In this document: in pieces, positions 1 to 56,442 of the stretch
Numbering within the stretch: the first letter of the stretch is position 1
Layout: each line of letters starts with the position of its first letter
From: Patescibacteria group bacterium
Lineage (GTDB): Bacteria > Patescibacteriota > Minisyncoccia > RBG-13-40-8-A
Assembly: GCA_018897295.1 (NCBI GenBank)
Contig: JAHILA010000018.1
Location: 1-56,442, forward strand
Length of the DNA: 56,442 bases
Reading direction: 5' to 3'
Notes under the pieces: generated by a model
What the model was told of the DNA's origin: nothing
Database searches by the model: none
The model's input: the letters and a program-made list of their open reading frames with translations, nothing else
Made by a program: the position numbers and the translations under genes

Positions 1-249
1 TAAATTTATCATTGAATCAAATTCAATCCAATCCTCATTTTGGTTATCAGGATAAATATTTACTCCCCACAAATTTTCATATTTTGAACCATTTTCAATC
101 AATAACTCTTGTTCTTCAGAGTGCAATTCTCCGTCAACAGCTATAATTTCCTTTTCTATATCAACAACTATTTTAACTAAACTCTCAAACATCTTTTTTG
201 ACATTTCTTTCAATTCTTCTATTGTAATATAATCTATAATTATCTTCAT
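1..249 (-). CDS. small hypothetical protein (DUF5674-like), 3' end beyond window edge
   Basis: ATG at 249-247, open for 83 codons to position 1 (MKIIIDYITIEELKEMSKKMFESLVKIVVDIEKEIIAVDGELHSEEQELLIENGSKYENLWGVNIYP...). Absent from ORF track because no stop lies in the window. Confidence 0.45.
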   Translation of the reverse strand, partial: MKIIIDYITIEELKEMSKKMFESLVKIVVDIEKEIIAVDGELHSEEQELLIENGSKYENLWGVNIYPDNQNEDWIEFDSMINL

Positions 250-310
250 AATTTACAAACCCTTGACACGCGATTTTTTTATATGCTACCATTTATAATG
301 TGATAGCACT

Positions 311-343
311 CTGGGGTGTCTTCGGACAGCCCCAGATTTTTTT
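311..343. terminator. GC-rich hairpin (ctggggtgtc-ttcg-gacagccccag) followed by T-run on + strand, downstream of the NYN gene
   Basis: 10/11-bp stem with cttcgg-type loop. T7 follows on + strand and an A-run precedes it. It lies between two minus-strand genes. Confidence 0.4.
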
Positions 344-365
344 ATTTACAATAAATTTTATTAAA

Positions 366-875
366 CTATTGAGAAATTTCGTTTTTTATTTTTCGTAAAT
401 CAATATATTTGGCTCTTTCCAATAATTCACGGGCAATATGCCCTCGTGTAGACATAACAATAATTCTTCTTCCTTGTTTTTTGATTTTATCAATTGGCAC
501 AGAAAAATCACTATCACCAGACAATAAAATTGCCGTATCATATTTATCTATTAAGTCTACCATTTCAAATGCTAACTCCATATCAAGATTACCTTTATGT
601 TTATCACGATGGTTGGCGATTTTTATTTTCTTAATCGCTTTTGTTCGCAAAACATAACCATTAATGTCTAGCATGTCCAAGAATTTTCTTTCACTTTCTC
701 TATTCTCATCATAAGCAGCATAGATAAAACATTTTGTTTCTTCCCCACATTCTTTTTTAAAATATTTCATTAACTTTTCATAAGAAATTTTCCAACCCAA
801 CGTTTGCTGCGCATAGAAAGTATTCGCCGCATCGATAAATACATAAACTCTCCCCTTTGTAAACCCATTGATCAT
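366..875 (-). CDS. NYN/LabA-like (PIN-like nuclease fold) domain protein
   Basis: 169 aa. VYVFIDAANTFY...ILLSGDSDFSVPI pattern is typical of NYN/LabA proteins. Confidence 0.7.
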   Translation of the reverse strand: MINGFTKGRVYVFIDAANTFYAQQTLGWKISYEKLMKYFKKECGEETKCFIYAAYDENRESERKFLDMLDINGYVLRTKAIKKIKIANHRDKHKGNLDMELAFEMVDLIDKYDTAILLSGDSDFSVPIDKIKKQGRRIIVMSTRGHIARELLERAKYIDLRKIKNEISQ

Positions 876-929
876 AATTTATTTATTTCAATTTTCATTT
901 AGCTTGTCCCGTTAATTGCAAAGCAATTT

Positions 930-1559
930 TTACGGGATAAATTTAAAAGTGGAAAGAATTTGATTAACTAATTCTTCTATTTGTGTGCGGTTTTCTTGTT
1001 TAAAATTAACATTTAACATGTATCCATCGTTTTGTTTTTGGTTTCTCCAATTAATATTTATTATATTTCCATCGAATCCATACTGATATAAATAATTAAT
1101 ATTGCCTATTGTGCTGTCAATATTAATAGAACTTTGTGGTTTATAATTTTCCCAACCCCCAAAACCAATTGCGGGAATATTTATAATTAATGCAAGCTTA
1201 AAATCTTTATAATCATCATTACTTAATTCAATATTGGAATAATCTCTATACAATCCATTATCATTTTTGTATTCGTTTTTCACTATACTCATTGAATCAG
1301 GATATTTGAATTCAAATCCCTGAACTTCATTTGTATACATCTTCCAATCTTTAAATTCATCTGCTACTACGGGACATTCTGCAAATTCACAATTCTTGCC
1401 AATTCTACTAACCGTTGTTCCATCTGGACAAACTTTGGCTTCCTCAGTACACGCTGTTGGTTTATTCGAAACAAAATACCAAACACCGCCAGCGATAATA
1501 ATTAAAACCAAAGCTCCAATAATGGCTATTATTGCAATTGATCCTTTTGAAAATTTCAT
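930..1559 (-). CDS. hypothetical N-terminally membrane-anchored protein with Cys-rich linker
   Basis: 209 aa. One N-terminal TM helix, then CTEEAKVCPDGTTVSRIGKNCEFAEC. No recognisable family. Confidence 0.5.
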   Translation of the reverse strand: MKFSKGSIAIIAIIGALVLIIIAGGVWYFVSNKPTACTEEAKVCPDGTTVSRIGKNCEFAECPVVADEFKDWKMYTNEVQGFEFKYPDSMSIVKNEYKNDNGLYRDYSNIELSNDDYKDFKLALIINIPAIGFGGWENYKPQSSINIDSTIGNINYLYQYGFDGNIININWRNQKQNDGYMLNVNFKQENRTQIEELVNQILSTFKFIP

Positions 1560-1588
1560 ATTGTTAATTTTATTAATTAATTGTCAAC

Positions 1589-2077
1589 TTATTTTAATAA
1601 TTCCCCGACAATTTTATTTACTACGGTGCCATCTGTCTTGCCTTTAACCTGCGGCATCACTGCTGACATTAATTTGCCAATATCCTTTGGTCCGGCTGCA
1701 CCAGTATCTATAATTGCTTTTTTAACAATTTTCTTTACTGCATCTTCTGACATCTGTTCTGGTAGATACTTTTTTATAATTTCTAGTTCTTTTGTTTCTT
1801 TATCCACTAAATCCTGCCTATCCCCTTTTGTAAATTCTTCAATTGACTCTCTTCTTTTTTTTGCCTCGCCGGAAATAACGTCTATTATTTCTTCATCTGT
1901 TAATTTGCTTTCTTTTTCTAGTTTTTTAATATCTTTTTCTTGTTTGCTTAATTTTGTCCTTTTTTCTATTTCTTTGTTATAAATCACGGCATTAATCCCC
2001 CGTAATACCAATAACAGCAATTCTTCCTTATTAATCATTGCCTGTTTGATATCTTGATTTATTTTTTCCTTTAACAT
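1589..2077 (-). CDS. GatB/YqeY domain protein
   Basis: 162 aa. Start (MLKEKINQDIKQAM) and end (KGKTDGTVVNKIVGELLK) are characteristic of the YqeY family. Confidence 0.8.
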   Translation of the reverse strand: MLKEKINQDIKQAMINKEELLLLVLRGINAVIYNKEIEKRTKLSKQEKDIKKLEKESKLTDEEIIDVISGEAKKRRESIEEFTKGDRQDLVDKETKELEIIKKYLPEQMSEDAVKKIVKKAIIDTGAAGPKDIGKLMSAVMPQVKGKTDGTVVNKIVGELLK

Positions 2078-2173
2078 ATAAATGTATTATTCGAATCTAC
2101 GAATTGATATACGAATCTACAAATAATTCGTTGATTCGGATAAATATTCGCATCATTCGGATAATATTTATTA

Positions 2174-2383
2174 TTATATTTTTCCGAATTTTTTAAGCCG
2201 CACTTTTTCTCTTCTTTTTGCCACTCTTTCTAAAGCATTTTTCCTTCGTATGGTCCTGCTCACGGGTTTTTCGCGAAATTGCGATTTTTTCGCTTTCATT
2301 AAAATGCCGCTTTCACGAACCTTTTGGCTAAAACGCCTCATTAAAGAAGAAACATTTTCTCTTGGTTTTTTTGTAACTTGCAT
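2174..2383 (-). CDS. rpsU: 30S ribosomal protein S21
   Basis: 69 aa, highly basic, ...LMRRFSQKVRESGIL...F.EKP..R.RRK pattern. Confidence 0.85.
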   Translation of the reverse strand: MQVTKKPRENVSSLMRRFSQKVRESGILMKAKKSQFREKPVSRTIRRKNALERVAKRREKVRLKKFGKI

Positions 2384-2389
2384 GATTTT

Positions 2390-3718
2390 TTACTTGCCTA
2401 ATCTTTTTTTAATTTCATTGATTGCTTTATCTAGTCTTATTGTTTCTTGGGCGCCTGTTTTCATATCTTTAATAATAATCATATCTTCCAACGCTTCTCT
2501 CTGGCCCATAATCAACGCCCATTCTACGCCTTCTTTATCCGCGACCTTTAATTGTGATTTGAGGCTTGGCTTGCTGAATGCCTCGCCGATTTTTATTCCC
2601 TTGTCCTGAAATTCTTCGAATAATTTCAGGCATTTTTTCTTTCCCATATCTCCCAATTGGATTAAAAATACTTTCGGCTTTTCTTTTTCAATAAGCTTTA
2701 CATCTTGTTTTTTAATAACATTAATCAATCTTTCTATGCCTGCTGCCGCGCCTACTCCGGGAGTCGGCTTTCCTTTGAACATTTCAACCAGATTATCATA
2801 TCTTCCTCCGCCCATTAACGCTCCTTGCGAAGATTCCTTGTTTTCTTCATAAAATTCAAAAACAGTCCTGGTATAATAATCTATCCCTCTCACTAATTGA
2901 GGATTCAGCTGGTACGGAATCTCTAAATCATCAAGAAATTCTAAAACTTCCTTGAAATGCTTATGGCAGTCATCGCAAAGATAGTCCAGTATTTGCGGCG
3001 CTTTAACAATCAATTTGCGGCACTTTTCGTTTTTACAATCAAGCATCCTTAAAGGATTTTCTTTATATCTCCTCTGGCAGTCCGAGCAAACACTTTTTAA
3101 ATTCTGACGGTAATAATTAACCAGCGTTTTTCTGTATTTAGGAACACAGATTGAACAGCCGATGCTGTTTACATATAATGCATATCTCTTCAAATTTAAT
3201 TTTTTCAAAATACTGATAAAGACCTGAATAATTCGTACATCGCTTACCGCGCTTTCGTCGCCGAGTATTTCCCAATTAATTTGATGAAATTGTCTGAAAC
3301 GTCCGGCTTGTGGCTTGTCGTGACGGAAAAGCATGCCGGTTGTATAGAGTTTTACTGGCTGAGGCAAATTTTTCATCCCATGTTCAATATATGCTCTGAC
3401 TATACCCGGAGTAAATTCAGGTCTTAATGCATAAAGTTCGTTATCTCCCTTTTTAAAAGTATACATTTCTTTCTGAACAATATCTGTTGTCTGTCCAGTG
3501 CCTCTTAAATATAAACGCGCATCCTCAAAAACCGGGATATCAATCCTTTTAAACCCGTAGCTTGATAAAACCTGGGATACAATTGCATAAATTTTTTCCC
3601 AATATTTCTGCTCTTCGGGCAGAATATCATGCGTGCCTCTCGGCGCCTGGATTTTTATTTTTGGAATTTTCGGTTTTCGGGGCTTACTTGGTCGCCCACG
3701 TTTCTTTTTTTTCTGCAT
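2390..3718 (-). CDS. hisS: histidine--tRNA ligase with polybasic N-terminal extension
   Basis: 442 aa. RGTHDILP, class II motifs, GGGRYDNL. About 26 aa of extra KR-rich N-terminus containing an RGRP core. Confidence 0.9.
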   Translation of the reverse strand: MQKKKKRGRPSKPRKPKIPKIKIQAPRGTHDILPEEQKYWEKIYAIVSQVLSSYGFKRIDIPVFEDARLYLRGTGQTTDIVQKEMYTFKKGDNELYALRPEFTPGIVRAYIEHGMKNLPQPVKLYTTGMLFRHDKPQAGRFRQFHQINWEILGDESAVSDVRIIQVFISILKKLNLKRYALYVNSIGCSICVPKYRKTLVNYYRQNLKSVCSDCQRRYKENPLRMLDCKNEKCRKLIVKAPQILDYLCDDCHKHFKEVLEFLDDLEIPYQLNPQLVRGIDYYTRTVFEFYEENKESSQGALMGGGRYDNLVEMFKGKPTPGVGAAAGIERLINVIKKQDVKLIEKEKPKVFLIQLGDMGKKKCLKLFEEFQDKGIKIGEAFSKPSLKSQLKVADKEGVEWALIMGQREALEDMIIIKDMKTGAQETIRLDKAINEIKKRLGK

Positions 3719-3719
3719 A

Positions 3720-4268
3720 TTAATTATTTAAAATACCTGCCCGGCTGAATGGCCATGCTCTCAACCATGCCCGGCCAATAATAAATTTTTTATCTACTTC
3801 TCCCCATTTTCTCGAATCTGAACTCGCCTGCCTATTATCTCCAAGTACGAAATATTCGTCCTCGGCTAATTTAATCTCGACACTACCAACAGTATCGATA
3901 TCCTCTAAATACTCTGATTCGTCTAAAGCTTTTCCATTGATAAAAATTTTTCCGTCCTCAACTTTTATACTTTCACCCGGAAGTCCGATTACTCTTTTAA
4001 TGAAAAATTGCGACGGGTCTAACGGATAACGAAAAATTACCACGTCGCCTCTTTCCGGCGCATCAAAGCGATAACTGATTTCATCAACAATCAGATAATC
4101 ACCATCTTGGAAATTCGGCTCCATTGAAGCGCCATTAACAAAAAACGGCTGAATTAAGAAATAGCGGATGGGGATAATAATTGCCAGCGAAATAATGACA
4201 ATTTTCAGTATTTCCCAAGTAAACTCCACTACCTCCCTGAATTTATTTTTGGGGGTTGTGTCTATCAT
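3720..4268 (-). CDS. lepB: signal peptidase I
   Basis: 182 aa. GASMEPNF (Ser box), RGDVVIF, GDNRQASSDSR boxes. Confidence 0.85.
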   Translation of the reverse strand: MIDTTPKNKFREVVEFTWEILKIVIISLAIIIPIRYFLIQPFFVNGASMEPNFQDGDYLIVDEISYRFDAPERGDVVIFRYPLDPSQFFIKRVIGLPGESIKVEDGKIFINGKALDESEYLEDIDTVGSVEIKLAEDEYFVLGDNRQASSDSRKWGEVDKKFIIGRAWLRAWPFSRAGILNN

Positions 4269-4329
4269 AAATTTATTATATATGCTTCTCTGATAAAAAT
4301 CAACCGCTAATTATGATATAATATAATTA

Positions 4330-5328
4330 ATGAGTAATAATAGCAATTCAAAAAAGCTAATCGGATTCGGTACTTTGATTATTATCCTGATATTTTTAAT
4401 TATAGCAGCGCCTAAATTGGGAATATCTTTAAAAAGAGAGATAATCATCATCAACAGAAACGCCAATACTTCAACTATTAATCTCGGCAATATTGGTTCA
4501 TTGCTTCCCTTTCAAATAAAAGACAAAGACCGTGTAAATTTTCTGTTCTTGGGAATCCCGGGCCAAAGCAATCCTGCGCCGAAACTAACCGACACGATTC
4601 TTATTGTCAACAGCACTACAAAGGCGGAAAATCCCGTCGGTATTTCAATCCCCCGAGATTTGTTAGTCAAATATCCATCTGCCAACTGGCAGACTAAAAT
4701 TAATGCTTTGTATCGGGAAGGCGGAATAGAAACAATTAAAACTGTAATTTCTGAAATTATTGGTTTAGAATCGAATTATTATCTGGTTTTGGATCTAGAG
4801 GGCGTGAAAAAATTAATTGATAAATTAGATGGCATAGATATTGATGTTGAAGAAGATATTTATGACTCTGCATTTCCAGCGCAGTATAATTCATATGAAA
4901 CTTTCTCGCTTAAAAAGGGATTGCAACATTTGGACGGAGAAACTGCTTTGAAATACATCAGAACCAGAAATCAGCCGCAAGGAGATTTTTCCAGAATCAA
5001 AAGACAACAGCAAGTAATAGGCGCTTTAAAAAATAAAATTCTGTCTCTGAATTTCTTCTGGAATTTCCCGAAAATTTTGGGACTTTGGAGAATTCTGGAA
5101 CAAAACTCCTCAACCAACATCGGCCTGATAGATATTAAATACGCTTGGAATCTGATTAAAAAAGCCAATTTAGATGAAATTAAATTTAATACCATTGCAC
5201 CTCCTCTAGTCATATCCAGCACAGCAACTTTGGGAGGAGAAATTGCTTCGGTTCTTATTCCAAAATTGGGTTTAAATAATTATTCGGAAATTAGAGAATA
5301 TATTAATCAATTGATAAATAATCCATGA
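4330..5328 (+). CDS. LytR-CpsA-Psr (LCP) family cell-envelope transferase
   Basis: 332 aa. N-terminal TM, NFLFLGIPG...TDTILIV...RDLLV..., LRYIRTR-like motif. Confidence 0.75.
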   Translation: MSNNSNSKKLIGFGTLIIILIFLIIAAPKLGISLKREIIIINRNANTSTINLGNIGSLLPFQIKDKDRVNFLFLGIPGQSNPAPKLTDTILIVNSTTKAENPVGISIPRDLLVKYPSANWQTKINALYREGGIETIKTVISEIIGLESNYYLVLDLEGVKKLIDKLDGIDIDVEEDIYDSAFPAQYNSYETFSLKKGLQHLDGETALKYIRTRNQPQGDFSRIKRQQQVIGALKNKILSLNFFWNFPKILGLWRILEQNSSTNIGLIDIKYAWNLIKKANLDEIKFNTIAPPLVISSTATLGGEIASVLIPKLGLNNYSEIREYINQLINNP

Positions 5329-5822
5329 AAACTTTAATTGTCGGACTTGGAAATCCAGAGAAAAAATACACAAAAACCCGACACAATATCGGGTTTAGAG
5401 TAATTGACTCCCTCGACTGCGCTCGGGACAAGGACATTATTTTATTGAAGCCTGATACTTTTATGAATAATTCCGGAAAAGCAGTCCAAGAACGCCTTGC
5501 TTATTATAAAATTCCTATCTCAAATCTAATTGTTATTCATGATGATATTGATTTATTGTTTGGTGATATTCGCGTAAGCAAAAATTCTTCATCTGCTGGC
5601 CACAAAGGCGTGCAATCAATTATTGATGAATTAAAAACAAAAGATTTTACTCGAGTTCGGATAGGAATTAATCCCAAATCCGAAGCACGAAATCCGAAAT
5701 CCGAAACCGATACTACCGAATTTGTTTTAAAGAATTTTTCCAAAGACGAAGAAAAACAATTAAAAGGAATAATTAAAAAAGCGCTCGACGAAGTCAGCGC
5801 TCTCTTGGTCTCTTGTTCCTAG
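5325..5822 (+). CDS. pth: peptidyl-tRNA hydrolase
   Basis: 165 aa. LIVGLGNPEKKYTKTRHNIGF, FMNNSGKAV, HDDIDL motifs. ATGA overlap with upstream gene. Confidence 0.9.
   Translation: MKTLIVGLGNPEKKYTKTRHNIGFRVIDSLDCARDKDIILLKPDTFMNNSGKAVQERLAYYKIPISNLIVIHDDIDLLFGDIRVSKNSSSAGHKGVQSIIDELKTKDFTRVRIGINPKSEARNPKSETDTTEFVLKNFSKDEEKQLKGIIKKALDEVSALLVSCS
5408..5433. repeat. GC-rich element, family D copy 1 (inside pth)
   Basis: ctccctcgactgcgctcgggacaagg. Translated as SLDCARDK. Confidence 0.55.
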
Positions 5823-5993
5823 TCCTACCTGCGAGTGTTTTAAATTCTCTCGCATAAGCCAAAGAACCTAAAAGCTTTTGACTATCAACCAAATCAAGGA
5901 GGGTAGATTGGTTCTTGTCACTCATCAGGCAGGACCAGAAACACGAAACATCTAACTTTTATTCTAATACAAGCATAGCATAATGCCTTAAGT

Positions 5994-6878
5994 TTGTCAA
6001 TAGGTATAGATATGGATATTAAAAAAATAACTATAGAGAATAAAGAGTATCCTGCTGTTCTGAAAGAAATCCACAATCCCCCGAAAGAACTCTATATTAA
6101 AGGAGAAATCATCAATCAGGATAAAGTAGCAGTGGCGATTGTCGGAACAAGAAGATATTCCCAATACGGAAAACAGGCCTGTCTTGACATTGCTGGGAAA
6201 TTAGCTAAACTTGGGATTACAATTGTTTCCGGACTGGCAAAAGGCATTGATACATTCGCGCACCAGGCGGCTCTGGAAAATAACGGCAGGACAATCGCGG
6301 TTTTGGGAAGCGGAATGGATAGAAAAAGTTTTTCTCCTTCATGCAATTATGAATTAAGTGAAAAGATTGCCGAGCACGGCGCAGTAATTAGTGAATATCC
6401 AGAAGGAACAATGGGCGCAGTCTATACTTTTCCTCAAAGAAACAGGATTGTCAGTGGATTGAGTTTGGGCGTAGTGGTAATTGATGCGCCGGAAAAAAGC
6501 GGAGCGCTGATTACGGCCTCTCTTGCATTGGAACAGAATCGCGAAGTATTCGCTGTGCCGGGAAATATTTACGAAAACAATTCTCAAGGTACGAACCAAT
6601 TAATTAAAATGGGGGCAAAACTAGTTACCCGCGTCGAAGATATTTTAGAAGAACTGAATCTCTCGCATTTATTAGAAAACACGGAAAAGAAAAAAATAAA
6701 ACCAGAGAATAAAGAGGAAGAAATTATCCTTTCCATACTTTCTCTCCAGCCGATACATATTGATGAAATAATAAAACTCAGCAAATTATCAACTTCCGCA
6801 GTCAATTCTACATTAACAATTCTGGAGTTGAAAGAAGTAGTAAGAAATTTGGGCAAAAATAATTATATAATAAAATGA
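5994..6878 (+). CDS. dprA: DNA processing protein DprA
   Basis: 294 aa. VAIVGTRRYSQYG...GLAKGIDTFAHQAAL...RNRIVSGLS Rossmann-type DprA core. True start may be the ATG at 6012. Confidence 0.85.
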   Translation: MSIGIDMDIKKITIENKEYPAVLKEIHNPPKELYIKGEIINQDKVAVAIVGTRRYSQYGKQACLDIAGKLAKLGITIVSGLAKGIDTFAHQAALENNGRTIAVLGSGMDRKSFSPSCNYELSEKIAEHGAVISEYPEGTMGAVYTFPQRNRIVSGLSLGVVVIDAPEKSGALITASLALEQNREVFAVPGNIYENNSQGTNQLIKMGAKLVTRVEDILEELNLSHLLENTEKKKIKPENKEEEIILSILSLQPIHIDEIIKLSKLSTSAVNSTLTILELKEVVRNLGKNNYIIK

Positions 6879-9091
6879 ACCTAATTATCGTGGAGTCGCC
6901 GACCAAGGCGAAAACAATCAAACAATTTTTAGGCAAAGGATTCGAAGTCGAATCTTCTTTTGGGCATATGCGCGACTTGCCACAAAAAGAACTGGCTATT
7001 GATGTTGAAAATAATTTTGAGCCGAATTATGTAATCATACCCAAAGCGAAAAAAGTCGTCGCAGCGCTAAAAGAAAAAGCCAAAAAATCTCAAGAAGTAA
7101 TACTCGCTACTGATGAAGACCGCGAAGGAGAAGCAATTGCCTGGCATTTAACCCAGGCCCTTAAATTGAAAAACCCGAAAAGAATTGTTTTCCACGAAAT
7201 CACCAAAACCGCAATTGAAGAAGCCCTGAAGAATCCCCGCAACATTAATATGAATCTGGTTGATGCCCAGCAAGCAAGAAGGATTTTGGACAGATTGGTG
7301 GGCTATAAACTTTCTCCACTTTTATGGAAAAAAGTGGCTAGGGGTTTGTCTGCAGGCAGAGTTCAGTCCATCGTGGTGCGTTTAATTGTAGAAAGAGAAA
7401 AAGAAATTCAGGATTTTAAAATTGAAGAATACTGGGAAATTTCCGGTGATTTTAAAACTCCAAGAAATGAAAATTTTTCAGCCAAATTGCAAAAAATAGA
7501 TAATAAAGTAATAGATAAACTAGAAATTAAATCCCGAAAAGAGGCTGAAGCACTTTTAGAAATTTTGTCCAAAAAAGATTATTATATTGCCGATATAGTC
7601 AAAAAAGAAATCACGCGCAATCCCCTACCTCCATTTACAACTTCTACTTTGCAGCAGGAAGCAAACCGCAAATTGGGATTTTCTGCAAAACAAACCATGA
7701 TAACTGCCCAGCAATTATATGAAATGGGGTTCATTACCTACATGAGAACCGATTCTCTGAATTTATCGCAGAAATTCATCAGCGAAGCGGCGAATTACAT
7801 TAAAACCAATTTGGGCAATAATTATCTGGAAACTAGGAATTTTAAAACCAAAAATAAAACTGCCCAAGAAGCTCACGAAGCAGTCAGGCCCACTGAAATT
7901 AACAGGACTCCGGAACAGTTAAAAAACACTTCAAATAAAACCCATTTTAAACTTTACCAATTGATATGGCAGAGGGCAATTTCCAGCCAGATGAGTTCGG
8001 CTAAAATCGATGCTACCTCAGTTGATATTAACAACAAAGACGACAAATATACCTTTAAAATAAACGGGCAGATTATAAAATTCGACGGATTTTTGAAATT
8101 TTATCCTACTTCTGCCAAAGAAGAAATCCTGCCTGAAATGAAAAAAGGAGAAGACGTAAATTGCATTAAACTAAATCCAATGCAAAAATTTACCCAGCCA
8201 CCAGCACGTTATTCTGACGCTACTTTGGTAAAAACACTGGAAGAAAAAGGCATTGGCCGTCCATCAACTTATGCGCCCACTATTTCTACGGTTATTGAAC
8301 GCGGATACGCTATGAGAACCGAAAACAAACGCTTAAAACCAACTGACATTGCTTTTGTTGTTAATAATCTTCTAATGGAACATTTTTCCAATATAGTTGA
8401 TTATGACTTTACTGCTAAAATGGAAAATGATTTGGATGAAATTGCCGATGGCAAACAGCAATGGCAAGAAACTTTAAAAACTTTTTATAAACCCTTTAGC
8501 CAAAATCTGGAAATAAAACAAAAAGAATTGAACAAGAAAGAAATCACCGAAGAGAAAACGGATAAAATATGCGAGAAGTGCGGAAAACCGATGATAATCA
8601 AAATCGGAAAGTTTGGAAAGTTCCTGGCTTGCTCCAATTATCCGACTTGCAAAAATACCAAAAAACTGGATATTAATGGCGAGGAAATCATAAAAGAAAA
8701 ACCACAGATATTGGATGAAAAATGCCCGGAGTGCGGGGCAAATCTAGTTATACGGCATGGGAGATATGGTTCGTTTAAGGGTTGTTCCAAATATCCTACA
8801 TGCAAATACATTAAAAAAGAAGAACAAAAAGATTTGAATCTTAAATGCCCAAAATGCGAGACAGGCCTGCCTGCCGGTAGGCAAGGAAAGATAACCATAA
8901 AAAGAAGCAGAAAAGGAATATTTTACGGTTGCGACCAATATCCTAAATGCGATTTTGCTTTTTGGGGCAAACCCTTACCCGGAAAGCAGGCAGGTACTTA
9001 CGAAAAATGCCCGAATTGCGGTTTCCCGCTTGTCAAAACACAAAAAGATAAGGTAAAATGCAGTAATAAAGATTGCGATTTTATAAAATAG
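6875..9091 (+). CDS. topA: DNA topoisomerase I with C-terminal zinc-ribbon repeats
   Basis: 738 aa. Toprim IIVESPTKAKTI, DEDREGEAI, YITYMRTDS active-site Tyr region, multiple CxxC...CxxC ribbons. Confidence 0.95.
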   Translation: MNLIIVESPTKAKTIKQFLGKGFEVESSFGHMRDLPQKELAIDVENNFEPNYVIIPKAKKVVAALKEKAKKSQEVILATDEDREGEAIAWHLTQALKLKNPKRIVFHEITKTAIEEALKNPRNINMNLVDAQQARRILDRLVGYKLSPLLWKKVARGLSAGRVQSIVVRLIVEREKEIQDFKIEEYWEISGDFKTPRNENFSAKLQKIDNKVIDKLEIKSRKEAEALLEILSKKDYYIADIVKKEITRNPLPPFTTSTLQQEANRKLGFSAKQTMITAQQLYEMGFITYMRTDSLNLSQKFISEAANYIKTNLGNNYLETRNFKTKNKTAQEAHEAVRPTEINRTPEQLKNTSNKTHFKLYQLIWQRAISSQMSSAKIDATSVDINNKDDKYTFKINGQIIKFDGFLKFYPTSAKEEILPEMKKGEDVNCIKLNPMQKFTQPPARYSDATLVKTLEEKGIGRPSTYAPTISTVIERGYAMRTENKRLKPTDIAFVVNNLLMEHFSNIVDYDFTAKMENDLDEIADGKQQWQETLKTFYKPFSQNLEIKQKELNKKEITEEKTDKICEKCGKPMIIKIGKFGKFLACSNYPTCKNTKKLDINGEEIIKEKPQILDEKCPECGANLVIRHGRYGSFKGCSKYPTCKYIKKEEQKDLNLKCPKCETGLPAGRQGKITIKRSRKGIFYGCDQYPKCDFAFWGKPLPGKQAGTYEKCPNCGFPLVKTQKDKVKCSNKDCDFIK
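8864..8886. repeat. GC-rich palindromic element, family C copy 1 (inside topA)
   Basis: ggcctgcctgccggtaggcaagg. Its 19-nt core gcctgcctgccggtaggca is identical to 20325-20343 in leuS. Confidence 0.7.
8972..8997. repeat. GC-rich element related to family C, inverted (inside topA)
   Basis: cccttacccggaaagcaggcaggtac. Its reverse complement contains cctgcctgc...cgggtaagg. Confidence 0.4.
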
Positions 9092-9099
9092 CAAATAGC

Positions 9100-9183
9100 G
9101 CCGCTGTGGTGAAATTGGCAAACACGCAGCACTCAAAATGCTGTGAGCGCAAGCTCTTGACGGTTCAACTCCGTCCAGCGGCA
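9100..9183 (+). tRNA. tRNA-Leu (anticodon CAA)
   Basis: Manual cloverleaf: acceptor GCCGCUG/CAGCGGC, 3-bp D stem GUG/CAC, anticodon stem CAGCA/UGCUG with loop CUCAAAA, long variable arm, T arm GACGG-UUCAACU-CCGUC, discriminator A. CCA is not encoded. Confidence 0.9.
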
Positions 9184-9193
9184 CTAGAAGACT

Positions 9194-9230
9194 CCCTGCC
9201 CGCCATTGCAAGCAAGGCGTTGCAGGCGGG
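9194..9230. repeat. GC-rich palindromic element, family B copy 1 (intergenic, just 3' of tRNA-Leu)
   Basis: ccctgcccgccattgcaagcaaggcgttgcaggcggg. About 30/36 identical to 36711-36746 inside ileS. Confidence 0.7.
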
Positions 9231-9247
9231 CCTCCCCGGGCACAAAA

Positions 9248-9277
9248 AATAATCCCGATAAATCGGGATTATTTTTT
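9248..9277. terminator. bidirectional rho-independent terminator between tRNA-Leu and purN
   Basis: aataatcccgat-aa-atcgggattatt perfect 12-bp stem, flanked by an A-run (5') and a T-run (3'). Confidence 0.65.
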
Positions 9278-9290
9278 ATTCTCTAAAATT

Positions 9291-9911
9291 TTATTTTTCA
9301 ATCTTCACCTTTCTTCCCTCAATTTTTAGCTTATCCTCACAAAATAATTTAACTGCTTCGGGAAGCGCCTGATGTTCAATTTCAAGTCCACGCTCTTTAA
9401 AAGATTCCAAAGTGTCGTTTTCTTTAATTGGATTTATTTTTTGGATAATTATCGGGCCAGTATCAACTCCCTCATCAACAAAATGCACTGTGCATCCGCC
9501 AACCTTACACCCGTAATTAAACGTATCGCCATAGCCGTCTGTTCCCGGAAATGCCGGTAAAAGCGCTGGATGTATATTAATCAATCTGTATTTGTATTTA
9601 TTTACAAAAAGAGGAGTTAGAACACGCATATATCCAGCCAAAACCACTAAATCAACATTATTCTTTTCTAATATATCAATTATTTTTTGTTCATGTTCCT
9701 CGCGCAAAATTCCTTTATGGTCAATAAAGTGTGTTGGGATTCCAGCTTGTTTTGCCCTTTCTAAGCCAAAAGCATCGGATTTATTAGAAATTACTGCAAC
9801 AATGTTTGCATTTATATTTCCTGCTTTTGCCTCATCAATAATCGCCTGCAAGTTTGTGCCGTTGCCTGAAATTAGTATTGCTATATTTTTCATATGATTT
9901 TTATCCTCCAA
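9291..9911 (-). CDS. purN: phosphoribosylglycinamide formyltransferase
   Basis: 206 aa. ILISGNGTNLQAII, INIHPALLPAFPG, GCTVHFVDEGVDTGPII. Confidence 0.8.
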   Translation of the reverse strand: MEDKNHMKNIAILISGNGTNLQAIIDEAKAGNINANIVAVISNKSDAFGLERAKQAGIPTHFIDHKGILREEHEQKIIDILEKNNVDLVVLAGYMRVLTPLFVNKYKYRLINIHPALLPAFPGTDGYGDTFNYGCKVGGCTVHFVDEGVDTGPIIIQKINPIKENDTLESFKERGLEIEHQALPEAVKLFCEDKLKIEGRKVKIEK

Positions 9912-10602
9912 AATAAATATTTTTTATTCTATCATTGTTTAAAATCTCTTTGCCACCAGTTAAAGCAATTTTGCCGTCCTCTAAAACATAAATTCTATTA
10001 GCGATTTCTGCTGCTTGCTTGGCATTTTGCTCAACAATAATTATGGCGATTCCTTCCTTGTTTATTTCAACAATTTTATCAAAAACCTCTTTCATTGCCT
10101 TGGGCGATAAACCCAATGACGGTTCATCTAGTAAAAGCAATTCCGGGTCCTGAATCAACGCACGGCCAATTGCCAACATCTGTTGCTGACCTCCGGATAA
10201 ATTCATAGCATAATCGGCTTGCCTGTTTTTTAAAAATGGAAATTTATTAAAAACATCTTCTATGTTTCTGTTCAGTAATTGATGGTCTTCCATAATATAA
10301 GCGCCCATTTCCAGATTTTCTTTAATCGTTAAAGTGGCAAAAACCTGCCTGCCTTGGGGCACATAATTAACGCCTTCGTGAATTAAATAATGAGTTGGAA
10401 GCTTAGTAATGTCTTTGTCCTTAAAAATAATCTTGCCTGAATAAATTTCGCATAAGTTAAATATGCTCTTTAAAAGAGTTGACTTTCCCGAACCATTGGG
10501 CCCGATAATGGCCACAATTTCTCCGGTTTTCACTTCCAAATCAACATCATGCAACACCTCCATTCCGTCATATCCAGATTTTAGATTTTGGATTTTTAAC
10601 AT
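9901..10602 (-). CDS. livF: branched-chain amino acid ABC transporter ATP-binding protein (LivF type)
   Basis: 233 aa. Walker A GPNGSGKST, signature LSGGQQQML, Walker B LLLLDEPS. Confidence 0.85.
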   Translation of the reverse strand: MLKIQNLKSGYDGMEVLHDVDLEVKTGEIVAIIGPNGSGKSTLLKSIFNLCEIYSGKIIFKDKDITKLPTHYLIHEGVNYVPQGRQVFATLTIKENLEMGAYIMEDHQLLNRNIEDVFNKFPFLKNRQADYAMNLSGGQQQMLAIGRALIQDPELLLLDEPSLGLSPKAMKEVFDKIVEINKEGIAIIIVEQNAKQAAEIANRIYVLEDGKIALTGGKEILNNDRIKNIYFGG

Positions 10603-10679
10603 AATTTATTCCTCATACGGCATTTATCCCGTTAGAAACTTTAGTTTTCTAATGGGACAAACTGACCGCATTAAACGAT

Positions 10680-11804
10680 TTATTGACTCAATTCTATCGG
10701 TTTTCCGTCAACAACTTTTTTAACGATATAGTGTATACCTATAACATCTCCGTTTTTATCAAAACGATAATTACCAATAATCCCCTTATATTCCGGCATA
10801 TTATACAAAAAATCCTTTATGCAGTCCGTATCTTCACTACATCTTTTTATGGCATTTTTTAATATATAAACCGAATCATATCTTGCTCCTATAATATATT
10901 CGTTAGCTGGCTCTCCATATTTTTGTTTATAATTATTTAAAAATTCTACTGCTTGAAGATTATTTTTACTTAATCCCGGCGCATCAGAAAAAATAATTCC
11001 ATTTGCTGCAACTCCCGCAGCATTTAATGCATCATCTCCACTAAATACAATTACACTATATAGAGGTATTTCTACCCCCATCTCTCTAATTTGTTTTGCT
11101 GCTAATCCTCCGGAAATACCAGATTGACAGTTAATAAATATAGCCTCTGGATTTTTTGCTTTTATTTTTAAAATCTGGGTACGATAATCTTTTTCATTGG
11201 GATTATAGGTTTCTTTTACAAGAACATTGCCTCCCAATTTTTGAAATTCCTGCTCAAAGACATTTTCAAGGGTTTGAGAATACTCGGTATTCTCTACTAA
11301 TGAAGCTACTGTTTTTTCTCTTATCATTTTTGCTACATCTCTACCACCATCCAGATCGCTTACCATATTTCTAAACACATAATCTCCTATCTCTGTAATA
11401 TCTGGGCTTGAGGCAAATGAAGAGAATAGTATTACTTTTTCTGCTTGCGTAATAGGCGCGGCGCCAAGAGTCTCTCCGCTACAAGCTCCGCCAAGAATTA
11501 TCTTCACCTTGTCAATATTTATTAATTTTTGAGCCGCTGTTGCGGCTTCCTTTCCATTGCATTTCCCATCTTCATAAATGACCTCTACTTTCTTGCCATT
11601 AATTCCTCCTTTTAAATTTATTTCACTGATGGCTAATTTAACTGCATTTTTTTCTGATTGACCATAAGACGCAACATCCCCAGTTAACGGTCCAATAAAT
11701 CCTATCTTTATCGCCCCCTTTTCTGTGGGCTCATAGAACACGATAATTAAAATAACTATCACTAAAACCACTACACCTAATATGATCTTTGTATTTTTTG
11801 TCAT
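10680..11804 (-). CDS. ABC substrate-binding protein, LivJ/K (type I PBP) family, TM-anchored, paralog 1
   Basis: 374 aa. N-terminal TM then KGAIKIGFIGPLTGDVASYG, typical of Leu/Ile/Val-binding family. Confidence 0.8.
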   Translation of the reverse strand: MTKNTKIILGVVVLVIVILIIVFYEPTEKGAIKIGFIGPLTGDVASYGQSEKNAVKLAISEINLKGGINGKKVEVIYEDGKCNGKEAATAAQKLINIDKVKIILGGACSGETLGAAPITQAEKVILFSSFASSPDITEIGDYVFRNMVSDLDGGRDVAKMIREKTVASLVENTEYSQTLENVFEQEFQKLGGNVLVKETYNPNEKDYRTQILKIKAKNPEAIFINCQSGISGGLAAKQIREMGVEIPLYSVIVFSGDDALNAAGVAANGIIFSDAPGLSKNNLQAVEFLNNYKQKYGEPANEYIIGARYDSVYILKNAIKRCSEDTDCIKDFLYNMPEYKGIIGNYRFDKNGDVIGIHYIVKKVVDGKPIELSQ

Positions 11805-11813
11805 AATTTTTTA

Positions 11814-12926
11814 TTATTTTAACTTTATAACTTTTCCACCTTTTATTATTTTGACAGCTATATTTTTTATAAAATCTCCATTTTTATCAACGCTTAATAG
11901 TCCCGTAACACCCTGCCAGTTTTTTACCTTATATAATTCATCTTTTACGCAATCTATTTTTATAGATTTGCATTTATTTTCTATAATATCAAATAACAAC
12001 ATTAAACTTTCATAGCTCTGGGCAGCAAAAACATTTGGGTCCTCTCCATATTTTATCTTATATCTATCCCAAAATCCCTGATTAATTGAGGGGTCAAAAT
12101 CTACTTCAGTAAAAATAATTCCCTCACTAAGTTCTCCTGCATTATTTAAAAAATCAGGATTATTAACTACTTTATTTGCCACTATCGGTTTCGTTAAACC
12201 CAACTCCTTGGCCTGTTTCAAAAAATTTAAATCACTGTCTATTAGTAAATCGACCATTATAACATCAATTTTATTTTCTTGCTTTTTTAATTTTTCTATA
12301 ACAGTCCTGTAATCCGATTCAGAAAGCACTCCTTCGGCAATAATTTCGGACATGCCTAAATTTGAAGATAGGGTTTCTCTAAAAAATTTTTCACCCTCAA
12401 CAGAGAAGTCATTATCTTTCATAAATACCATGGCTACGTTTTTATAATCATAATTTTCTTTTAAATAACTAAAAAGCACAGTTAATTCTTGTTTTACATC
12501 TGGATGATTTCTAAAAACATAATCTCCGGCATAACTTAACGAAGGGGCCGCGGATCCCGTTGATATAATAATTGATTTCTCTTGCTCTGCTAACGGTGCA
12601 ACTGCCAAAGCACCGGTTGAGCATACCGGGCCAACAATTATTTTTGCACCATTTATATCTACAATTTTTCTATAAGCACTTACAGCATTTTCTCCCAAAC
12701 AAACATCATCTTCAATAATCACTTCTAAATTAATACCTTTCCCCTTAAGTTCTTCTGATGCCAACAAAAAACCATTTTTTGCTCTCTCACCCAAAGCAGC
12801 AGCTTTCCCAGTCAGTGGACCAATAAATCCAATCTTTATCGTCCCTTTTGATGCGGGTTTATAAAATACAGCGACTGCGATGATAATTATTATGACAACT
12901 ATAATCGGAATCCAAATTTTTTTCAT
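11814..12926 (-). CDS. ABC substrate-binding protein, LivJ/K family, paralog 2
   Basis: 370 aa. MKKIWIPIIVVIIIIIAVAVFYKPASKGTIKIGFIGPLTG... Confidence 0.8.
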   Translation of the reverse strand: MKKIWIPIIVVIIIIIAVAVFYKPASKGTIKIGFIGPLTGKAAALGERAKNGFLLASEELKGKGINLEVIIEDDVCLGENAVSAYRKIVDINGAKIIVGPVCSTGALAVAPLAEQEKSIIISTGSAAPSLSYAGDYVFRNHPDVKQELTVLFSYLKENYDYKNVAMVFMKDNDFSVEGEKFFRETLSSNLGMSEIIAEGVLSESDYRTVIEKLKKQENKIDVIMVDLLIDSDLNFLKQAKELGLTKPIVANKVVNNPDFLNNAGELSEGIIFTEVDFDPSINQGFWDRYKIKYGEDPNVFAAQSYESLMLLFDIIENKCKSIKIDCVKDELYKVKNWQGVTGLLSVDKNGDFIKNIAVKIIKGGKVIKLK

Positions 12927-12941
12927 AAGTTCTATATTTAA

Positions 12942-14051
12942 TTAATTACTTTCATACGGCACAAACTGACCGTTTTTGACAGTTTTAATGATAAATTCTT
13001 TGGCAATAATCCTTCCGTTGTCATCAAAAGAAATAGTATTAGAAATCCCCGGAAAGTCCTTTATACTTCTTAAATAGTCTGATATTTCTTCTGGGGTCTG
13101 TTTACCCGCCTTTAATGCCTTAATAATAAGTTGAGCAGAATCATAAGCATATGCAGATGAAGGCGATGGAATAGAGTTAAACATTTTCATATAATCTTCG
13201 GCAAATTTGATTTCTTTGAGGCCAATACTTATATATCCATAAATAGTACCTTCTACTTCGGGATACGCCTGCACAAGGTCTGGAATTTCTGTTCCGGAAC
13301 TAGAATATAATGTTAAATTTAAGTCTAGCTCTTTTGCCTGTTTAGAAAACGCGCCCTGGCTAGGATAAAACGCGAATGTACCATAAATCGCATCTATTTT
13401 TAGTTTTTTAATTTGCAATATAATTGTTTTAAAATCTTTCTCGTCCGGATTAACTGGAAATTCTTTAACTATATTAATATCTTTTAGTTTTACTTGTTCA
13501 ACAAAATTATCTCTTACTAACTGAGAAAAATCATTCAAACTATATATTAAAGCAACATTTTTAATCCCCTTCTTTTGCATGAGACTCACTATTGGTTCAA
13601 CCTCGTGTTTTTCTGTAGGCCAAACATCAAAAAAATATGGGTTCGGTTCAGATACAACCCCCGCAGACGGAGAAATCATTAAAACATTAAATTGTTTCGC
13701 CAACGGACTAGCAAGTTGACCAAACCATGTAGGACCAATAATAATTTTCACCCCATCAATATTTATAAGTTTTTGAATTGCATTAGTTGTTTTGGGAAAA
13801 TCTGTTCCGCCGTCTTCTATTACTAATTCAATTTTTCTTCCATTAAGCTCGTTTTTAGAATTTTCTTCGTTTACAGCCATTAATGCACCGTTCATTTCTC
13901 CTGTGCCCCAAAAAGCTCCTGCGCCGGTTAAATGAAATAATCCACCAATCTTAATCGTCCCTTTTTCTATTGGTTTATAAAATACAGCTATCAATATAAT
14001 AACTACTACTAAAACTACTATACCTAAAATTATTTTTGTTTTTTTGTTCAT
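12942..14051 (-). CDS. ABC substrate-binding protein, LivJ/K family, paralog 3
   Basis: 369 aa. Same architecture. C-terminus ...KNGQFVPYESN. Confidence 0.8.
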   Translation of the reverse strand: MNKKTKIILGIVVLVVVIILIAVFYKPIEKGTIKIGGLFHLTGAGAFWGTGEMNGALMAVNEENSKNELNGRKIELVIEDGGTDFPKTTNAIQKLINIDGVKIIIGPTWFGQLASPLAKQFNVLMISPSAGVVSEPNPYFFDVWPTEKHEVEPIVSLMQKKGIKNVALIYSLNDFSQLVRDNFVEQVKLKDINIVKEFPVNPDEKDFKTIILQIKKLKIDAIYGTFAFYPSQGAFSKQAKELDLNLTLYSSSGTEIPDLVQAYPEVEGTIYGYISIGLKEIKFAEDYMKMFNSIPSPSSAYAYDSAQLIIKALKAGKQTPEEISDYLRSIKDFPGISNTISFDDNGRIIAKEFIIKTVKNGQFVPYESN

Positions 14052-14113
14052 GGATTTTTATTAATTATTAATCTTTTATTTATATTACAGTACTTTCAAA
14101 AAAAATCAAATAA

Positions 14114-14902
14114 TTATTCTCCTAAATATGCCTCCAATACTTTTAAGTTAGTTTTTATTTGGGCTGGATTTCCCTCAGCAATGACTTTACCCTCGTCCAT
14201 CACAATAACTTTATCAGCAATATTTAAAGTAAAATTCATATCGTGCTCAATCAGTAAAATTGTCTCACCGTCTTCTCTTAATTTTAGCAATATTTTGGCG
14301 ATTTCTTGGCGCAGCTTAGGATTTACTCCACCCACTGGTTCGTCCAGCATCAATAATTTATGGGAATTTAAAATAGTTCTTGCTAATTCAACTAATCTTT
14401 TCTGGCCGAAGCTTAAATCTCTGGACAATTTATTGGAAAACTTCTCCATATCAACCATTTCCAGCATTGCTTTTGCTTTCTTTTCCTTGTCCTCCGTAGC
14501 TTTAGCGAAGGAGGATTTGTTCCATATTCCCGCAAGCAAATTTTTCCAGAATTTTTCATCTTCATTGTCTAAAACTATCAAAAGGTTTTCCATAACAGTT
14601 AAATTTCCGAACAATCTGCTTTGCTGAAAAAGACGGGAAATGCCCAAACGAGCAATTTTTTCTGGGTTCAGATTAGTAATATCTATATTGTCTCCGCCCG
14701 AGGCGGATCGGCCCTGGGCCGAAAAAATTATCTTTCCTTTTTCTGGCTTCAAAATACCGGAAATCAGATTAAAAACCGTTGTCTTCCCCGAACCATTGGG
14801 CCCAATCAAAGCAGTAATGGTTTTTTCTTGAACTTCAAAATCGCAGTCATCAACTGCTTTTACCCCGCCGAAATGTTTTTTTAGATTTTTAACTTCTAGC
14901 AT
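14114..14902 (-). CDS. livG: branched-chain amino acid ABC transporter ATP-binding protein (LivG type)
   Basis: 262 aa. Walker A GPNGSGKTT, signature LSFGQKRLV, Walker B LLMLDEPV. Carries two GC-rich inserts. Confidence 0.85.
   Translation of the reverse strand: MLEVKNLKKHFGGVKAVDDCDFEVQEKTITALIGPNGSGKTTVFNLISGILKPEKGKIIFSAQGRSASGGDNIDITNLNPEKIARLGISRLFQQSRLFGNLTVMENLLIVLDNEDEKFWKNLLAGIWNKSSFAKATEDKEKKAKAMLEMVDMEKFSNKLSRDLSFGQKRLVELARTILNSHKLLMLDEPVGGVNPKLRQEIAKILLKLREDGETILLIEHDMNFTLNIADKVIVMDEGKVIAEGNPAQIKTNLKVLEAYLGE
14486..14515. repeat. GC-rich palindromic element, family A copy 1 (inside livG)
   Basis: cttgtcctccgtagctttagcgaaggagga. At least 28/30 identical to copies in argS and (inverted) ileS. 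Confidence 0.75.
14693..14722. repeat. twin GC-rich mini-palindromes inside livG
   Basis: tccgcccgaggcggatcggccctgggccga = ccgcc-cga-ggcgg plus tcggccc-t-gggccga. Encodes SAQGRSASGG, about 10 aa absent from E. coli LivG at this position. Confidence 0.6.
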
Positions 14903-14903
14903 A

Positions 14904-15776
14904 TTATTCTAAATCAAACTTTCCATAAAATCCTCTAGGTTTATAGATTAAAATTAAAAGCAAGAATAGAGCATAAAGAATTTGTCTGGCTGGACCGATA
15001 ATTGATGAGGGAAATCCAATAAATCTTAATGGTTCGGGCAATAAAGTCAAAATTATTGTGGCGATAATCGTTCCTTTTAAAGATGCTAATCCACCGATAA
15101 TCACAATCGCCACAACCGGAATCAACTGCATTAATGTAAAGGACGACGGATCAATAAAAGTAATGTAATGGGCATATAAAGAACCAGCAATGCCAGCAAA
15201 AAACGCAGAAATTCCCAAAGCATAACTTTTCATTTTAAAAGAATTTTTGCCTATTACTCTGGCTGCCAATTCATCGTCCCTGATTGCTTCTAAAACCTTG
15301 CCAAACGGAGATTTAGTGATACGGTTAATAATAAAATAAGAAATTGCGGCAATAATCAGTGTTAAGATTAAAAAACTTAAATTATCGGAAAAAACAAATC
15401 CGAACAAACTCGGTTTAGGAATTCCCGGCAAACCCAATGGCCCACGAGTTAAGCTGGTCCAGTTCAAAGCAACAGCGTAAATCACAAAAGAAAATCCCAA
15501 AGTAGCCAAAGCCAAATAATCACCTTTAATTTTATTCGTTGGAATAGCAAGCAGAAATCCAAAAAGCATTGCTCCAATGCCGGCTAAAATAATACAAATC
15601 CAAAAAGGCCAACCAGCTAAAGCCAGTAAAGCCGAAACATACGCACCAACTGCGTAAAAAGCAATATGGCCAAGATTAAATAATCCGGTAAACCCCACTG
15701 CCAATTGCATCGCAATCGCCAGAATGACATAAATCCCGATTAAGATTAGCAAATGAATTAAATAAGCAGAAAACAT
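14904..15776 (-). CDS. livM: branched-chain amino acid ABC transporter permease (LivM type)
   Basis: 290 aa polytopic membrane protein with LivM-like GLFNLGHIAFYAVGAY motif. Confidence 0.8.
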   Translation of the reverse strand: MFSAYLIHLLILIGIYVILAIAMQLAVGFTGLFNLGHIAFYAVGAYVSALLALAGWPFWICIILAGIGAMLFGFLLAIPTNKIKGDYLALATLGFSFVIYAVALNWTSLTRGPLGLPGIPKPSLFGFVFSDNLSFLILTLIIAAISYFIINRITKSPFGKVLEAIRDDELAARVIGKNSFKMKSYALGISAFFAGIAGSLYAHYITFIDPSSFTLMQLIPVVAIVIIGGLASLKGTIIATIILTLLPEPLRFIGFPSSIIGPARQILYALFLLLILIYKPRGFYGKFDLE

Positions 15777-15785
15777 ATTTATTAT

Positions 15786-16904
15786 TTATTCTTCATACGG
15801 CACAACATGACCATCTTTAATTATAAAAGTTGCCATTTCTGGATTTAATAAATCTCCATTTTCGTCAAAGGTTATATCCCCCGAAACCCCTTCGTAATCT
15901 CTAACTTTATATAACTCATCTTTAACGGCCATACTGTTTACCCCTGCTTTTTTGAGGGCATTAGCTAATATCTTAACCAAGTCATAGGCCTGTGGTGAGC
16001 AGACAATTACCTTGTCAGAACCAGTTTTTTGTAGGAATTTTGACTGAAACTCATTAAGTTTCGCGGATTCAGGAGTGGTTACTTTTACATACATCGCTCC
16101 TTCAACCAAATTACCCAATTCTTGCCACAATCCCGGATTATCCCATAAAGCTCCGCCAATAACCGGTAAGTTAATCCCTAATTCCACCATCTGTCTGAAA
16201 CCAGCTTTAGTATTAGCTGGATCACCTAAAAAGAAAATAATCTCCGCGTCAGTGTCTTTAATTTTTACTAATTGAGTCCTTAAATCAATTGCCTCTTTGC
16301 TAAATCCCTCTTCTATAACTATATCTCCGCCCAATTGATCTAAGGTTTTATTAAATGCCTCTTTTAAACTTAAACCCCAATCGGTTTGAGTATAAAGAAT
16401 AGCCACCTTCTTTAATCCTAATTCATTATAAACAAACTGAGCGGCGTATTTCCCTTGGTCAACATCAGAAGCCATATTTCTAAAAATATAATCTCCGGCA
16501 TTAGTCACTGCCGGATTTGAGCTACAAGGTGATAATAATAACACATTTGACTGTTCGGCAATCGGCGCCACCGGTAAAACTTCATAGGTTATACCAACAA
16601 TCATTATCGGAACCTTATCAATATTGATGAGTTTATTGGCAGCAGTAACTGCTTCATCTCCCTCGGTTTTACTATCTTCATAAATTATCTCTAACATTCT
16701 TCCATTTACTCCACCGATGGAATTAATCTCATCCACAGCTAATTCAATAGCATTCTGCATACCTTCACCAAGAAAACTAACTTGACCGGTCAACGGCAAA
16801 ATCGCTCCAATCTTAATCGTCCCTTTCGGTGCTGGTTTATAGAATACCGCAATTACAATGATAATGATTATGACAACTATAATCGGTATCCAATTTTTTT
16901 TCAT
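15786..16904 (-). CDS. ABC substrate-binding protein, LivJ/K family, paralog 4
   Basis: 372 aa. The first 33 aa are identical to paralog 5 (MKKNWIPIIVVIIIIIVIAVFYKPAPKGTIKIG). Confidence 0.8.
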   Translation of the reverse strand: MKKNWIPIIVVIIIIIVIAVFYKPAPKGTIKIGAILPLTGQVSFLGEGMQNAIELAVDEINSIGGVNGRMLEIIYEDSKTEGDEAVTAANKLINIDKVPIMIVGITYEVLPVAPIAEQSNVLLLSPCSSNPAVTNAGDYIFRNMASDVDQGKYAAQFVYNELGLKKVAILYTQTDWGLSLKEAFNKTLDQLGGDIVIEEGFSKEAIDLRTQLVKIKDTDAEIIFFLGDPANTKAGFRQMVELGINLPVIGGALWDNPGLWQELGNLVEGAMYVKVTTPESAKLNEFQSKFLQKTGSDKVIVCSPQAYDLVKILANALKKAGVNSMAVKDELYKVRDYEGVSGDITFDENGDLLNPEMATFIIKDGHVVPYEE

Positions 16905-16918
16905 AAATTCTTGTTTAA

Positions 16919-18043
16919 TTAATTATTTTCATACGGCACAAACTGGCCGTTTTTGATGGTTTTGAAAGTTATGGGTTTAATTACGTCTCCGTTTTGATCA
17001 AACGTAGTCAACCCTCCAACGCCCGGATAATCTTTAATTTTATATAATTCTTCTTTTATACATATTGTATTTTCTCCACAAGATTTTAAAACTAAAGCAA
17101 TAATTTTTAATGCATCATAAGAATTAGCTGCTAAGGCCTCGCTTTTAACTCCGTAATTCTTCTCATACTGTTTCTGATAATCGGCAATTGCAGGATTATT
17201 AGGATCAAATGCCGGATAAGTATAAATTATTCCATCGCTCAAAGGTGGTTTTACTAAATCAAAAAATTCTTTTGCTTCTATTCCGGTAGAGGCAAATATC
17301 GGTAAATTAATTCCAAACTCTTTTGTCTGTTTTACTATTTCTCCCATTTCCGAAACATAACCAGCCATATAAATTGCATTAGAATTGCTATTTTTTATTT
17401 TGGTTAAAATTGTACGAAAATCTGTTTCTCCTTTTGTATAATGTTCAGCTCCAACAATTTCCCCTTTCAATTCTTCAAATTTTTTGGTAAACCCTGCTTC
17501 ATAACTTAATCCATTTTCAGAATTTACCGCAATAATAAAAGCTTTTTTAATGCCAAGTTCATTAATAACAAACCCAGCCATTTTTTCTCCATGCAAAGTT
17601 CCGCTTTCCCTATTTCGAAAAATATAATCACCGGCATTAGTAATATCGGCACCACTGGCCATTGGAGTAAAAAGTATAACTTTTGCCTTTTCAGCTATTG
17701 GAGCAGCGCCCAGAACAGCATTTGAACTAGCAAAACCAATTATTACTGAAACTTTATCAACATTAATTAATTTAGTTGTCGCTGTTACTGCTTCGTTTGT
17801 TTCGCTTTTACCATCTTCATAGATAATTTCTAATTTTCTCCCTTTAATACCGCCGTTGGAATTGATTTCCTCCAATGCAAGATTTAAGCCATTTTTTAAA
17901 TAATTACCATAAACCGACAATTTTCCTGATAAATCAGCAACAATTCCAATCTTAATCGTCCCTTTTGGCGCTGGTTTATAAAATACCGCAATTACAATGA
18001 TAATGATTATTACAACTATAATCGGTATCCAATTTTTTTTCAT
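16919..18043 (-). CDS. ABC substrate-binding protein, LivJ/K family, paralog 5
   Basis: 374 aa. C-terminus KNGQFVPYENN is identical to paralog 6. Confidence 0.8.
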   Translation of the reverse strand: MKKNWIPIIVVIIIIIVIAVFYKPAPKGTIKIGIVADLSGKLSVYGNYLKNGLNLALEEINSNGGIKGRKLEIIYEDGKSETNEAVTATTKLINVDKVSVIIGFASSNAVLGAAPIAEKAKVILFTPMASGADITNAGDYIFRNRESGTLHGEKMAGFVINELGIKKAFIIAVNSENGLSYEAGFTKKFEELKGEIVGAEHYTKGETDFRTILTKIKNSNSNAIYMAGYVSEMGEIVKQTKEFGINLPIFASTGIEAKEFFDLVKPPLSDGIIYTYPAFDPNNPAIADYQKQYEKNYGVKSEALAANSYDALKIIALVLKSCGENTICIKEELYKIKDYPGVGGLTTFDQNGDVIKPITFKTIKNGQFVPYENN

Positions 18044-18057
18044 AAATTCTTGTTTAA

Positions 18058-19176
18058 TTAATTATTTTCATACGGCACAAACTGGCCGTTTTTGATGGTT
18101 TTAATAATAATTGGCTTAATCGCATCTCCATTCTGATCAAATGAAGTTGTACCACTTACTCCTGGATAATCTCGAATATTATATAGTGCATCTTTTACGC
18201 ATATAGGATTTCCGTCATGACAATTTTCCTTAATAATTTTTGCTAATATCATTATACAGTCATAAGCCTGGGCGGCAAATATGGTTGGATTCTTACCGAA
18301 TTTTTCTGTATATAAATCCCAGAACCTTGGATCAATATTTCTTCCAAAATCTGTTACAGCAAAGATAATGCCCTCTGATAAATTACCCACGGCTTCTGAG
18401 AATTTTGTATCTGTTACAAAGCCATCCTCTGCCAATATCTGGAAAGACATTCCTAATTCGTTCATCTGTTTTATAATGAGCCCTGCTTGAGGCATTAACC
18501 CTCCTATATAAATCGCCTCTGGCTTTCCCGCCTTTATTTTTATAAGTTGGGTTTTAAAATCTGTTGTATCATTACCAAATCCTTCTCTACTCAAAACATT
18601 CTTCCCCTCGTTAATAAATTTATCTGTTATTATCTTATCTCCTAATGTATAGGCGGAACTGGATTGATCATAAATTGTTGCTATAGAATTAAATTTTTGG
18701 ACCGCAAATTCGGCCAGCTTCCCGGTTTTTTGGCTCATTGTAACATGATCTCTAAAGATAAAATCGCCTGCCTGGGTTATTTCATCAGCAGCACTTCCAG
18801 GAGTTATCAAAACTATCCCTTCCTGTTCTGCTAATGGCGCAATGGCCAATGTGCTCGGAGAACAAATAGCTCCTATTACAAGTTTTGCCCCCTTCAGAGT
18901 AAGTTCACGATAACCCGACACAGCCTCTTTAGCATCACATTTCTCATCCGCAAATATTACTTCTATCTTTATTTTGCTGTTTTGATTTAATTTCTCCAAT
19001 GCCAAATTTATTGCTTGTTTTGCGTCCTCGCCTAAATTTGTAGCCTTTACGGTTAATGGCAAAATCGCGCCTATCTTAATCGTCCCCTTCGGTGCGGATT
19101 TATAAAATACTGCCACCAATACAATAACGATTATTATAATAACTATTCCTCCTATTATTTTTGTTGTTTTGTTCAC
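18058..19176 (-). CDS. ABC substrate-binding protein, LivJ/K family, paralog 6
   Basis: 372 aa. Same architecture. Confidence 0.8.
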   Translation of the reverse strand: MNKTTKIIGGIVIIIIVIVLVAVFYKSAPKGTIKIGAILPLTVKATNLGEDAKQAINLALEKLNQNSKIKIEVIFADEKCDAKEAVSGYRELTLKGAKLVIGAICSPSTLAIAPLAEQEGIVLITPGSAADEITQAGDFIFRDHVTMSQKTGKLAEFAVQKFNSIATIYDQSSSAYTLGDKIITDKFINEGKNVLSREGFGNDTTDFKTQLIKIKAGKPEAIYIGGLMPQAGLIIKQMNELGMSFQILAEDGFVTDTKFSEAVGNLSEGIIFAVTDFGRNIDPRFWDLYTEKFGKNPTIFAAQAYDCIMILAKIIKENCHDGNPICVKDALYNIRDYPGVSGTTSFDQNGDAIKPIIIKTIKNGQFVPYENN

Positions 19177-19200
19177 AAGTTTATTTTAATTAATTAATTA

Positions 19201-20073
19201 TTATTTATTATTTCTCTTAATCCCTAAAATCCCTTGATGCCTAAATAATAGGAAAATGAATAAAATTACAAAAGCGATTGCATCTTTGTAGCCGGATGGC
19301 AAAAACCAGATACCAAAGTTTTCAACCAGACCGAGCAAAAAAGAACCCAAAACCGCGCCCGGCACACTGCCAATCCCACCAATAATCGCGCCAGTAAATC
19401 CTTTAATCATTAAATTAGTTCCCATGGTCGGCTCGAGATTTTGCTCCAAGCTAACCAAAATTCCAGCAATTCCGGCAATAGCTGAACCAACAATAAAAGA
19501 ATAAGCGTAAATTTTCTCCGAAGAAATACCAACAATTTCTGCCACATCTTTATTATCAGCCACTGCTCTCATTGCTTTGCCAATTTTTGTTTTTTTCATA
19601 AAGAAGTACAACGAGATAAGCAGAACAATTGAAACCGCAATAATCACGATTTGTAATGGTGTAATAATCGCGCCTAAAAATTCCAAGCCCTTGGCGATTT
19701 TGATATAACCAATTGTCTTAACATCGGCGCCGAATAACATCAAAATCAATGACTCCAATAAAATCAAAAGCGCGAAACTGGCAATCAAAAGAATGACATT
19801 GCTGGCTTTTCTTTTGCGGAGTTTTTTATAAACAATTTTATTCATTAACCAACCCAAAATACAAGCGCAAATAATCGCCAGAATTACTGCTGGCCAAAAA
19901 CTCAAGCCCAAAGTCACAAAAAAGAAGTATAAAAAATAGGCGCTAAAAGCAATGGTTGCGCCATGGGCAAAATGAACAAACTTGCAGGTTGAGTAAATCA
20001 AAGAAAACCCGCTTGCCACCAAAGCATAAATGGCTCCAGCAATTAGACCGTTGATGAGAAGTTGAAAAAACAT
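19201..20073 (-). CDS. livH: branched-chain amino acid ABC transporter permease (LivH type)
   Basis: 290 aa polytopic protein, LivH-like (FFQLLINGLIAGAIYALVASGFSLIY). Confidence 0.8.
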   Translation of the reverse strand: MFFQLLINGLIAGAIYALVASGFSLIYSTCKFVHFAHGATIAFSAYFLYFFFVTLGLSFWPAVILAIICACILGWLMNKIVYKKLRKRKASNVILLIASFALLILLESLILMLFGADVKTIGYIKIAKGLEFLGAIITPLQIVIIAVSIVLLISLYFFMKKTKIGKAMRAVADNKDVAEIVGISSEKIYAYSFIVGSAIAGIAGILVSLEQNLEPTMGTNLMIKGFTGAIIGGIGSVPGAVLGSFLLGLVENFGIWFLPSGYKDAIAFVILFIFLLFRHQGILGIKRNNK

Positions 20074-20074
20074 T

Positions 20075-22483
20075 TTATATTACTATATTGATTAATTTAC
20101 CTTTTACGAAAATCACTTTTTTCGGCTTTTGGTCATTCAGCCAGGATTTTACTTTTTCGTTAGACAAAGCAAATTTCTTTGCTTCGTTTTCTGAAATATC
20201 GCTTTTCACTTCAATTTTGTCTCTTACTTTTCCATTAACCTGAATCACTAAATCAATTGTGTCTTTTTTAATAAGTTTCTCGTCATATTTCGGCCATTTT
20301 TCCTCAAAAATACTTTTAATTTTTGCCTGCCTGCCGGTAGGCATGGACTTTTGACTTTTAATTTTTAAATATAATTCTTCTGCAATATGCGGTGCGAACG
20401 GCGCTAAAATTTTCAGAAAATTTTCCGCATCTTCTTCGGATAAAATAGTCCACGCATTCACGAACTCCATCATTGAAGCAATTGCAGTATTGAATTTAAA
20501 ATTATTAATATCTTCCCCGACTTTCTTAATTGTGTAATTTATTTTTTGTATTAAATTTTTACTAGTAGTTTTTCCGATTTTACTCTTATCGCAAAACAAA
20601 GCCCAAACTCTGTTTAAAAATTTATATACTCCTATTATACTTTTATCGTTCCACGCTCCGCCATCTTCAAACGCAGCAATAAATAATACATACATTCTGA
20701 ATGTATCCGCCCCGTATTTTTTGACATAATCATCAGGAATTACCACATTGCCTTTTGATTTTGACATTTTACTGCCATCAGCTGCCAGAATCATTCCTTG
20801 ATGATTAAGTTTTGTGAATGGTTCGTCAAATTTTATCAATTTCTGGTCAAAAAGCGCCTTGGTAATGAACCGCGCATAAAGCAGATGCATACAAGCGTGT
20901 TCTGCTCCGCCGACGTATTGGTCAACAGGCAGCCATTTTTCAGCCAATTTCTTATCAAACGGCTCGTCTTTTAAATGCGGACTTAAATATCGAAGAAAAT
21001 ACCAAGAAGAACAAACAAATGTATCCATTGTTTCTGTGCTCCTTTTCGCACTGCCCCCACATTTGGGGCATTTTATATTTACAAATTCCTTTGAACGAGC
21101 TAATGGCGATTCGCCTTCGCTGGTTGGCTTGAAATCTTCTAAATCCGGCAGTTTAACCAGATTTTCATCTAATACCTCGCCGCATTTATCGCAATAAATA
21201 ATCGGTATTGGCGCACCCCAATATCTTTGTCTTGAAATCAGCCAGTCGCGCAAATGGTAATTAATTTTTTTCTTGCCTAATTTATTTTTATCAAGCCATT
21301 CGGTGATTTTCTCAATCGCATCTTCCGAATTTAATCCATTGAATTCTCCAGAATTTATCAATTTCCCATATTCTGTAAAAGCTCTCTTTGAAATGTCGCC
21401 ACCCGCAATAACTTCCTTGATTTCAATATTATATTTTTTGGCAAATTCATAATCTCTCTCGTCATGCGCCGGCACAAACATCACTGCTCCACCGCCATAA
21501 GTTGCAATCACATAATCGCCAATCCAAACTGGAATTTTTTCATTATTTAAAGGATTAATTGCATACGCTCCAATAAAAACTCCTGTTTTTTCTTTTTCCA
21601 AATCTGTTCTTTCTAATTCTGATTTCTTTTTACTGGCTGAAATATAATTATCAACTTCTTTTTTATGTTCGGAAGTGGTAATTTTTTGCACTAATTCGTG
21701 TTCCGGAGCCAAAACCAAAGCTGTAACTCCGAAAATCGTGTCAATTCTAGTTGTAAAGACTTCGATTTCATTGTTATTGATTTTAAATTTTATATTCGTG
21801 CCTTCTGATTTCCCAATCCAGTTTTTCTGCATCACAATTGTTCTTTCCGGCCAATTTAATTTTTTATGGTCTTCCAGTAATCTCTCTGCATAATCAGTAA
21901 TTTTAAAAAACCACTGCTTCAAATCTTTCTGGATAACTTCACTTTCACAGCGTTCGCATTTTCCGTCAATTACCTGCTCATTTGCTAAAACGGTTTTGCA
22001 TGACGGGCACCAGTTAACTGGCGCTTCGGCGCGATAAGCCAGCCCATTTTTATATAAAACTCCAAATAGCCACTGCGTCCATTTATAATATTCTGGGTCA
22101 GAGGTATTTATCTCTTTATCCCAATCAAACATTATACCCAATGATTTAAGCTGTTTTCTGCCGAAATCAATATTCTGTTTGGCGCTTTGAGCTGGATGCA
22201 CCCCTGTTTTTATAGCATAATTTTCTGCTGGCAAACCGAATGCATCTGCGCCAATCGGCTGTAAAACATTAAAACCAATCATTTTTTTGTACCTCCCGAA
22301 AACATCCGCACCAGTATAATTGTATCCATGCCCAATATGGATTTTATCGCCTGATGGATAATAAAACATCACCAAATTGTAAAATTTGGCTTTTTTCTTG
22401 TCATTTAAATCGCAAACATCAATCTTGTTTTTTCCCCAATATTTCTGCCACTTATCTTCTATTTTTTGCGGATTGTAATCCAT
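20075..22483 (-). CDS. leuS: leucine--tRNA ligase
   Basis: 802 aa. HIGH-type HIGHGYNY, KMSKSKGN, CP1 editing domain. Confidence 0.95.
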   Translation of the reverse strand: MDYNPQKIEDKWQKYWGKNKIDVCDLNDKKKAKFYNLVMFYYPSGDKIHIGHGYNYTGADVFGRYKKMIGFNVLQPIGADAFGLPAENYAIKTGVHPAQSAKQNIDFGRKQLKSLGIMFDWDKEINTSDPEYYKWTQWLFGVLYKNGLAYRAEAPVNWCPSCKTVLANEQVIDGKCERCESEVIQKDLKQWFFKITDYAERLLEDHKKLNWPERTIVMQKNWIGKSEGTNIKFKINNNEIEVFTTRIDTIFGVTALVLAPEHELVQKITTSEHKKEVDNYISASKKKSELERTDLEKEKTGVFIGAYAINPLNNEKIPVWIGDYVIATYGGGAVMFVPAHDERDYEFAKKYNIEIKEVIAGGDISKRAFTEYGKLINSGEFNGLNSEDAIEKITEWLDKNKLGKKKINYHLRDWLISRQRYWGAPIPIIYCDKCGEVLDENLVKLPDLEDFKPTSEGESPLARSKEFVNIKCPKCGGSAKRSTETMDTFVCSSWYFLRYLSPHLKDEPFDKKLAEKWLPVDQYVGGAEHACMHLLYARFITKALFDQKLIKFDEPFTKLNHQGMILAADGSKMSKSKGNVVIPDDYVKKYGADTFRMYVLFIAAFEDGGAWNDKSIIGVYKFLNRVWALFCDKSKIGKTTSKNLIQKINYTIKKVGEDINNFKFNTAIASMMEFVNAWTILSEEDAENFLKILAPFAPHIAEELYLKIKSQKSMPTGRQAKIKSIFEEKWPKYDEKLIKKDTIDLVIQVNGKVRDKIEVKSDISENEAKKFALSNEKVKSWLNDQKPKKVIFVKGKLINIVI
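20324..20346. repeat. GC-rich palindromic element, family C copy 2 (inside leuS)
   Basis: tgcctgcctgccggtaggcatgg. Encodes MPTGRQAK in leuS, in the opposite coding orientation to the topA copy (LPAGRQGK). Confidence 0.7.
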
Positions 22484-22490
22484 ATTTATA

Positions 22491-23270
22491 TTATATCAAA
22501 TTAAACAACTCTTTGGCATTTTTTGTTGTTTGCTCTGCAACTTGCTCAAAATTGATTCCTTTTATTTCAGCGATTTTTTGAGCTACATATTCAACATTTT
22601 CAGGTGTATTTCTGACTAATTCATCTTTCTTACGCAAAGGTTCAGGGATTAAATACGGCGAATCGGTCTCAATTAAAATCTTCTCCAGCGAAGTATTTTT
22701 AATCACTTTATCATAATCCCGCGCATAAGTAATCAATCCTGTAAAACTAATATAAAATCCCAGTTTTAAATACTCTTCTGCAAAAGACCACCGGCCCATA
22801 TAACAATGTAACACGCCTTTTACTCCAGGATGTTTTTTGATTATTTCCAAAATTTCCGGAAATAATCTGCGGGAATGAATAATTACTGGTTTATCTAATT
22901 CTTTTGCCAATTCTAAATGCTGAATAAAAACTTTTTGCTGTAATTTCTGGATTTTTTCATCATTCTCGCAAAAAGCATAATCAAGGCCGCACTCGCCAAT
23001 AGCAACAACCCGAGGATGCCTCGCCAACCCGCCAAAAGTTTTGACTATGTCAAAACAATCAGGCGGGCAAGCATTGTGCGGATGGATAGCAATGGCTGCA
23101 TAAACCCCTTTTTTATGTTTTTCCGCGATTTCTATTGCTTTTTGCGATGTTTCCAAATCCGCGCCAACATTAATTATCCAAATATCATTAGCCAAACAAC
23201 GACCGATGATTTCCTCTCGGTCGTCTTCAAAATCCTTAAAATTAAGATGTGCGTGCGTATCAATTAGCAT
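22491..23270 (-). CDS. tatD: TatD family metal-dependent hydrolase/DNase
   Basis: 259 aa. LIDTHAHL, GECGLDY, ETDSPYL motifs. Confidence 0.85.
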   Translation of the reverse strand: MLIDTHAHLNFKDFEDDREEIIGRCLANDIWIINVGADLETSQKAIEIAEKHKKGVYAAIAIHPHNACPPDCFDIVKTFGGLARHPRVVAIGECGLDYAFCENDEKIQKLQQKVFIQHLELAKELDKPVIIHSRRLFPEILEIIKKHPGVKGVLHCYMGRWSFAEEYLKLGFYISFTGLITYARDYDKVIKNTSLEKILIETDSPYLIPEPLRKKDELVRNTPENVEYVAQKIAEIKGINFEQVAEQTTKNAKELFNLI

Positions 23271-24712
23271 TATATTCGCGGAAAAAGAATATCCAATTTT
23301 CCGGTTTTGGAAGTCAAACTTCCTTTAATTTGTTCTTTAATTTTTTCGCTTGTTTCCGGCAAAAACGGCGCAATCAAATTAGCAATCTCGGAAAGAGCAT
23401 ATAAAAGATTAGAAAGAACTTGTTCTAATTTTTTCTTGTCAGTTTTAGCTAATTCCCATGGCTTGTTTTGTTCAATATATCTATCACAAAATCCAATTAA
23501 TTTCCAAATTCCTTCCAATGCCTCGTAAAACTTAAATTCTTCTATATTTTTCCCGTATTCTTCTTTTGTTTTTTCAATAGCTTCTTTAATCTCTTTGTCG
23601 GCTTTTGCCTCGTTGATTCCATTTTTTACTGACATGGTTAGAATTCTCGCCACTAGATTTCCCAATCCGTTTGCTAAATCAGAATTATATTTTTCAACAA
23701 ATCTTTCTTCTTTAACGTCGCCATCCTGCGTAAGCGGAAATTGTGAAAGCAAAATATATCGTGCAGCGTCAGTTCCAAATTTTTCAACTAAATTGTTCGG
23801 GTCTATGACATTGCCTAATGTTTTGCTCATTTTTTGGCCATTGATAGTAAAAAATCCGTGGATAAATTCCGTATCAGGCAAATTTTCTTCTGCTGCCAAA
23901 AGCATTGCTGGCCAAAAAATCGCGTGAAATTTCAAAATATCTTTTGCCAATAAATGAATAACCCTGCCATTTTTCCAATATTCTTTAAATTTGTCTGTGC
24001 CGTCGCCGGTATAATAATTTAAAAGCGCGTCCACCCAAACATAAACAATCTGGTTTTCATCAAACGGCAAATCTATGCCCCATTTCACTCTTTCTTTTTG
24101 CCGAGAAATTGAAAAATCCTCTAATCCTTGTTTCAATAATCCCAAAACTTCATTTTTTGCCCTTTCTGGTTCTATTTTCAATTTATCTTTTTTAATCAGT
24201 TTTTCTATTTCTCCCAAAAAATCGGTTAATTTGAAAAAAAAGTTTTTTTCTGAAATCGATTCAGGTTTTTTCTTGTGGTCAGGGCAAAGTCCGTCAATTA
24301 AATCTTTTTCGGTTAAAAATTTCTCGCAAGCTGTACAATACAATCCCTGATATTCTTTTTCATAGATACTTTTTTTATCTTTTAATTTTTCGATGAATTT
24401 TTTAACCGCTTCTTCGTGACGTTTTTCGGTTGTGCGGATAAAATAATCGTATTTTATGCCTAAATTTGTCCAAACCTTCTTAAATATCTCGCTGTTTTCA
24501 TCGCAAATCTGTTGCGGTTTTTTCCCAAGTTTTTCAGCAACTTCGGCAACCTTTGCCCCATGTTCGTCTGTGCCAGTTAGAAAGAATACATCTTTGTTTT
24601 GCGCCCGAAAAAACCGCGCCAAAACATCCGCAGCCAAGGTCGTATAAGCATGACCTATGTGCGGTTTATCATTTACGTAGTAGATTGGCGTTGTAATTAA
24701 GATTTTTTCCAT
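23270..24712 (-). CDS. metG: methionine--tRNA ligase
   Basis: 480 aa. PIYYVNDKPHIGHAY, KMSKTLGN. Confidence 0.9.
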   Translation of the reverse strand: MEKILITTPIYYVNDKPHIGHAYTTLAADVLARFFRAQNKDVFFLTGTDEHGAKVAEVAEKLGKKPQQICDENSEIFKKVWTNLGIKYDYFIRTTEKRHEEAVKKFIEKLKDKKSIYEKEYQGLYCTACEKFLTEKDLIDGLCPDHKKKPESISEKNFFFKLTDFLGEIEKLIKKDKLKIEPERAKNEVLGLLKQGLEDFSISRQKERVKWGIDLPFDENQIVYVWVDALLNYYTGDGTDKFKEYWKNGRVIHLLAKDILKFHAIFWPAMLLAAEENLPDTEFIHGFFTINGQKMSKTLGNVIDPNNLVEKFGTDAARYILLSQFPLTQDGDVKEERFVEKYNSDLANGLGNLVARILTMSVKNGINEAKADKEIKEAIEKTKEEYGKNIEEFKFYEALEGIWKLIGFCDRYIEQNKPWELAKTDKKKLEQVLSNLLYALSEIANLIAPFLPETSEKIKEQIKGSLTSKTGKLDILFPRI

Positions 24713-25350
24713 AATACTATTACAAACTCTCCCCTTGGCTCAATTTGATTAATTATTTCTGAAATCTTTCCGCGATAGGTCGTTTCAAATTTTTTGGTTA
24801 ATTCCCTGCCAACAACTATTTCAAAATCATTGATTTGGCTTAATTCGTTCAGGGTTTTCATAATTCTGTGCGGCGATTCGTATATTATCACGGGATATTT
24901 ATATTCCGCAAGCTCTTTGAAAAATTTCTGCCTGCCCTTTTTATGCGGGGGAAACCCAAGAAAAACGAATTTATCCATAGGAAATCCAGAAATGCCGGCA
25001 ATTGCAGTAATGGCACTTGGGCCGGAAATCGGGACAATCTCTGCAAAATTCTTAACTTCTTCAATTAATTTATTCCCCGGGTCCGATATGCCCGGAGTAC
25101 CGGAATCAGAAACTAAAGCCAGATTTTTGCCTTGTTTTAATAAATCAATAATATGATTCACTTTATTGATTTTGCTGTGCTGGTGGTAGCTTTCGACTTC
25201 AGTTTTAATATTGTAATGTTCCAATAATTTTCTCGTCACTCTTGTATCTTCGCATAAAATTAAATTAACCTCTTTTAAAGCCTCTAATGCGCGCAAGGTT
25301 ATATCCTTCAAATTTCCTATGGGAGTTGCAATAATGTATAATTTTGCCAT
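24697..25350 (-). CDS. rsmI: 16S rRNA (cytidine1402-2'-O)-methyltransferase
   Basis: 217 aa. LYIIATPIGNLKDITLRALE...LCEDTR...SDSGTPGISDPG. Confidence 0.85.
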   Translation of the reverse strand: MAKLYIIATPIGNLKDITLRALEALKEVNLILCEDTRVTRKLLEHYNIKTEVESYHQHSKINKVNHIIDLLKQGKNLALVSDSGTPGISDPGNKLIEEVKNFAEIVPISGPSAITAIAGISGFPMDKFVFLGFPPHKKGRQKFFKELAEYKYPVIIYESPHRIMKTLNELSQINDFEIVVGRELTKKFETTYRGKISEIINQIEPRGEFVIVLWKKS

Positions 25351-25366
25351 ATAATTATATTATAAC

Positions 25367-25852
25367 ATGATTCTTCTGCCTCATATTATTTTAGGAGCTG
25401 TAATCGGGGCCAAGACACAAAATCTTGGTTTTATTATAATTTTGGGATTTTTGAGCCATTTTATTATAGACAAAATTCCGCACTGGGATTATTCTATTAA
25501 GGGTATAAAGGATTTTCGCGAAACCAGAAATTTTAAAAAACTTGTAATCACTTTAATCAAAATTGGCATTGATGGATTGATTGGCTTGCTAATTGTATTT
25601 TTAGCTCTCTGGCAGAAAAATATGTTTGATATTAGTTATTTACCATTTATCCTTCTTGGTATTTTTGTCTCTATTTTACCGGATCTCGTGGGAATCTTAT
25701 CAGAAATTATAAGCAATAGTTTTCTGGATATATTTGCCAAATTTCATGACCTTGCTCATTTTAAAACTAAAAAGGAAGGTGAACTTACCTTCCTTGGCAT
25801 TTCTACGCAAATCGCTGTGGTTATTTTTGCTCTGGTTGTTTTCTTTCTTTAA
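25367..25852 (+). CDS. hypothetical polytopic membrane protein
   Basis: 161 aa, 4-5 predicted TM helices. No confident family assignment. Confidence 0.45.
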   Translation: MILLPHIILGAVIGAKTQNLGFIIILGFLSHFIIDKIPHWDYSIKGIKDFRETRNFKKLVITLIKIGIDGLIGLLIVFLALWQKNMFDISYLPFILLGIFVSILPDLVGILSEIISNSFLDIFAKFHDLAHFKTKKEGELTFLGISTQIAVVIFALVVFFL

Positions 25853-26861
25853 TCATATCCTTCAAAAATTCTGCAAAAACCGCGGCCAAGGGAACTGCCA
25901 GAATCATTCCAAGAATCCCACCTAATTGCCCGCCAATAAGCAAAGCCATAATTACAACTATCGGATTTAAGCCAACCACCTTGCCAATAACCAATGGGGT
26001 AATTACATAATTTTCAAGCTGTTGAATAACCACGTATAAGATAAGAACCCAAAGACCGATAATCGGCGCCTGCAAAAAACCTATTAATACTGCCGGAATG
26101 CCTGCCAGAACCGGCCCGATATAGGGAAAAATTTCTAAAACACCGGCCAAAACAGCCAATAAAAGCGCAAATTTAATATTTAAAAAGGAAAGCCCGATAT
26201 AAACTAAAATGCCGATAATCACTCCTAAAATTACCTGTCCCTGTAGCCACTTGCCGAATTTCTGCTGAGCTCTTTCCCATAAATCTAATATGCGGTCGCG
26301 ATAATGAATCGGGATAACGGCGGTCAGAGTTCTCTGGACGCCTTTTTTTAATACTGAGATATAAAAAGATATGATTAAAATCATTATAAAAGAAAACACT
26401 CCGCCAAAAATTCCGAATGCGGTTGAAAGCAGATTAGCGCTCTTTCCTTTTAGATAATCCCCTAATTCAGACAAAGAATTCTGGACACTGTTAACTATAC
26501 CCTGGTATTTCGATGAGATATCTTTTAATGAATCGAATTTATCCGATATTTTTTCGATATATTGCGGCAAAGACGAAGCAAAACTCTTAATATCGCGGGC
26601 AATGCCTGGAATTATTAGATAAACTATCAAAGCCAACATACCGACTACAACAATATAAACCAATAATGTACCGATTACCCGGGGTATTTTTATTTTCTCT
26701 AAAAAACTTACCATTGGAGCAATGGCTGATGTAATAATCAACGCAAAAAGGAAAATAATGATTACATTTTTAATCAAGTAAACAAATACCAAAAGCAAGA
26801 TTATAAATATAACCTTTAAAATGGTATTGGTAGAGATGTTTATTGTTCTTGAGTCGCTCAT
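25821..26861 (-). CDS. AI-2E family transporter (PerM-like permease)
   Basis: 346 aa, polytopic, conserved ...LEIFPYIGPVLAGIPAVL... segment. Confidence 0.8.
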   Translation of the reverse strand: MSDSRTINISTNTILKVIFIILLLVFVYLIKNVIIIFLFALIITSAIAPMVSFLEKIKIPRVIGTLLVYIVVVGMLALIVYLIIPGIARDIKSFASSLPQYIEKISDKFDSLKDISSKYQGIVNSVQNSLSELGDYLKGKSANLLSTAFGIFGGVFSFIMILIISFYISVLKKGVQRTLTAVIPIHYRDRILDLWERAQQKFGKWLQGQVILGVIIGILVYIGLSFLNIKFALLLAVLAGVLEIFPYIGPVLAGIPAVLIGFLQAPIIGLWVLILYVVIQQLENYVITPLVIGKVVGLNPIVVIMALLIGGQLGGILGMILAVPLAAVFAEFLKDMIKERKQPEQK

Positions 26862-28129
26862 AATTTTAACAGGCGCTCAAACTTGGCCTTGTCCTTAAAG
26901 GGACCAATTAATGCTAAATTTAATTTTTCCTGCTTAAAAATATCTCTTGCTACTCTCTGAATATCGTCCGCTGTTACTGCTTCTATTTTAGCAAATATCT
27001 CATCAAGAGTCAAAATTTTATTTTCCATAAGCTCTTGGTTGGCATAAAATCCGGCCTGTTCATCAGATTCTTCCATTGCTAAAATTGTTCTTCCTTTCAT
27101 AAAATCTTTGGCTTTTTTTAATTCTTCTTTGCCAATTTTTTCGTCCTTCATTAATTGATAATTTTCAAGAATTATCTTAATCGTCCTATCCACTCGATTA
27201 TTATCAGCACCAACGCGGGTATACAAACAACCAGTATCAGTAGTATTATCGGTTCCCGTTTTTACATAATAAGCCAATCCTTCTCTCTCGCGAATTTTAA
27301 TCCACAGCCGTGAACTCATATTACCTCCCAAAATTACACCCAATACACTTAAAACATATTTATCAGGGTGAAACATATCATATCCTCTGACTCCTAAAAA
27401 TAAATGGGTTTGGTCGGTCTTTTTATAATGAACTAATACTTCCGGTTTATTTTGTTTTTCAATAGTCTTCTTCTTTTGCGGAGATGAAACCATATTTATG
27501 GCTTTAAAATACTCTTTAATTTTATCTTTTATATTATGATTAATGTTTCCGGCTACGGCGATTACTGTATTATGAGATGAATAGTGGCTTTTTAAATAAT
27601 TTGTAAAATCTCTCCGGGCCATTTTTTTAATCGTTTCCTTTTCTCCAGAAATCAGCCAGCCAGCTGGCTGGTTTTTGTAAAGTAATTTATCCCATAAATC
27701 TCCGATGTACCTGCTGGGATTATCCAAATACATATTCAATTCTTCAATAATTACTCCTTTCTCGCGTTCTATTTCTTTTGGGTCGAGTTTGGAATTTAAA
27801 AATATATCCGAAACCCAATCAAGAGCCAATTCTATGTGTTTAATATCCACTTTCGCCCAATAACCTGTCATTTCTTTGTCTGTAAAAGCATTGAATTGTC
27901 CACCTACCTTATCAAGCATCTCGGCTATTACCAAAGTATTCGGCCTCTTCTTGGTTCCTTTAAAAAACATATGCTCTAAAAAATGGGAAATACCGTTGAT
28001 TTCCTTGGTTTCGTATTTCGAACCGGTTCCGACCAAAACTAAAACAGTCACTGCCTTGGTGTTTTTCATCGGAACAGCGACTAGTCTTAGTCCGTTTTTA
28101 AATGTAAATTTCTGATATGGTCTAGACAT
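26858..28129 (-). CDS. M16 family (pitrilysin-like) zinc peptidase
   Basis: 423 aa. Inverted zinc motif HFLEHMFFKGT. Confidence 0.8.
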   Translation of the reverse strand: MSRPYQKFTFKNGLRLVAVPMKNTKAVTVLVLVGTGSKYETKEINGISHFLEHMFFKGTKKRPNTLVIAEMLDKVGGQFNAFTDKEMTGYWAKVDIKHIELALDWVSDIFLNSKLDPKEIEREKGVIIEELNMYLDNPSRYIGDLWDKLLYKNQPAGWLISGEKETIKKMARRDFTNYLKSHYSSHNTVIAVAGNINHNIKDKIKEYFKAINMVSSPQKKKTIEKQNKPEVLVHYKKTDQTHLFLGVRGYDMFHPDKYVLSVLGVILGGNMSSRLWIKIREREGLAYYVKTGTDNTTDTGCLYTRVGADNNRVDRTIKIILENYQLMKDEKIGKEELKKAKDFMKGRTILAMEESDEQAGFYANQELMENKILTLDEIFAKIEAVTADDIQRVARDIFKQEKLNLALIGPFKDKAKFERLLKL

Positions 28130-29462
28130 TTATTTTTTCTTCTAAATAGGTTTTTAATTCTTTTATTTCCACTCTTTTTTGTTTCATACTATCTCTGTCT
28201 CTGACTGTTACTGTATCTTTTTCCAAAGTATCAAAATCAACTGTTATGCAGAACGGCGTGCCGATTTCATCTTGTGAAAAATATCTTTTGCCGATGTTCC
28301 CCCGGTCATCCCAGGCAATTTCGAAGCTTTTTTTCAACTCTTGATAAATCTTCCATGCTTTTTTAACTAATTCAGGTTTGTTTTTTAATAATGGGAAAAC
28401 TGCTGCTTTATACGGCGCTAATTTAGGATGCAATTTTAAAACAATGCGGCTTGTTCCGAGCTTAGTCGAGGAATCTTTTTCTTCACAATAAGCATCGATT
28501 AGAAAGAATAGAGTCGCCCTGTCCACTCCTCCTGATGTTTCAATAACCCAGGGAATAAATTTTTCTTTGGTTTCTTCGTCAAAATAAGACATGTCCTGTC
28601 CAGAATACTGCTGATGGCGGGACAAATCCCAGTCCCCGCGATGATGAATTCCTTCGCATTCTTTCCATCCAAAGGGCGTTTCATATTCAATATCCCAGGC
28701 AGCACGCGCATAATGCGCCAATTCATCTTTAGCGTGTTCCCTGAATCTTAATTTGTCTTTCTTAATTCCCAGTTTTTTATACCATTCCATCCTCGTTTTT
28801 TTCCAAAAATCATACTGTTTCATCGATTCTTTTTCATCAGGCCTAACATAATATTGAAGCTCCATTTGTTCAAATTCTATTGAGCGGTAAGTGAAATTTC
28901 CAGGAGTAATTTCATTTCTGAATGCTTTGCCGATTTGTGCAACGCCAAAAGGGATTTTCAATCTTGAAGAATTTAAAATATTTTTAAAATTAACATGGAC
29001 GCCCTGGGTGATTTCCCCGCGCAAATAAGTAATATCTTTTTCGCCTTCAACTACGCCGAGTTTGGTTTCTACAAGAATATTGAATTTTTTCGGTTCTGTC
29101 CAGCTTGTTTTTTCTTTCTTTTTCGTATGCTGTTCTTCGTGATTCTTAATTTGCTCTTTCTCGTCAACTCCAAATCTTTGGTGGCAAATTTTACACTCAA
29201 CCAGCGGGTCAACAAAATTCTGCGTATGACCGGATGCCTCCCAAACTTTTGGGTTCATTAAAATTGAAGCACTAACACCAACCACGTCTTCACGCTCTTT
29301 CACCATTGTTTTCCACCATTCCTGTTTAAGATTAAATTTCAGCTCATTTCCGAACGGACCATAATCCCATGTTCCTCGAAGTCCACCATAAATTTCAGAA
29401 CCAGGATAAATAAATCCTCGCCTTTTACATAAACTTACAATTTTTTCCATTAAATTCTCCAT
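28122..29462 (-). CDS. glyQS: glycine--tRNA ligase (alpha2 type)
   Basis: 446 aa. RRGFIYPGSEIYGGLRGTWDYGPFG, class II motifs. Confidence 0.9.
   Translation of the reverse strand: MENLMEKIVSLCKRRGFIYPGSEIYGGLRGTWDYGPFGNELKFNLKQEWWKTMVKEREDVVGVSASILMNPKVWEASGHTQNFVDPLVECKICHQRFGVDEKEQIKNHEEQHTKKKEKTSWTEPKKFNILVETKLGVVEGEKDITYLRGEITQGVHVNFKNILNSSRLKIPFGVAQIGKAFRNEITPGNFTYRSIEFEQMELQYYVRPDEKESMKQYDFWKKTRMEWYKKLGIKKDKLRFREHAKDELAHYARAAWDIEYETPFGWKECEGIHHRGDWDLSRHQQYSGQDMSYFDEETKEKFIPWVIETSGGVDRATLFFLIDAYCEEKDSSTKLGTSRIVLKLHPKLAPYKAAVFPLLKNKPELVKKAWKIYQELKKSFEIAWDDRGNIGKRYFSQDEIGTPFCITVDFDTLEKDTVTVRDRDSMKQKRVEIKELKTYLEEKINV
28450..28475. repeat. GC-rich element, family D copy 2 (inside glyQS)
   Basis: Reverse complement gattcctcgactaagctcggaacaag matches 19/22 with the pth copy. 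Confidence 0.55.
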
Positions 29463-29608
29463 ACCCCGTACTAGATTTTCGACATATTTATACTGAGTTT
29501 ATCGAAATATCAAATTAGATTATTTAGATTAATTGTTTTTTATTAATTATCACCCCGATTGTGCCCCGACCACGGTCGGGGCAGTCGAAAATTCAGTATC
29601 GGGGCATA

Positions 29609-31450
29609 TTATTCTATTACCCTACCTTCATTATATCCTACTCTTGAATCATCGGGCAGAGCAGCATCAATAGGGGAAGTGGATTTGGTTAAAGTTAAAC
29701 CCGTAAACAAATCTTTTCCCTCGATTGAAGATTCGTTAATTAAAATCGGCGTTTGACCAACTTGATTTATGGATGGCGTAAGACCTATCTGAAAAATCAA
29801 TTCATACATCGGCATCGTTATTCCTGCTCCAGCCGAAATCCTGCCAATGTCCCAAATAACTTCTTTTGTCCTTTCATTATAAGAAACCTGGCCTTTGTTT
29901 AATTTGTTAATCTGATAATTAGTCCAGCTAATTCCCTGGGGTAAAACTGCCTTAACTCTGACACTATCCAAATCATTAGAAGTATTGGTTATCTGCCAAT
30001 GCACAGTATAAGTTGTCATTGCATTAACTTTCGGAGGAATTGAACCGGTATTATAAATTCCTTGCGACGGCTCGTAATAATAAACTTTTGATTGCAAGCC
30101 GAGCTGGCTGTTAATCTTACAGCTTAATTCTTTTTCAAATTTCAGTTCTGTTCCTGCGAATTTCGCCGGCACAGTCAGAGTTTGAATTTCAGCAATTACA
30201 TTTGCCTTAAAATTTTTGTCATTAAAGCTAGAAATTGGTAAACTTTCTTTAATCCCTATTTCAAAACCCACTTCTCCGGATTGGCTAGGTTCAAGTAAAT
30301 TCAATTGCGGAATATCTGCTCCGCTCCAAGTAATCACATTTTCTCGGCTGTCAAAAAATCCTTTATTATCCAATTTGATTTCCCTGACATCAAAAACACC
30401 GTCTTTTAAATAAACTTTTAAAATCAATTCTTTTAAAGCAACGTCTGTATTGTTTTTAAATTTTATTCTGTATTTTAACTGCTGACCAGGATTAACCTTA
30501 CAATCTTCTTCTATTCCATCTATGTTTGAAACCAGCACAATCGGCGCAAGAGATATCTGAGTAATAAATTCCGATTGGCTGTATTGGATAAAATTATCGT
30601 CTTCTGTCCTGCCGATAAATCCTTTTATAACCTTATTTTCCATTTCCTGCCCACTCAGAATGCCGACCAAATTAATTGTCTTCTTTTCTCCTGGTCTCAA
30701 AGAGCCAATTTCCCAAATATCATCTTCGTCTTCTGATTTCGGCGCTGGTTCGGAGCTTTTGAATTGGAAATCATACGGATATTCCAATTTTATTTTTAAA
30801 TTATTAACAATTTCCTCTGTTCTGTTTTCATATTCAATAGCATAATTCGCCTGCTGGCCTGCAACCGCCTTTTCCGAACCTTCAATATGAATTCCGATTA
30901 AAATCGTGTCAATTTCGGCTTTTAAGGAAACCGAATTCTCAAATCGGGAATTAATATTTTGCGGTCTGTAATTTAATTTGGCAGTAATGTTTTTAATATC
31001 ACCTTTTTCGCCAAGAAATCTAATTTTAAAATTCTCTTTTCCTTCGGCTTTTCTGCCGATTGTTCCTAAATTCCTATCATCCTGAAAAACTTCTTTACCT
31101 TCAAGGGAAAAACTTCCTTTGGGATAATTTATTATTAAATGGACATCATTCAAAGAAACGCGATTATTGTTTTTATATTCCACTGTCAAAATTGTTTCTT
31201 CACCGGACGAAATATTATCGGGCGCTGTTATGCTTAAATCAATTCCGGATTTGCTAAAAGAGCTTCTGCCCCAGATAATCGCTCCGGTAATAATCAAAAT
31301 CCCGACAATAATCAAAATTGCCGAAGTTTTTGGCAGGTTTTTCCTGTTAAATAAATTCATCAATCCGCCCCCTTTTTCCGCTTGCTGTTGTTTTGTCTGA
31401 ATCGGCTGATATTGAGTATTTATCGGCTTATATTGAAAGTCGTTATTCAT
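29609..31450 (-). CDS. large membrane-anchored hypothetical protein with repeated beta-rich (DUF11/CARDB-like) modules
   Basis: 613 aa. Q-rich N-terminus, single TM, then repeated about 100-aa segments of the form ...Y.I.Y.N....L.NV.I... Confidence 0.5.
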   Translation of the reverse strand: MNNDFQYKPINTQYQPIQTKQQQAEKGGGLMNLFNRKNLPKTSAILIIVGILIITGAIIWGRSSFSKSGIDLSITAPDNISSGEETILTVEYKNNNRVSLNDVHLIINYPKGSFSLEGKEVFQDDRNLGTIGRKAEGKENFKIRFLGEKGDIKNITAKLNYRPQNINSRFENSVSLKAEIDTILIGIHIEGSEKAVAGQQANYAIEYENRTEEIVNNLKIKLEYPYDFQFKSSEPAPKSEDEDDIWEIGSLRPGEKKTINLVGILSGQEMENKVIKGFIGRTEDDNFIQYSQSEFITQISLAPIVLVSNIDGIEEDCKVNPGQQLKYRIKFKNNTDVALKELILKVYLKDGVFDVREIKLDNKGFFDSRENVITWSGADIPQLNLLEPSQSGEVGFEIGIKESLPISSFNDKNFKANVIAEIQTLTVPAKFAGTELKFEKELSCKINSQLGLQSKVYYYEPSQGIYNTGSIPPKVNAMTTYTVHWQITNTSNDLDSVRVKAVLPQGISWTNYQINKLNKGQVSYNERTKEVIWDIGRISAGAGITMPMYELIFQIGLTPSINQVGQTPILINESSIEGKDLFTGLTLTKSTSPIDAALPDDSRVGYNEGRVIE

Positions 31451-31468
31451 GTTTATATTATATCATTT

Positions 31469-31945
31469 TTAGTACAAATTTTCTATTTCTTTCATCTCTT
31501 CAGGATTATAGCCTAAAAGACTTATTAGCTTTTTTTCAAACTTGTCCGCCAAAGTTTTAATGGAGGCAGAGTCTGCGCAATTTAAATCCTTAAATGTTCC
31601 CAAAACCAATTTCCAGATATCTTCATCCCTTTCTTCTCCGACAATCGCCTCATTGATTAAATCTGCCAGTTTTTTGGCAATTTTTATTTTCTCCAAATCT
31701 TTTTTGATATTTAAAAATTGATCAATCAAAACCGCGTCTTTTAAAATTAAAAAATTCTTGCCTTCAACAAGAATCATCTGCACATACGTAATAACTTCAA
31801 TAGAGTATCTTAATTTACTTTCTAATCTTTTCACGCCTTTGGCGAAAATATTAATCTTTCCCAATTTTTCGCTATAAATGGTCAAAAGCCGGTCAACCTC
31901 ATTGGAATCAACTGATTTCAATATAATCGCCTCGGTTTTTATCAT
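31469..31945 (-). CDS. recO: DNA repair protein RecO (short form)
   Basis: 158 aa. N-terminal OB-fold pattern MIKTEAIILKSVDSNEVDRLLTIYSEKLGKINIFAKGVKR. Shorter than the typical about 240 aa. Confidence 0.6.
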   Translation of the reverse strand: MIKTEAIILKSVDSNEVDRLLTIYSEKLGKINIFAKGVKRLESKLRYSIEVITYVQMILVEGKNFLILKDAVLIDQFLNIKKDLEKIKIAKKLADLINEAIVGEERDEDIWKLVLGTFKDLNCADSASIKTLADKFEKKLISLLGYNPEEMKEIENLY

Positions 31946-32876
31946 GCTTAAAATTCTTTAATAATTTAATCTTTAACTTGTGCCCGCTACAATGACTCAA
32001 AACTCCTAAATATGATTGAATGTTTTTGTTATTTATCCTTTCAAACATTCTTTTCTTGGTTTTGGTGCGTAAAACTCTATAATACGGTAAAGTTACATAT
32101 CCTAAAAAATCAATTCCCTGACTATATTTCCTTATAATAATCTTATCAGGATAGAAGCATAAATTCAATTGATCATTTAAGAATTGGTTTATTGGATTTA
32201 TTAGTTTCTGTAGCTTATCCTTATTTTTGTCTAAAATTACGAAGTCATCTGTATAACGGAGGTAATGTTTAATTTTTAATTTGTGTTTTACAAATTGGTC
32301 TAACTTATTTAAATAAATATTGGCAAAATACTGGCTTGTAAGATTGCCGAGAGGAATGCCCTTATTTGTTTCTGAATTAAAACTAAAAATTATTTCTTTA
32401 ATCAACCGTAAAATATCATTATCCTTTATTCTCTCCTTTAAAATTTTAATTAAGACATCGTGGTCAACGCTGTCAAAAAACTTCTTAATATCGCACTTTA
32501 AACAATAGAAATTAAATTTATTGTTTTGGCTCTGTTTTAATGAAAATGTTCTTAACCTATTAACTGCTTTGTGTGTTCCTTTATTGATTCGGCAGGAATA
32601 AGAGTCATAAATAAATATTTTGTCGTAAATATTGTTTAGATGTTTTGAGATTAAATGATGAATAATTCTATCTCGGACTTTGGCTTTGTGGATATAACGT
32701 GGTTTCGGATCATTAATACGAAATGAAGTGTATCCGGAATGTTTGTAGGTTTTATTCTTTAATTCTTGGTATAATTGGAATATATTGTCTTCCAAATTAA
32801 ATTCAAATTCCAAAACATCTTTTCTTTTTGATTTTCCTTTTTTGAATTCTCGCCAAGACGAAAACAAATTTTCCAA
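31908..32876 (-). CDS. diversity-generating retroelement reverse transcriptase (true N-terminus probably further upstream, to 32971 via the homopolymer)
   Basis: 322 aa from a TTG. Motif 4 IPLGNLTSQYFANIYL (DGR-type GxxxSQ), YTDDFVIL catalytic box, DPKPRYIHKAKVRDRIIHH. The frame stays open upstream and encodes a Brt-like IKRHNFEKINNYGDLITLENLF. Confidence 0.9.
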   Translation of the reverse strand: MENLFSSWREFKKGKSKRKDVLEFEFNLEDNIFQLYQELKNKTYKHSGYTSFRINDPKPRYIHKAKVRDRIIHHLISKHLNNIYDKIFIYDSYSCRINKGTHKAVNRLRTFSLKQSQNNKFNFYCLKCDIKKFFDSVDHDVLIKILKERIKDNDILRLIKEIIFSFNSETNKGIPLGNLTSQYFANIYLNKLDQFVKHKLKIKHYLRYTDDFVILDKNKDKLQKLINPINQFLNDQLNLCFYPDKIIIRKYSQGIDFLGYVTLPYYRVLRTKTKKRMFERINNKNIQSYLGVLSHCSGHKLKIKLLKNFKHDKNRGDYIEIS

Positions 32877-32928
32877 AGTTATTAAATCGCCGTAATTATT
32901 AATTTTTTCAAAATTATGTCTTTTAATG

Positions 32929-32939
32929 CCCCCCCCCCC
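32929..32939. repeat. C11 (G11 on minus strand) homopolymer tract
   Basis: Counted directly: gcc + ccccccccc. Lies between the ATG and the conserved body of both the RT (minus) and the Avd-like ORF (plus). Confidence 0.95.
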
Positions 32940-32941
32940 AA

Positions 32942-33286
32942 CGGGTTGAAAACGAAGTTTCTATCGTTCATAAAATTATTGAGTTCTATAAATTATTCCA
33001 CGAATACTTAAAGTCATTTCCAAGATCTGAGAAATATACATTAGGAGAAAAAATCGAAAATCTAATTATAGAATTACTGATAACTACATTGAAAAGTGCT
33101 TACTCACATAAGGACAAAAAATTGCCATTATTGAATAAAATTGATAACAGAATTTTTATTTAAAAAACACTTATTCGATTAGCGAAAGAGGTTAAGTCAT
33201 TAGATATTAAAAAATATATTGCTTTAGAGAAAAAACTGCAAGAAATCGGAAAAATGCTAGGCGGTTGGATTAAATCAATAAAATAA
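32942..33286 (+). pseudogene. avd: Avd-like four-helix-bundle accessory protein (23S rRNA IVS protein family). As assembled it has no in-frame start and an internal TAA.
   Basis: Manual translation: RVENEVSIVHKIIEFYKLFHEYLKSFPRSEKYTLGEKIENLIIELLITTLKSAYSHKDKKLPLLNKIDNRIFI*KTLIRLAKEVKSLDIKKYIALEKKLQEIGKMLGGWIKSIK*. The FPxxEKYxLG and IGKMLGGWI motifs are typical. The stop is at 33161-33163. Confidence 0.6.
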
Positions 33287-33294
33287 ACTAAACG

Positions 33295-33321
33295 AAAGAG
33301 CATCTAATAATGATGCTCTTT
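33295..33321. terminator. hairpin aaagagcatc-taataat-gatgctcttt: terminator of the avd-like gene on +, and a structured element just 3' of TR on the minus transcript
   Basis: Perfect 10-bp stem followed by a T-run on + strand. Sits 18 nt from the TR 3' boundary. Confidence 0.45.
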
Positions 33322-33338
33322 TTCGCGCGGAGAGACTT

Positions 33339-33464
33339 CTGGAGAAAACCAGACGCCGAACCATAGTTGGCATTAGTGTTGCTCACCCAATTCGTGTTGA
33401 ACTTGACCTTGCCATCGTTAAAGTTGAAATACGGCGCGCGGCTGAAATCGCCATCAGCATCAGG
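33339..33464 (-). repeat. DGR template repeat (TR)
   Basis: Gap-free 126-nt alignment to VR1 and VR2. The TR is A-rich on the coding-sense strand (7 Asn codons in YFNFNDGKVKFNTNWVSNTNANY). Confidence 0.85.
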
Positions 33465-33601
33465 TTTATTGTTTTTGTCCGTCTGTTTCACTGGAAATCG
33501 AGATTGGCTTTATATACCAAAATTCTCTCAATCCTGCATTTTATTCGACGGCACCCTAATAATATTAGAGACCCACGCCAGACAAAAACAAGCAGTATCT
33601 C

Positions 33602-33610
33602 ATTATAGCA
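33602..33610 (-). promoter_or_regulatory. extended -10 promoter (TGCTATAAT) about 130 nt upstream of TR, candidate TR-RNA/RT promoter
   Basis: Minus strand reads agtgTGcTATAATg. No strong -35. Confidence 0.35.
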
Positions 33611-33703
33611 CACTCTTGGAAGTCGTGACCACCAAGATTCTGGCTATTTATAGTTTATCAAATTCTTATTTTTAAAACAATATTTATTTTTATAAATTAA
33701 AAT

Positions 33704-33731
33704 GCGGGATGCCTCCATTGAGACATCCCGC
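33704..33731 (-). terminator. conserved GC-rich hairpin 22 nt downstream of the target-1 stop codon (28 nt beyond the VR1 3' boundary): terminator and/or DGR target-recognition cruciform
   Basis: gcgggatg...catcccgc stem. The same element with a 12-bp perfect stem sits at the equivalent position after VR2. Confidence 0.6.
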
Positions 33732-33753
33732 CAAGAATTCAAGAATTCCAGAG

Positions 33754-34620
33754 TTACTGCTGGAGAAAACCAGACGCCGAACCATAGTGGGCACTAGCGC
33801 TGCCCACCCAATCCGTGCCGAACCTGACCTCGCCACCGCTAAAGCTGAAACACGGCGCGCGGCTGAAATCGCCATCAGCAGCAGGCGCGTATTCGTCACC
33901 AGCGCAGTCGATCCAAGGATCGTCGTAGTGCTGGAGACGTTCGGGATGCGTGAGAATCATGCACCCGATTTTGAATGCGCCGAGTCCGAACTCATTGCCT
34001 GTAAAGACCTCACGGGCCCGACGAACGGAGCGACCCCGGTGACGAAGACCGAACTGCGAGGCAACGACCAGAATGTCGAAGCCCGTTTGTTGGTTACCTA
34101 ACATCTGGAGCTTCTTGGCCGTGCGCTCATGCTGCCGGAGATACTGCTCTCCGATCCTGCCTTCGCGGTGGTTGTAGAAGTTGCCGTCGCGCTGCTTCTT
34201 GATCAGATCGAGCACCTTCTGTACTGCTTCGTTGTAGGTCTTGGCGACCGACTGCCAACGCGGGATGGCGAACCATCCTTCGGCATTCGGCGGAAGCGGC
34301 TGCTGTGCCAACTTCTCATCGGCGAATCCGGCGCCTGGGAAGAGTTGCCGCAGGATGTTGGTCTGCTCCGTGATTCCTTTCGGCTTGTAGCCCGACAGGT
34401 ATCCGTAGCTGGACTTTACTTCCTCGTCGGCGAACTGGTTGCTCAGCGAGTGCTTCTTGATGGAAACGGTAATGTCGGCTTGGAATTCGTCGCCGTTCTC
34501 GATGAGTTTCTGAATACCGTCCTTGTCGAGGAGACCCTCGGCAATTGCGCGATCCACAGCATCTTCCGCGAACCGCTTAACCTGTTTCTGTTGACCCGAC
34601 GTGATCGATTGTGTCGTCAT
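33754..34620 (-). CDS. DGR target (variable) protein 1, GC-rich, no signal peptide, C-terminal VR
   Basis: 288 aa. C-terminus GDFSRAPCFSFSGGEVRFGTDWVGSASAHYGSASGFLQQ. RBS aaaggag upstream. Paralog of 42888-43763. Confidence 0.85.
   Translation of the reverse strand: MTTQSITSGQQKQVKRFAEDAVDRAIAEGLLDKDGIQKLIENGDEFQADITVSIKKHSLSNQFADEEVKSSYGYLSGYKPKGITEQTNILRQLFPGAGFADEKLAQQPLPPNAEGWFAIPRWQSVAKTYNEAVQKVLDLIKKQRDGNFYNHREGRIGEQYLRQHERTAKKLQMLGNQQTGFDILVVASQFGLRHRGRSVRRAREVFTGNEFGLGAFKIGCMILTHPERLQHYDDPWIDCAGDEYAPAADGDFSRAPCFSFSGGEVRFGTDWVGSASAHYGSASGFLQQ
33760..33885 (-). repeat. DGR variable repeat 1 (VR1)
   Basis: 15 mismatches to TR, all at TR adenines (T on + strand). The 3' 28 nt (33760-33787) are identical to TR (IMH-like). 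Confidence 0.85.
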
Positions 34621-34709
34621 CGTCTTTCTCCTTTTTCCGTTTGGCTTTGTAATTTAAGGGGTTTTCCCCACCTGCGGAATATATAAATAAAAAATTCTTG
34701 TTTTCTTGT

Positions 34710-34738
34710 ATTTTAGGGTACTGGTTATAGTATAGCAA
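34710..34738 (-). promoter_or_regulatory. putative sigma70-type promoter of target gene 1 (TTGCTA-17-TAAAAT)
   Basis: Same spacing and -10 are conserved upstream of target gene 2 (GTGCTA-17-TAAAAT), within a conserved leader. Confidence 0.45.
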
Positions 34739-34743
34739 AATGA

Positions 34744-37605
34744 CTAAACTTTGTCAATAGTTAACACCCTTTTGGCGGAAAATATAATTTCTTCGGCAAT
34801 GACTTGCTTTTTGATTTGCTCTGCGTATTTTTCTATAATTTCTTTTCCCTCCTTCGCTGAAGCTACGGAGGACAAGCCGTAATAAACTCTTATCTTATCT
34901 TTCGGCGTTAAATTGGCTTTTTTCCTTAAAACCTGAACACTTCTTACAAAATCCCTAACCATTCCTTCTTCTTTTAATTCTGGAGTAATTTCAGCTCTCA
35001 ACCCTATATTTATGATATCTTTATTTCGATTAGAATCTACAACAATTTTTTTAACGTTTATTTCTTCTTCAATTAATTTCGAGAGTTCACTTTCTAGTTT
35101 AAAATCAGGAATAATTAATTCCGAAAGTGGTTGTCGTACTTTTATCCCTTTTGATGCTCGTATTTGCAGGGCCATACTACAGATTTCTCTAATCTGTTCC
35201 ATTTTTTCTTCAAGCTTTTCGTCAATCAATTTTTTATCTACCTTTGGCCAATCTTCAAGATGAACCGACTCTTTGTCCCCGCCAATTTCCTTATATATGT
35301 GCTCTGCTGTAAACGGCATTACCGGCGCCATTATTTTGGATAATTCCAATAAAACATATTTCAGGGTCTGAACAGCTTCTTTTTTATTATCAGATTTAAA
35401 TCTCTCTCGCGAACGCCTTAAATACCAGGTCGACAATTCATCAATAAATCCGGCAAGCGGCCGAGTGGCTTCATTTAAATCATAATTATTGTATCCTTCA
35501 GTAATTTCTTTTTTCAGAGATTCGATTTTTGAAAGAATCCATTTATCCAAAACATTCTTGCTTTTTGTGCTGGCTTCTGCTTCGCTTTCAAACATTTTAT
35601 AAAACGACAAAACATTCAATAAAATCAGTAAAATCTTTTTTACCACCTCATCAACTCCCTTTTCCGAAAAACACAAATCATCAGCTTTCATTACCGAAGA
35701 AGTGGCTAAATAATAACGCACTGCATCAGCGCCATGTTTTTCAAAAACATTCATTGGGTCAGGATAATTATTCAGATGCTTGGACATTTTTTTGCCGTCT
35801 TCAGCCAAAACCATGCCATTCACAATCACATTTTTAAATGCTTCTTTGCCTTTAATCGCAGACGCTAAAACGTGCAAATAATAAAACCATGCCCTCGTCT
35901 GATCCACGCCCTCGGCAATAAATTGCGCTGGAAAGTTTTCCTCGAATTTCTCTTTGTTTTCAAAGGGATAATGCATTTGTCCATAAGGCATTGAACCCGA
36001 TTCAAACCAACAATCTAAAACATCAGGAATCCTTCGCATCATTCCGCCCTGCCCTGAGCCTGTCGAATGGGCGCATTTTTCACAAGGAAACGTAATTTTA
36101 TCCATAAAGTGTTTATGCAAATCCGTAATTTTTTCTTCGCTTAATTCTTCCAATTCTTTTATTGAACCGATTACTTTTTTCTCTTTGCATTTATCACAAA
36201 CCCAAATTGGAATTACCGAGCCCCAGAACCGCTGGCGCGAAATTGACCAATCGCGCGCGCCTTCCAACCATTTGCCAAATCTCCCCTCTTTAATGTGCTC
36301 TGGCACCCAATTTATTTTCTTGGCATATTTCAGCATTTTATCTTTCAGCTCGATAATATTAACAAATAAAGAAGAAGTTGCGTAATTTAAAAGCGGGGAT
36401 TCGCAACGATAACAAAAAGGATAGGAATGAATAAATTTCTCTGTTTTAAAAACCAGATTTTTCTTCTCTAAAAACTCAATTATTTTTTTATCTGTTGATT
36501 GCGGATTAGATTTCGGCTTAACTTCCAAACCAACAAAATCTTTTGCTTCATCAGTAATCTGTCCGTCTATTTTGACATGCTGGATAAACGGCAGATTTTT
36601 CTCCTTACCCAAATTCATATCATCCTCGCCGAATGCAGGCGCGATATGCACAACGCCTGTGCCATCTTCAATAGTCACAAAATCAGCTAATTGAATCGTA
36701 TAAAGATTTTCCCTACCCGCCATTGCAAGCGAAGCGTTGCGGGTGGATAAATAATAATTAAATAATGGTTTGTATTTTTTACCCTCCAAATCTTTGGCTT
36801 TTGTTTTCCCGATTATCTCATGTTTTTTATTGCCAAAAATTGCATCGAGATTTTGTTCGGCTAAAATGTATTTCCCATCATCTGATTTAACTTCGACATA
36901 ATTGATATGCTTGCCAATTGCTAAAGCAACATTGCCCGGTAGAGTCCAGGGCGTGGTTGTCCAGGCCAAAATATAAGTTCCTGGTTCATCTACTAATTCA
37001 AACTTGGCAATAATTGAAATATCTTCAATGTCCTGATAATTATCGCTTACTTCATGCTGGGATAATGTTGTTTCGCATCTTGGGCAAATATGCATTGATT
37101 TATATCCCTCATAAATCAATTTTTTATCCCATAATTGTTTAAAAACCCACCATACGCTCTCCATAAAGCTTGGATCCATAGTATGATAAGCATTTTCCAT
37201 ATCCGCCCATCTGCCCAATCTCTCAATTACCTTTTTCCATTCGCCCACATATTTTAAAACCTTGCTTCGCGCTATTTCATTGAATCTATCGACTCCAATC
37301 GCCTCAATATCTTTTTTGTGTTTTAATTCCAATTCTTCTTCAACTATGTTCTCAATCGGCAGACCATGGGTATCCCAACCCCATTTTCTTTCTACTTTGT
37401 AACCACGCATTGTCCAGTATCGCGGAACCATATCTTTCATTAAAGATGCGACAATATGACCATAGTGCGGGGTGCCAGTGGCAAATGGTGGCCCATCATA
37501 AAATACAAAATCCCCCTTCGGCGATTTTTTTGCGAGGGATTTTTCAAAAATCTTATTTTCTTTCCAAAATTCCAATATTTTCTTTTCTATTTCAGGTATA
37601 TTCAC
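34744..37605 (-). CDS. ileS: isoleucine--tRNA ligase
   Basis: 953 aa. PPFATGTPHYGHIV, KMSKHLNN, editing domain, zinc-binding cysteines. Confidence 0.95.
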   Translation of the reverse strand: MNIPEIEKKILEFWKENKIFEKSLAKKSPKGDFVFYDGPPFATGTPHYGHIVASLMKDMVPRYWTMRGYKVERKWGWDTHGLPIENIVEEELELKHKKDIEAIGVDRFNEIARSKVLKYVGEWKKVIERLGRWADMENAYHTMDPSFMESVWWVFKQLWDKKLIYEGYKSMHICPRCETTLSQHEVSDNYQDIEDISIIAKFELVDEPGTYILAWTTTPWTLPGNVALAIGKHINYVEVKSDDGKYILAEQNLDAIFGNKKHEIIGKTKAKDLEGKKYKPLFNYYLSTRNASLAMAGRENLYTIQLADFVTIEDGTGVVHIAPAFGEDDMNLGKEKNLPFIQHVKIDGQITDEAKDFVGLEVKPKSNPQSTDKKIIEFLEKKNLVFKTEKFIHSYPFCYRCESPLLNYATSSLFVNIIELKDKMLKYAKKINWVPEHIKEGRFGKWLEGARDWSISRQRFWGSVIPIWVCDKCKEKKVIGSIKELEELSEEKITDLHKHFMDKITFPCEKCAHSTGSGQGGMMRRIPDVLDCWFESGSMPYGQMHYPFENKEKFEENFPAQFIAEGVDQTRAWFYYLHVLASAIKGKEAFKNVIVNGMVLAEDGKKMSKHLNNYPDPMNVFEKHGADAVRYYLATSSVMKADDLCFSEKGVDEVVKKILLILLNVLSFYKMFESEAEASTKSKNVLDKWILSKIESLKKEITEGYNNYDLNEATRPLAGFIDELSTWYLRRSRERFKSDNKKEAVQTLKYVLLELSKIMAPVMPFTAEHIYKEIGGDKESVHLEDWPKVDKKLIDEKLEEKMEQIREICSMALQIRASKGIKVRQPLSELIIPDFKLESELSKLIEEEINVKKIVVDSNRNKDIINIGLRAEITPELKEEGMVRDFVRSVQVLRKKANLTPKDKIRVYYGLSSVASAKEGKEIIEKYAEQIKKQVIAEEIIFSAKRVLTIDKV
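34847..34876. repeat. GC-rich palindromic element, family A copy 2, inverted (inside ileS)
   Basis: ccctccttcgctgaagctacggaggacaag is the reverse complement of the livG/argS copies. Translated as LSSVASAKEG. Confidence 0.75.
36711..36746. repeat. GC-rich palindromic element, family B copy 2 (inside ileS)
   Basis: ccctacccgccattgcaagcgaagcgttgcgggtgg. Translated as TRNASLAMAGR. Confidence 0.7.
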
Positions 37606-39164
37606 ATTTTTTCGGGCTTACTGATGCCCATTAAATTCAAAATATTTTCCAAGACGATTTTTGTAGCCATAATTAATGCCAGACGCGCTTTTTCCAAATC
37701 TTTTTTCTCTCCCAAAACATGGCATTCAGTATAAAATCTATGAAACAATGATGCAACTTTCATTGCGTATGCCGGCAAACGATGAACTTGATAATCTTTT
37801 GCTATTTCTTCAATAATTTCCGGAAACGCGATTAAGTTTTTAATCAGTTCTATTTCAGCAGAATGATTTAGTAATTCTAATTTTACATTCAAATTATGCC
37901 CGCTGGTTTTTCTTAAAATGCTGTTAATGCGGGCATATGCGTATTGGACATAATAGACAGGATTTTTGTCCGATTTCTCTTTTGCTAAATCCAAATCAAA
38001 ATCCATCTGTTTATCATTTGAATGCATCAAAAAGAAAAATCTGACCACATCAGAACCAACTGCATCAAGTAAATCATCCATAGGAATAAAAGTTCCCAGG
38101 CGTTTGGACATTTTTATTTTTTTTCCTTTTTCTATTACTGTAATAAATTGCTGTAAAATTATTTCCAATTGCCCCTTATATCCGATTGCCTCAACCCCAG
38201 CCATTAAGCCAGGCACATCGCCGTGATGGTCAGCGCCCCAGATATTTATTACTTTATCGAATTTTCTCTCCTTAAATTTATTATAATGATAAGCAATATC
38301 GCTGGCTAAATATGTTTTTAAGCCGTCTTTTTTAATCAGAACCCTATCCCGATTATCTCCTAAACTGCTGCTTTTAAACCAAGTCGCGCCATCCTGTTCG
38401 TATAATAAATTTTTGTCTTTTAATAATTTGATTATTTTCTCTGACAAGTCCTTTTTATGCAAATTAGATTCCCAAAACCATTCGTCATATTTAATCCCGA
38501 ATTTATCAATCGTCTTTTTTATCATTTCATCAATAATAATTTCCGCTGCCTTCTGACCTACTTCATATGCGTCTTTTTCCTTAATTCTGTCGGCCAATAA
38601 ATCAATATACTCTCCTTTATACTGCGCCTGGTCATCTTTTAATATTGAATGCCCTAAAACAGCTATTTGGTTCCCGGCATTATTTACATAAAACTCTTTT
38701 TTTATTTTATATCCAACAAAATTTAAAATATTTGCCAAAACATCTCCCATTGGACCGCCTCTGCCATTGGCAACTGTCAGGGGGCCAGTGGGATTAGAGG
38801 AAATAAATTCCACTTGTACTTTTTTGCCTTTACCAATATCGGTTTTCCCGTAATTTTTATTCTCTTTGATAATTTCTTTAATCTGGTTTTGCAAAAATTC
38901 TGGCTTGAAATAAAAATTTATAAAACCATTTACAATATCGATTTTTTCGAAAATTCCATCGTCTATTTTTGACCTGATTTCATTTGCAACTTCCATTGGA
39001 CCTCGCTTTTCTTTTTTTGCTAAAATTAAAGCCACATTTGTGGCATAATCGCCGTATTCCTTATTTTCCGGAATCTCTACAGTAAAATTCTTGTCCTCCG
39101 TAGCTTCAGCGTAGGAGGAAACTGCTTTCTTTATTATTTCCTTAATCTGCTTTCGAATTGTCAT
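37602..39164 (-). CDS. argS: arginine--tRNA ligase
   Basis: 520 aa. SSNPTGPLTVANGRG (HIGH-equivalent), MSKRLG-like KMSK region, DALR anticodon-binding C-terminus. Confidence 0.95.
   Translation of the reverse strand: MTIRKQIKEIIKKAVSSYAEATEDKNFTVEIPENKEYGDYATNVALILAKKEKRGPMEVANEIRSKIDDGIFEKIDIVNGFINFYFKPEFLQNQIKEIIKENKNYGKTDIGKGKKVQVEFISSNPTGPLTVANGRGGPMGDVLANILNFVGYKIKKEFYVNNAGNQIAVLGHSILKDDQAQYKGEYIDLLADRIKEKDAYEVGQKAAEIIIDEMIKKTIDKFGIKYDEWFWESNLHKKDLSEKIIKLLKDKNLLYEQDGATWFKSSSLGDNRDRVLIKKDGLKTYLASDIAYHYNKFKERKFDKVINIWGADHHGDVPGLMAGVEAIGYKGQLEIILQQFITVIEKGKKIKMSKRLGTFIPMDDLLDAVGSDVVRFFFLMHSNDKQMDFDLDLAKEKSDKNPVYYVQYAYARINSILRKTSGHNLNVKLELLNHSAEIELIKNLIAFPEIIEEIAKDYQVHRLPAYAMKVASLFHRFYTECHVLGEKKDLEKARLALIMATKIVLENILNLMGISKPEKM
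39090..39119. repeat. GC-rich palindromic element, family A copy 3 (inside argS)
   Basis: cttgtcctccgtagcttcagcgtaggagga. Translated as SSYAEATEDK. Confidence 0.75.
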
Positions 39165-39196
39165 TACCTTTATTTTAACTTAATTTAGCTTAATTT

Positions 39197-39221
39197 AAAA
39201 GAGACCAGTCAAACTGGCCTC
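39197..39221 (-). terminator. rho-independent terminator after rplT
   Basis: Minus strand: gaggccagtttgactggtctc followed by TTTT. Confidence 0.6.
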
Positions 39222-39237
39222 CTGCTGTATATCCTAA

Positions 39238-39585
39238 TTACTTTTTGATTTCCTCAAGTATCTTTTTAAATGTCTCGGGGTGATTCTCGGCCAACTGCGA
39301 TAGAATTTTTCTATCAATTTCTATTTTATTTTTCTTAATCGCATTGATAAAACGGCTGTAAGAAATTTCGTTTTCTCTGCAAATGGCATTGATTTTTATA
39401 TTCCAAAGATTCCTAAAACTTCTTTTTTTGTTTCTTCGGTCGCGATAAGCATAAGTCCAAGCATGACGCAAAGCATCTTTGGCTAGTCTGTATTTTGCCT
39501 TTCGACCCCATTTGAATCCTTTGGCTAATTTTATGATTTTTTTCTTCCTGGCGCGTTTTTGAACGCCACGTTTAACTCTTGGCAT
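39238..39585 (-). CDS. rplT: 50S ribosomal protein L20
   Basis: 115 aa. MPRVKRGV...AYRDRR.KKR.FR.LWI.RINAA pattern. Confidence 0.9.
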   Translation of the reverse strand: MPRVKRGVQKRARKKKIIKLAKGFKWGRKAKYRLAKDALRHAWTYAYRDRRNKKRSFRNLWNIKINAICRENEISYSRFINAIKKNKIEIDRKILSQLAENHPETFKKILEEIKK

Positions 39586-39591
39586 ATTTTT

Positions 39592-39789
39592 TTACCTATT
39601 CATAAATTCAATAATATTCCTCACCATCTTGGTTTTTGATTCAACTCGTTTTGAATGCCGTTTTGCCCTTTTTTTATTGCCGCTTTGCTTTGCATTCAAA
39701 TGATTCTGATGCGGCAAACGATGCATCAGTTTTTTATTCTTTGTTATTTTAAATCTTTTGACTACTGATTTTCTTGTTTTTCCTGACAT
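39592..39789 (-). CDS. rpmI: 50S ribosomal protein L35
   Basis: 65 aa, basic, K.K..KS..KRFK.T..GK....HA...H; infC-rpmI-rplT synteny. Confidence 0.85.
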   Translation of the reverse strand: MSGKTRKSVVKRFKITKNKKLMHRLPHQNHLNAKQSGNKKRAKRHSKRVESKTKMVRNIIEFMNR

Positions 39790-40346
39790 ATAGTTACACT
39801 CATACCGTGAGGAGATCTTTTTATTTCTTCTTCTTTTTTAACTACCCCGGCAATCATACTTAGAAATAATTCTAATTTCTCTCTCGCTAAATCTCCGTGC
39901 GCTTTTTCCCTGCCTCTTAATTTCATTTCAATTCTTATTTTATGGCCTTCTTTAAAAAATTTCTCTATCTGACGCGTCCTGATTTCCAAATCATGGGGAG
40001 ACGTGGTCAACCCAATTCTGATTCCTTTTATTTCAGTTCTTTTCTGGTGGGCTTGCTGTTTCCTTTCTTTCTTTTCCTGTGTGTATTTATATTTTCCGTA
40101 ATCTATGATTTTACAGATTGGCGGTTCGGTTTTAGATGAAATTTCAACTAAATCTAATCCTTTGTCTTTAGCGATTTTAATTGCATCCTGTGTATTTAAA
40201 ATCCCAAGATTAATTCCGGTTTCATCAACGACCCTTACTTGCGGAACGCGAATTTGTTCATTCGCCTTGTCATTGTTCTGTTTTACAAATCCTCTTCCAA
40301 AACGTCCTCTATCAAATTTTCTAAAAAATGGTTTTTTTATAAACAT
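39762..40346 (-). CDS. infC: translation initiation factor IF-3
   Basis: 194 aa. INEQIRVPQVRVVDETG...LDLVEIS....PICKIIDYGKYKY. The exact start is uncertain. Confidence 0.85.
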   Translation of the reverse strand: MFIKKPFFRKFDRGRFGRGFVKQNNDKANEQIRVPQVRVVDETGINLGILNTQDAIKIAKDKGLDLVEISSKTEPPICKIIDYGKYKYTQEKKERKQQAHQKRTEIKGIRIGLTTSPHDLEIRTRQIEKFFKEGHKIRIEMKLRGREKAHGDLAREKLELFLSMIAGVVKKEEEIKRSPHGMSVTICQEKQENQ

Positions 40347-40426
40347 TAATATATTATTATGAATGACAAAGCCGAAACTAAATGCTTAAACGAATAAAAA
40401 GATTTAATAAGTTATTTATCGCGATC

Positions 40427-41164
40427 TTAAATTTTTTGCCATTCTATGTAACCATCCCTGTCCACATATTCAACAGTCCCTTCTGGTTCGTGACCAATTG
40501 CCTTATATCTTTGTCCTTTAATGACAACCTCTGCCTCGCCACTGTATGATGAAACAACACCCCATCTGATCGTATTATAACTCTTATTTTCTATACCACA
40601 TTCAAGAGCAAGCATTTCAAGTTCATCAGAAGTAAACTGGTTAAATCCTTGACTCAAAGTCTTTTCAGCCAAGTCTACTCTTCGATTTAAAGAGTTAAGT
40701 TGTTGTGTTGACATTCTAAATAATGATTCTTGTTCTGGAGATAACGACTCACTTTTTCTAGTAGTAGATGGTATTTCTTGAGGTATAAATTCTATGTAAC
40801 CATCCCTGTCCACATATTCAGCAGTTCCTTCTGGTCCATGACCCACTGCTTTGTATTTTCTACCATTTATTTCAACTTGAGCCTCACCACTATATTTTGA
40901 AATTCTTCCCTCTCTATCTGTATCGTAAGATTTATCTTGTACTCCGCCTTCTGATGCCATTTTATAAACATCTCGTAATGCTACTGAATCCATATCAGTT
41001 TTAAGCGCTGTTTGTGCATTGTCCATTTGTATTCTAATAATTTCAACCTGTTTCATGGTCTGCTTGAAAATCTCTCTGCCTTCAAAGGCGAGTACTTTTA
41101 ATCCAGACTCTTTGGCCTCCCTGCGCTTTTGTAATGACATGTCGCCTTTAAGTTTTTCTGGCAT
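40427..41164 (-). CDS. hypothetical protein with two copies of an about 45-aa C-terminal-type module
   Basis: 245 aa. ISKYSGEAQVEINGRKYKAVGHGPEGTAEYVDRDGYIEF and VSSYSGEAEVVIKGQRYKAIGHEPEGTVEYVDRDGYIEW. The DNA repeat is near-identical over about 33 nt. Confidence 0.5.
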   Translation of the reverse strand: MPEKLKGDMSLQKRREAKESGLKVLAFEGREIFKQTMKQVEIIRIQMDNAQTALKTDMDSVALRDVYKMASEGGVQDKSYDTDREGRISKYSGEAQVEINGRKYKAVGHGPEGTAEYVDRDGYIEFIPQEIPSTTRKSESLSPEQESLFRMSTQQLNSLNRRVDLAEKTLSQGFNQFTSDELEMLALECGIENKSYNTIRWGVVSSYSGEAEVVIKGQRYKAIGHEPEGTVEYVDRDGYIEWQKI

Positions 41165-41239
41165 AATTTTTATCTTTCTTTATATGACATAAAGTCAATT
41201 TCGGAAAAATTAAATTAAATTATTATTAATACTTATTAA

Positions 41240-41482
41240 TTAAACTAATCGTTTTTTAAAGAAAGCATTGCCCGAACCGGTTTTTAAATATTTTTCGAAT
41301 TGATAGGCCTTCTCTTTCTCTGGAAAAGCACAATAAAAAACTAATTTATATGGTTTTCTTGATGAAGTATAAATAACTCGTCCATTGTTATGTTCTTTAA
41401 TTCTTTGTTTAAGGTCTTCTGTTGAACCAGCGTAATATGTTTTATCTTTCTGGCTTTGAAGGATATAAGTATAATACATCAA
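41240..41482 (-). CDS. GIY-YIG nuclease family small protein
   Basis: 80 aa. YYTYILQS..DKTYYAGSTEDLKQRIKEHN.G pattern. Confidence 0.75.
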   Translation of the reverse strand: MMYYTYILQSQKDKTYYAGSTEDLKQRIKEHNNGRVIYTSSRKPYKLVFYCAFPEKEKAYQFEKYLKTGSGNAFFKKRLV

Positions 41483-41491
41483 AGATATTTG

Positions 41492-41527
41492 CCCTCCTAC
41501 GCTTCACCAAAGCTTCGGAGGACATCC
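41492..41527. repeat. GC-rich palindromic element, family A-like copy 4 (intergenic)
   Basis: Reverse complement ggatgtcctccgaagctttggtgaagcgtaggaggg is family A with a 6-nt longer loop. Confidence 0.6.
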
Positions 41528-41552
41528 TTCGTTTCTATTTAATATTGTCATT

Positions 41553-41626
41553 AGAATGGCAAGGATGGCTTGCCATCCGAAGCTCCGATAGAATGACAAG
41601 GATGGCTTGCCATCCGAAGCTCCGAT
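41553..41626. repeat. tandem direct repeat, 2 x 37 nt, each containing a ggatgg-cttg-ccatcc hairpin
   Basis: agaatg(g/a)caaggatggcttgccatccgaagctccgat twice, 36/37 identical. Followed by the gctccgat-tt-atcggagc palindrome. Confidence 0.85.
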
Positions 41627-41642
41627 TTATCGGAGCGAAGGA

Positions 41643-42001
41643 TGGAGACGGGGAGAATTGAACTCCCGTCTCGAAGGCTCTTTAAAATAATTCGACAAGC
41701 TTGGTCTGTTTATTTTCTCGGTTATTTAGATAAAAAGCAGACAAAAATCAGAATAACCTGACCCAATTTCATTTCAGTGTTTTGCATTGGGAATCAAGAC
41801 ACCTATCTCAAATGCCTTTCGGCACTATAACACTTCAATCGCCTATTGAGAATCTCAATTAAAGTGGCTGCGACTTAATAAATTAAGCTGTAGCGAAAGC
41901 AAAATTTGTTTTTGCGTTTGTTTTTTTCAGATTTTAACGAGATGCTGAAGTCCTCGGCTTGCTTATTTTAAAAAGATCTTCGATCGAAACCTATCGTCCC
42001 C
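41643..42001 (-). ncRNA. ssrA: tmRNA (ssrA), tag reading frame GCA AAA ACA AAT TTT GCT TTC GCT ACA GCT TAA = AKTNFAFATA*
   Basis: 5' GGGGACGAUAGGUUUCGAUCG and 3' GAGACGGGAGUUCAAUUCUCCCCGUCUCCA. Acceptor pairs with a G3:U wobble. T arm GGGAG-UUCAAUU-CUCCC. Directly downstream of smpB. Confidence 0.85.
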
Positions 42002-42473
42002 CAATCTTCCTTCCTAATTCTCTTTCAATATCTCTCTTCTTAATTGATTCTCTTTTATCAATCTTCCTTTTCCCTTTTGCTACCCCGAATTCCAACTTTA
42101 TCTTACTTTTCCTAGTATACAGCCGAATTGGAATTAATGTCAACCCTTTTACCTTTAATTTGCCGATCAGAGAACTAATTTCTGATTTTCTCAATAAAAG
42201 TTTTCTCGGCCTGAGCTGGTTATAATCATCTGGCGTATTGGCTGGCTGGTACGGCGGAATCAGAGCATTGGTTAAATACATTTCTCCGCCCTTTGTGGTT
42301 ACAAAAGAACCTTGTAAACTAACTCGGCCGGTTTTAATTGCCTTAGCTTCAAAGCCAAAAAGCACTAAACCGGCCTCAAGGGTCTCCAATATCTCATAAT
42401 CATAACTATATCTTCTGTTTTCCGCTAAGGCCTTCATTTTTTCTTGTTGGCGCCTCCTTTTCAGTTGCCTCAT
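41991..42473 (-). CDS. smpB: SsrA-binding protein SmpB
   Basis: 160 aa. YEILETLEAGLVLFGFEAKAIK...IPPY.......YN..R.RKLLL...EI conserved core. The likely true start is the Met at 42437. Confidence 0.9.
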   Translation of the reverse strand: MRQLKRRRQQEKMKALAENRRYSYDYEILETLEAGLVLFGFEAKAIKTGRVSLQGSFVTTKGGEMYLTNALIPPYQPANTPDDYNQLRPRKLLLRKSEISSLIGKLKVKGLTLIPIRLYTRKSKIKLEFGVAKGKRKIDKRESIKKRDIERELGRKIGGR

Positions 42474-42765
42474 CGTGCCATTCGTCTATTTTTCTCTCAA
42501 CTACTTCGTCAACGGTTTCAATAATTTTTTTAATCTTATCCTGAACTCGGTCATCAGTGGCTAATTTTTGGAAAATCTGATGGATGGCGATTTTTTTTCT
42601 TCGTTTTCTTAAAGTCAAAATATAAACTCCGATAATTATGAGCAGAATCGGCCAATATGCCCAAACAGCTGCGCTGATTATTCCTGTATTGATTAAAAGA
42701 AGCACAACCCCAACCACAATTAAAAGACCTGCCCAAAATCCTAAACAACAAAATGAATAAAACAT
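42406..42765 (-). CDS. small membrane protein (two TM helices, charged C-terminal tail)
   Basis: 119 aa. No family recognised. Confidence 0.5.
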   Translation of the reverse strand: MFYSFCCLGFWAGLLIVVGVVLLLINTGIISAAVWAYWPILLIIIGVYILTLRKRRKKIAIHQIFQKLATDDRVQDKIKKIIETVDEVVERKIDEWHDEATEKEAPTRKNEGLSGKQKI

Positions 42766-42835
42766 AAAATTATAAATTTCTAATTAACGACCTTTCCTAT
42801 CTTTAATATAACATAAATTCAAAATATAAAAAAGT

Positions 42836-42865
42836 GCGGGATGTCTCCATTGAGAGACATCCCGC
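42836..42865 (-). terminator. conserved hairpin downstream of VR2 (gcgggatgtctc-cattga-gagacatcccgc) followed by a T-run on the minus strand
   Basis: Perfect 12-bp stem. Minus strand continues ACTTTTTTAT. Homologous to 33704-33731. Confidence 0.65.
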
Positions 42866-42887
42866 CAAGAATTCAAGAATTCCAGAG

Positions 42888-43763
42888 TTACTGCTGGAGA
42901 AAACCAGACGCCGAACCATAGCGGGCATTAGTGAGGCCCACCCAACGCGTGCCGAACAAGACCCCGCCAACGCGGAAGCGGAAGCACGGCGCGTCGTGGA
43001 AATCGCCAGCAGCATCAGGCGCATACTCGTTGCCAGCGCAGTCGATCCATAGGTCGTCATAAGAGACGAACCGTTCAGGATGTGTCAGAAGCATGCAACC
43101 TGCCTTGAATGCGCCGAGTCCGAACTCGTTGGCCATAAAGACCTCGTGAGTCCGACGAACGGAGCGACCCCGATGGCGAAAACCGAACTGAGCGGCGACG
43201 ACCAGAATGTCGAAGCCCGTCTGTTGGTCACCCAACATCTGGAGCTTCTTGGCCGTGCGCTCGTGCTGGCGGAGATACGTCTCTCCGATTTCGCCTCCGC
43301 GGTAGTTGTAGAAGTTGCCCTTGCGCTGCCTCTTGATCAGGTCGAGCACCTTCTGAACCGCCTCGTTGTAGGTCTTGGCAACCGACTGCCAACGCGGGAT
43401 GGCGAACCATCCTTCGGCGCCATCGGGGAGCTCAGACAAGCTCTTGGCGAACTCGAGGGTCTGACTCGGGTTGAGATTGAAAATCTTGGCGATTGCCTTG
43501 ATCTGATCCGCGATCGGCTTTGGCCCCTTGTACTCCTTCGGGTACGTGCGGTTGGAACAAACTTCCTCGTCGGCGAACTGGTTGGACGCGGACAGCTCAG
43601 TGATGAGCTTCGCGATCCCGTCCTGCAGTTCACCACCGCGCTCGTTGAGTCGCTGTGCGCGCGCATCGTCGAGCTTGGACTTGTTGTAGACGGCCTCGAA
43701 GAGACCGACTGCGTGGAGACCTTTCGGGTCTCGGCTGGTGATCAATGTTTTTAACATCGTCAT
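42888..43763 (-). CDS. DGR target (variable) protein 2, GC-rich paralog of 33754-34620
   Basis: 291 aa. C-terminal half is highly similar to target 1 (AEGWFAIPRWQSVAKTYNEAVQKVLDLIK...FDILVVA.QFG.RHRGRSVRR). Ends GDFHDAPCFRFRVGGVLFGTRWVGLTNARYGSASGFLQQ. Confidence 0.85.
   Translation of the reverse strand: MTMLKTLITSRDPKGLHAVGLFEAVYNKSKLDDARAQRLNERGGELQDGIAKLITELSASNQFADEEVCSNRTYPKEYKGPKPIADQIKAIAKIFNLNPSQTLEFAKSLSELPDGAEGWFAIPRWQSVAKTYNEAVQKVLDLIKRQRKGNFYNYRGGEIGETYLRQHERTAKKLQMLGDQQTGFDILVVAAQFGFRHRGRSVRRTHEVFMANEFGLGAFKAGCMLLTHPERFVSYDDLWIDCAGNEYAPDAAGDFHDAPCFRFRVGGVLFGTRWVGLTNARYGSASGFLQQ
42894..43019 (-). repeat. DGR variable repeat 2 (VR2), remote
   Basis: Gap-free 126-nt alignment to TR. 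By my count there are 26 mismatches: 21 at TR adenines and 5 non-adenine differences clustered in the 5' (coding-sense) third. Confidence 0.8.
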
Positions 43764-43843
43764 CCTCCTTTTTTCCGCTTGGGTTTAATTTAGGATTACT
43801 CCTATCCAGCGGAATATATGAATAAAAATCCTTGTTTATTTGT

Positions 43844-43872
43844 ATTTTAGGGTACTATCTACAACATAGCAC
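43844..43872 (-). promoter_or_regulatory. putative promoter of target gene 2 (GTGCTA-17-TAAAAT)
   Basis: Lies in a conserved leader: cggaatatat.aataaaaa..cttgtt...ttgtattttagggtact is shared with locus 1. Confidence 0.45.
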
Positions 43873-43901
43873 TTATCTTTCTTTGTGTCAAGCCAGAAAT
43901 A

Positions 43902-45605
43902 TTATTTCAACATCTCCAACATTTTCTCTACTGGCCAGGCATTGATAACGTCTTTTTTCTCCAGCCATCCCCTGCGCGCTTGGGCAATGCCTAATTCCAA
44001 ATACTGAAAATGCGAAATATTGTGCGCATCAGAATCAATCGCAATCTTCACTCCGGCATTTTTCGCTATCCTCGCATATTCATCTTTTAAATCCAATCTA
44101 TTATAATAAGCATCAATTTCTAAAACTGTTTTTGTTTCTTTTGCTGCGCGAATAATTTTTCCAATATCCATTTCACGCGGTGGCCTTATGCCTATCAATC
44201 GGCCAGTGGGATGGAAAATTATATCTACGTTCGGGTTTTTCATTACTTTAATATATATTTCAGTCATTTGTTCTTTGGTCATCTTAGCGTGAGTATGGAT
44301 TGCTGCGCCAACAACATCAAGTTTTTCCAGAATTTCATCTCGCATAAATAATTTCCCATTATTTAAAATTTCTACTTCTCCGCCTTTTAATATCCTGAAT
44401 TTAATCCCACGTTTTTTATAATTTGCATTAAGCTTGTCTATTTCTTCCCATTGCTTTAATAAATCCTTCTCGTTAATCAGATTACCAAGCGTCCCGCGCA
44501 GATGGTCTGTAATCGCGATATACTCCAATCCCATTGCCATTGCCTTTTTTGCCATTTCTTCAATCGTATTTTGCCCATCGCTCCATTTAGAGTGCATTTG
44601 CAAATCGCCTTTGAGGTCTTGGTAACCGATTAATTTGGGCAGTTTATTTTGTTGACTGGCTTCAATTTCACCAGCATTCTCTCTTAATTCCGGCGGAATC
44701 CATTGCAGTCCCAGAGTTTCATAGACCTCTTCTTCCTTGGAAAACCCGTATTCATTTAATTTTAATCCTTTTTTAATAGCAATTTTTCTTAATTCAATAT
44801 TATGATTCTTGCTTCCGGTAAAATATTGGGCTGCAGCGCCAAAGCTTTCTTCTGCAACTACTCTTAAATCAAAATTTATGTGATTCCTCAATTTTACGGA
44901 TGATTTTGTATTACCATGGCTGTAAATATGCGCCACTTCCGGCATATTAATAAAGTAATTTATCACGTCCTTTGCGATTTTATCCGATGATACTGCTACC
45001 AATATATCTGCGTCGCCGACATCTTCTTTCATTCTTCTTATTGAACCACACAATAATACTTTTTTGACTCCGGACAGTTTTTCAATCCTTTCTTCTATTT
45101 TTCTTAAATCATATAAAACATAACCCAAAGGAAATCTGCTATTAGAGTTTTTCAAAAATCGGATGGACATTGACATATTTTCCTCGCTTTTCTGGCCGAA
45201 TCCTTCAATTTTCCTGATTTTTTTGTCTTTTATTGCTTTTTCCAAATCTTTTATATCTCTAATATTCAATTCTTTGTATAATTTTAATACGCTCTTCGGA
45301 CCAATGCCTTGAACTGCGGTTAATTCTTCAAGATTGACTGGAATCTTTTTTTTCAGTGTTTCATATTCTTTTATTTTTCCGGTTTTTATGTATTCCTCGA
45401 TTTTTTGGGCAATGCCGAATCCCACAGCCGGAATATTCTCCAGCGCCTTTATCCCGCCTGCCTTATAAATATCAAAAACACTTTCATCAAGTGCTTCAAT
45501 ACTCGTTGCCGCCTTTTCATAGGCGCGCGGCTTAAAAGAAATATCATCCATTGCCAGATATTCGGAAATATTATTTAAGATGTGAGCTATATCCCTGTTA
45601 ATCAT
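43902..45605 (-). CDS. polX: family X DNA polymerase with C-terminal PHP domain (PolX)
   Basis: 567 aa. N-terminal HhH region (FKPRAYEKAA), GSIRRMKEDVGDADILV nucleotidyltransferase motif, C-terminal PHP His-rich motifs. Confidence 0.85.
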   Translation of the reverse strand: MINRDIAHILNNISEYLAMDDISFKPRAYEKAATSIEALDESVFDIYKAGGIKALENIPAVGFGIAQKIEEYIKTGKIKEYETLKKKIPVNLEELTAVQGIGPKSVLKLYKELNIRDIKDLEKAIKDKKIRKIEGFGQKSEENMSMSIRFLKNSNSRFPLGYVLYDLRKIEERIEKLSGVKKVLLCGSIRRMKEDVGDADILVAVSSDKIAKDVINYFINMPEVAHIYSHGNTKSSVKLRNHINFDLRVVAEESFGAAAQYFTGSKNHNIELRKIAIKKGLKLNEYGFSKEEEVYETLGLQWIPPELRENAGEIEASQQNKLPKLIGYQDLKGDLQMHSKWSDGQNTIEEMAKKAMAMGLEYIAITDHLRGTLGNLINEKDLLKQWEEIDKLNANYKKRGIKFRILKGGEVEILNNGKLFMRDEILEKLDVVGAAIHTHAKMTKEQMTEIYIKVMKNPNVDIIFHPTGRLIGIRPPREMDIGKIIRAAKETKTVLEIDAYYNRLDLKDEYARIAKNAGVKIAIDSDAHNISHFQYLELGIAQARRGWLEKKDVINAWPVEKMLEMLK

Positions 45606-45798
45606 TTTCGATTACTTCATTCAACTCTTTAATAAACTCATCAACATCAATGCCGTGAACTTTTGCTCCGGACTCAATATCCTCATAATTCGCTGCTGCG
45701 CAACCTAAGCAATGGAATCCATGTTTCATAAAAATAGCAATTATTTTTGGATGCTTCTGCAACGCCTCGTCAATTTTCATTTCTTTGGTTATTTCCAC
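45598..45798 (-). CDS. DUF1858-type small redox/disulfide domain protein
   Basis: 66 aa. ...F.KHGFHCLGCAAA..E.IE.GAKVHGID... Confidence 0.6.
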   Translation of the reverse strand: MEITKEMKIDEALQKHPKIIAIFMKHGFHCLGCAAANYEDIESGAKVHGIDVDEFIKELNEVIEND

Positions 45799-46497
45799 TT
45801 AATTAATATTTTTATCTTTACGATGAAATGATTTTGTTATTATTTCTCCGATCTTGCTTAAAAAAGGCGATTTGTGATTTTCCAAATCCTTTACAAATTG
45901 GGTTCTGGCAAGATATCTCATCCAGGCGATAAAGGAAAACGAAACCAGAATTATCAAGATAATTATAACAACAATCAGGCCAAATGTAATGCCTGTGGTA
46001 ACTCTACTTAATGATTGAAGTCCGACTCCAAAGCCATAGCCCAAGCTAACCATTATTAGAACCCAGACAATTGTTGCAATAAAACTCGCGCTTAAAAACT
46101 TTTTCAAATTCATTTTTAGGCTTCCGGCAATCATAAATGTAAACATACTTATGCCATAAGTAATTCTGGTTAAAAAAATAGTTTTAGTGCTATGTTTTTG
46201 GAAATACAATTCCAATTTATCTATTACCTTGCTGCCGAATTTCCTGCGCTTCATAAATTTCTCAACAATTACATTTCCGCCAATACGTCCGATCAAATAC
46301 CAGCCGATTCCATTAAGAAAATATCCGCCGATCAGGACCGCTGCCAATGCCCAAAAATCAAAAAAGCCGAGCCGGAAAAGCACGCCACTCAAAATCATGA
46401 TAAAATTGCCTTCAAGTATGGCGCCTAATAAGGCAAAGATATAACGATGTTCGTATAAAAGCCTTAATACTGAATTATTGATTACTTCTATATCCAT
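45799..46497 (-). CDS. DedA/VTT-domain family membrane protein
   Basis: Start moved to MDIEVINNSV... (ATG at 46497). The track's longer ORF (to 46605) overlaps the upstream gene and crosses its terminator palindrome. Confidence 0.7.
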   Translation of the reverse strand: MDIEVINNSVLRLLYEHRYIFALLGAILEGNFIMILSGVLFRLGFFDFWALAAVLIGGYFLNGIGWYLIGRIGGNVIVEKFMKRRKFGSKVIDKLELYFQKHSTKTIFLTRITYGISMFTFMIAGSLKMNLKKFLSASFIATIVWVLIMVSLGYGFGVGLQSLSRVTTGITFGLIVVIIILIILVSFSFIAWMRYLARTQFVKDLENHKSPFLSKIGEIITKSFHRKDKNIN

Positions 46498-46519
46498 AAC
46501 TTGTCCCGCAGCTGCGGGA

Positions 46520-47806
46520 TTAAAATAAAACTTCTTGCCCTCCATTGGTCTTCGGCCTCTGTTCTGTTTCGCCGAAAACGCTGATTTTACCGAATTCCCC
46601 GTCATATCCCGGCTGGATTGAAATTTTCCCCTGCCTGACTTTTTCTATGCCTTCGGCAATTTCCGGAGAACTTGCTCCTGTGAGTTCTCCTTTTCTCACG
46701 TTAAGCAAAATATTAAATTCATTGCCAAAAACCCTAATCAAATTTTTATAATGCGCTTCCACGCCTTTAGTGCCGACTCCCAAACCTATAACATCAGCGA
46801 TTATTTCTTCCAAAGGAATTAATTTTTGAAAAGGGATCGCATTTGCCGGTTTCGTGTCGTCTTTCCTGTCGGCTAATTGGCAAACTCTATTCATTACGCC
46901 AATAGTCATCATTTTTCCGCAAACCGGGCAGAGATTATTGTATTTCAGCGATTCTTCAGGAGAAAGCACAACTCCGCAATCCCGATGCCCATCCCAATGG
47001 TATTTCCCTTCTTCGGGAAAAAATTCAAGAGTTCTGACAAGTTTCAATTCGTCGGACTTTCTTTTTATTGCCTCAGTAATTAAATTATAGCTTATTTTCT
47101 CTCCTTCGAAAATATTCGCCTCGCGGCCGATTTTATGTGGTGAATGCGCATCGGAATTGGAAATTAAAGTGATATTATCCAATTTTGACCAGCGCCAATT
47201 CATTTCCGGGTCACTGGACAAACCAGTTTCAATCGCATAAATATATTTAGAATACTCCTCAAAACACTCTTCAATTGAATCAAATCCCGAAAAATGACCA
47301 AAAATAGAAAACCAGGGAGTCCAGGCATGAGCCGGAATTACCATGCAATCCGGAGAAATACCTAAAACAATTTTTGCCAGTTCTTTCGCATCCAAACCCA
47401 GAATCGGCCTCCCGTCTGATTTCAAATTTCCAATCCAGCCCAAATGAGTATTGATTTTTTCTACAACTTCAAATGACGGAGCAAAAATAATATTATGAAT
47501 TTTTCTGGTTTTGCCGTTTTTTGAATAAATGCTGGAAATTTCCGTGGTCAAAATAAATCTGGTCTCATTATGATTATTGCCATTATGATTATTGCCGTTT
47601 GAAGGTTTTAATTTGAAAAGCCCATCCTCTGCAGGTATTAATCTTTCTTTTAATCCCCTGAACCACAAAGGATGGGTAAAATCGCCGGTTCCTAAAACAT
47701 CAACGCCTTTTATTTTCGCCCATTTGCCGAAATTATCAATATCAGCCTGTTTTGAGGTTGCTCTGGAATATTTTGAATGTGTATGAAAATCACAAATATA
47801 CTGCAT
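46520..47806 (-). CDS. endonuclease Q family protein (PHP domain + zinc finger)
   Basis: 428 aa. CDFHTHSKYSRATS, VLGTGDFTHP, IPAHAWTPWFS, SNSDAHSP.KIGREAN, CPVCG, PGYDGEFG. Collinear with archaeal EndoQ as I recall it. Confidence 0.75.
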   Translation of the reverse strand: MQYICDFHTHSKYSRATSKQADIDNFGKWAKIKGVDVLGTGDFTHPLWFRGLKERLIPAEDGLFKLKPSNGNNHNGNNHNETRFILTTEISSIYSKNGKTRKIHNIIFAPSFEVVEKINTHLGWIGNLKSDGRPILGLDAKELAKIVLGISPDCMVIPAHAWTPWFSIFGHFSGFDSIEECFEEYSKYIYAIETGLSSDPEMNWRWSKLDNITLISNSDAHSPHKIGREANIFEGEKISYNLITEAIKRKSDELKLVRTLEFFPEEGKYHWDGHRDCGVVLSPEESLKYNNLCPVCGKMMTIGVMNRVCQLADRKDDTKPANAIPFQKLIPLEEIIADVIGLGVGTKGVEAHYKNLIRVFGNEFNILLNVRKGELTGASSPEIAEGIEKVRQGKISIQPGYDGEFGKISVFGETEQRPKTNGGQEVLF

Positions 47807-47807
47807 A

Positions 47808-49109
47808 TTATTCTTTTTGCGTTAATGCCAGCGCCAGCCAGAACATAATCCCGCCGGACTGCAAAGTCCAAAAATAATGGTCAAGCAAGGCAAGAATTAA
47901 AAAACTTATAGTAAGTAATAAAAAAGCTGACTTCTTTTTAATTTCATCCAATAAAACTATCGCCACAAATCCCAAAAACGCTAATACTCCCAAAATCCCA
48001 ATCTCCGATGCGATTAATAAATAAATATTATGCACTGGCTGATATATCCAACTCGGAACGAGTTGTCCCGAGTCTTGTCGAGGGACATCAATCATTTTGC
48101 TCGCAGCTCTTAGATATGCTGAATAATTCTGCGAGTAATTTACAAAATTTCCAACACCGATTCCAAGAATCGGCTTTTCTTTTATCATTTCAATCGCCAT
48201 TTTATTGTAAAAAATCCTTAAATCAACTGCCTGTTCTCCTAAGGATATGGTAAAAAATCTGGCCTTGATACAAGGAAAGAGGATCATTACTGCCAAAAGG
48301 CATGAGACAATAAATAATAAAAATAATTTTATCAGTTTTTTCCCGTCTATTAATCTTTGTTCTGTATGTTCCAATTTTCTTAATTTAAAAAATTCAAAAA
48401 GGAAAAATATCAGACTCATCACTCCAAAAACCACAATCGCTGTGCGGGAAAAAGTTAAAAACATTGCAAAAACTAGAACTGCGAAACCAATACATCTTAA
48501 AATATTTATTGGTTTTTTCTGCCATATTGCGTAGAACGCGAAAATTGTCATTAGTAAAAAACCTGCCAGAACATTCGGATGCGAAAAACTTCCATAACTG
48601 CGCAAAATTCTGTCCCCATTTAAAATAAAATTCGCCACTCCCGGCGAATCAGGCGAAAAAACTCCTGCTTCAATAAATTTTATATTAATGCTTCCTTGCT
48701 TGATAAACTGCGTAATTGCCAAAATTCCCTGTAAAATACCGGAATAAAATAAAATATGAAGAATTTTTGCTTCTTTTTTATGAAAAATATAAATAAACAA
48801 GATTGCGAACTCCAATAATTTCAGAAATCTGAATGCGCTGATTTTTGTCCCCGAGCTGACAAACACCGAAATAAAAGCAATTAATAAAAATAAAAACAAA
48901 AAAATATTTTTTTTGTTTTTGATGGCTAATTTATGGCTCGGAATTTTATTATTGATAATCCAAAGCACTAAGACCGCAAGAAATATCAGGTCGCCCAGAT
49001 AAATAAAGATAGAATTCCATTCCCCGTTATTATTCAGGAAAATTCTTATCTGAAAAGGAATTAAAAAAAGAAAAAGGTAGAATAAAAGTTTTTCAATCTT
49101 CAACAACAT
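47808..49109 (-). CDS. O-antigen ligase/Wzy-like polytopic membrane protein
   Basis: 433 aa, about 10-12 TM helices, with the SRTA..V motif region typical of the Wzy_C family. Confidence 0.6.
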   Translation of the reverse strand: MLLKIEKLLFYLFLFLIPFQIRIFLNNNGEWNSIFIYLGDLIFLAVLVLWIINNKIPSHKLAIKNKKNIFLFLFLLIAFISVFVSSGTKISAFRFLKLLEFAILFIYIFHKKEAKILHILFYSGILQGILAITQFIKQGSINIKFIEAGVFSPDSPGVANFILNGDRILRSYGSFSHPNVLAGFLLMTIFAFYAIWQKKPINILRCIGFAVLVFAMFLTFSRTAIVVFGVMSLIFFLFEFFKLRKLEHTEQRLIDGKKLIKLFLLFIVSCLLAVMILFPCIKARFFTISLGEQAVDLRIFYNKMAIEMIKEKPILGIGVGNFVNYSQNYSAYLRAASKMIDVPRQDSGQLVPSWIYQPVHNIYLLIASEIGILGVLAFLGFVAIVLLDEIKKKSAFLLLTISFLILALLDHYFWTLQSGGIMFWLALALTQKE

Positions 49110-49423
49110 ATTTTTATTCTACCACAATAAAATTATGGGGTATAACTAATCTCCTTTATATCCACACTCGCGCTGCCAACCAGTTCAATCGGCGGAACGC
49201 CAGTGCCATAATACATAAATACCCCAGTATGAAATTTTACAAAATAATTTCGAGCGAGGCGCTTCGCCCATAAAGGTTGGGGTCTATTCAACCCACGCAC
49301 CTCGTAAAAGGTTACATGATTTTGCTAATGTAAAGTTTAGAAACCATCTCATGGTAAAATTTATACGGGGCAGGCGTGATCAAATACCGAACCAGCGATA
49401 GACGATTTTAATAATTTAAAATT

Positions 49424-50575
49424 CTATTTAGTTACAAATCTTTGTAATGGTTTGTCTCTAAAAAAATTGTCTAATATTGATTCTGCCAATGCGATTGATA
49501 GAAGGGTCGGTACGGCATTCCCAATTTGCAAATTCCTATCACTTCTCGATCCATAAAACTTATAGTCGTCGGGGAAACATTGAATCCTTGCACCTTCTCT
49601 CGTTGTTAGTGGCCTTGGTGCTTTCGGATGAATACATCTTGATGATGAGGGAGTACTTAAATTTCTGGTTATAGTCGTTGATGGTCTTTTCCACCAAAGA
49701 CGGCAATAAGTATTTTTGAAACCTGATGTTGGGCGCAAGTTTTCCGGTAAATCCTCTGGCGTTCCGCCGTCTGGCAATAATTCCATTATTTTTACCAATT
49801 TTGGATTATTGTTTGGCGAATTATGATCCATTAATTTTGTTGGTGCATTTTTACGCATAAACTTTTGAAAATCATTTTGTGGCTCGGAAGAATACTCAAA
49901 GCTTTCTTCGCTTGATTTAATAAATGGTAAATCACTTATTGCTTCTTCAAGCGTTAAATATGGTTTGAGTTCTTTATTGAATAGGTCGGGCGTTTCTTCC
50001 GGATTGTAATGTGTAGGTTCTGGATATTGAAAATTAGTTTCAAGTTTTGAACCAATAATAACAACCCTTTCTCTGATTTGTGGCGCGCCATAATCGGCGG
50101 CATTCAAAAGTTTATATTGCACCTTATATCCAAGCGATTCAAAAAGTGAAATGATTGTTTTTAATAATTCGCCGCCTTGCATTGATAAAAGCCCTTTTAC
50201 ATTCTCAAAAAGAAAAAGTTTAGGATTAAATTCTTTTAGAACCCGATAATATTCTTGAAAAAGTTTTCCTCTTGGGTCATCAATCAATCTTTTTCCAACA
50301 GTTGAATATGCCTGACAAGGCGGTCCACCAACGATAATGTCAATCTCGTTCGCTTTGATATTCAAATCTTTTTCAATTTTTTGTGCATTAAAATCTTTTA
50401 TATCTTCGACATAGACTTTTGCCGTCTGATGATTCAGAGAGTATGCTTTTGCCATATTTGGTAAAATTTCGTTTGCTGCCACTATTTCAAAATTATCATC
50501 ATGAGCAAAGCCATAACTTAAACCACCAACACCAGAGAATAAATCAATAACTTTTAATTTCTTTTTCTTAATCAT
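49424..50575 (-). CDS. DNA (cytosine-5)-methyltransferase
   Basis: 383 aa. Motif I DLFSGVGGLS, motif IV GGPPCQAYS, motif VI ENVKGL, motif X QIGNAVP. Confidence 0.9.
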   Translation of the reverse strand: MIKKKKLKVIDLFSGVGGLSYGFAHDDNFEIVAANEILPNMAKAYSLNHQTAKVYVEDIKDFNAQKIEKDLNIKANEIDIIVGGPPCQAYSTVGKRLIDDPRGKLFQEYYRVLKEFNPKLFLFENVKGLLSMQGGELLKTIISLFESLGYKVQYKLLNAADYGAPQIRERVVIIGSKLETNFQYPEPTHYNPEETPDLFNKELKPYLTLEEAISDLPFIKSSEESFEYSSEPQNDFQKFMRKNAPTKLMDHNSPNNNPKLVKIMELLPDGGTPEDLPENLRPTSGFKNTYCRLWWKRPSTTITRNLSTPSSSRCIHPKAPRPLTTREGARIQCFPDDYKFYGSRSDRNLQIGNAVPTLLSIALAESILDNFFRDKPLQRFVTK

Positions 50576-50583
50576 AAAAAATC

Positions 50584-51375
50584 CTAATCAAACTTCATAT
50601 CCTTATATTCAATGGGCGGTTCTGTAATTTTCCAAACGAAATGATTCTGATCTATATTAAAAACCATTTGCCCTTCCATTTGCGGTCTTGTAATCCAATT
50701 TACACTATCATCTTCAATTTCATCCAACTTAATAAAGGCAACTTGACCATTATATAAATCAAAATGGATAGCCAATGTATGTTTTCCCGAATCATTAAAA
50801 ACTTTTTTCGCCTCTATAACTTTGTGTTGTTTTATATCATTTGTACCAGTAAACCCAGACTGCATTTCTATAATTACTTTCTCTTCTTTATTTAATGTTA
50901 TTTCCAGGTCAGCTTTTGCTGTTCTTTTAAATGTTTTAATATTTCGTAAATCGTCCTCACCAATCGAGCTAATTGCTGATACATCAACACCGAATATTAT
51001 ACTTATTGCTTTTGAAAAATAATTAGAGATAATATATCCCTGTATCCATGAAAAATATACTTGTTCAGGTCTTCGTCTTTGATTATTAAGTTTTGGTAAT
51101 ATATTTCCCTTTTTCAATATGTTAAAGACACGGTCAATATTCTGCTTTTTGAAAGATTTTAGATTATCAATTTTGATTTCATCCACAACGACTTTATTCA
51201 GTCTATCCACAATTTCGTAAAGCCTTTTATTCAAAAGGTCAATGTAATTAAAATCAACTGTTGGTGTAATGTCTTTTGCGCCAAAAAAGTTTTTAACATT
51301 CGCTTGATTAGAGAATCCCAATTTTTGTCTATATTGTCTAAAATATTCAGCCGTGATTATAATTTGCCTTGTCAT
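50584..51375 (-). CDS. putative Type II restriction endonuclease partner of the m5C methyltransferase
   Basis: 263 aa, 8 nt upstream of and co-oriented with the MTase. Possible PD-(D/E)xK-like segment KADLEI...VIIEMQSG. Called by position only. Confidence 0.45.
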   Translation of the reverse strand: MTRQIIITAEYFRQYRQKLGFSNQANVKNFFGAKDITPTVDFNYIDLLNKRLYEIVDRLNKVVVDEIKIDNLKSFKKQNIDRVFNILKKGNILPKLNNQRRRPEQVYFSWIQGYIISNYFSKAISIIFGVDVSAISSIGEDDLRNIKTFKRTAKADLEITLNKEEKVIIEMQSGFTGTNDIKQHKVIEAKKVFNDSGKHTLAIHFDLYNGQVAFIKLDEIEDDSVNWITRPQMEGQMVFNIDQNHFVWKITEPPIEYKDMKFD

Positions 51376-52168
51376 GTTTTTATTCCGTTAAATGCTTATT
51401 TTTATGATTTATATTCTCCATTCTATTCTTTATTATACCTCTTTCCCTCTATTTTTTCCAGCCCCAAACAAAAAAATCTCACTATTGAGATTTTTTCAAG
51501 TTTATTTACTGGATGGGGCAAAGAAGATTTTTCGATTGCCGGGCTTCCTTGCCCCTCCTCGCTCCAGCAAATTTGAAACACTTCCCGACACTCCTATTAT
51601 ATGCCCTATATCGAACATTGACAAGAGATTTTTGAAAGCAACTCTCCCTTGTTGACAAGTATGAAGCTAAAAATTAAAAATAATAAAATGTCATTTATAA
51701 CTCCCGATATAATAATAGAATACGCCCAAAACATTCAGCTCTTAATAAAACAGGGCATTATAACGAAAGAAGAGATTAGAAAAATATTGGGATTAGAAGA
51801 AACTAAACCCCAGAATCCCGACGAGGCGCAAATATCTCCGCCTTGGATTGTCCAGATTTACTTTCTGTGATAGCTTCTTTAATTACCTCAAGACATTCTT
51901 TTAATATCGCAGGTGATTTGTCTTTGGCGTTCCCACCTTGAAGATATGCGATTATTAATTTTTCTTCAATAGAATTTATCATAATATTTTATAGTCTTAA
52001 ATATTTATTAAACCGACCTTTGACAACATTGTATCTCGTTCTAATTTTATCAACCGAAAAGCCCATCGTCAAACAGGTTTTTGCTGAAAATTAAAAAACT
52101 CTCGAAAGAGAGTTTTGAAAATTAGACACTTGTGTTATAATGGAATTATAATAATTAATAAAAGAAAT

Positions 52169-52669
52169 ATGACAATTCAACAAATTATAAGCTATATTGG
52201 AATTCCTGTTATGGTTGGGGCTTTAATCTATATAGGAAGAAAATTACAAATATTAGATAAACTTGAGATTACATCAGAAACTATTAAACATAACATAAAA
52301 GTGGTTTGCGATTTTTTAACGAAAAAATCAAGTCTGCATTTTGACCCCAAAGAATTAAAAGCTTATAGCCCTCTTAATTTAACACCACAGGGCAATCAAT
52401 TTATTAAAGATTTAGGATTTGATAATGTATTTAAAGAACATAAATTGGATTTTTTCAACTATATCAACGGGGAAGAACCAAAATTAAAATATGATGTTGA
52501 ACTTTCTGCTATAAAATCTATACATTTTCTATCCGACAAATCCTATATGGATTTTCTTAAGGTCTTTTTCTATAATAATCCAGCTCGCAATATAGATAAT
52601 ATGGCACCAACCCTAGGGGTATATATAAGAGATGAATACTTAAAAGAACACCCCGAAATAACTCAATAG
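52169..52669 (+). CDS. hypothetical protein with one N-terminal TM helix
   Basis: Start moved to MTIQQIISYIG (ATG 52169). An extended -10 TGtTATAAT at 52133-52141 lies inside the track's longer ORF. Confidence 0.4.
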   Translation: MTIQQIISYIGIPVMVGALIYIGRKLQILDKLEITSETIKHNIKVVCDFLTKKSSLHFDPKELKAYSPLNLTPQGNQFIKDLGFDNVFKEHKLDFFNYINGEEPKLKYDVELSAIKSIHFLSDKSYMDFLKVFFYNNPARNIDNMAPTLGVYIRDEYLKEHPEITQ

Positions 52670-52802
52670 GTATAACATATAAAAGTTCCAATAAAGACAA
52701 CTTTTACAACCTACCTCACAAAGCTATCCAACTACCCGAAAAAGCAAAAGCAAAAAGACAGGAACAGAAGAAGTCCGGTAATTATAACGGAAAGAAAACT
52801 CG

Positions 52803-53015
52803 TCAAGGTAAGATTGGAGGTATTGAGGCGAAACCCATACGAACATATTCCTGTTTTGCTTTCCACCATTGTACTCCCTCTGTTGCTCCTAAATAAATTA
52901 TTGCCAAAATTATAACAAAAAAAACCACTGCCGTGATTATTTTTTTTCTTTTCGGTTTGGACTCGCTCTGGCCAATCTTGTCCGCCGATGAGGCGGAATT
53001 CAATTGTTGCTCCAT
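52803..53015 (-). CDS. small membrane protein
   Basis: 70 aa. Polar N-terminus, single TM helix. Confidence 0.35.
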   Translation of the reverse strand: MEQQLNSASSADKIGQSESKPKRKKIITAVVFFVIILAIIYLGATEGVQWWKAKQEYVRMGFASIPPILP

Positions 53016-53048
53016 AATTAAATTATAACTCCAAAAATTCTCGTGTCA

Positions 53049-53075
53049 AATGTAGGACATCGTATGTCCTACATT
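53049..53075. repeat. REP-like perfect palindrome copy 1 (aatgtaggacat-cgt-atgtcctacatt), 3' of the Y1 transposase gene
   Basis: 12-bp perfect stem, 3-nt loop. Confidence 0.85.
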
Positions 53076-53083
53076 ACGTCTAG

Positions 53084-53776
53084 CTAATCCAATATTAATT
53101 CTCGAATATATGTTTCGTTTTTTTGATATTGTTCTAACCAATCAATAAAATATTTTTTATATTTTTCTGGTCCGCCAAAAATTTCTAATAAAAACTTATT
53201 ATCAATAACCGATGGAAAATTTTTAATTCCCCAATAATCCATATGGCTTGACCACTTATATTTTTCTAAAAATTTAATTGCTTGTTTGATCTCTAATCTC
53301 GTTAATTTCTTTTCTTTCCAACCCTCTTTCCATAAACTTAATGGATTCGAATGAATATAACAAACAAGATGCATCAATTGTCTATCATCTTTAATATAAA
53401 CATCTTTGTATCTCCCTTGAAAAAGATAGCCACTTCTTTTGTGTTTTTCATTAAAACCCCTTGCGTATCCGCAATGAAGTTTTTTCATAAACAAATAAGC
53501 TCCGTTTTTCTTAATCGGTTCAATAATCAAATGATGATGATTCGGCATTAGCACAAATGCGTGTATATTAACCAATTTATCACGTTCTATGTAGGACATC
53601 GTATGTCCTACATTACTACCTCTACGAACATAGGGCAGGGCAGGTTTTTTGTCATTGAATTCATACAAATCATGAATAAATCGAATATAATCGTTATTAT
53701 CTCGAAAAATGTTGCGTTTTTCAACGCCTCGATCAAATACATGATAAAACCCATTTGTTAAAAATTCTCTAGGCAT
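53084..53776 (-). mobile_element. IS200/IS605-type Y1 (HUH) transposase, REP-associated tyrosine transposase (RAYT)-like
   Basis: HUH motif LMPNHHHLII and catalytic Tyr region HLVCYIHSNP. Start set at MPREFLTNGFYHVFDRG (ATG 53776). Flanked by and containing the same palindrome. Confidence 0.7.
53589..53613. repeat. REP-like palindrome copy 2, inside the transposase ORF
   Basis: atgtaggacat-cgt-atgtcctacat. Translated in frame as NVGHTMSYI. Confidence 0.85.
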
Positions 53777-53794
53777 ATAAATTTTTATAGCTTT

Positions 53795-53819
53795 ATGTAG
53801 GACATCGTATGTCCTACAT
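53795..53819. repeat. REP-like palindrome copy 3, just 5' of the transposase start
   Basis: Identical 25-nt core. Confidence 0.85.
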
Positions 53820-53878
53820 TTAATGTTAAAATTAAAAAAATCGCTTGTCAATATCTCCATCAATATCATCAATCATTA

Positions 53879-56442
53879 CTATTCCGTTATTGCGGCGGCG
53901 GGTTCAGTTGCCGGAATTGCTGGTTCAGTTGCTCCCTCCTCTACTGGGGTTTCCACCTCATCAATGGGCAAGTCGGCGGGCAAGGGTTCTTCGATGGGTT
54001 CTTCAATAGGGACTTCAATAGGAACCTCGACAGGAGTTTCTGCAGGAGTTGACGTTATTTCAACTGGTTCGGTTTGCACTATCCACCAATCAAATTTTAA
54101 ATCTTGTACAGCTGGATCAGCAATATTAATAATAGCAAGGCCATTTTCCTGATAGTTTATCCACCAGCGCGAACCATAATCATTTCTAAAAGTAATAAAT
54201 ATTTTAGAACTCGGTATAATCTGATTAGTTCTGATTTCTGCGGACACGCTTTCAACTTTAATTATTCCCTCGCCTATTGAGCTCTGGCCCTGGTCAGGAT
54301 TTTTTTCAATAACCAATGTTCTTGTCATTAATTGGGTAATTTTCACAATGGTTTTTTCAATTGTAATGCCAAAGTCCTTTAATTTATCAAATAAGACAGC
54401 CAAAAATCCATCATTGATTTCCATTGTCCCAGAGGAATCAATTGTGCCTTCGCTATCCAAAGACAAGGATTCTTTTATTGCTTCTATTTCCATTGATAAA
54501 GAAGTAATCATTTCGCCCTGCGCGCTTACCGATGAGGCAAGTTCTTTGACTCCCTCAACCAGCAAAGCAGTTATTTCTAATTCTTTTACCGAGTAAATTT
54601 CTCGGTCATTGTATCCAAATGTGTATACTAAATCAGGCACTCCACTACTTGCTATTTCTTGCGCAATAAAGCCCATATGATTTTCGTTGCCGTCCAAAAC
54701 AACATAATCATTGCCCTCTTCTGGTGTTCTCCAGTTGAAATTCACGCCCCTTAATGAAATCAATTTTTCCAAAGCATTATCAATATCAGTGACGTTCTTC
54801 TTTAATGTCAAATCAGAGGCGCCATTGTATAACATACCATTAACATCTGTTCTTAAATCAGCAACGCTTGGGGTGTTTGGGAAATACGCAGCGCCTGAAA
54901 CAGAAGCCGTGCCATCAACAGAAAGAAGATAAGCAGGAGCTAAGTCCCCAATCCCGACGTTGCCAGTAGCCAATATTCTCATTCGTTCCGTTAATGCCAC
55001 ATCAGTCGAAGCATTTCTGGTTGAAAAAGCCAAATCTCCTCTAGTATTATTACTACTATCGCTAAGTAAGTATTTAATCGCTGCCCCACCTATAGAGGCA
55101 GCAGACACAGAATTAGCACTACCAAAAACAATTGCACCCCCTGAACCAGCATTGTTAGCGTTGCCAATTATTGAAAGAGTACCTAATTTTGCTCCAGCAT
55201 CAGTTAAAGCCGCTGTATCTTGTCCAATCCCACTAATTTCTGTTTGGTATCTTGGCGCCGTCGTCCCAATCCCGACGTTGCCGCCTGCCTGAATGGTTAG
55301 CACGTCTACCTTTGCTACCGCCCCGCCATAAGTTGAAAACCTTAACCCAACATTTCCTGAACTTTCCCGAATAGCATCAATCGCTACCAAATCAGTGGCT
55401 CCTTGATTCCAAACAATACCCTTCCTTGTATTATCCGTAGACCAACCATTATCGCTTAATTTAATATAATCGGTTGCATCAGTAGCACTAGCAATTTCCA
55501 ACAATGCCCCTGGTGCCGTCGTCCCGATGCCGACATTGGCATTAAACGTGAGAATTTGATTCGCCACAGCATCGGCGAATACCCCGTAGATGAGAGCATT
55601 GGCCCTACCATCGGATTCGGAGGTGCGTTGCCTATTGTCAATGAATAGTTTATCAGCAGCGGTCTCGTAATATCCGGCATAACTCCCAAGGAAAACTCCG
55701 CCTGAAGCGGTTGTAATAGACCATCCAGCCAAATGCCCAAAAGCATTTGTGTTACTAGCTGTAGTGAGTGAAGCCAAAGCTGAACTACCAAAAGAGTTAT
55801 TATTATCTCCATCTATCAATGAAGTTAAGTTATCATAACCAAAGGCATTATTATAATTTCCTTCTGTCAGTGAACGTTGAGCTTCATAGCCAAAGGCATC
55901 ATTCCATAGTCCGGTTGTCAGTGCGTTTTGAGTGTGCCATCCAAAGGCGTTATTCCATCTTCCTTCAGTTAACGCAGCTTGAGCACCTATTCCAACAGAT
56001 GTGTTGTAATCCCCGGTTGTTCTTGCTGGAAATCCAGCTCCGACATTGAGATTATCTGCTATATTTATTAATGATAAGCTGGTTCCAAAATGAAGATGAT
56101 TGATTGTTAAATCATTCGTTATATCCCAACTTGCTGATGAAAATATTGTATTTTCAGATAAATCAGCAAATAACATATTATCGCCTACATAAAAGTCGTC
56201 TGATATTGATGCAGTCCCGTCAACAGAAAGAGTGTAAGCGGGTGCAGTGTCGCCGATGCCGACGTTGCCATTTCCTGATATTCTCATTTTTTCTGATAAC
56301 CGTGTGCCATGCGCTCTAGTATTAAAAGATAAATAACCTCCATATTCTGCGGCGGTAGCACTTTCCTTCGCCCCTTTAATTACAGCAAAACCAGCTTGTG
56401 AAGTACCATTATATCTTCCACCGAAACCAATTGAGCCACCAA
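53879..56442 (-). CDS. large tail-fibre-like surface protein with peptidase-S74 intramolecular chaperone domain. The 5' end lies beyond the window.
   Basis: The frame is open upstream of the track's Met (56287) to the window edge. Repeated ...ERMRI..GNVGIG...P...L.V.G modules. S74-type SDLTLKKNV...LRGVNFNW...GFIAQE segment. Acidic Pro-rich C-terminus. Confidence 0.7.
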   Translation of the reverse strand, partial: GGSIGFGGRYNGTSQAGFAVIKGAKESATAAEYGGYLSFNTRAHGTRLSEKMRISGNGNVGIGDTAPAYTLSVDGTASISDDFYVGDNMLFADLSENTIFSSASWDITNDLTINHLHFGTSLSLINIADNLNVGAGFPARTTGDYNTSVGIGAQAALTEGRWNNAFGWHTQNALTTGLWNDAFGYEAQRSLTEGNYNNAFGYDNLTSLIDGDNNNSFGSSALASLTTASNTNAFGHLAGWSITTASGGVFLGSYAGYYETAADKLFIDNRQRTSESDGRANALIYGVFADAVANQILTFNANVGIGTTAPGALLEIASATDATDYIKLSDNGWSTDNTRKGIVWNQGATDLVAIDAIRESSGNVGLRFSTYGGAVAKVDVLTIQAGGNVGIGTTAPRYQTEISGIGQDTAALTDAGAKLGTLSIIGNANNAGSGGAIVFGSANSVSAASIGGAAIKYLLSDSSNNTRGDLAFSTRNASTDVALTERMRILATGNVGIGDLAPAYLLSVDGTASVSGAAYFPNTPSVADLRTDVNGMLYNGASDLTLKKNVTDIDNALEKLISLRGVNFNWRTPEEGNDYVVLDGNENHMGFIAQEIASSGVPDLVYTFGYNDREIYSVKELEITALLVEGVKELASSVSAQGEMITSLSMEIEAIKESLSLDSEGTIDSSGTMEINDGFLAVLFDKLKDFGITIEKTIVKITQLMTRTLVIEKNPDQGQSSIGEGIIKVESVSAEIRTNQIIPSSKIFITFRNDYGSRWWINYQENGLAIINIADPAVQDLKFDWWIVQTEPVEITSTPAETPVEVPIEVPIEEPIEEPLPADLPIDEVETPVEEGATEPAIPATEPAAAITE

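Follow-up and report, generated by a model that had tools for sequence, protein, structure and literature searches.

Our analysis indicated that the region at 31908-34620 of the window, the whole 56,442-nt stretch of Patescibacteria DNA examined here, is a genuine but ordinary diversity-generating retroelement (DGR) of the CPR type. It is very probably best explained as a chromosomal CPR/Patescibacteria-type DGR comprising a target gene ending in variable region 1 (VR1), a template repeat (TR), an avd gene on the opposite strand, a reverse transcriptase (RT) gene, and a remote second target ending in VR2 (Table 1). The sequence displays every DGR hallmark that could be tested: the RT is of the DGR type, the TR is non-coding, the two VRs are C-terminal and show adenine-specific differences, the 3' boundary is invariant, and a GC hairpin follows each VR. 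The adenine-only mutation footprint demonstrates that the element worked on both targets in the recent past. In the assembled sequence neither RT nor avd can be translated from its conserved start codon, since both are shifted out of frame, and avd additionally has a nonsense codon; at present, therefore, the element is most likely silent. This silence may be a reversible OFF state or the onset of decay.

The TR matched the last 42 codons of the adjoining target gene without gaps, and realignment over 126 nt in the minus sense confirmed 15 mismatches from VR1, all at TR adenines, as the first-pass annotation had claimed; its translations of TR and VR were exactly as given. The naive chance of this 15/15 pattern is ~3e-10 given the TR composition (A = 23%), and VR1 showed zero non-adenine differences over 97 non-A positions. 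The earlier description of the differences as strictly adenine-directed thus holds for VR1 and fails for VR2, which lies on a target about 9.1 kb from the TR and differs from it at 26 positions, 21 at TR adenines and five elsewhere (TR positions 33442, 33440, 33439, 33429, and 33420). These five differences, which count against the DGR reading, are clustered in the 5' third, and 3' of 33420 all mismatches (16/16) fell at adenines. The 29 TR adenines occupy codon positions 1 (13) and 2 (16) and never position 3; they include seven AAY codons and are spread over 20 codons, making 2.9e17 DNA variants and 1.2e17 stop-free peptide variants possible. The 28 nt reported as invariant, ctatggttcggcgtctggttttctccag (33366-33339), were identical in TR, VR1, and VR2. 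The similarity extends slightly beyond 33339, as far as about 33330; position 33338 is a fixed difference, A in the TR and C in the VRs. Past the identical stretch, the sequence is AAGTCTCTCC in the TR and CAGTAACTCT in the VRs, a difference that may serve as a functional boundary.

The RT open reading frame (ORF), which contains GIPLGNLTSQYFANIYL and YTDD, carries the motif LGNLTSQ, fitting the DGR RT signature [I/V/L]GxxxSQ (PMC7826257) instead of QGxxxSP. Its best PDB match was 8ub7_A, the Bordetella-phage DGR enzyme (E 2.7e-39), whose chain numbering puts R74, I181, and Q187 exactly where published for bRT, and the arginine equivalent to bRT R74 was found in the PKPR of our RT. Retron-type and group II RTs matched at E 1e-19 or weaker, approximately 20 orders worse. 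These data bear out the DGR-type RT of the first-pass annotation, a class assigned by motif and PDB match scores. The RT body shows no truncation and keeps every motif; it has at least 7,989 homologues, the named ones being from Patescibacteria. The ORF as first delimited holds the motifs and misses the conserved N-terminus, which lies upstream in another frame; its overlap of 38 nt with a recO-like ORF (31469-31945; RecO_N) was confirmed. That the copies are ordinary diverged repeats or paralogues, or that the RT is of retron, group II intron, or defence-system origin, is very improbable. Sub-threshold NCBIfam/PADLOC matches to group II, Drt3a, and UG-type RTs were obtained, as expected of any bacterial RT, and neither intron RNA domains nor Rfam group II or retron matches were found. 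Against such an origin stand the concentration of differences at a single base in one of the copies (15/15 and 21/26), the placement of TR adenines by codon frame, the DGR signature motif, the presence of avd, and a match to bRT far above other RTs; the non-DGR reading was rejected on the TR/VR adenine differences and the RT match to 8ub7_A.

The order of TR, reverse-strand avd, and RT (31908-32971 with its 5' extension) is the same in related loci and, in a Patescibacteria host, corresponds to architecture B3, the TR-(avd)-RT layout of CPR/DPANN DGRs (Wu et al. 2018, PMC5758913), which accounts for ~90% of CPR DGRs (PMC5758913). The first-pass annotation had recognized the RT, TR, and VRs of this architecture and overlooked the avd between TR and RT; its remark that DGRs are common in CPR genomes agrees with the published record, in which those with this layout are already well documented (PMC5758913, PMC8144416). 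A dozen related loci showed the same layout with adenine-specific TR-VR differences (17/17, 20/21, 12/13, 19/20, 19/19, 26/26, 22/22, and 14/14 at A). The flanking genes (recO, IleRS, ArgRS, L20/L35/IF3, SmpB, and tmRNA) place the element in a chromosomal setting, and pattern scans of viral contigs found no relatives of it, in line with the initial view of a chromosomal DGR on no obvious prophage.

The conceptual translation of avd (accessory variability determinant) matched PF22296 bAvd at E 7e-20 and NF033474 DivGenRetAVD with 80.5 bits, just over the NCBIfam equivalog cutoff of 80. Two defects were evident: a frameshift relative to the ATG at 32916 and an in-frame TAA at 33161-33163 (TTA-to-TAA). 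The closest full relative, locus L122 (RT 77% and Avd 85% identical, same target type, near-identical TR), has an intact avd with Leu in place of the TAA and is 1 nt longer than the window between the C/G run and ATCGTTCAT; 12 other related loci also have an intact avd. The sole other assembly compared, GCA_018895295.1, is identical in sequence and so lends no independent support to the TAA or to the C11 length.

Table 1. Features of the element and its surroundings (window coordinates).
Feature	Position	Strand	Evidence or remark
Reverse transcriptase, mechanical ORF from first TTG, 322 aa	31908..32876	-	RVT_1 E 4.5e-24
Conserved 5' extension of RT frame, out of frame in this assembly	32877..32971	-	Starts of relatives
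avd, disrupted	32916..33286	+	PF22296, NF033474 matches
Homopolymer C11 (+) / G11 (RT sense)	32929..32939		Head-to-head overlap of RT and avd frames
Terminator-like stem-loop just 3' of TR, before convergent avd stop	33295..33321	-	10 bp stem, T-rich tail
TR-specific 3' boundary motif AAGTCTCTCC (VR: CAGTAA)	33329..33338	-	Cross-locus consensus
Template repeat (TR)	33339..33464	-	Ungapped match to VR1, adenine pattern
Structured RNA leader 5' of TR	33465..33644	-	Covariation
GC-rich 12-bp hairpin, 4-nt loop, 25 nt past target-1 stop codon	33704..33731	-	Fold
Target gene 1, 288 aa, 57% GC	33754..34620	-	Ends in VR1
VR1	33760..33885	-	15/15 differences from TR at TR adenines
Promoter-like site of target 1 (TTGACA-17-TGcTATACT)	34729..34757	-	Sequence pattern
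Hairpin downstream of VR2, 12-bp stem	42836..42865	-	Copy of VR1 hairpin
Target gene 2, 291 aa, 58% GC, paralogue of target 1	42888..43763	-	Ends in VR2
VR2	42894..43019	-	21/26 differences at TR adenines

The leader upstream of the TR consists of a 5' hairpin (33644-33604) and a long-range helix, P1 (33591-33580 with 33480-33469), inside which further hairpins form. Over 18 loci that differ in their targets, 94.9% of cells in the 12 pairs of P1 were paired and 10 pairs showed compensatory changes; none of 500 shuffles reached the observed value, slid controls gave 36-59%, and the minimum-energy fold of the window recovered P1 and the hairpins. The 5' hairpin matched Rfam RT-7 at a sub-threshold 27.8 bits (gathering score 116.8), and Rfam at the gathering threshold returned zero hits in 14 related loci. 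Immediately 3' of the TR, the terminator-like stem-loop (-15.6 kcal/mol, z = -3.3) is matched in all related loci examined by a 9-14 bp hairpin of unrelated sequence at the same place. In loci whose target families differ, the TR is followed by the consensus GAAGTYTC, the VRs having GCAGT or GTAGT, and AAGTCTCTCC may be an IMH*-like discriminator with a putative role in priming. The hairpin downstream of VR2 differs from that of VR1 by an insertion and a G-to-A change, and its stem stays paired; such GC-rich inverted repeats downstream of the VR occur in a minority of DGRs. The promoter-like site of target 1 is followed by a ~100-nt AT-rich leader that target 2 also has.

Taking the mechanism from the Bordetella phage BPP-1 paradigm, we infer that a non-coding RNA of ~300-350 nt, with its ends placed by prediction, would comprise the structured leader, the 126-nt TR, AAGTCTCTCC, and the terminal hairpin. 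An RT-Avd complex would reverse-copy this RNA to cDNA from a putative priming site, with copying faithful at U, C, and G and random opposite the 29 TR adenines. The cDNA would be swapped in for the 3' end of either target gene, its direction probably set by three features, namely the shared 28-nt boundary, the differing sequences past it, and a GC hairpin after each VR. In this manner, 20 codons of a C-terminal beta-rich surface could be recoded into up to ~1e17 peptides, leaving the scaffold unchanged.

The targets (57-58% GC) stand out from the window (36% GC), and GC-rich targets were found in 38 of 39 related CPR DGRs. DGR targets in CPR genomes form sharply bounded islands, with a median of +14 GC points relative to the flanks and +18 relative to their own RT, a regularity that to our knowledge has not been described before. 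Target 1 has 2363 homologues and no Pfam, NCBIfam, or PADLOC family match. Its AlphaFold2 model (pLDDT 95.3) places the VR on C-terminal beta strands; a Foldseek search against PDB and BFVD yielded no match at E <= 0.001, the weak local top matches (~35-66 residues) being EMS16, BDCA2, FGE, PvdO, and TvpA. Known DGR VRs sit in C-type-lectin or Ig-like folds tolerant of variation, and the lack of a significant match between our model and the C-type-lectin folds of known targets counts against the DGR reading. RTs that are 80% identical yet serve unrelated target families were also observed. The GC-rich targets, together with similar RTs having unrelated targets, suggest separate evolutionary histories of targets and enzymes.

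At the shared C11/G11 run, the sole G/C run of at least 7 nt in the window, RT and avd each lose the frame of their conserved start codons. The RT extension (ATG 32971-32969; TTG 32941-32939) reads through the G run, in keeping with relatives whose RT starts lie 17-31 codons upstream of the ENL motif. Within the overlap, a conserved His codon of each gene, read on the other strand, is the ATG of its partner, and the run translates as Gly-Gly-Gly in RT and Pro-Pro-Pro in Avd. A G7-12 run, always G on the RT strand, occupies the same place in 46 of 73 distinct related RT elements, and four carry (GT)n instead; the rest of those loci contained six such runs in 504 kb, which amounts to a ~300-fold enrichment at this position. 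Contigs from different samples with 99.7-100% identical flanks differ by 1 nt in run length (9/10 and 10/11). As computed for the window, run lengths of 9 and 12 bring both ORFs back into frame together and yield a 353/354-aa RT beginning MNDRNFVFNPLGGG(G)IKRHNFEK, and lengths of 10 and 11 leave an RT ORF that stops after 15-29 codons; the length polymorphism itself was seen between relatives' contigs only.

It is a serious possibility, if one falling a little short of an even chance, that the run is a reversible switch or recoding site, that is, a functional simple-sequence element controlling the mutator. A one-base slip could arise as phase variation of the DNA, as transcriptional slippage, or as a +1 ribosomal shift on CCC-C / GGG-G. 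Because the overlap is head-to-head and the run is shared, one slip would turn RT and avd on or off jointly, and the window would be OFF, one insertion from ON (C12). The uniqueness, enrichment, strand bias, and length polymorphism described above, together with the recovery of both frames by C9 or C12 and the (GT)n found in place of the run in four elements, favor this interpretation, as does the skew among 30 elements with a single permissive length, in which 22 lie at +1 nt, four at it, and four at -1 nt (chi-square p = 2e-5, uncorrected for relatedness and inflated since the loci are related). Relatives without the run have back-to-back ATGs and no overlap. We know of no description of slippery-run control of DGR enzymes, and no paper tying DGRs to homopolymers, slippage, or phase variation was found in the DGR literature searched; the C/G run, the head-to-head ORF overlap, and the GC-rich targets are not mentioned in PMC5758913 or PMC8144416. 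However, slippage cannot rescue the TAA of avd, and a switch alone would therefore not restore function in the window. Homopolymer lengths are error-prone in short-read assemblies, and the data are possibly all Illumina. The start codons are predicted ones, and since each ATG is bound to a His codon of the partner gene, bringing RT and avd back into frame together is one condition rather than two independent ones. Some relatives' RT also has its own ATG downstream of the run.

Terminal decay, in which the DGR recently died, the frameshift, lost starts, and avd nonsense codon are ordinary inactivation, and the TR/VR footprint is a fossil, is plausible, if rather doubtful. Relative to L122, the window has lost 1 nt in the overlap and carries the TTA-to-TAA change, and related genomes show clear stages of erosion: two related loci keep VR and TR (17/17 at A) alongside an avd reduced to 45 aa and lack an RT within 10 kb, and another keeps a TR (18 differences at A and six at non-A) with both avd and RT absent. 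By contrast, the freedom of VR1 from non-adenine differences, the full-length RT body, and an avd still at the equivalog cutoff argue against decay, and both defects are possibly assembly or consensus errors.

We tentatively propose, while thinking it on balance doubtful, that a large CPR DGR clade, to which our element belongs, couples RT and Avd expression via a shared hypermutable G/C run or (GT)n in the head-to-head overlap, so that both enzymes would be made only after a one-base slip, and that GC-rich targets accompany this coupling. If true, this would provide a built-in stochastic on/off control or throttle for targeted hypermutation, the slip being heritable or occurring in transcription or translation. 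The element itself is one more example of a well-charted class, and what the comparison with relatives brought to light is of greater importance. A permanently active mutator is costly, and a conserved slippery run gating RT and Avd would, if real, give a concrete and testable account of how DGR activity is held in check in the most DGR-rich group of bacteria. For DGR RNA in the TR-(avd)-RT layout, the leader supported by covariation offers a starting model; the BPP-1 spacer model is inapplicable there as it stands.

Structured RNAs adjoining RT genes, including RT-7 and RT-10, have been reported; RT-10 lies between TR and brt in BPP-1, and other RT motifs were guessed to serve other DGRs (Weinberg et al. 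2017, PMC5737381). The 5' hairpin of our leader resembles the first 41 positions of RT-7, although the match is limited to this one hairpin (27.8 versus 116.8 bits), and unlike RT-10 the leader lies 5' of the TR rather than between TR and RT. Like the BPP-1 DGR (mtd-avd-TR-brt), our element has an RT with [I/V/L]GxxxSQ and the R74 equivalent, an Avd homologue, a TR of ~130 nt, adenine-only TR-to-VR differences at codon positions 1-2, a C-terminal VR, an IMH-like conserved 3' boundary, and a GC hairpin downstream of the VR. Unlike phage-borne BPP-1, it is chromosomal; its avd sits on the opposite strand between TR and RT, so that the long TR-to-RT spacer is absent on the TR strand; the conserved structured RNA (P1) is 5' of the TR, with only a short motif and hairpin on the 3' side; and it has two targets, one 9 kb off, of a type that is not Mtd-like and has no significant fold match.

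Simple-sequence contingency loci are exemplified by the poly-G/C tracts of Campylobacter, Neisseria, and Haemophilus. Our run resembles them in its make-up (G/C, 9-12 nt), in its position at the 5' end of frames in an AT-rich genome, and in a length that varies between otherwise identical sequences. It differs in that one run would serve two divergent overlapping mutator genes instead of a surface-structure gene, and in that the assembled length is mostly one above the in-frame length, which is unusual for such loci. Another close parallel is the DGRs of CPR/DPANN genomes, which Paul et al. reportedly described in 2017. These DGRs, of architecture B3 (PMC5758913) and clade 2 of Roux et al. 2021 (PMC8144416), share with our element the layout, the host group, and targets without recognizable domains or transmembrane segments. 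Nothing essential sets our element apart from them; in this copy a stop codon interrupts avd, and RT and avd have both lost their frame.

The element is a chromosomal diversity-generating retroelement (DGR) with two targets, which bears out the reading of the first-pass annotation. In an ungapped comparison in the coding (minus) sense, the template repeat (TR) and VR1, the variable end of target 1, differed at 15 positions, all of them TR adenines (15/15; chance probability ~3e-10 given the TR composition, A = 23%), and the adenine-directed mismatches originally claimed for this pair were thus upheld by re-alignment. The description "strictly adenine-directed" is correct for VR1 and incorrect for VR2, the variable end of target 2, in which 21 of 26 differences were at TR adenines and 5 elsewhere (TR positions 33442, 33440, 33439, 33429, and 33420); from 33419 to the 3′ end, all differences between VR2 and TR were at adenines (16/16). 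The 29 TR adenines occupied codon positions 1 (13) and 2 (16) and never position 3, and TR contained seven AAY codons. The final 28 nt of TR (33366-33339) were the same in TR, VR1, and VR2, as had been reported, and the RT ORF, with its GIPLGNLTSQYFANIYL and YTDD motifs and its 38-nt overlap with the RecO_N gene, was likewise found as described. A prophage origin was rejected because housekeeping genes flank the element and pattern scans of viral contigs, which have limited sensitivity, found no relatives of it. Since elements of this kind are already well described for CPR bacteria, the novelty of the element as such is low; CPR DGRs form their own clade and have targets without recognisable domains, according to Roux et al. 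(PMC8144416). The features that merit follow-up are the slippery run shared by RT and avd, the TR leader RNA, and the GC-rich targets, which are family-wide regularities exemplified by the window.

The closest solved structure to the RT was 8ub7_A (E 2.7e-39, residues 2-283); retron-type RTs, group II maturases, Drt3a, and Cas-associated RTs matched at 1e-19 or worse. The structure-match alignment placed residue 74 of 8ub7_A at the R of PKPR and residues 181 and 187 at the first and last positions of IGSLTSQ, in agreement with the published numbering of the Bordetella phage bRT (PMC7826257), and both PKPR and LGNLTSQ were present in the window RT. The motif [I/V/L]GxxxSQ is the signature of DGR RTs, whereas other RTs have QGxxxSP (PMC7826257). 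The initial gene inventory was right about the RT, TR, and VRs and overlooked avd, the accessory variability determinant gene, whose translation matched PF22296 (bAvd) over its full length (7e-20) and NCBIfam DivGenRetAVD at 80.5 bits (cutoff 80). The order TR-(avd reversed)-RT corresponds to architecture B3 of Wu et al. (PMC5758913). Named homologues of the RT and of the target came from Patescibacteria lineages.

Coordinates of the element, its leader helix, and two orphan repeat pairs in related loci
Feature	Position	Strand	Basis or remark
RT ORF	31908-32876	-	
avd	32916-33286	+	between RT and TR; frame translates to four-helix-bundle protein
Homopolymer run	32929-32939		C11 (+), G11 in RT sense
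TR	33339-33464	-	
P1 (leader helix 5′ of TR)	33591-33580 paired with 33480-33469	-	alignment of 18 loci and the window's own fold
VR1	33760-33885		
Target gene 1	33754-34620	-	
VR2	42894-43019		
Target gene 2	42888-43763	-	
L001/L009 orphan VR-TR pair	6735-7404 (L001 coordinates)		
L007 orphan VR-TR pair	1129-1790		

The two targets are paralogues with diverged N-terminal regions (~105 residues) and 85-95% DNA identity over the rest, and they share an AT-rich promoter and leader as well as a 3′ hairpin. Their family is large: one search returned 2363 proteins, and another returned 1776 clusters at 50% identity. Pfam, NCBIfam, and PADLOC gave no match to either target or to 63 family members, and searches of the PDB by sequence and by profile gave none either. 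In the AlphaFold2 model (pLDDT 95.3, pTM 0.86), three helices at the N-terminus accompany a mixed alpha/beta core, and the VR lies on beta strands at the C-terminus. Foldseek found no significant match to this confident model in the PDB or BFVD; the weak top matches were local and involved C-type-lectin-like folds, among them FGE, PvdO, and TvpA, a DGR target of Treponema, and the modeled target may be a new variant of the lectin fold. Homologues with 40-45% identity also occurred in Acidobacteriaceae (Terracidiphilus and Granulicella; loci L046-L088), never with an RT nearby, and the scaffold family therefore extends beyond the proteins used as DGR targets.

Target genes 1 and 2 had a GC content of 57-58% (GC3, 57-90% along their length), compared with 36% for the window and 27.6% for the RT; no other ORF of the window exceeded 50% GC, and the excess began and ended at the ORF limits. 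CPR copies of the target family, with or without a nearby DGR, showed the same pattern (54-67% versus 33-50% in their flanks). In CPR DGR loci (L015-L172), 39 target ORFs belonging to several unrelated families had a median GC content of 53.7%, against medians of 35.3% for the RT and 38.8% for the flank, and target GC exceeded flank GC in 38 of the 39. DGR targets were thus sharply bounded GC-rich islands, with a median of +14 GC points over their flanks and +18 over their own RT. The GC content of the acidobacterial copies was typical of their genomes. Adenine mutagenesis of the whole gene was rejected as a cause, given that A (23%) and T (19%) were both lowered on the coding strand and that the GC3 excess was uniform along the gene and stopped at the ORF ends. 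Recent import of the whole cassette was also rejected, as the GC contents of RT and avd were host-like or lower. Separate horizontal histories of the targets, codon-usage selection, and biased gene conversion among paralogues are the candidate causes.

Scanning genomes with the target protein and metagenomes with the RT yielded 165 further loci. Twelve loci with the window's target family had the same layout as the window, and avd was intact in all of these; in the eight that were tabulated, TR/VR differences fell at TR adenines in 17/17, 20/21, 12/13, 19/20, 19/19, 26/26, 22/22, and 14/14 cases. The closest full relative, L122 from an aquifer metagenome, had the window's target type, a nearly identical TR, and RT and avd identities of 77% and 85%, respectively. 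Besides L122, the most similar RTs (78-80% identical) were those of loci L089, L091, and L095, whose targets belong to another family, one ending in LRAREVVS, and the RTs found elsewhere beside the window's target family were just 45-55% identical to the window RT. Since similar RTs accompany other targets and similar targets accompany distant RTs, targets and enzymes appear from their sequences to have been re-paired during evolution. The L001/L009 loci kept a VR and a TR (17/17 at A), with avd reduced to a 45-aa remnant and no RT within 10 kb, and L007 kept a TR with 18 A and 6 non-A differences and had neither avd nor RT. These orphan pairs are either stages of decay or pairs whose RT is supplied from elsewhere. 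The backbones of L089 and L091 were syntenic (TsaE, 5′-3′ exonuclease, Fpg, DUF3048, HolA, S20, RuvA, FemAB, and Mur ligase), the whole DGR cassette lay at different places in this shared gene order, and the RT 3′ end overlapped the next housekeeping gene in both loci and in the window alike. The DGR cassette seems to move as a unit.

Within the RT subclade of the window, the head-to-head overlap of the RT and avd ORFs spans a homopolymer, which is G in the RT sense (Gly-Gly-Gly) and C in the avd sense (Pro-Pro-Pro), and reverse-complementing the ATG of either gene gives a conserved His codon of the other. C11 was the sole G/C run of at least 7 nt in the window. Of the 73 distinct related elements whose upstream sequence was long enough (L089, L091, and L094-L173), 46 had a G run of 7-12 nt at the same spot (lengths of 9, 10, and 11 in 15, 20, and 5 elements, respectively) and four had (GT)n in its place, together 50/73, positioned between or inside the divergent 5′ ends of RT and avd. 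The run on the RT strand was always G, and six G/C runs of at least 7 nt occurred elsewhere in the same loci (504 kb). In the run-less elements, the ATGs stood back to back without overlap. The run differed by one base in 3 of 10 contig groups with identical RT 5′ ends, including L097/L098 (10 versus 9) and L119/L123 (10 versus 11), pairs from different samples with flanks 99.7-100% identical; these lengths come from assemblies, in which short-read homopolymer lengths can be wrong.

Run lengths from n-2 to n+2 were simulated in 48 loci, and both ORFs were scored from upstream starts, the start sites used being inferred. A run of n-1 opened both ORFs in 28 loci, both were open at n itself in 9, and n+1 opened them in 11; joint restoration of RT and avd is one condition, not two, because the starts are tied to the His codons. 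For the 30 loci with a single permissive class, the n-1/n/n+1 split was 22/4/4 (chi-square p = 2e-5, the loci being related). The assembled run was mostly 1 nt above the length that places both ORFs in frame. The run data fit slipped-strand phase variation in which OFF is the prevailing state, slippage during transcription, and a +1 shift of the ribosome on CCC-C / GGG-G alike. A role of poly-G as a Shine-Dalgarno site was rejected, since the downstream ATG, where present, is 13-36 nt off and thus too far. In the literature searched, which did not take in the main CPR DGR study (Paul et al. 2017), no paper connected DGRs with homopolymers, slippage, or phase variation.

Compared with L122 and other relatives, the assembled genotype had a TAA in avd at 33161-33163, where relatives have Leu, and both RT and avd were out of frame with their conserved starts; the window was 1 nt shorter than L122 from the run to ATCGTTCAT. 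With C11 as assembled, the RT ORF from the ATG at 32971 ends after 29 codons and avd from the ATG at 32916 ends after 31, and with C9 or C12 the RT reads through (353/354 aa) and avd reads through as far as the TAA. The mechanical RT ORF (322 aa) begins at an internal TTG and is by homology short of ~21-31 N-terminal residues. Expression of RT and avd from the assembled genotype is unlikely, and this genotype looks silent. The absence of any non-adenine change in VR1 over 97 positions shows that the element was at work recently. The only other record with the window RT, JAHION010000016.1 (GCA_018895295.1), was 100% identical over 20,969 bases and is hence the same sequence, offering no independent check of the TAA or the C11 length.

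Several other features of the window were observed. A palindromic repeat of ~30 nt, CTTGTCCTCCGTAGCTTCAGCGWAGGAGGA, lay inside coding sequence in both orientations (14486-14515, 34843-34876, and 39090-39121; weaker at 31541-31570), giving short in-frame peptide insertions near the IleRS C-terminus and the ArgRS N-terminus, and it resembles the Rickettsia palindromic elements. A 37-nt unit with a hairpin, GGCAAGGATGGCTTGCC, occurred twice in tandem (41552-41625, 97% identical) directly 3′ of the tmRNA gene (41640-42001, minus), with a GIY-YIG ORF nearby (41240-41482). The cluster of repeated modules at 10600-19200 (families D2, D3, D5, D8, D9, D11, and D12), spaced 1133-1139 and 3977-3978 nt apart, points to a family of paralogous genes in tandem. 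A 245-aa protein (40427-41164, minus) without a Pfam match had an internal duplication (163-nt repeat 348 nt apart) ending in ...YSGEAEV.I.G..YKA.GH.PEGT.EYVDRDGYIE.

A GC hairpin (12-bp stem, 4-nt loop) with a T-rich tail followed each VR at its 3′ side, the copies differing by changes that preserve pairing. Between the VR and this downstream hairpin, most related loci carried 3-7 copies of a (C)CTTG motif ~8-10 nt apart, 3′ of the VR stop codon and with any target family (L001, L015, L017, L025-L027, and L089-L165); the window had a short version (33732-33753), with GAATTCTT only twice. This array may be part of target-site recognition. Directly 3′ of TR stood AAGTCTCTCC, where the VRs carry CAGTAA. 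The consensus GAAGTYTC at this place was common to loci with unrelated targets. A hairpin of 9-14 bp, its sequence unrelated between loci, always came next within ~5-20 nt, immediately ahead of the convergent avd stop codon.

On the other side of TR, a leader of ~170 nt was conserved across target families. It contained P1, a 12-bp long-range helix ending 4 nt 5′ of TR, for which 94.9% of cells were paired in the alignment of 18 loci, with compensatory changes in 10 of 12 pairs; none of 500 column shuffles was as good, and slid controls reached 36-59%. The minimum-energy fold of the window recovered P1, internal hairpins, the 5′ hairpin, and the terminal hairpin. The TR RNA is predicted to extend from about 33650 to 33290 (minus strand). 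RNAalifold on the leader returned the closing helix only; misalignment cost it the internal hairpins that were visible to the eye and in the fold of the single sequence. At the gathering threshold, Rfam found just tmRNA and one tRNA in the window and no match in the DGR regions of 14 related loci, and the leader 5′ hairpin gave a partial, sub-threshold match to RT-7. RT-7 belongs to the set of RT-associated motifs described by Weinberg et al., who showed RT-10 to lie between TR and brt in BPP-1 and guessed that other such motifs serve other DGRs (PMC5737381). The BPP-1 system has been reconstituted in E. coli (PMC12875486). For the window element, we infer both the part of the RNA that binds RT-Avd and the priming site. 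In BPP-1, an essential RNA element and the priming adenosine lie in a 140-nt spacer 3′ of TR, whereas the window element has a short 3′ side and its conserved structure lies 5′ of TR.

Follow-up and report, generated by a model that had tools for sequence, protein, structure and literature searches.

A pure G:C homopolymer in the antisense overlap between the 5' coding ends of the reverse transcriptase (RT) and Avd genes of a Patescibacteria DGR is probably part of a conserved, contingency-type switch, in which slippage at a repeat would gate both DGR proteins together. The case for this reading is built on the anatomy of the junction, its conservation among relatives, the length polymorphism of the tract, the coupling of the two reading frames, and the contrast with relatives whose junctions are free of repeats. 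With slightly less confidence, the same comparison suggests that most Patescibacteria DGRs carry a stochastic and heritable master switch over targeted hypermutation, made of either a G:C run or a dinucleotide repeat.

The window, by which we mean the whole 56,442-base stretch of DNA analyzed here, contains a bona fide DGR, with an RT, an Avd and adenine-specific TR/VR pairs. The template repeat (TR) is located at 33335–33464 on the minus strand, VR1 at 33756–33885 (minus) at the 3' end of a target gene (33754–34620, minus), and VR2 at 42890–43019 (minus) at the 3' end of a second target gene (42888–43763, minus); each VR stops 2 nt short of its ORF's end coordinate. Every mismatch between VR1 and the TR falls at a TR adenine (16/16), and this clean, adenine-only pattern indicates that the element was active in the past. 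For VR2 the corresponding count is 22 of 27, and its five non-adenine mismatches (two G>A, two T>C and one C>G; VR1 has none) may mean that the second target is drifting or is no longer serviced by the DGR. The whole element lies between recO and ileS in a setting of housekeeping genes; it is thus chromosomal, with no obvious mobile element around it. The RT gene and recO share 38 nt (31908–31945), the 3' end of the former lying over the start of the latter. No second RT or Avd that could act in trans was found in the window.

Several other features surround these genes. The target genes form an island of 57–59% G+C (33650–34700 and 42888–43763) in a window of 36% G+C, in which the RT and Avd are at ∼28%. 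Among 72 related loci, 30 contain some 600-nt window that exceeds the locus median by at least 15 G+C points, and the G+C peak is found, for most of the 72, where a target gene and TR would be expected, ∼1.0–1.4 kb upstream of the RT start. Directly after VR1 and the target stop codon is a GC-rich hairpin with a 12-bp stem and a 4-nt loop (33704–33731, minus), which resembles the hairpin reported downstream of the VR in other DGRs. A further hairpin (33295–33321) separates the TR from the Avd 3' end, and upstream of the TR there is a promoter-like site of the TG-extended type (33602–33631, minus). Between VR1 and the TR (33581–33644, minus) there is a weak match to the Rfam RT-7 RNA (RF03028) that scores 27.8 bits where the gathering score is 116.8 (E about 1e-3) and is probably not meaningful.

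The RT (31908–32971, minus) is matched by RVT_1 (E = 5.9e-24), and its best solved relative is the Bordetella bRT (PDB 8ub7, E = 1.4e-40). Its translation contains GIPLGNLTSQYFAN, with the GNLTSQ motif, and RYTDDF, so that both the (I/L)GxxxSQ and the YxDD signatures of the DGR clade are present. The body of the gene stays in frame between the tract and the stop at 31908, and the called ORF starts only at a TTG at 32876. Above the tract the same frame stays open to a TAG at 32961–32963 and offers no ATG, GTG or TTG. An ATG at 32969–32971 (MNDRNF...) and a TTG at 32939–32941, the G of which is the first base of the run, are both in another frame that meets a stop at 32882–32884. These two codons are likely the authentic RT starts, both out of frame at the assembled length of the tract, given that RT homologues begin MNDRNF..GGG or (L/M)GGG. 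An earlier note on this DNA, made from the letters alone, had described the start-less open frame and the ATG in the adjacent one just as they are found here, and had called the N-terminus Brt-like; that N-terminus indeed aligns with the start of bRT (MGKRHRN...DQITTWENLL with GGGGIKRHNF...GDLITLENLF).

The Avd accessory gene (32916–33286, plus) is broken twice, in its start frame and by a nonsense codon. When conceptually repaired, it matches bAvd (PF22296) at E = 8e-20 and NF033474 at 80.3 bits, against a cut-off of 80. Its frame is open from 32927, and, as the note had also observed, the ATG at 32916 (MSFNAPPP) stands in a different one; homologue N-termini such as MTSNAPPP and MTTNAPPS support this ATG as the Avd start. 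A second ATG (32926–32928) adjoins the tract.

The tract itself reads C11 on the plus strand and G11 on the minus strand (32929–32939) and, as the earlier note reported in proposing a slippage switch, it lies where the 5' ends of the RT and Avd overlap in antisense. It is the sole run of at least seven C or G in the window. A word of nine C is expected 0.15 times per shuffle, and the three overlapping matches seen here were reached in 2 of 100 shuffles, so that the occurrence of the run in this window is by itself only moderately unlikely. In-silico variants of n = 8–14 units resolve the locus into three states. At n = 0 mod 3 the RT and Avd are both in frame, and at n = 9 or 12 each is joined to a start, the Avd to the ATG at 32916. 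At n = 1 mod 3 the Avd alone is in frame, the ATG at 32926–32928 serving it at n = 10 or 13. At n = 2 mod 3, the class of the assembled 11, neither gene has a usable start, and this is the sole class in which every start is out of frame. The claim that 12 C:G pairs would fuse both frames therefore stands, with the addition that 9 does the same, whereas the claim that a tract of 10 brings early stops to both genes is wrong for the Avd. A change of one unit toggles ORFs between in-frame and truncated, both in these variants and across the frame table for the family.

No Shine-Dalgarno sequence was visible by eye 5' of 32971, 32941, 32916 or 32926, and a promoter scan gave matches no commoner than in shuffled sequence. 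At or near the tract no Rfam family was found, the two far-sub-threshold matches both lying elsewhere.

Restoring the frames would not be enough to reactivate this copy. An in-frame TAA (33161–33163, plus), corresponding to a TTA-to-TAA change, stands where the intact homologues compared keep a Leu (FILKTLIRLAKE), encoded by TTA, TTG, CTT or CTA in the four homologues examined at the DNA level. It is Avd codon 83 in the numbering of the 12-C repaired protein, and with it the Avd stops after 78–82 aa whatever the length of the tract, short of its most conserved helix, EIGKMLGGW; a change in the tract alone therefore cannot bring the window copy back. The suggestion that one extra base repairs both genes thus holds for the fusion of the frames and fails for the Avd product. 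With an all-off length class and an Avd nonsense codon, the window copy appears from its sequence to be currently inactive, and the intact, translatable RT and Avd of an active DGR are absent from it. The public annotation of the identical NCBI contig has no Avd called.

Comparison with its nearest relatives places the origin of this frame break in some doubt. At L016, where the Avd is 88% identical, the tract also has n = 11, yet both genes are in frame; the window differs from it by a 1-nt indel immediately outside the tract (AATCCCGTT vs AACCCGTT), and the frame problem of the window need not, therefore, have originated within the tract. A search for the same strain through RecO and target-protein look-ups recovered only GCA_018895295.1, which is 100% identical over 12.5 kb and also G11 and may derive from the same reads as the source of the window, together with a 3.3-kb Logan contig that stops ∼190 nt before the tract. 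The next closest RT (85% identical, L122) has n = 11 with the Avd out of frame and the RT open from an ATG far upstream.

It is possible to read the window genome as a case of plain decay, in which inactivating mutations of an ordinary kind, without a regulatory role, produced both the frame break and the TAA, and inactivated DGRs with intact TR/VR pairs are known (PMC3521204). The nonsense codon at a conserved Leu makes decay an adequate local explanation, to which the 1-nt difference from L016 outside the tract and the five VR2 mismatches away from adenines also lend themselves, and as a description of the window copy alone it is compatible with the switch model. We nevertheless regard it as an improbable account of the junction, for it leaves the conservation of the repeat, its polymorphism and the coupling of the frames across the family unexplained, and VR1 is still perfectly adenine-specific.

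That conservation emerges from a set of 38 loci found in metagenomes and 80 taken from species-representative Patescibacteria genomes (at least 599 genome hits exist), drawn from Wildermuth-, Yanofsky-, Moran-, Zambryski-, Vogel-, Doudna-, Komeili- and Staskawiczbacteria, Paceibacterota and other lineages. An Avd match is present in about 110 of 119 loci and, with only two exceptions, is divergent from the RT and head to head with it. Most related loci have a pure G run on the RT strand at this junction, mostly of 8–13 nt, and so the comparison of orthologous loci that had been proposed alongside the original observation reveals a junction homopolymer in most relatives, with varying length. 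The enrichment is strongly local: G/C runs of at least eight number 84 in the 160-nt junction windows (19 kb) and 5 in the other 701 kb of the 119 loci. Among 73 dereplicated loci, tracts of 9 (27 loci) and 10 (26) are the commonest, followed by 11 (9), 8 (6), 12 (2), 13 (2) and 7 (1). The first G completes a TTG or GTG in 28 of the 73, and an ATG adjoins the run on the Avd side in 8. RT homologues in the protein database often start with LGGG, MGGG or VGGG, or with a short extension followed by GGG(G); others, like that of the window, are called only from 'MITLENLF'.

There is reason to think that selection at the junction acts on mutability. In the window, GGG accounts for 14.6% of the Gly codons and CCC for 12% of those for Pro, and as both are minority codons the purity of the run is not due to codon usage. 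Selection at the protein level for Gly3 or Pro3 was considered and rejected, because the frames and lengths vary and the N-termini of tract-less proteins are unrelated. Tract-less RTs begin instead with MNQWDVNVVNSHNN... (P0040, L039) or MNNRNLESVGCVVNN... (L040, L092), neither containing GGG. Among the 25 loci without a G run, five (L050, L064, L094, L114 and L116) have a dinucleotide repeat at the junction, either (GT)n, (CT)n or (GA)n, and at the 20 loci with repeat-free junctions the two ATG starts are a few bases apart or overlapping and the N-termini are unlike GGG/PPP. Three loci with no junction tract (L046, L058 and L073) have (GA)n within the RT coding sequence, just before GIPIGNLTSQ. 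Taken together, these patterns suggest that it is the mutability of the sequence, not the motif, that selection keeps.

Repeats and disruptions elsewhere in these loci deserve mention. Among relatives without the junction tract, runs of (GA)6-11 occur at L046:3578, L058:919, L073:3530 and L084:4019, within the RT (RERERE) or at its 3' end, and may be alternative switch sites. L081 has three G10-11 runs (2324, 3404 and 5253), one at the Avd/RT junction and the others 15 nt upstream of a signal-peptide-like ORF and 12 nt upstream of a second Avd-like ORF. At L067:2626 and L119:2612 the G run is in the 3' tail of the Avd, where frame matters little. These three loci suggest that G runs are used more widely around DGR genes in such genomes. 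At L095 (1895–1960), which has no junction repeat, the RT 5' end is disrupted (MSVVNHMFD* vs MRVINHMFDSII in L112), a case of ordinary inactivation without a repeat. Lastly, L123 (5211–6260) and L124 (4294–5343) contain a second RVT_1 RT gene of 349 aa, ∼1.1 kb downstream of the DGR RT and following a TatD-like gene, as part of the locus of a 76%-identical relative, P0004.

Variation in length was also observed between loci that are otherwise the same. In six groups of loci from different metagenomes, the 400-nt flanks on each side are 100% identical, and in three of the six the tract length differs (10 vs 9, 9, 9; 9 vs 8; and 8 vs 9). Over the 1.3–4.2 kb alignments of these polymorphic groups the tract is the sole indel. 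An interrupted short tract (ggaGGGGGGag), by comparison, shows no difference among four samples, and both genes are in frame there. The junction tract accordingly displays the features by which contingency loci are recognized, namely a repeat in 5' coding sequence in excess of chance and polymorphism of repeat number among near-clonal relatives. At L018, L019 and L020, where n = 9 and both genes are in frame, clustered and mostly A/G substitutions distinguish the samples upstream of the RT, and we read these as candidate VR diversification at positions not assigned to a VR.

A survey of 67 tract loci, in which an ATG, GTG or TTG in frame at or upstream of the tract was scored for each length class, gave frames close to those expected of random lengths. 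The RT is in frame at 29 of 67 loci (31.3 expected), the Avd at 32 (31.3 expected), both at 19 (20.7 expected) and neither at 25 (25.0 expected). Such random on/off states fit fast-switching loci without steady selection for the on state; taken alone, they would equally fit a frame that is irrelevant, as with RNA polymerase slippage at any length. They also bear on the proposal that the assembled length is a homopolymer miscall or assembly artefact and that the true length is 12 or 9, with the 5' ends intact. Homopolymers of at least ten are error-prone, and the sole other assembly, GCA_018895295.1, possibly comes from the same reads. In-frame lengths are no commoner than chance over the 67 loci, however, and since ∼2/3 of assemblies would need errors, miscalling cannot be the general explanation. 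Also against it, the tract is the only indel in the alignments of the three polymorphic strain pairs, and the TAA is a substitution and not a problem of homopolymer length. For the window, then, a miscall is very improbable, and of the two explanations offered in the earlier note, miscall or switch, the family-wide comparison favors the switch.

That frame does matter is argued by two further observations. The first is that the length classes that put the RT in frame tend to be those that put the Avd in frame: their overlap is 41 vs 28.7 expected, and the RT-on and Avd-on sets are identical in 17 vs 8 expected (p<=5e-5). The coupling persists after dereplication (p<0.002 at 80% RT identity, p about 0.016 at 70%), with the reservation that the loci share ancestry, which weakens the statistic. 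A by-product of one stop-poor antisense register was considered as its source and rejected, as all registers contain 0.036–0.071 stops per codon. The second observation is that canonical in-frame starts for both genes are present in 19 of 20 repeat-free relatives vs 15 of 59 tract loci (Fisher p = 3e-8); the method evidently detects starts where there are any, and their absence is specific to loci with the repeat. At 14 of the 67 loci no tract length puts an upstream RT start in frame, and since in most of these the RT starts downstream of the tract, only the Avd can be gated there. At some loci a CTG alone is available next to the tract.

These observations suggest the following mechanism. 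The tract would be a hypermutable simple-sequence repeat in the short stretch where the 5' coding ends of the RT and Avd overlap in antisense, the RT starting at an NTG that either includes the first G or comes before it, and encoding GGG, and the Avd starting at an ATG 0–25 nt before the C run and encoding PPP. Slipped-strand mispairing in replication would then gain or lose one unit, and because the tract is in the overlap of both 5' coding ends, one change in length would shift both frames together. In Bordetella, cDNA synthesis by bRT-Avd requires both the RT and the Avd. If the same is true here, the element would be on only where both are in frame, and adenine-directed hypermutation of the target genes would be toggled stochastically, heritably and, we infer, reversibly, through an effect on protein expression. 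Slippage at the RNA level may add leakiness.

The main rival places slippage in expression instead of in DNA. RNA polymerase or the ribosome would slip on the run and produce a minority of in-frame product at any length, and the tract would be kept for low, noisy levels of RT and Avd. Length classes that are random relative to frame agree with this, and runs of 9–11 suffice for transcriptional realignment, as in dnaX, IS elements and endosymbiont poly-A tracts. Frameshifted genes in endosymbionts, IS elements and dnaX are known to be rescued when transcription slips at a long homopolymer, and the junction resembles such cases in having a long homopolymer at a frame junction, so that genes that seem broken may still be expressed. 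Those cases, however, involve A/T runs and a fixed genomic offset, whereas the DGR tract is a G:C run of variable length, and the conserved offset characteristic of programmed transcriptional slippage is absent, the lengths being random and many loci directly in frame. In addition, dinucleotide repeats, including the (GA)n in the RT, are classic substrates of DNA slippage and not typical sites of RNA slippage, the DNA length itself differs between otherwise identical strains, and coupling of the RT and Avd frames would be needless if frame were irrelevant. We therefore consider expression slippage on its own unlikely, albeit less so than decay, and note that DNA and RNA slippage can coexist.

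It might also be supposed that the G run acts in cis, as a DNA or RNA element whose function does not depend on frame, such as a boundary or pause of the TR transcript or a protein-binding site. The run is kept even where the RT start is 29 nt downstream (L024-L026, L035), and G runs also occur in 5' leaders at L081 and, at L067 and L119, in the 3' end of the Avd. A binding site or pause would, on the other hand, be hard to reconcile with a length that is not conserved (7–13) and with a sequence for which GT, GA or CT repeats can stand in, or which can be missing altogether alongside normal ATG starts; the lack of an Rfam family match and the frame coupling, which it leaves unexplained, make this reading highly doubtful.

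A slippage switch of the proposed kind would have several precedents. In the poly-G/C contingency genes of Campylobacter jejuni, Neisseria and Haemophilus, phase variation results from slipped-strand mispairing within coding sequence (PMC8355987, PMC5084427). The DGR tract is like these in being a G:C homopolymer of 8–13 nt near a 5' coding end, pure despite codon degeneracy, which varies in length among near-identical strains and is found in nature at both on and off lengths. It differs from them in that its position in an antisense overlap shifts two divergent genes at once, that it gates hypermutation enzymes in place of surface structures, and that its hosts are uncultivated Patescibacteria, in which the switching is putative. 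The hifA/hifB fimbrial switch of Haemophilus influenzae consists of (TA)n in overlapping divergent promoters and likewise co-regulates two divergent genes through one repeat. There the repeat acts on promoter spacing and transcription, whereas the DGR repeat is within both coding sequences and would act through translational frame. Phasevarions (phase-variable DNA methyltransferases) and mutL repeats are repeat-switched trans-acting enzymes or mutators, and share with the DGR tract the character of a second-order switch, in which a repeat controls a trans-acting enzyme that alters many phenotypes or the supply of mutations. Their effects on methylation or mutation are genome-wide, while the DGR directs diversification to sites in one or two target proteins.

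The DGR of Bordetella phage BPP-1 shares with these elements a homologous RT, an Avd partner forming a four-helix bundle, adenine-specific TR/VR pairs and a VR at the target 3' end. In BPP-1, avd, TR and brt are on one strand and there is no repeat; in the Patescibacteria clade, which corresponds to clade 2 of Roux et al. 2021 (PMC8144416), the avd gene has the opposite orientation and stands head to head with the RT, with the repeat in the overlap.

Repeat-based phase variation and DGRs are each well known, and as far as we have found the link between them at the level of the RT and Avd appears to be new. To our knowledge the main paper on DGRs in this bacterial group is that of Paul and colleagues, in which a prior mention is possible. 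Full-text searches of the literature outside that paper (Paul et al. 2017, PMC5436926) brought up nothing that ties either of these DGR proteins to phase variation, homopolymers or other repeats.

If the proposed switch is real, it would be, as far as we have found, the first described on/off control of a DGR, and it would join contingency loci and retroelement hypermutation, the two best-known strategies of localized variation, in a two-tier system. Many RTs and Avds of Patescibacteria DGRs bear annotations as truncated, missing or pseudogenes, which the switch would explain, and it may also help to explain why many DGRs seem inactive in metagenome surveys; DGR detection pipelines should accordingly tolerate frame breaks at the Avd/RT junction. 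In metagenome time series, the frequency of tract alleles should follow VR diversification. Phase variation, which has been studied almost entirely in pathogens, would be systematic in ultra-small uncultivated bacteria. A mutable switch would then sit over a mutator, such that only some of the cells would diversify their targets at any one time while the others retain the adapted variant.

Follow-up and report, generated by a model that had tools for sequence, protein, structure and literature searches.

The window, a 56,442-nt stretch of Patescibacteria DNA, contains two GC-rich islands that are the two target genes of one diversity-generating retroelement (DGR). The DGR reverse transcriptase (RT; 31908-32876, minus strand; 322 aa, 27.6% GC) carries the motifs LGNLTSQ and YTDD, matches RVT_1 (E = 4.5e-24) and, by tblastn, matches annotated DGR RTs, among them BPP-1 brt and the ANMV-1 RT. 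Next to it lies a bAvd-like avd accessory gene (32926-33286, plus strand; PF22296, E = 7e-20) that is damaged twice: a C11 tract (32929-32939) puts its ATG at 32926 out of frame, and an in-frame TAA interrupts it at 33161-33163. The gene is intact in 36 homologous loci, and its homologues are unbroken at both lesion sites; given these lesions, the window's DGR may no longer be active. The non-coding template repeat (TR; 33330-33464, minus strand) holds 31 adenines (23% of its length) and 21 adenine-containing codons, mostly AAC, AAT and AAG. Upstream of the TR is a promoter-like site, TGGTCA-18-TATAAT with a TG (33602-33631, minus strand), overlapping a weak partial match to the RT-7 RNA, and directly 3' of the TR is a hairpin (33295-33321, minus strand) that may belong to the DGR RNA spacer or act as a terminator. 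An Rfam search of the cassette returned sub-threshold matches only.

Target gene 1 (33754-34620, minus strand) encodes 288 aa and target gene 2 (42888-43763, minus strand), a remote target 9 kb from the TR, encodes 291 aa, the lengths given in the original prediction. Both end in variable regions (VRs) belonging to repeat family D2: VR1 (33751-33885, minus strand) forms the 3' end of target 1 and spans residues 246-288, and VR2 occupies 42885-43019 on the minus strand. Mismatches to the TR fall overwhelmingly at TR adenines, 16 of 18 for VR1 and 22 of 29 for VR2 (P ~1e-9 for each). Because the two VRs differ from one another as well as from the TR, their sequences indicate that the element was active in the past.

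Both targets sit in self-contained cassettes, as originally proposed. The promoter suggested there, TTGCTA-17-TAAAAT, scores below TTGACA-17 sites. Target 1 is preceded by a promoter and leader at 34621-34757 (minus strand; TTGACA-17-TATACT at 34757-34729) and target 2 by a promoter and conserved leader at 43764-43891 (minus strand; TTGACA-17-TATGTT at 43891-43863), with a TG upstream of the -10 element in both. The leader of target 1 is AT-rich, ~100 nt long and conserved with that of cassette 2, and contains a small hairpin (GGGG-AAAA-CCCC) and the ribosome-binding site GGAG. Just downstream of VR1 lies a GC-rich 12-bp hairpin with a T-run (33704-33731, minus strand), conserved in cassette 2 as a 13-bp hairpin with a T-run downstream of VR2 (42836-42865, minus strand). 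Two CTTGA/CTTGG repeats precede the VR1 hairpin, and related elements occur in homologues. The segment 3' of the VR is identical in both targets; the TR diverges after its VR-like part and lacks that hairpin, which could be either a terminator or a DGR target-recognition hairpin.

These features fit a mechanism in which the TR RNA would be copied by the RT with errors at adenines and the resulting cDNA would replace the last ~130 nt of either target. Three elements common to both targets and absent from the TR would most likely serve in target recognition: the GC-rich hairpin, the CTTGA repeats and a 3' end that is nearly identical in the two genes.

Windowed GC analysis bore out the prediction that the target loci are compositional islands. 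The coding sequence of target 1 is 57.3% GC (GC3 0.70) and that of target 2 is 58.4% GC (GC3 0.74), against a mean of 35.3% (sd 3.0, maximum 46%) for the remaining 870-nt windows, so that both islands lie ~7.5 sd from the mean. The background had been put too low: the whole window is 35.9% GC rather than ~30%, and ileS is 36.7% rather than ~23%. The GC-rich stretch consists of the target coding sequence and the 3' hairpin, and the promoter and 5' leader are AT-rich. The stacks of shadow ORFs had been attributed to composition, and correctly so: the antisense open frame (0.748 observed) equals the expectation from synonymous-codon shuffles (0.749), and base composition alone therefore accounts for them. 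The same match rules out an overlapping antisense gene as a source of the shadow ORFs or of synonymous constraint.

Abrupt compositional steps in metagenome-assembled data could also arise if GC-rich fragments of another organism had been joined to an AT-rich contig during assembly or binning. We regard such an artefact as vanishingly improbable. The steps fall where promoters and terminators mark the cassette edges, both VRs are matched by a TR that is itself embedded in AT-rich sequence beside an AT-rich RT, and >85 independent assemblies of differing origin show this arrangement.

Identity between the two target proteins is mosaic along their length, at 37% over residues 1-112, 85% over residues 113-245 and 67% in the VR. 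In agreement with the prediction of no signal peptide or transmembrane helix, the N-termini are hydrophilic and the maximum 19-residue Kyte-Doolittle hydropathy is 1.17 for target 1 and 1.24 for target 2. Both look like soluble proteins of ~290 aa. A cytoplasmic location is plausible from these sequence properties; the original statement of it was nonetheless too strong, as relatives occur inside phage genomes. Proteins of phage virions and those released by lysis also lack signal peptides, so the absence of a signal is no proof of a cytoplasmic location, and the phage-borne relatives could be of either kind.

To our knowledge, all DGR variable regions structurally characterized so far adopt C-type-lectin (CLec) folds. 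The scaffold of the window's targets had been called unrecognized, and it stayed so in every search. Pfam gave no family for either target or for any of 91 diverse members (E <= 1), profile searches of the PDB with the target family were empty, and PHROGs, NCBIfam and PADLOC yielded no match. The RGGSW...GFR motifs are absent from the targets, which do not show the series WxLPTxxEW ... NxWGLxDMxGNVWEW ... RGGSW ... GFR. A likeness to the formylglycine-generating enzyme (FGE) type seen by eye (WFAIPRW to WRLPTxxEW; NEFGLGAF to NxFGLYDM) received no support from hhalign, which aligned the target family profile to the FGE-type C-terminal profile with 0.15% probability. Foldseek with the AlphaFold model (pLDDT 90) returned no match at E <= 0.001 in the PDB or BFVD, and the CLec-type DGR proteins Mtd, TvpA, AvpA and TaqVP were not among its matches. 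The family may still have a highly divergent C-type-lectin fold. Longer family members showed no Pfam domains, and hence no domain fusions were seen.

The AlphaFold secondary-structure string suggests how diversity could be displayed. It predicts a two-stranded beta-hairpin at the C-terminus, and the ~19 diversified codons alternate along these strands and the loop behind them: positions 257/259/261 lie on predicted strand E254-261 and positions 264/266/268/270 on predicted strand E264-271. In this model the variable residues would share a single face of the protein, with up to ~1e18 variants, and that face would presumably bind a ligand.

Compared with the CLec-type DGR proteins Mtd (Bordetella phage BPP-1), TvpA (Treponema denticola), archaeal AvpA and Thermus TaqVP, the window's targets share a VR made of the last ~45 residues, AAY-rich TR codons, adenine-specific mismatches, a GC-rich 3' constant segment with a hairpin after the VR, the service of an adjacent and a remote target by a single RT and TR, and a family that also occurs in phages. 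They differ in having no FGE-sulfatase or other Pfam match, no RGGSW...GFR pattern and no Foldseek match, in placing their diversified residues on a predicted two-stranded beta-hairpin, and in being GC-rich over the whole gene; in four unrelated viral DGR targets that served as controls, the GC rise is confined to the VR.

[quoted passage not shown] 2021, PMC8144416), the UVR1-6 and ungrouped CPR VRs (Wu et al. 2018, PMC5758913) and those of Paul et al. 2017. As in that group, the host is a CPR bacterium, the proteins have no transmembrane helix, signal peptide or recognizable domain, and the RT is accompanied by an Avd-type accessory gene; these catalogued targets very probably include the window's family. 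CPR DGR targets without transmembrane segments or recognizable domains have already been published, and large surveys assume that unannotated ones are further CLec variants (PMC8144416). The literature that we consulted makes no mention of a family-wide GC excess, conservation above that of housekeeping genes or phage-borne copies. Intracellular targets had been presented as a novelty, which was overstated: cytoplasmic DGR targets have already been described in multicellular bacteria, where they are CLec sensors fused to STAND NTPase, MoxR and other domains (Dore et al. 2024, PMC10907252). The window's proteins resemble these in lacking a predicted export signal, so that diversified binding within the cell is conceivable. 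They differ in being small and stand-alone, with no effector, NTPase or conflict-system domain (no match in PADLOC), in an RT of a different clade, and in having some relatives that sit between phage terminase and portal genes.

The target family, which is uncharacterized, is large, with 2363 homologue matches falling into 1776 clusters at 50% identity. It spans 334 GTDB species, nearly all of them Patescibacteria/CPR, and occurs in some CPR phages; phage context (terminase, SU10-type portal, MCP) surrounds the gene at loci L091, L034, L037, L041, L087 and L088. Cassette flanks are unrelated among different genomes.

The GC richness seen in the window extends throughout this family. At ~85 other loci, mean GC is 57.9% for the gene as against 41.1% for its flanks, with the gene above its flanks in 85 of 85. 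The excess is also found in IMG/VR contigs and inside phage of 45-49% GC, recurs in chromosomes and phages of 29-54% GC, and places the gene above its surroundings in all ~90 contexts examined. Within the same cassette the RT has a host-like composition, and avd apparently does likewise. RT GC follows the host closely (r 0.81, slope 0.94) and target GC only weakly (r 0.53, slope 0.39). First, second and third codon positions all take part in the shift. Codon choice is inverted in all synonymous families, amino-acid content is altered, and in both respects the targets resemble a genome of ~60% GC. Along the target gene GC3 does not vary, and the excess ends at the ends of the gene. Avoidance of adenine on the coding strand was rejected as a cause, because T3 is depleted like A3 and coding-strand A stands at 21-23%, and a conversion gradient from the VR was ruled out by the flat GC3, which has no 3'-to-5' gradient.

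A foreign codon usage, a sharp compositional step and a mobile, at times phage-borne cassette are what horizontal islands of atypical GC display, and the original prediction had offered acquisition from a high-GC organism as one of two explanations, the other being an unusual compositional constraint. The cassettes would then have come recently from a high-GC donor, such as a host, and not yet drifted to the AT-rich composition of the genome. This view accords with the target protein being 57-62% identical between genomes in which IleRS, ArgRS, IF3, L20 and SmpB are 25-56% identical. A GC-rich home for the gene could be sought in the distant subclade P0218 and P0240, where it is compositionally native in 53% GC contigs; these relatives are, however, only 42% identical, lie in a plasmid-like context and have no TR or RT nearby. 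Among sampled donors none combined a genome GC matching that of the gene with a DGR, the named sources of the family are CPR bacteria or their phages, and searches of 72,556 plasmids and of 50,697 phage genomes gave no match. Unlike in horizontal islands, a single gene of the cassette is atypical beside a host-like RT and an apparently host-like avd, and the anomaly is kept across hundreds of host species despite synonymous saturation.

Substitution patterns bear on the same question. The family has a dN/dS of ~0.15-0.2 and a median pS of 0.63, which is near saturation, although its GC3 stays near 0.73. Such a high GC3 despite nearly saturated synonymous sites calls for either a force that favours GC in this gene specifically or a GC-rich source that keeps supplying it. 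In absolute counts, recent synonymous changes run S>W (269 versus 138 W>S), from which the target genes appear to be drifting downwards in GC, as after import from a richer source. The per-site rates run the other way (W>S 0.071, S>W 0.044) and imply an equilibrium GC3 of ~0.6, compared with ~0.3 in host genes; the RT is a weak control in this polarized-substitution test, as its comparisons are too saturated for parsimony. With the RT host-like and a saturated family still high in GC, recent acquisition from a high-GC host is unsupported and, in our judgement, quite improbable, and of the two original explanations the unusual compositional constraint fits best. GC richness is intrinsic to the gene family and does not mark the genes as newly imported here.

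Direct selection on the nucleotide composition or the RNA or DNA structure of the target, serving DGR function, mRNA stability or expression, could in principle produce such a property, for example by insulating the scaffold from recombination and mutagenesis or by favouring a structured mRNA. All 8 target mRNAs folded more stably than their synonymous shuffles (z -1.5 to -7.5, mean -3.5), with an average z of -0.6 for 8 control genes, and the coding sequence contains a near-invariant hairpin, GGAUGG-UUCG-CCAUCC. Despite these stable single-sequence folds, RNAalifold detected no covarying structure shared by 31 coding sequences (-20 kcal/mol, of which covariation contributes -2.5), and conserved mRNA structure was rejected. 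In 22 of 33 related pairs the target has diverged less than the RT at four-fold sites, as constraint would have it, but the target/RT divergence ratio ranges from 0.25 to 1 where uniform constraint predicts a constant ratio. Other DGR targets lack whole-gene GC richness, and the accompanying shift in amino-acid composition indicates directional pressure rather than codon-level selection. Copies without an RT are as GC-rich as RT-linked ones, which also speaks against such selection, and selection of this kind appears doubtful overall.

We therefore return to a family-intrinsic GC richness and to what might sustain it. The account as a whole, in which the islands are DGR targets of a CPR family whose intrinsic GC richness is maintained by a GC-favouring process, seems to us probable. 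That process would act specifically on the target module. The equal GC of RT-less and RT-linked copies argues against a direct link to retrohoming, and dependence of the GC richness on a linked RT was rejected on the same ground. Genomes with a single copy also carry a GC-rich target gene, which weakens conversion between paralogues as the driver. Nor is high GC obligatory, a few family members having dropped to 39-47% GC. Exchange and mobility of the module are seen in the unrelated cassette flanks, in discordant target and RT divergences (for example, 0.129 versus 0.504) and in the mosaic identity of the two targets. Our leading candidate, held tentatively, is a module that would recombine often, be partly phage-vectored and undergo GC-biased gene conversion or repeated replacement of its alleles.

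We consider the larger claim, that the family brings a new non-C-type-lectin DGR scaffold, actively maintained gene-wide GC richness or perhaps both, unlikely. The maintaining process would be specific to the target, either GC-biased conversion through unusually frequent recombination of the module or selection for a GC-rich or structured coding sequence. If true, either would give a hypermutation target in AT-rich, reduced genomes a compositional hallmark not described before. A GC excess that persists across hundreds of AT-rich genomes, limited to one gene beside a host-equilibrated RT, offers a clean natural case in which to tell selection, biased gene conversion and recurrent transfer apart. 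The family is very large, exceeds aminoacyl-tRNA synthetases in conservation between the same genomes and has a confident model with no detectable structural relative, which together make it a good candidate for structure determination, and it is well suited to asking what CPR bacteria and their phages diversify. As a practical marker, a ~0.9-kb GC island beside an AT-rich RT flags such targets in CPR assemblies.

Both GC-rich islands are targets of a single DGR. Its RT (31908–32876) matches RVT_1 at 4.5e-24 as well as brt of BPP-1 and other annotated DGR RTs, and its 135-nt template repeat (TR; 33330–33464) recurs at the 3′ end of both target ORFs as variable repeats VR1 and VR2, where 16 of 18 (VR1) and 22 of 29 (VR2) mismatches fall at TR adenines. 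Because 21 TR codons contain adenine, the theoretical variants number ~1e18. As originally predicted, each target forms a self-contained cassette of promoter, conserved leader, ORF and hairpin terminator; the promoters are here reassigned to TTGACA-17-TATACT (target 1) and TTGACA-17-TATGTT (target 2). The TR is also preceded by a promoter-like site, which is overlapped by a low-scoring, incomplete match to RT-7 RNA (RF03028) just upstream of the TR (33581–33644, minus strand; 27.8 bits against a gathering score of 116.8). A bAvd-like avd gene (32926–33286, plus strand; PF22296, E 7e-20) lies between RT and TR on the opposite strand. This gene has two defects, at places that are intact in homologues at related loci: its ATG loses the reading frame across a C11 homopolymer (32929–32939), and an in-frame TAA follows at 33161–33163. 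It could have become a pseudogene or hold a phase-variable tract, unless the assembly is in error there; the window DGR may accordingly be in decay or subject to phase variation. In L066, a locus from another genome, ileS adjoins a recO-like gene, and the DGR separates the two in the window, a gene order that indicates insertion between them.

The islands themselves are sharp. Direct counts give 57.3% GC for the target 1 CDS (33754–34620, minus strand) and 58.4% for that of target 2 (42888–43763, minus strand), against a mean of 35.3% (sd 3.0, maximum 46%) for all other 870-nt windows of the sliding GC profile. The background figures first put forward were too low: the whole window measures 35.9% and ileS 36.7%. 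GC richness extends over the CDS and 3′ hairpin, with an AT-rich promoter and leader, and GC3 is flat along the gene. Codon choice is inverted relative to native genes in every synonymous family, as illustrated by AAG/(AAA+AAG) (0.83 vs 0.20) and the CGN share of Arg codons (92% vs 35%), and Gly+Ala+Arg+Pro content is 29% vs 19%. The long antisense frames are, as proposed, a by-product of codon usage, their longest open fraction of 0.748 agreeing with the 0.749 of synonymous shuffles.

Across 85 family genes at ~80 loci of other genomes, GC content exceeded that of the flanks in every case (mean 57.9%, range 39–65%, vs mean 41.1%, range 29–54%), and GC3 reached 0.91. The gene also exceeded its surroundings in five IMG/VR contigs, and in one phage genome the target has 56.5% GC, compared with 45–49% for structural genes and 42% for the RT. 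At 37 loci with an RT ~1 kb from the target, mean GC was 40.1% for RTs, 41.6% for flanks and 58.7% for targets; RT GC tracks the host closely (r 0.81, slope 0.94) and target GC only weakly (r 0.53, slope 0.39). RT-linked and RT-less copies are alike in GC, and a few decayed members fall to 39% (L031) or 45% (L028, and L065 with an RT pseudogene). The GC excess is gene-limited, family-wide and independent of RT and host composition. It is not general to DGRs, since the unrelated viral targets of crAss-like cr56_1, phage Perkons, Dulem virus 37 and ANMV-1 rise in GC only over the last ~150 nt, with GC3 unraised.

Purifying selection acts on the family (pN/pS ~0.25–0.4; JC-corrected dN/dS ~0.15–0.2 in comparisons with target 1), and median pS is 0.63, near the ~0.69 ceiling for this composition. 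Because synonymous sites are near saturation, high GC3 is not a remnant of recent common ancestry. The original prediction was right about the islands and in part about their meaning: straightforward recent acquisition from a high-GC donor is improbable, given family-wide high GC3 despite this saturation and host-like RT GC, and of its two alternatives a gene class under unusual compositional constraint fits best. We infer that a GC-favouring process acts on the target module itself, because GC3 is high throughout the family although synonymous sites are saturated, and because phage copies too show the excess. Among the polarised changes counted in 20 independent ingroup pairs, 269 ran from GC to AT and 138 from AT to GC; per site, the AT-to-GC rate was the higher (0.071 vs 0.044), with an RT control too saturated to be clean. 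The implied equilibrium GC3 of ~0.6 lies below the present 0.76 and far above the ~0.3 of host genes.

Judging by its flanks, which are unrelated between loci L042 and L050 and between L027 and L023, the target-TR-avd-RT cassette is mobile. At four-fold sites the target is often far less diverged than the RT (for example, 0.129 vs 0.504 for L041/L037), and in other pairs the two are equal (for example, 0.107 vs 0.112); this heterogeneity points to target-module exchange rather than uniform constraint. Between the window and loci L066, L069 and L038, target identity is 57–62%, above that of IleRS (44–53%), ArgRS (25–28%), IF3 (39%), L20 (54%) and SmpB (49–56%). The GC excess might be maintained by biased conversion or by repeated replacement of alleles, within a module that recombines and is vectored in part by phages, an explanation we hold tentatively. 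We favour it over direct selection on the target nucleotide sequence, which we consider doubtful. In predicted folds, the native target mRNAs of all 8 members examined were stabler than their synonymous shuffles (mean z −3.5; control genes, mean z −0.6, n=8). RNAalifold on 31 CDSs found no conserved covarying structure.

Several RNA or DNA elements accompany the targets. Directly after the stop codon, CTTGA/CTTGG repeats with a period of ~9–10 nt (33732–33753 and 42866–42887 in the window; ~45 loci's 3′ flanks) occur in 2 copies in the window and 5–7 in most relatives. A GC-rich hairpin comes next, its stem in many loci being GGGGTTATCCACA...TGTGGATAACCCC with a DnaA-box-like TTATCCACA. As the TR lacks both repeats and hairpin, these are candidate target-recognition elements. 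The 5′ leader of many members carries a ~23-bp hairpin (AUGAGACGAGC...GCUCGUCUCAU; L001 9861–10000 and 17 other loci, alignment A9), then a second small hairpin ahead of the RBS, with compensatory changes in 18 of 28 predicted pairs, making this a candidate cis-regulatory leader RNA. The leaders in the window belong to another type, in which the small hairpin alone is retained (GGGG-AAAA-CCCC in target 1, AGGA-GUAA-UCCU in target 2). Within the target CDS, a near-invariant GGAUGG-UUCG-CCAUCC hairpin with a UUCG loop (34258–34273, minus strand; columns 406–421 of family alignment A7) encodes EGWFAIP, its synonymous positions conserved in 31 members. LOOT RNA (Rfam RF03000; 73–78 bits, above the gathering score) lies at most a few hundred bases from the DGR target at three related loci (L012 11051–11170, L037 11041–11169, L025 9558–9687), with none in the window.

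Most probably, the target proteins are soluble binders that present a predicted hypervariable β-sheet face. They share 37% identity over residues 1–112, 85% over 113–245 and 67% in the VR. The expectation of an unrecognised VR scaffold was borne out: Pfam, PHROGs, NCBIfam and PADLOC returned no match, Pfam also matched none of 91 diverse relatives, PDB sequence and profile searches were empty, and an FGE-type C-terminal profile scored a probability of 0.15% in profile–profile comparison. A confident AlphaFold2 model built with 50 homologues (pLDDT 89.9, pTM 0.78) comprises an N-terminal three-helix part and an α/β domain. Foldseek searches with this model gave no significant hit in PDB or BFVD, where the best E-values were 3 and 0.9; a domain-only model was of poorer quality and had no structural matches. 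Foldseek noise over 35–77 columns included FGE, PvdO, CarF, snake-venom lectins and phage tail-collar fibre proteins. The scaffold could still be a highly diverged CLec fold. Along the two strands of a predicted hairpin (E254–261, E264–271), the diversified residues 257/259/261 and 264/266/268/270 take alternate positions, so the secondary-structure string points to a single variable sheet face. Both proteins lack a TM helix and a hydrophobic N-terminus, in keeping with the proposed cytoplasmic location, but they could also act in the virion or after lysis.

CPR DGR targets lacking TM or recognisable domains have been noted before, with true non-membrane status left as a question (PMC8144416), unclassified CPR VR classes have been catalogued (PMC5758913) and cytoplasmic targets described in multicellular bacteria (PMC10907252). 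We saw no mention of CPR targets being GC-rich along the whole gene in the literature searched, which excluded Paul et al. 2017. The family combines an unrecognised scaffold with a conserved, so far unexplained compositional anomaly.

This family is huge and uncharacterised, and resides in CPR bacteria and their phages, with 2,363 matches in a 90%-identity collection and 1,776 cluster representatives at 50% identity (682 below 1e-30). Relatives occur in 334 GTDB species, the best 80 nearly all Patescibacteria (Paceibacteria, Nealson-, Wildermuth-, Harrison-, Lipton-, Nomura-, Vogel-, Falkow-, Magasanik-, Berkelbacteria and others). Six loci (L091 1–20867, L034, L037, L041, L087 and L088) carry a phage-borne cassette of RT, bAvd and target between a GpA-type terminase and a module of SU10-type portal, MCP, adaptor and amidase; such a phage presumably infects CPR bacteria. 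This terminase/portal position is unusual for a receptor-binding protein. Distant full-length relatives P0218 and P0240 (42% identity; L096 8001–8900, L097 8001–8873) sit on 53% GC contigs with a similar gene GC of 55–56%, one contig bearing plasmid/ICE-like genes (TrwB/DUF87 ATPases, a relaxase-like protein, primase). Neither a TR nor an RT occurs within 8 kb of them, and their subclade, whose nearest named relatives are CPR, may be a non-DGR branch.

Elsewhere in the window, tandem 37-nt repeats (41552–41625; 97% identical), each with a GGCAAG...CTTGCC palindrome, lie immediately 3′ of the tmRNA gene (41640–42001, minus strand) and adjoin a small GIY-YIG-like ORF (41240–41482). The ileS 3′ end and the 5′ part of argS each hold one arm of a GC-rich inverted repeat of 32 nt (34845–34876 and 39090–39121; 94% complementary). 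A 245-aa ORF (40427–41164) contains an internal 163-nt duplication (40441–40603 and 40789–40951; 72% identity) that yields two ...YSGEAxVxIxGxxYKAxGHxPEGTxEYVDRDGYIE modules.

Follow-up and report, generated by a model that had tools for sequence, protein, structure and literature searches.

The window, by which we mean the whole stretch of 56,442 nt that was analysed, contains a 30-mer, CTTGTCCTCCGTAGCTTYAGCGWAGGAGGR, in three copies. Each copy is located inside a gene on the minus strand, namely a LivG-like ABC ATPase gene, ileS and argS. A variant hairpin is found 3' of the tmRNA gene and is followed by a small ORF with a GIY-YIG domain. The coordinates of all features are summarized in Table 1. 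A reverse transcriptase gene adjoining ileS is part of a DGR and unrelated to the hairpin.

Table 1. Hairpin copies, host genes and neighboring features in the window.
Feature	Position	Strand	Remarks
Hairpin copy 1 (CTTGTCCTCCGTAGCTTTAGCGAAGGAGGA)	14486-14515	+	antisense to LivG-like gene 14114-14902(-)
Hairpin copy 2	34847-34876	-	CTTG strand = minus strand; runs in the sense of ileS 34744-37605(-)
Hairpin copy 3	39090-39119	+	antisense to argS 37602-39164(-)
Variant hairpin GTCCTCCGAAGCTTTGGTGAAGCGTAGGAGGGC	41492-41527	-	intergenic, 3' of tmRNA; enlarged apical part
Possible degenerate relative CTTGTCCGCCAAAGTTTTAATGGAGGCAGA	31541-31570	+	in recO-like ORF 31469-31945(-); 70% identical to copy 1; membership uncertain
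LivG-like ABC ATPase	14114-14902	-	insert SSFAKATEDK, residues 130-139
IleRS (ileS)	34744-37605	-	insert (G)LSSVASAKEG, about residues 911-920
ArgRS (argS)	37602-39164	-	insert SSYAEATEDK, residues 16-25
GIY-YIG ORF, 79-80 aa	41240-41482	-	Pfam PF01541, E 1.8e-18; candidate autonomous partner of the hairpin
tmRNA gene	41643-42001	-	Rfam 133.9 bits; ARAGORN; hairpins and GIY-YIG ORF follow its 3' end

An earlier note on this DNA had placed the three copies at these positions, and a degenerate pattern search of the window matched exactly there. With up to 3 mismatches allowed the degenerate 30-mer is absent elsewhere in the window. All three pairs of copies are identical at 28/30 positions, in agreement with the minimum identity that had been claimed, and the chance expectation is none, with matches in 0/100 dinucleotide shuffles. 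On the CTTG strand the copies fold into imperfect hairpins as had been proposed, the stability being only moderate at -12.6 to -13.7 kcal/mol with z ranging from -1.3 to -3.3. The variant hairpin, described by the note as a looser copy between the tmRNA and the GIY-YIG gene, was found again at this location and folds with -19.3 kcal/mol (z -4.2). The GIY-YIG start codon follows at a distance of about 12 nt, and the AGGAGGG of the 3' arm is similar to a Shine-Dalgarno sequence. GC content of the flanks of the window copies is 31–34% instead of the 25–30% stated for the flanking coding sequence. The segment in the recO-like ORF was left uncounted as a copy, since its length equals that of the corresponding variable segment in relatives, leaving no clear insertion.

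The three encoded peptides that the note had read from the sequence were confirmed from the minus-strand ORFs. NCBIfam scores of argS and ileS are above the curated cut-offs, that of LivG is below its equivalog cut-off. Four of the six frames of the 30-mer are open, varying with the variant, and the copies use stop-free frames only. The proposed stop-free insertion in frame holds for all frames used; keeping of the frame in itself is trivial, because a unit length of 30 nt leads to in-frame placement automatically.

Presence or absence of the insert was determined for argS, ileS and livG in close relatives with 83–89% identity. As the note had suggested looking for in sister genomes, both filled and empty alleles were found for all three genes. 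The LivG-like insert is present in the window and in locus L131, whereas L130 and about 40 homologues of 245 aa have the empty site; the LivG consensus GxNKITKEK is kept across bacteria and archaea. The ileS site is filled in the window and in L123/L124, but empty in L121 with ‘tcc gaa aac’ in place of the insert. In the ArgRS tree filled alleles are scattered among empty ones, which have a homologous ancestral motif in common. Orthologous copies in L123 carry inherited point mutations, two in argS and one in ileS. Filled alleles have probably also spread between lineages of Paceibacteria through homologous recombination. The inserted peptides are absent from outgroups and solved homologues, and with filled and empty alleles side by side, common descent of the proteins fails to explain the 30-mers, as had been argued. 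In AF2 models the LivG insert segment shows a pLDDT of about 50–66, and for ArgRS values below 50 are restricted to residues 21–25, inside the insert. Together with the alignments of orthologs proposed by the note these data identify the window peptides as derived insertions with a patchy distribution, placed in loop or linker segments that are predicted with low confidence.

In comparison to the nearest empty alleles the net gain in the three window genes is +21, +24 and +21 nt and not a simple addition of 30 nt, with 9–15 nt of ancestral sequence being replaced at these sites. At the three window sites, where further indels obscure the alignment to the empty alleles, no target-site duplications were found. 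At two of the three sites the ancestral sequences CTTTTCCTTGG and CTTCATTTCC look like the 5' arm of the element, a likeness which could just reflect Lys/Glu-rich loops and not microhomology.

A scan with the pattern GTCCTCCGNAGCTTN{1,8}AGCGNAGGAGG gave at least 120 matches. The 26-nt core was found in MAGs and two isolates, the cultured Alphaproteobacteria Taklimakanibacter lacteus and Maricaulis virginensis, at a local GC content of 29–71% and in at least 12 phyla among the scan matches listed. The element is therefore no peculiarity of CPR genomes, for which the note had known of no equivalent description. Flanks are unrelated between copies and conservation ends at the 30-nt borders. Hosts carrying the element in frame in other genomes include FtsK (twice), ThrRS, AlaRS, GlyRS, PriA and Tgt. 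Four different reading frames of the element are in use, and it is also present in non-coding DNA. When PLSDB plasmids, INPHARED phages and 5,426 E. coli genomes were searched by BLAST with the 30-mer, none of them gave a match.

The conserved part of the hairpin is an apical module, C-GWA-GC-YTYR-GC-GNA-G. It is accompanied by a conserved 5' YTTG and by a basal stem of 5–7 bp, whose sequence is free but paired. Covariation was assessed in 122 metagenome copies with the apical 17-mer held fixed. In the basal stem we counted 118 compensatory cells versus 45±5.7 in shuffles, a value reached in 0/500 shuffles, and 88% of the basal-stem cells are paired versus 26–51% when the partner column is slid. 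Mismatches are asymmetric: G·T (45) exceeds A·C (16) about 3:1, indicating that one strand folds. G[T/A]AG motifs occur only inside internal loops. Nested, tandemly amplified and decayed variants also belong to the family, and the 30-mer of the window is one member of a hairpin superfamily common to many phyla. Rfam searches of the whole window at gathering thresholds and of two sub-regions at E≤10 returned only the tmRNA, one tRNA and chance matches to snoRNAs. Derivation from a universal RNA, such as a piece of rRNA, tRNA or SRP RNA, was rejected, as it would have appeared in Rfam but did not; similarity to the tmRNA tag (AKTNFAFATA) as a source is not convincing. Literature searches using the topic, words of the encoded peptides and 12-mers taken from the element yielded no published description. 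A literature search with a 5-letter peptide gave noise only.

Clean insertion events are exact 30-nt insertions into the loops of other hairpins without duplication. Copies in a tRNA T-loop (L016) are placed as GGTTC|30 nt|GATTCC, and another copy is nested in the apical loop of a sibling hairpin (L039). These loop insertions have no fixed target tetranucleotide (TTC|G, TTT|A, CGA|A). Complementarity of the flanks of at least 7 bp was observed for 4.2% of the copies versus 0.65% of controls. Of 317 copies, 33 are no more than 60 nt away from a tRNA or tmRNA gene, versus 6.5±2.3 expected, and many copies directly abut tRNA 3' ends.

The GIY-YIG protein of the window has homologues at 50–80% identity in several phyla. 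These proteins have 79–95 aa with the catalytic domain as sole Pfam domain, and residues Y3, Y5, Y16, G18, R26, H30 and E62 are invariant in 26 aligned homologues. In 8 of these 26 the hairpin encodes a C-terminal tail, SVALAKD or a close variant of it. Among the loci selected by the hairpin, GIY-YIG ORFs are located 8–100 nt from the hairpin and directly 3' of tRNA-Ser (twice), tRNA-Trp and tmRNA (twice); the order tmRNA, hairpin, GIY-YIG is shared by the window and L165. A recurrent layout was also seen among the loci picked by GIY-YIG homology alone, a small set of 4–5: tRNA, hairpin, GIY-YIG ORF of 79–95 aa, hairpin, repeat of the tRNA 3' end. The cassette measures about 0.35–0.45 kb and the downstream repeat 10–15 nt, with variable length. 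In three loci of this set (L257, L267, L277) not a single nucleotide (0 nt) separates the hairpin from the downstream tRNA-end repeat, and the upstream hairpin of both L267 and L277 likewise abuts the tRNA 3' end. L277 carries stems of the window family (GTCCTCC/GGAGGA) at both ends in inverted orientation, and the same inverted pair surrounds the GIY-YIG ORF in L278, where ARAGORN finds no tRNA gene. Including L025, hairpins of the same family thus bound the cassettes of L277, L267, L257, L278 and L025. The hairpin upstream of the GIY-YIG ORF varies in orientation: five loci (L277, L267, L208, L253, L278) have it antisense, and it is sense in L025, L165 and the window. The GIY-YIG cassette of L131 has other terminal repeats of 17 nt and no hairpin of the family, and in Taklimakanibacter (L043) an HNH ORF, not GIY-YIG, follows the hairpin. 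An AGGAGG 3' arm lies 8–12 nt before the GIY-YIG or HNH start codon. In a check for RAYT-type layouts the only inverted pair enclosing a gene was found in L079, where 130-nt composite inverted arrays flank an ORF of 327 aa; it was rejected as a RAYT-like arrangement, the ORF appearing by eye to be signal-peptidase-like and not a transposase.

The most informative pointer to the way the element moves is its link to the adjoining GIY-YIG gene and to tRNA and tmRNA ends, a link that the note had missed. On the basis of sequence comparison, we consider it slightly favored that the 30-mers are solo, non-autonomous, MITE-like copies derived from a pan-bacterial family of selfish, hairpin-bounded mini-GIY-YIG cassettes. 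The hairpin would fold as a single strand, namely the CTTG strand and most likely as ssDNA, and would then be inserted into exposed loops or single-stranded DNA. This step would probably be carried out in trans by the small GIY-YIG nuclease, as a structure-specific nicking enzyme, together with host repair. Selection would then retain those genic copies that keep the frame (30 nt corresponding to 10 codons), avoid frames with stops and reside in tolerant surface loops. A further-reaching proposal, which we put forward tentatively and hold to be somewhat less probable, is an undescribed class of mobile elements: a minimal cassette, coding for nothing but a GIY-YIG (URI-type) catalytic domain and having 30-nt hairpin ends recognized by shape and by their conserved apical loop, would home into tRNA and tmRNA genes at the T-arm and the 3' end, its solo derivatives being the smallest known MITEs. 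Homing into universally conserved structured DNA would explain the spread across at least 12 phyla, and the insertion sites of solo hairpins would be single-stranded loops as well as, with the frame kept, essential genes in streamlined genomes.

A different enzyme could be responsible instead. The hairpin would then be a REP- or MITE-like repeat moved in trans by, for example, an HUH/Y1 RAYT or IS200/IS605, an IS91-like or an HNH enzyme, with GIY-YIG genes sharing the same tRNA-proximal havens or landing on the hairpin. Size and single-strand folding do fit the biology of REPs and IS200/IS605, and G[T/A]AG motifs are present in the hairpin. IS91-like rolling-circle enzymes use CTTG/GTTC targets, of which the 5' YTTG and the T-loop insertion after GGTTC are reminiscent. 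The HNH ORF of L043 and the hairpin-free cassette of L131 point in the same direction, and co-location could reflect a common preference for sites near tRNAs. However, in several independent loci the outer limits of the GIY-YIG insert, where it meets the duplicated tRNA ends, coincide exactly with hairpins. C-terminal tails encoded by the hairpin are found repeatedly in the GIY-YIG family, and loop insertions lack a fixed tetranucleotide. The inverted copies of L079 enclose no transposase-like ORF, as judged by eye only. We regard movement by another enzyme as unlikely. Less likely still is that the hairpin represents primarily a functional cis-element, with the genic copies as tolerated by-products. 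It could then act in termination or 3' processing behind tRNA and tmRNA genes, or control the downstream nuclease gene by sequestering the Shine-Dalgarno sequence in its stem. Covariation, which means selection on or need for pairing, would be expected from such an element, and copies abutting tRNA 3' ends as well as the AGGAGG arm before start codons agree with it, but the hairpin occurs in both orientations to transcription and inside ORFs of unrelated genes and has no U-tract. Cross-phylum recurrence with unrelated flanks, nesting and tandem amplification rather characterize a spreading element, and Rfam holds no such family.

That the peptides are ancestral or convergently selected, with the DNA similarity being secondary, might be suggested by similar peptides at the same ArgRS position in several lineages. 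We consider this very improbable in view of the interleaving of filled ArgRS lineages with empty alleles having the ancestral motif, the LivG consensus kept in both domains, the use of the same sequence in four frames and in non-coding DNA, and the identity at the nucleotide level between unrelated genes. Carriers are almost all MAGs, and the searched plasmids, phages and E. coli genomes gave no match, which would fit an assembly, chimera or adapter artefact. To this we assign practically no weight, as the element was found in short-read, long-read and hybrid assemblies and in the two isolates, and shows inherited point mutations (L123), covarying stems and nested or decayed variants. It also shows no resemblance to common adapter sequences.

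If the solo copies do derive from GIY-YIG cassettes, no mobile repeat shorter than this 30-nt unit would be known to colonize essential genes. In many phyla it would add 7–10 residues to FtsK, PriA, Tgt and aminoacyl-tRNA synthetases. It would represent a general source of lineage-specific loops now invisible to annotation, and the very common but functionally orphan family of small GIY-YIG proteins would gain a concrete substrate and lifestyle. Near-identical sequence at 29–71% GC would imply very wide horizontal traffic to a universal target. The hairpins would inflate the number of ‘hypothetical’ peptides and disturb marker-gene alignments and phylogenies in CPR and other MAGs, and they could mark recent gene flow.

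The note had pointed to a resemblance to the Rickettsia palindromic elements (RPEs), reportedly described by Ogata et al. in 2000. RPEs are about 100–150 bp long, encode about 30–50 residues and form sequence families specific to Rickettsiales; to our knowledge no gene is associated with them. Like RPEs the hairpin is a palindrome that housekeeping genes carry in frame, its translated copies being tolerated at surface positions, and non-coding copies exist too. In contrast, its unit comprises only 30 nt or 10 codons and occurs in many phyla, its stem covaries, and GIY-YIG genes are linked to it. Models of RPE domains are part of NCBIfam/TIGRFAMs, but none was among the NCBIfam matches of the three host proteins at E≤1 (for LivG the best 25 of 204 families). 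The resemblance thus holds for dispersed palindromes tolerated in frame, whereas by size, sequence and distribution the element is not an RPE.

REPs and REPINs with their RAYTs are likewise imperfect palindromes of 20–40 nt with many dispersed copies, recognized as folded single strands and flanking the gene of their presumed mobilizer. REPs are extragenic and lineage-specific, however, while the hairpin resides inside ORFs in 3/4 window copies and in many elsewhere. They carry a GTAG head outside the stem instead of a 5' YTTG head, and their partner is a Y1 transposase, whereas the hairpin neighbors a GIY-YIG domain and keeps its apical loop across phyla. With MITEs the hairpin shares the principle that its ends are common to solo copies and longer, protein-coding cassettes, but there is no target-site duplication of fixed length and clean solos have none at all. 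Free-standing GIY-YIG homing genes (phage T4 seg, I-TevI family) are also small selfish nuclease genes near conserved genes, with presence or absence between relatives (L131 versus the window) and an intact catalytic motif. The known enzymes differ in carrying a DNA-binding domain, where the window protein consists of the catalytic domain alone, and neither structured terminal hairpins nor solo derivatives are known for them.

As in attC sites, structure is kept while the stem sequence varies, and one strand folds; in attC this goes along with strand-specific recombination. attC sites measure 57–141 nt, have R and L boxes, are bound by IntI and belong to gene cassettes, none of which applies to the hairpin. 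By inspection the hairpin consensus contains no GTTRRRY core, and no integrase was found in the scanned window ORFs. The GC clusters of yeast mitochondrial DNA are short GC-rich palindromes that spread through an AT-rich genome and at times enter coding sequence. They differ from the hairpin in sequence and in being organellar and fungal, and are not known to be linked to a nuclease gene of the GIY-YIG type found here. These clusters are reviewed in PMC8811140. PARCELs (PMC2996958) are palindromic coding repeats which, like the hairpin family, are distributed horizontally among distant microbes, but they form 25-residue tandem repeats in ORFs of unknown function as opposed to single inserts of 10 codons in housekeeping genes.

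The pattern CTTGTCCTCCGTAGCTTYAGCGWAGGAGGR occurred three times in the window, within genes and in both orientations (table); with up to 3 mismatches allowed no further window site was found, and none of 100 dinucleotide-preserving shuffles contained any match. Pairwise identity of the copies is 28/30, which agrees with the near-identical 30-mers described in the earlier note, and the looser copy reported next to the tmRNA gene is also present, as a variant whose apical part is enlarged. GC content is 53–60% in the three copies and 31–34% in their flanks, somewhat above the 25–30% that had been given, the whole window having 35.9%. The CTTG strand of each copy folds at -12.6 to -13.7 kcal/mol into a 6–7-bp stem with closing CCTCC/GGAGG and a small GC-closed apical loop.

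Ortholog alignment bore out the suspicion that the encoded peptides are derived insertions: for LivG, ArgRS and IleRS alike, gene copies with the peptide (filled alleles) and without it (empty alleles) were found among relatives. By its ArgRS homologues the organism belongs to the Paceibacterota (Parcubacteria). Among the nearest ArgRS relatives (P-numbers denote compared proteins, L-numbers fetched loci) P0002 (89% identity) is filled, reading FSYAEATEDK, and P0003-P0007 and P0009 are empty, reading V-GNE-DF; in argS of L121 'gga aat gaa' stands at the place of the 30-mer. IleRS is filled in the window, L123 and L124, and L121 carries 'tcc gaa aac'. LivG is filled in the window and L131 (P0122) and empty in L130 (P0123, 83% identity); the empty consensus ...FWKNLxGxNKITKEKEEK... 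is found in essentially all 245-aa homologues, archaeal ones included, and MJ1267 (PDB 1G6H family) has no counterpart of the insert. The net gain of filled over empty alleles (+21, +24 and +21 nt) falls short of +30 nt because filled alleles miss 9–15 nt of ancestral sequence; target DNA may have been replaced at insertion, or the loops may have been trimmed by later deletions.

In AlphaFold models built from homologue alignments, the ArgRS and LivG inserts sit in poorly predicted segments. The only stretch of the ArgRS model (mean pLDDT 91) below 50 is residues 21-25, within the insert, which is placed in a coil leading from helix 3-14 to the first strand; in the LivG model (mean 86) the insert (130-139) scores about 50–66 and lies at a helix start after disordered residues 114-128. 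LivG residues 65-69 are also of low confidence; they belong to AQGRSASGG, another GC-rich insert, which adds exactly 10 residues relative to MJ1267. This is one of several in-frame members of other GC-rich hairpin families in the window (e.g. NASLAMAGR and HSTGSGQGG in IleRS), some of which begin with CTTG or CATG and have different apical parts.

Related hairpins in argS relatives all start at one identical left junction, AAAAT[C/T] followed by CTTG..., and differ in form (table). On an ArgRS tree for which the 32 N-terminal residues had been removed, filled alleles (P0001/2, P0008, P0013/16/19, P0020/25, P0031/32) were interleaved with empty ones, which have the homologous motif G-N/E-E/x-V/I-D/N-F in common. 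The nested variant together with 4–5 upstream codons (I[K/N]NA[A/V]) is common to three filled alleles from different subclades, whose nearest empty relatives differ from them in both respects, and the window and L123 are nearly identical over the initial ~140 nt of argS, their whole proteins differing by 11%. The simplest reading of these alignments is that homologous recombination may pass filled argS alleles between lineages. Further recurrent insert sites with other hairpin-type peptides (FSRQARDKWPNP, PRRGSGQSP, RLPARQE) were seen in ArgRS of related lineages (P0002, P0018, P0019, P0023, P0024, P0047 and P0036-P0040); a few hot, tolerant insert sites per gene are suggested.

A scan of one genome per GTDB species with GTCCTCCGNAGCTTN{1,8}AGCGNAGGAGG gave at least 120 matches, at a chance expectation of about 0.1 (rough estimate from 23 fixed bases and ~6x10^11 nt). 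By record title, the carriers among the matches listed comprise Gamma- and Alphaproteobacteria, Bdellovibrionales, Desulfobacterales, Planctomycetota, Bacteroidota, Verrucomicrobiota (including Opitutae, Lentisphaeria and Kiritimatiellales), Nitrospirota, Elusimicrobiota, Omnitrophota, Cloacimonadota, Hydrogenedentota, Acidobacteriota and many Patescibacteria, with two isolates, Taklimakanibacter lacteus and Maricaulis virginensis; the element is not a peculiarity of CPR-type genomes. Short-read, long-read and hybrid assembly pipelines are all represented. The matches listed span 29% to 71% in local GC and have unrelated flanks; their conservation breaks off abruptly at C[T/C]T on the 5' side of the core and at A on its 3' side, which delimits the same 30-nt unit as noted earlier. 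About two thirds of the listed copies lie where 100 or more codons run without a stop; the frames in use are SSFAKATEDK (29 copies), LSSVASAKED (25), LVLRSFSEGG (13) and PPSLKLRRT (12); Pfam confirmed as in-frame hosts FtsK (twice), ThrRS, AlaRS, GlyRS, PriA, Tgt and a glucosaminidase-LysM protein. The element was also present in five IMG/VR contigs, and there was no match among PLSDB plasmids, INPHARED phages or 5,426 E. coli genomes.

In fetched loci the loop was kept and the stem changed (e.g. CCCTCC/GGAGGG, TCTGCC/GGCAGA, CACTGC/GCAGTG). A sample in which the stem was left free came from metagenome contigs scanned for the apical 17-mer CGAAGCTTTAGCGAAGG, with 122 copies among the matches listed. 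In these the five basal pairs are 72–92% Watson-Crick with varied pair types (GCCCGC/GCGGGC, ATCCGC/GCGGAT, GCCAGC/GCTGGC, GTCACC/GGTGAC and others). We counted 118 compensatory cells in the basal stem versus 45±5.7 after shuffling (118 reached in 0/500 shuffles), and 88% paired cells versus 26–51% with partner columns slid by 1–3. Copies share a conserved 5' flank, YTTG (T at -8 in 72/121 copies, G at -6 in 79/121), and no 3' flank matching it was found in the listed copies. Unpaired cells of the five basal pairs comprise 45 G·T/T·G versus 16 A·C/C·A, an excess indicating that the CTTG strand is the one that must fold. Since copies within genes can lie with or against the sense of the mRNA, the molecule that folds is more probably ssDNA than RNA.

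Clean insertions were seen in tRNA genes and in other hairpins. In L016 an intact tRNA is adjoined by three tandem partial tRNA 3' ends, each reading GGTTC, then CTTGTCTGCCG[T/A]AGCCT[C/T]GGCGAAGGCAG[A/G], then GATTCC, the hairpin being an exact 30-nt insert within the T-loop; more copies interrupt duplicated 5' parts of that tRNA. As every partial copy holds a hairpin, insertion here appears to have come with, or been rescued by, a local duplication. A sibling hairpin in L039 holds a family-A 30-mer in its apical loop, between GTCCGCCGAAGCTTT and AGCGTAGGCGGA, and L050 is similar; flanks extend the palindrome by at least 7 bp in 4.2% of copies listed versus 0.65% in re-paired controls. Of the 317 apical modules in 240 loci selected by pattern, 33 lay at most 60 nt from a tRNA/tmRNA gene, often 0–3 nt off its 3' end; placing them at random gave 6.5±2.3, and no more than 14 in any of 500 trials.

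The window ORF beside the tmRNA gene is a GIY-YIG domain alone, with homologues in eight fetched loci. The layouts of the window, L165, L025, L208 and L253 (table) come from hairpin-selected loci; against this selection bias, L277, L267, L257 and L278 were chosen by GIY-YIG homology alone. In L277 GCCCGCCGCCCCGA repeats the 3' end of the tRNA, with zero spacer at both junctions. Catalytic residues are invariant in 26/26 homologues (53–80% identity, several phyla), and 8/26 carry the C-terminal tail (S)VALAKD, or one closely similar, which the hairpin encodes in frame. Exceptions exist: the upstream hairpin is in sense orientation at three loci, the L131 cassette has unrelated 17-nt terminal repeats, and in L043 an HNH endonuclease ORF begins 5 nt past a hairpin. 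With an insert after livG in L131 and none in the window, the nuclease gene itself is present or absent between relatives.

Coordinates and layouts of hairpins and neighbouring features
Locus	Feature	Position	Strand	Details
Window	Family-A copy	14486-14515	+	In minus-strand LivG-like ABC ATPase ORF 14114-14902; SSFAKATEDK
Window	Family-A copy	34847-34876	-	In minus-strand IleRS ORF 34744-37605; LSSVASAKEG
Window	Family-A copy	39090-39119	+	In minus-strand ArgRS ORF 37602-39164; SSYAEATEDK
Window	Family-A variant	41492-41527		Between tmRNA gene 41643-42001 and 80-codon GIY-YIG ORF 41240-41482
Window	Tandem hairpin unit GGATGGCTTGCCATCCGAAGCTCCG	41563-41587, 41600-41624		37-nt period; between tmRNA 3' end and family-A variant; similar 'cttcggatggca...' units after hairpin in L025
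Window	Other GC-rich hairpin families	8865-8885, 20325-20345, 9195-9240, 36711-36748, 14690-14725, 36030-36076, 5403-5437		One after tRNA-Leu (9100-9184)
Window	25-nt perfect palindrome ATGTAGGACATCGTATGTCCTACAT	53035-53831		Three copies within 800 nt (repeat families D19, I5)
Window	Diversity-generating retroelement (DGR)	31908-34620, 42885-43763
Window	DGR reverse transcriptase ORF	31908-32876	-	RVT_1, E 4.5e-24
Window	DGR template repeat	33330-33464
Window	DGR variable repeats	33751-33885, 42885-43019		3' ends of paralogous ORFs
Window	DGR paralogous ORFs, 62% GC	33754-34620, 42888-43763
Window	Seven paralogous periplasmic-binding-protein genes	10680-19176		~370 aa each
Window	argS hairpin			Canonical 30-mer
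L133	argS hairpin			CTTGTCCTCCGTAG[TCCCGACAGATGTCGGGA]TGTAGGAGGA
L134	argS hairpin			CTTGTCCGCCGAAG[TCCCGTCAGACGGGA]CGAAGGAAGA
L135	argS hairpin			CTTGTCCGTCATAGCCTTGGCGACGGCGGGA
L136	argS hairpin			CTTGCCTGCCATAGCTTTAGCGACGGTGGGGA
Window	Cassette			tmRNA, hairpin, GIY-YIG
L165	Cassette			tmRNA, hairpin, GIY-YIG
L025	Cassette			tRNA-Ser, hairpin, GIY-YIG, hairpin
L208	Cassette			tRNA-Ser, hairpin, GIY-YIG
L253	Cassette			tRNA-Trp, two hairpins, GIY-YIG
L277 (Margulisbacteria MAG)	Cassette			tRNA-Pro 1057-1132, antisense family-A hairpin 1133-1175, ORF 1201-1443, sense family-A hairpin 1462-1498, GCCCGCCGCCCCGA
L267	Cassette			tRNA-Glu, degenerate antisense hairpin, ORF, canonical CTTGGCCTCCGAAGCTTTAGCGAAGGGGGA directly past stop codon, TTCCCGTGGGGTCAC (tRNA repeat)
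L257 (Nitrospinae-like)	Cassette			tRNA-Asn, ..., ORF, GGTATTACGAAGCTTTAGCAAAGTATACC, TGCCCGGGGAG
L278 (IMG/VR)	Cassette			ORF between inverted hairpin pair; stems differ, each internally paired
L131	84-aa GIY-YIG ORF	738-1140		17-nt inverted repeats CCCCCACACCAAATTTA on both sides; directly after livG of close relative
L043 (T. lacteus, cultured alphaproteobacterium)	Six superfamily hairpins	3400-5500		One orientation, within 2 kb, among tRNA genes
L043	HNH endonuclease ORF	4438-4971
L016	tRNA arrays	7360-7960		Three 3' halves, 61-nt period; three 5' parts, 105-nt period; hairpin in each
L079	327-aa ORF, signal peptidase I-like by eye	4300-5700		Inverted repeats of ~130 nt on either side, composed of four distinct hairpin units in a row, family A among them

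Two further features of the window were recorded. TR/VR mismatches of the DGR fall at template adenines in 16/18 and 22/29 cases, and the DGR block is missing between ileS and recO of the relative L123. The seven binding-protein genes, 60–90% identical in patches, are interspersed with genes for the permeases and ATPases of an ABC transporter of the branched-chain amino-acid type.

Taken from sequence comparison, the best fit is a selfish system of a hairpin-bounded GIY-YIG cassette at tRNA/tmRNA 3' ends and solo hairpin derivatives. The cassette, with its putative nuclease, would be the coding form lodged at these ends; solo hairpins would be miniature derivatives that invade single-stranded loops, sites in genes included, where only frame-preserving, stop-free, loop-located copies would survive. 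Universal conservation of the tRNA T-arm would account for the occurrence across phyla. Rival explanations are that another enzyme mobilises the hairpin, or that the hairpin is primarily a cis-element.

Neither an Rfam family for the hairpin nor, in literature searches, a paper describing it was found. Functionally the element is like Rickettsia palindromic elements (RPEs), REPs, MITEs and yeast mitochondrial GC clusters. The RPE resemblance drawn in the earlier note holds for behaviour but not for the defining features, since size and sequence differ. From REP-RAYT systems the element departs in its location, which is not strictly extragenic, and in lacking the GTAG head; it does not have the defining features of attC either, and PARCELs (PMC2996958) are merely conceptual relatives. 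We rate the element as a hairpin repeat that is not autonomous and is partnered by a nuclease gene, within a known kind, and see a substantial chance that the GIY-YIG/hairpin system represents a new class of element.
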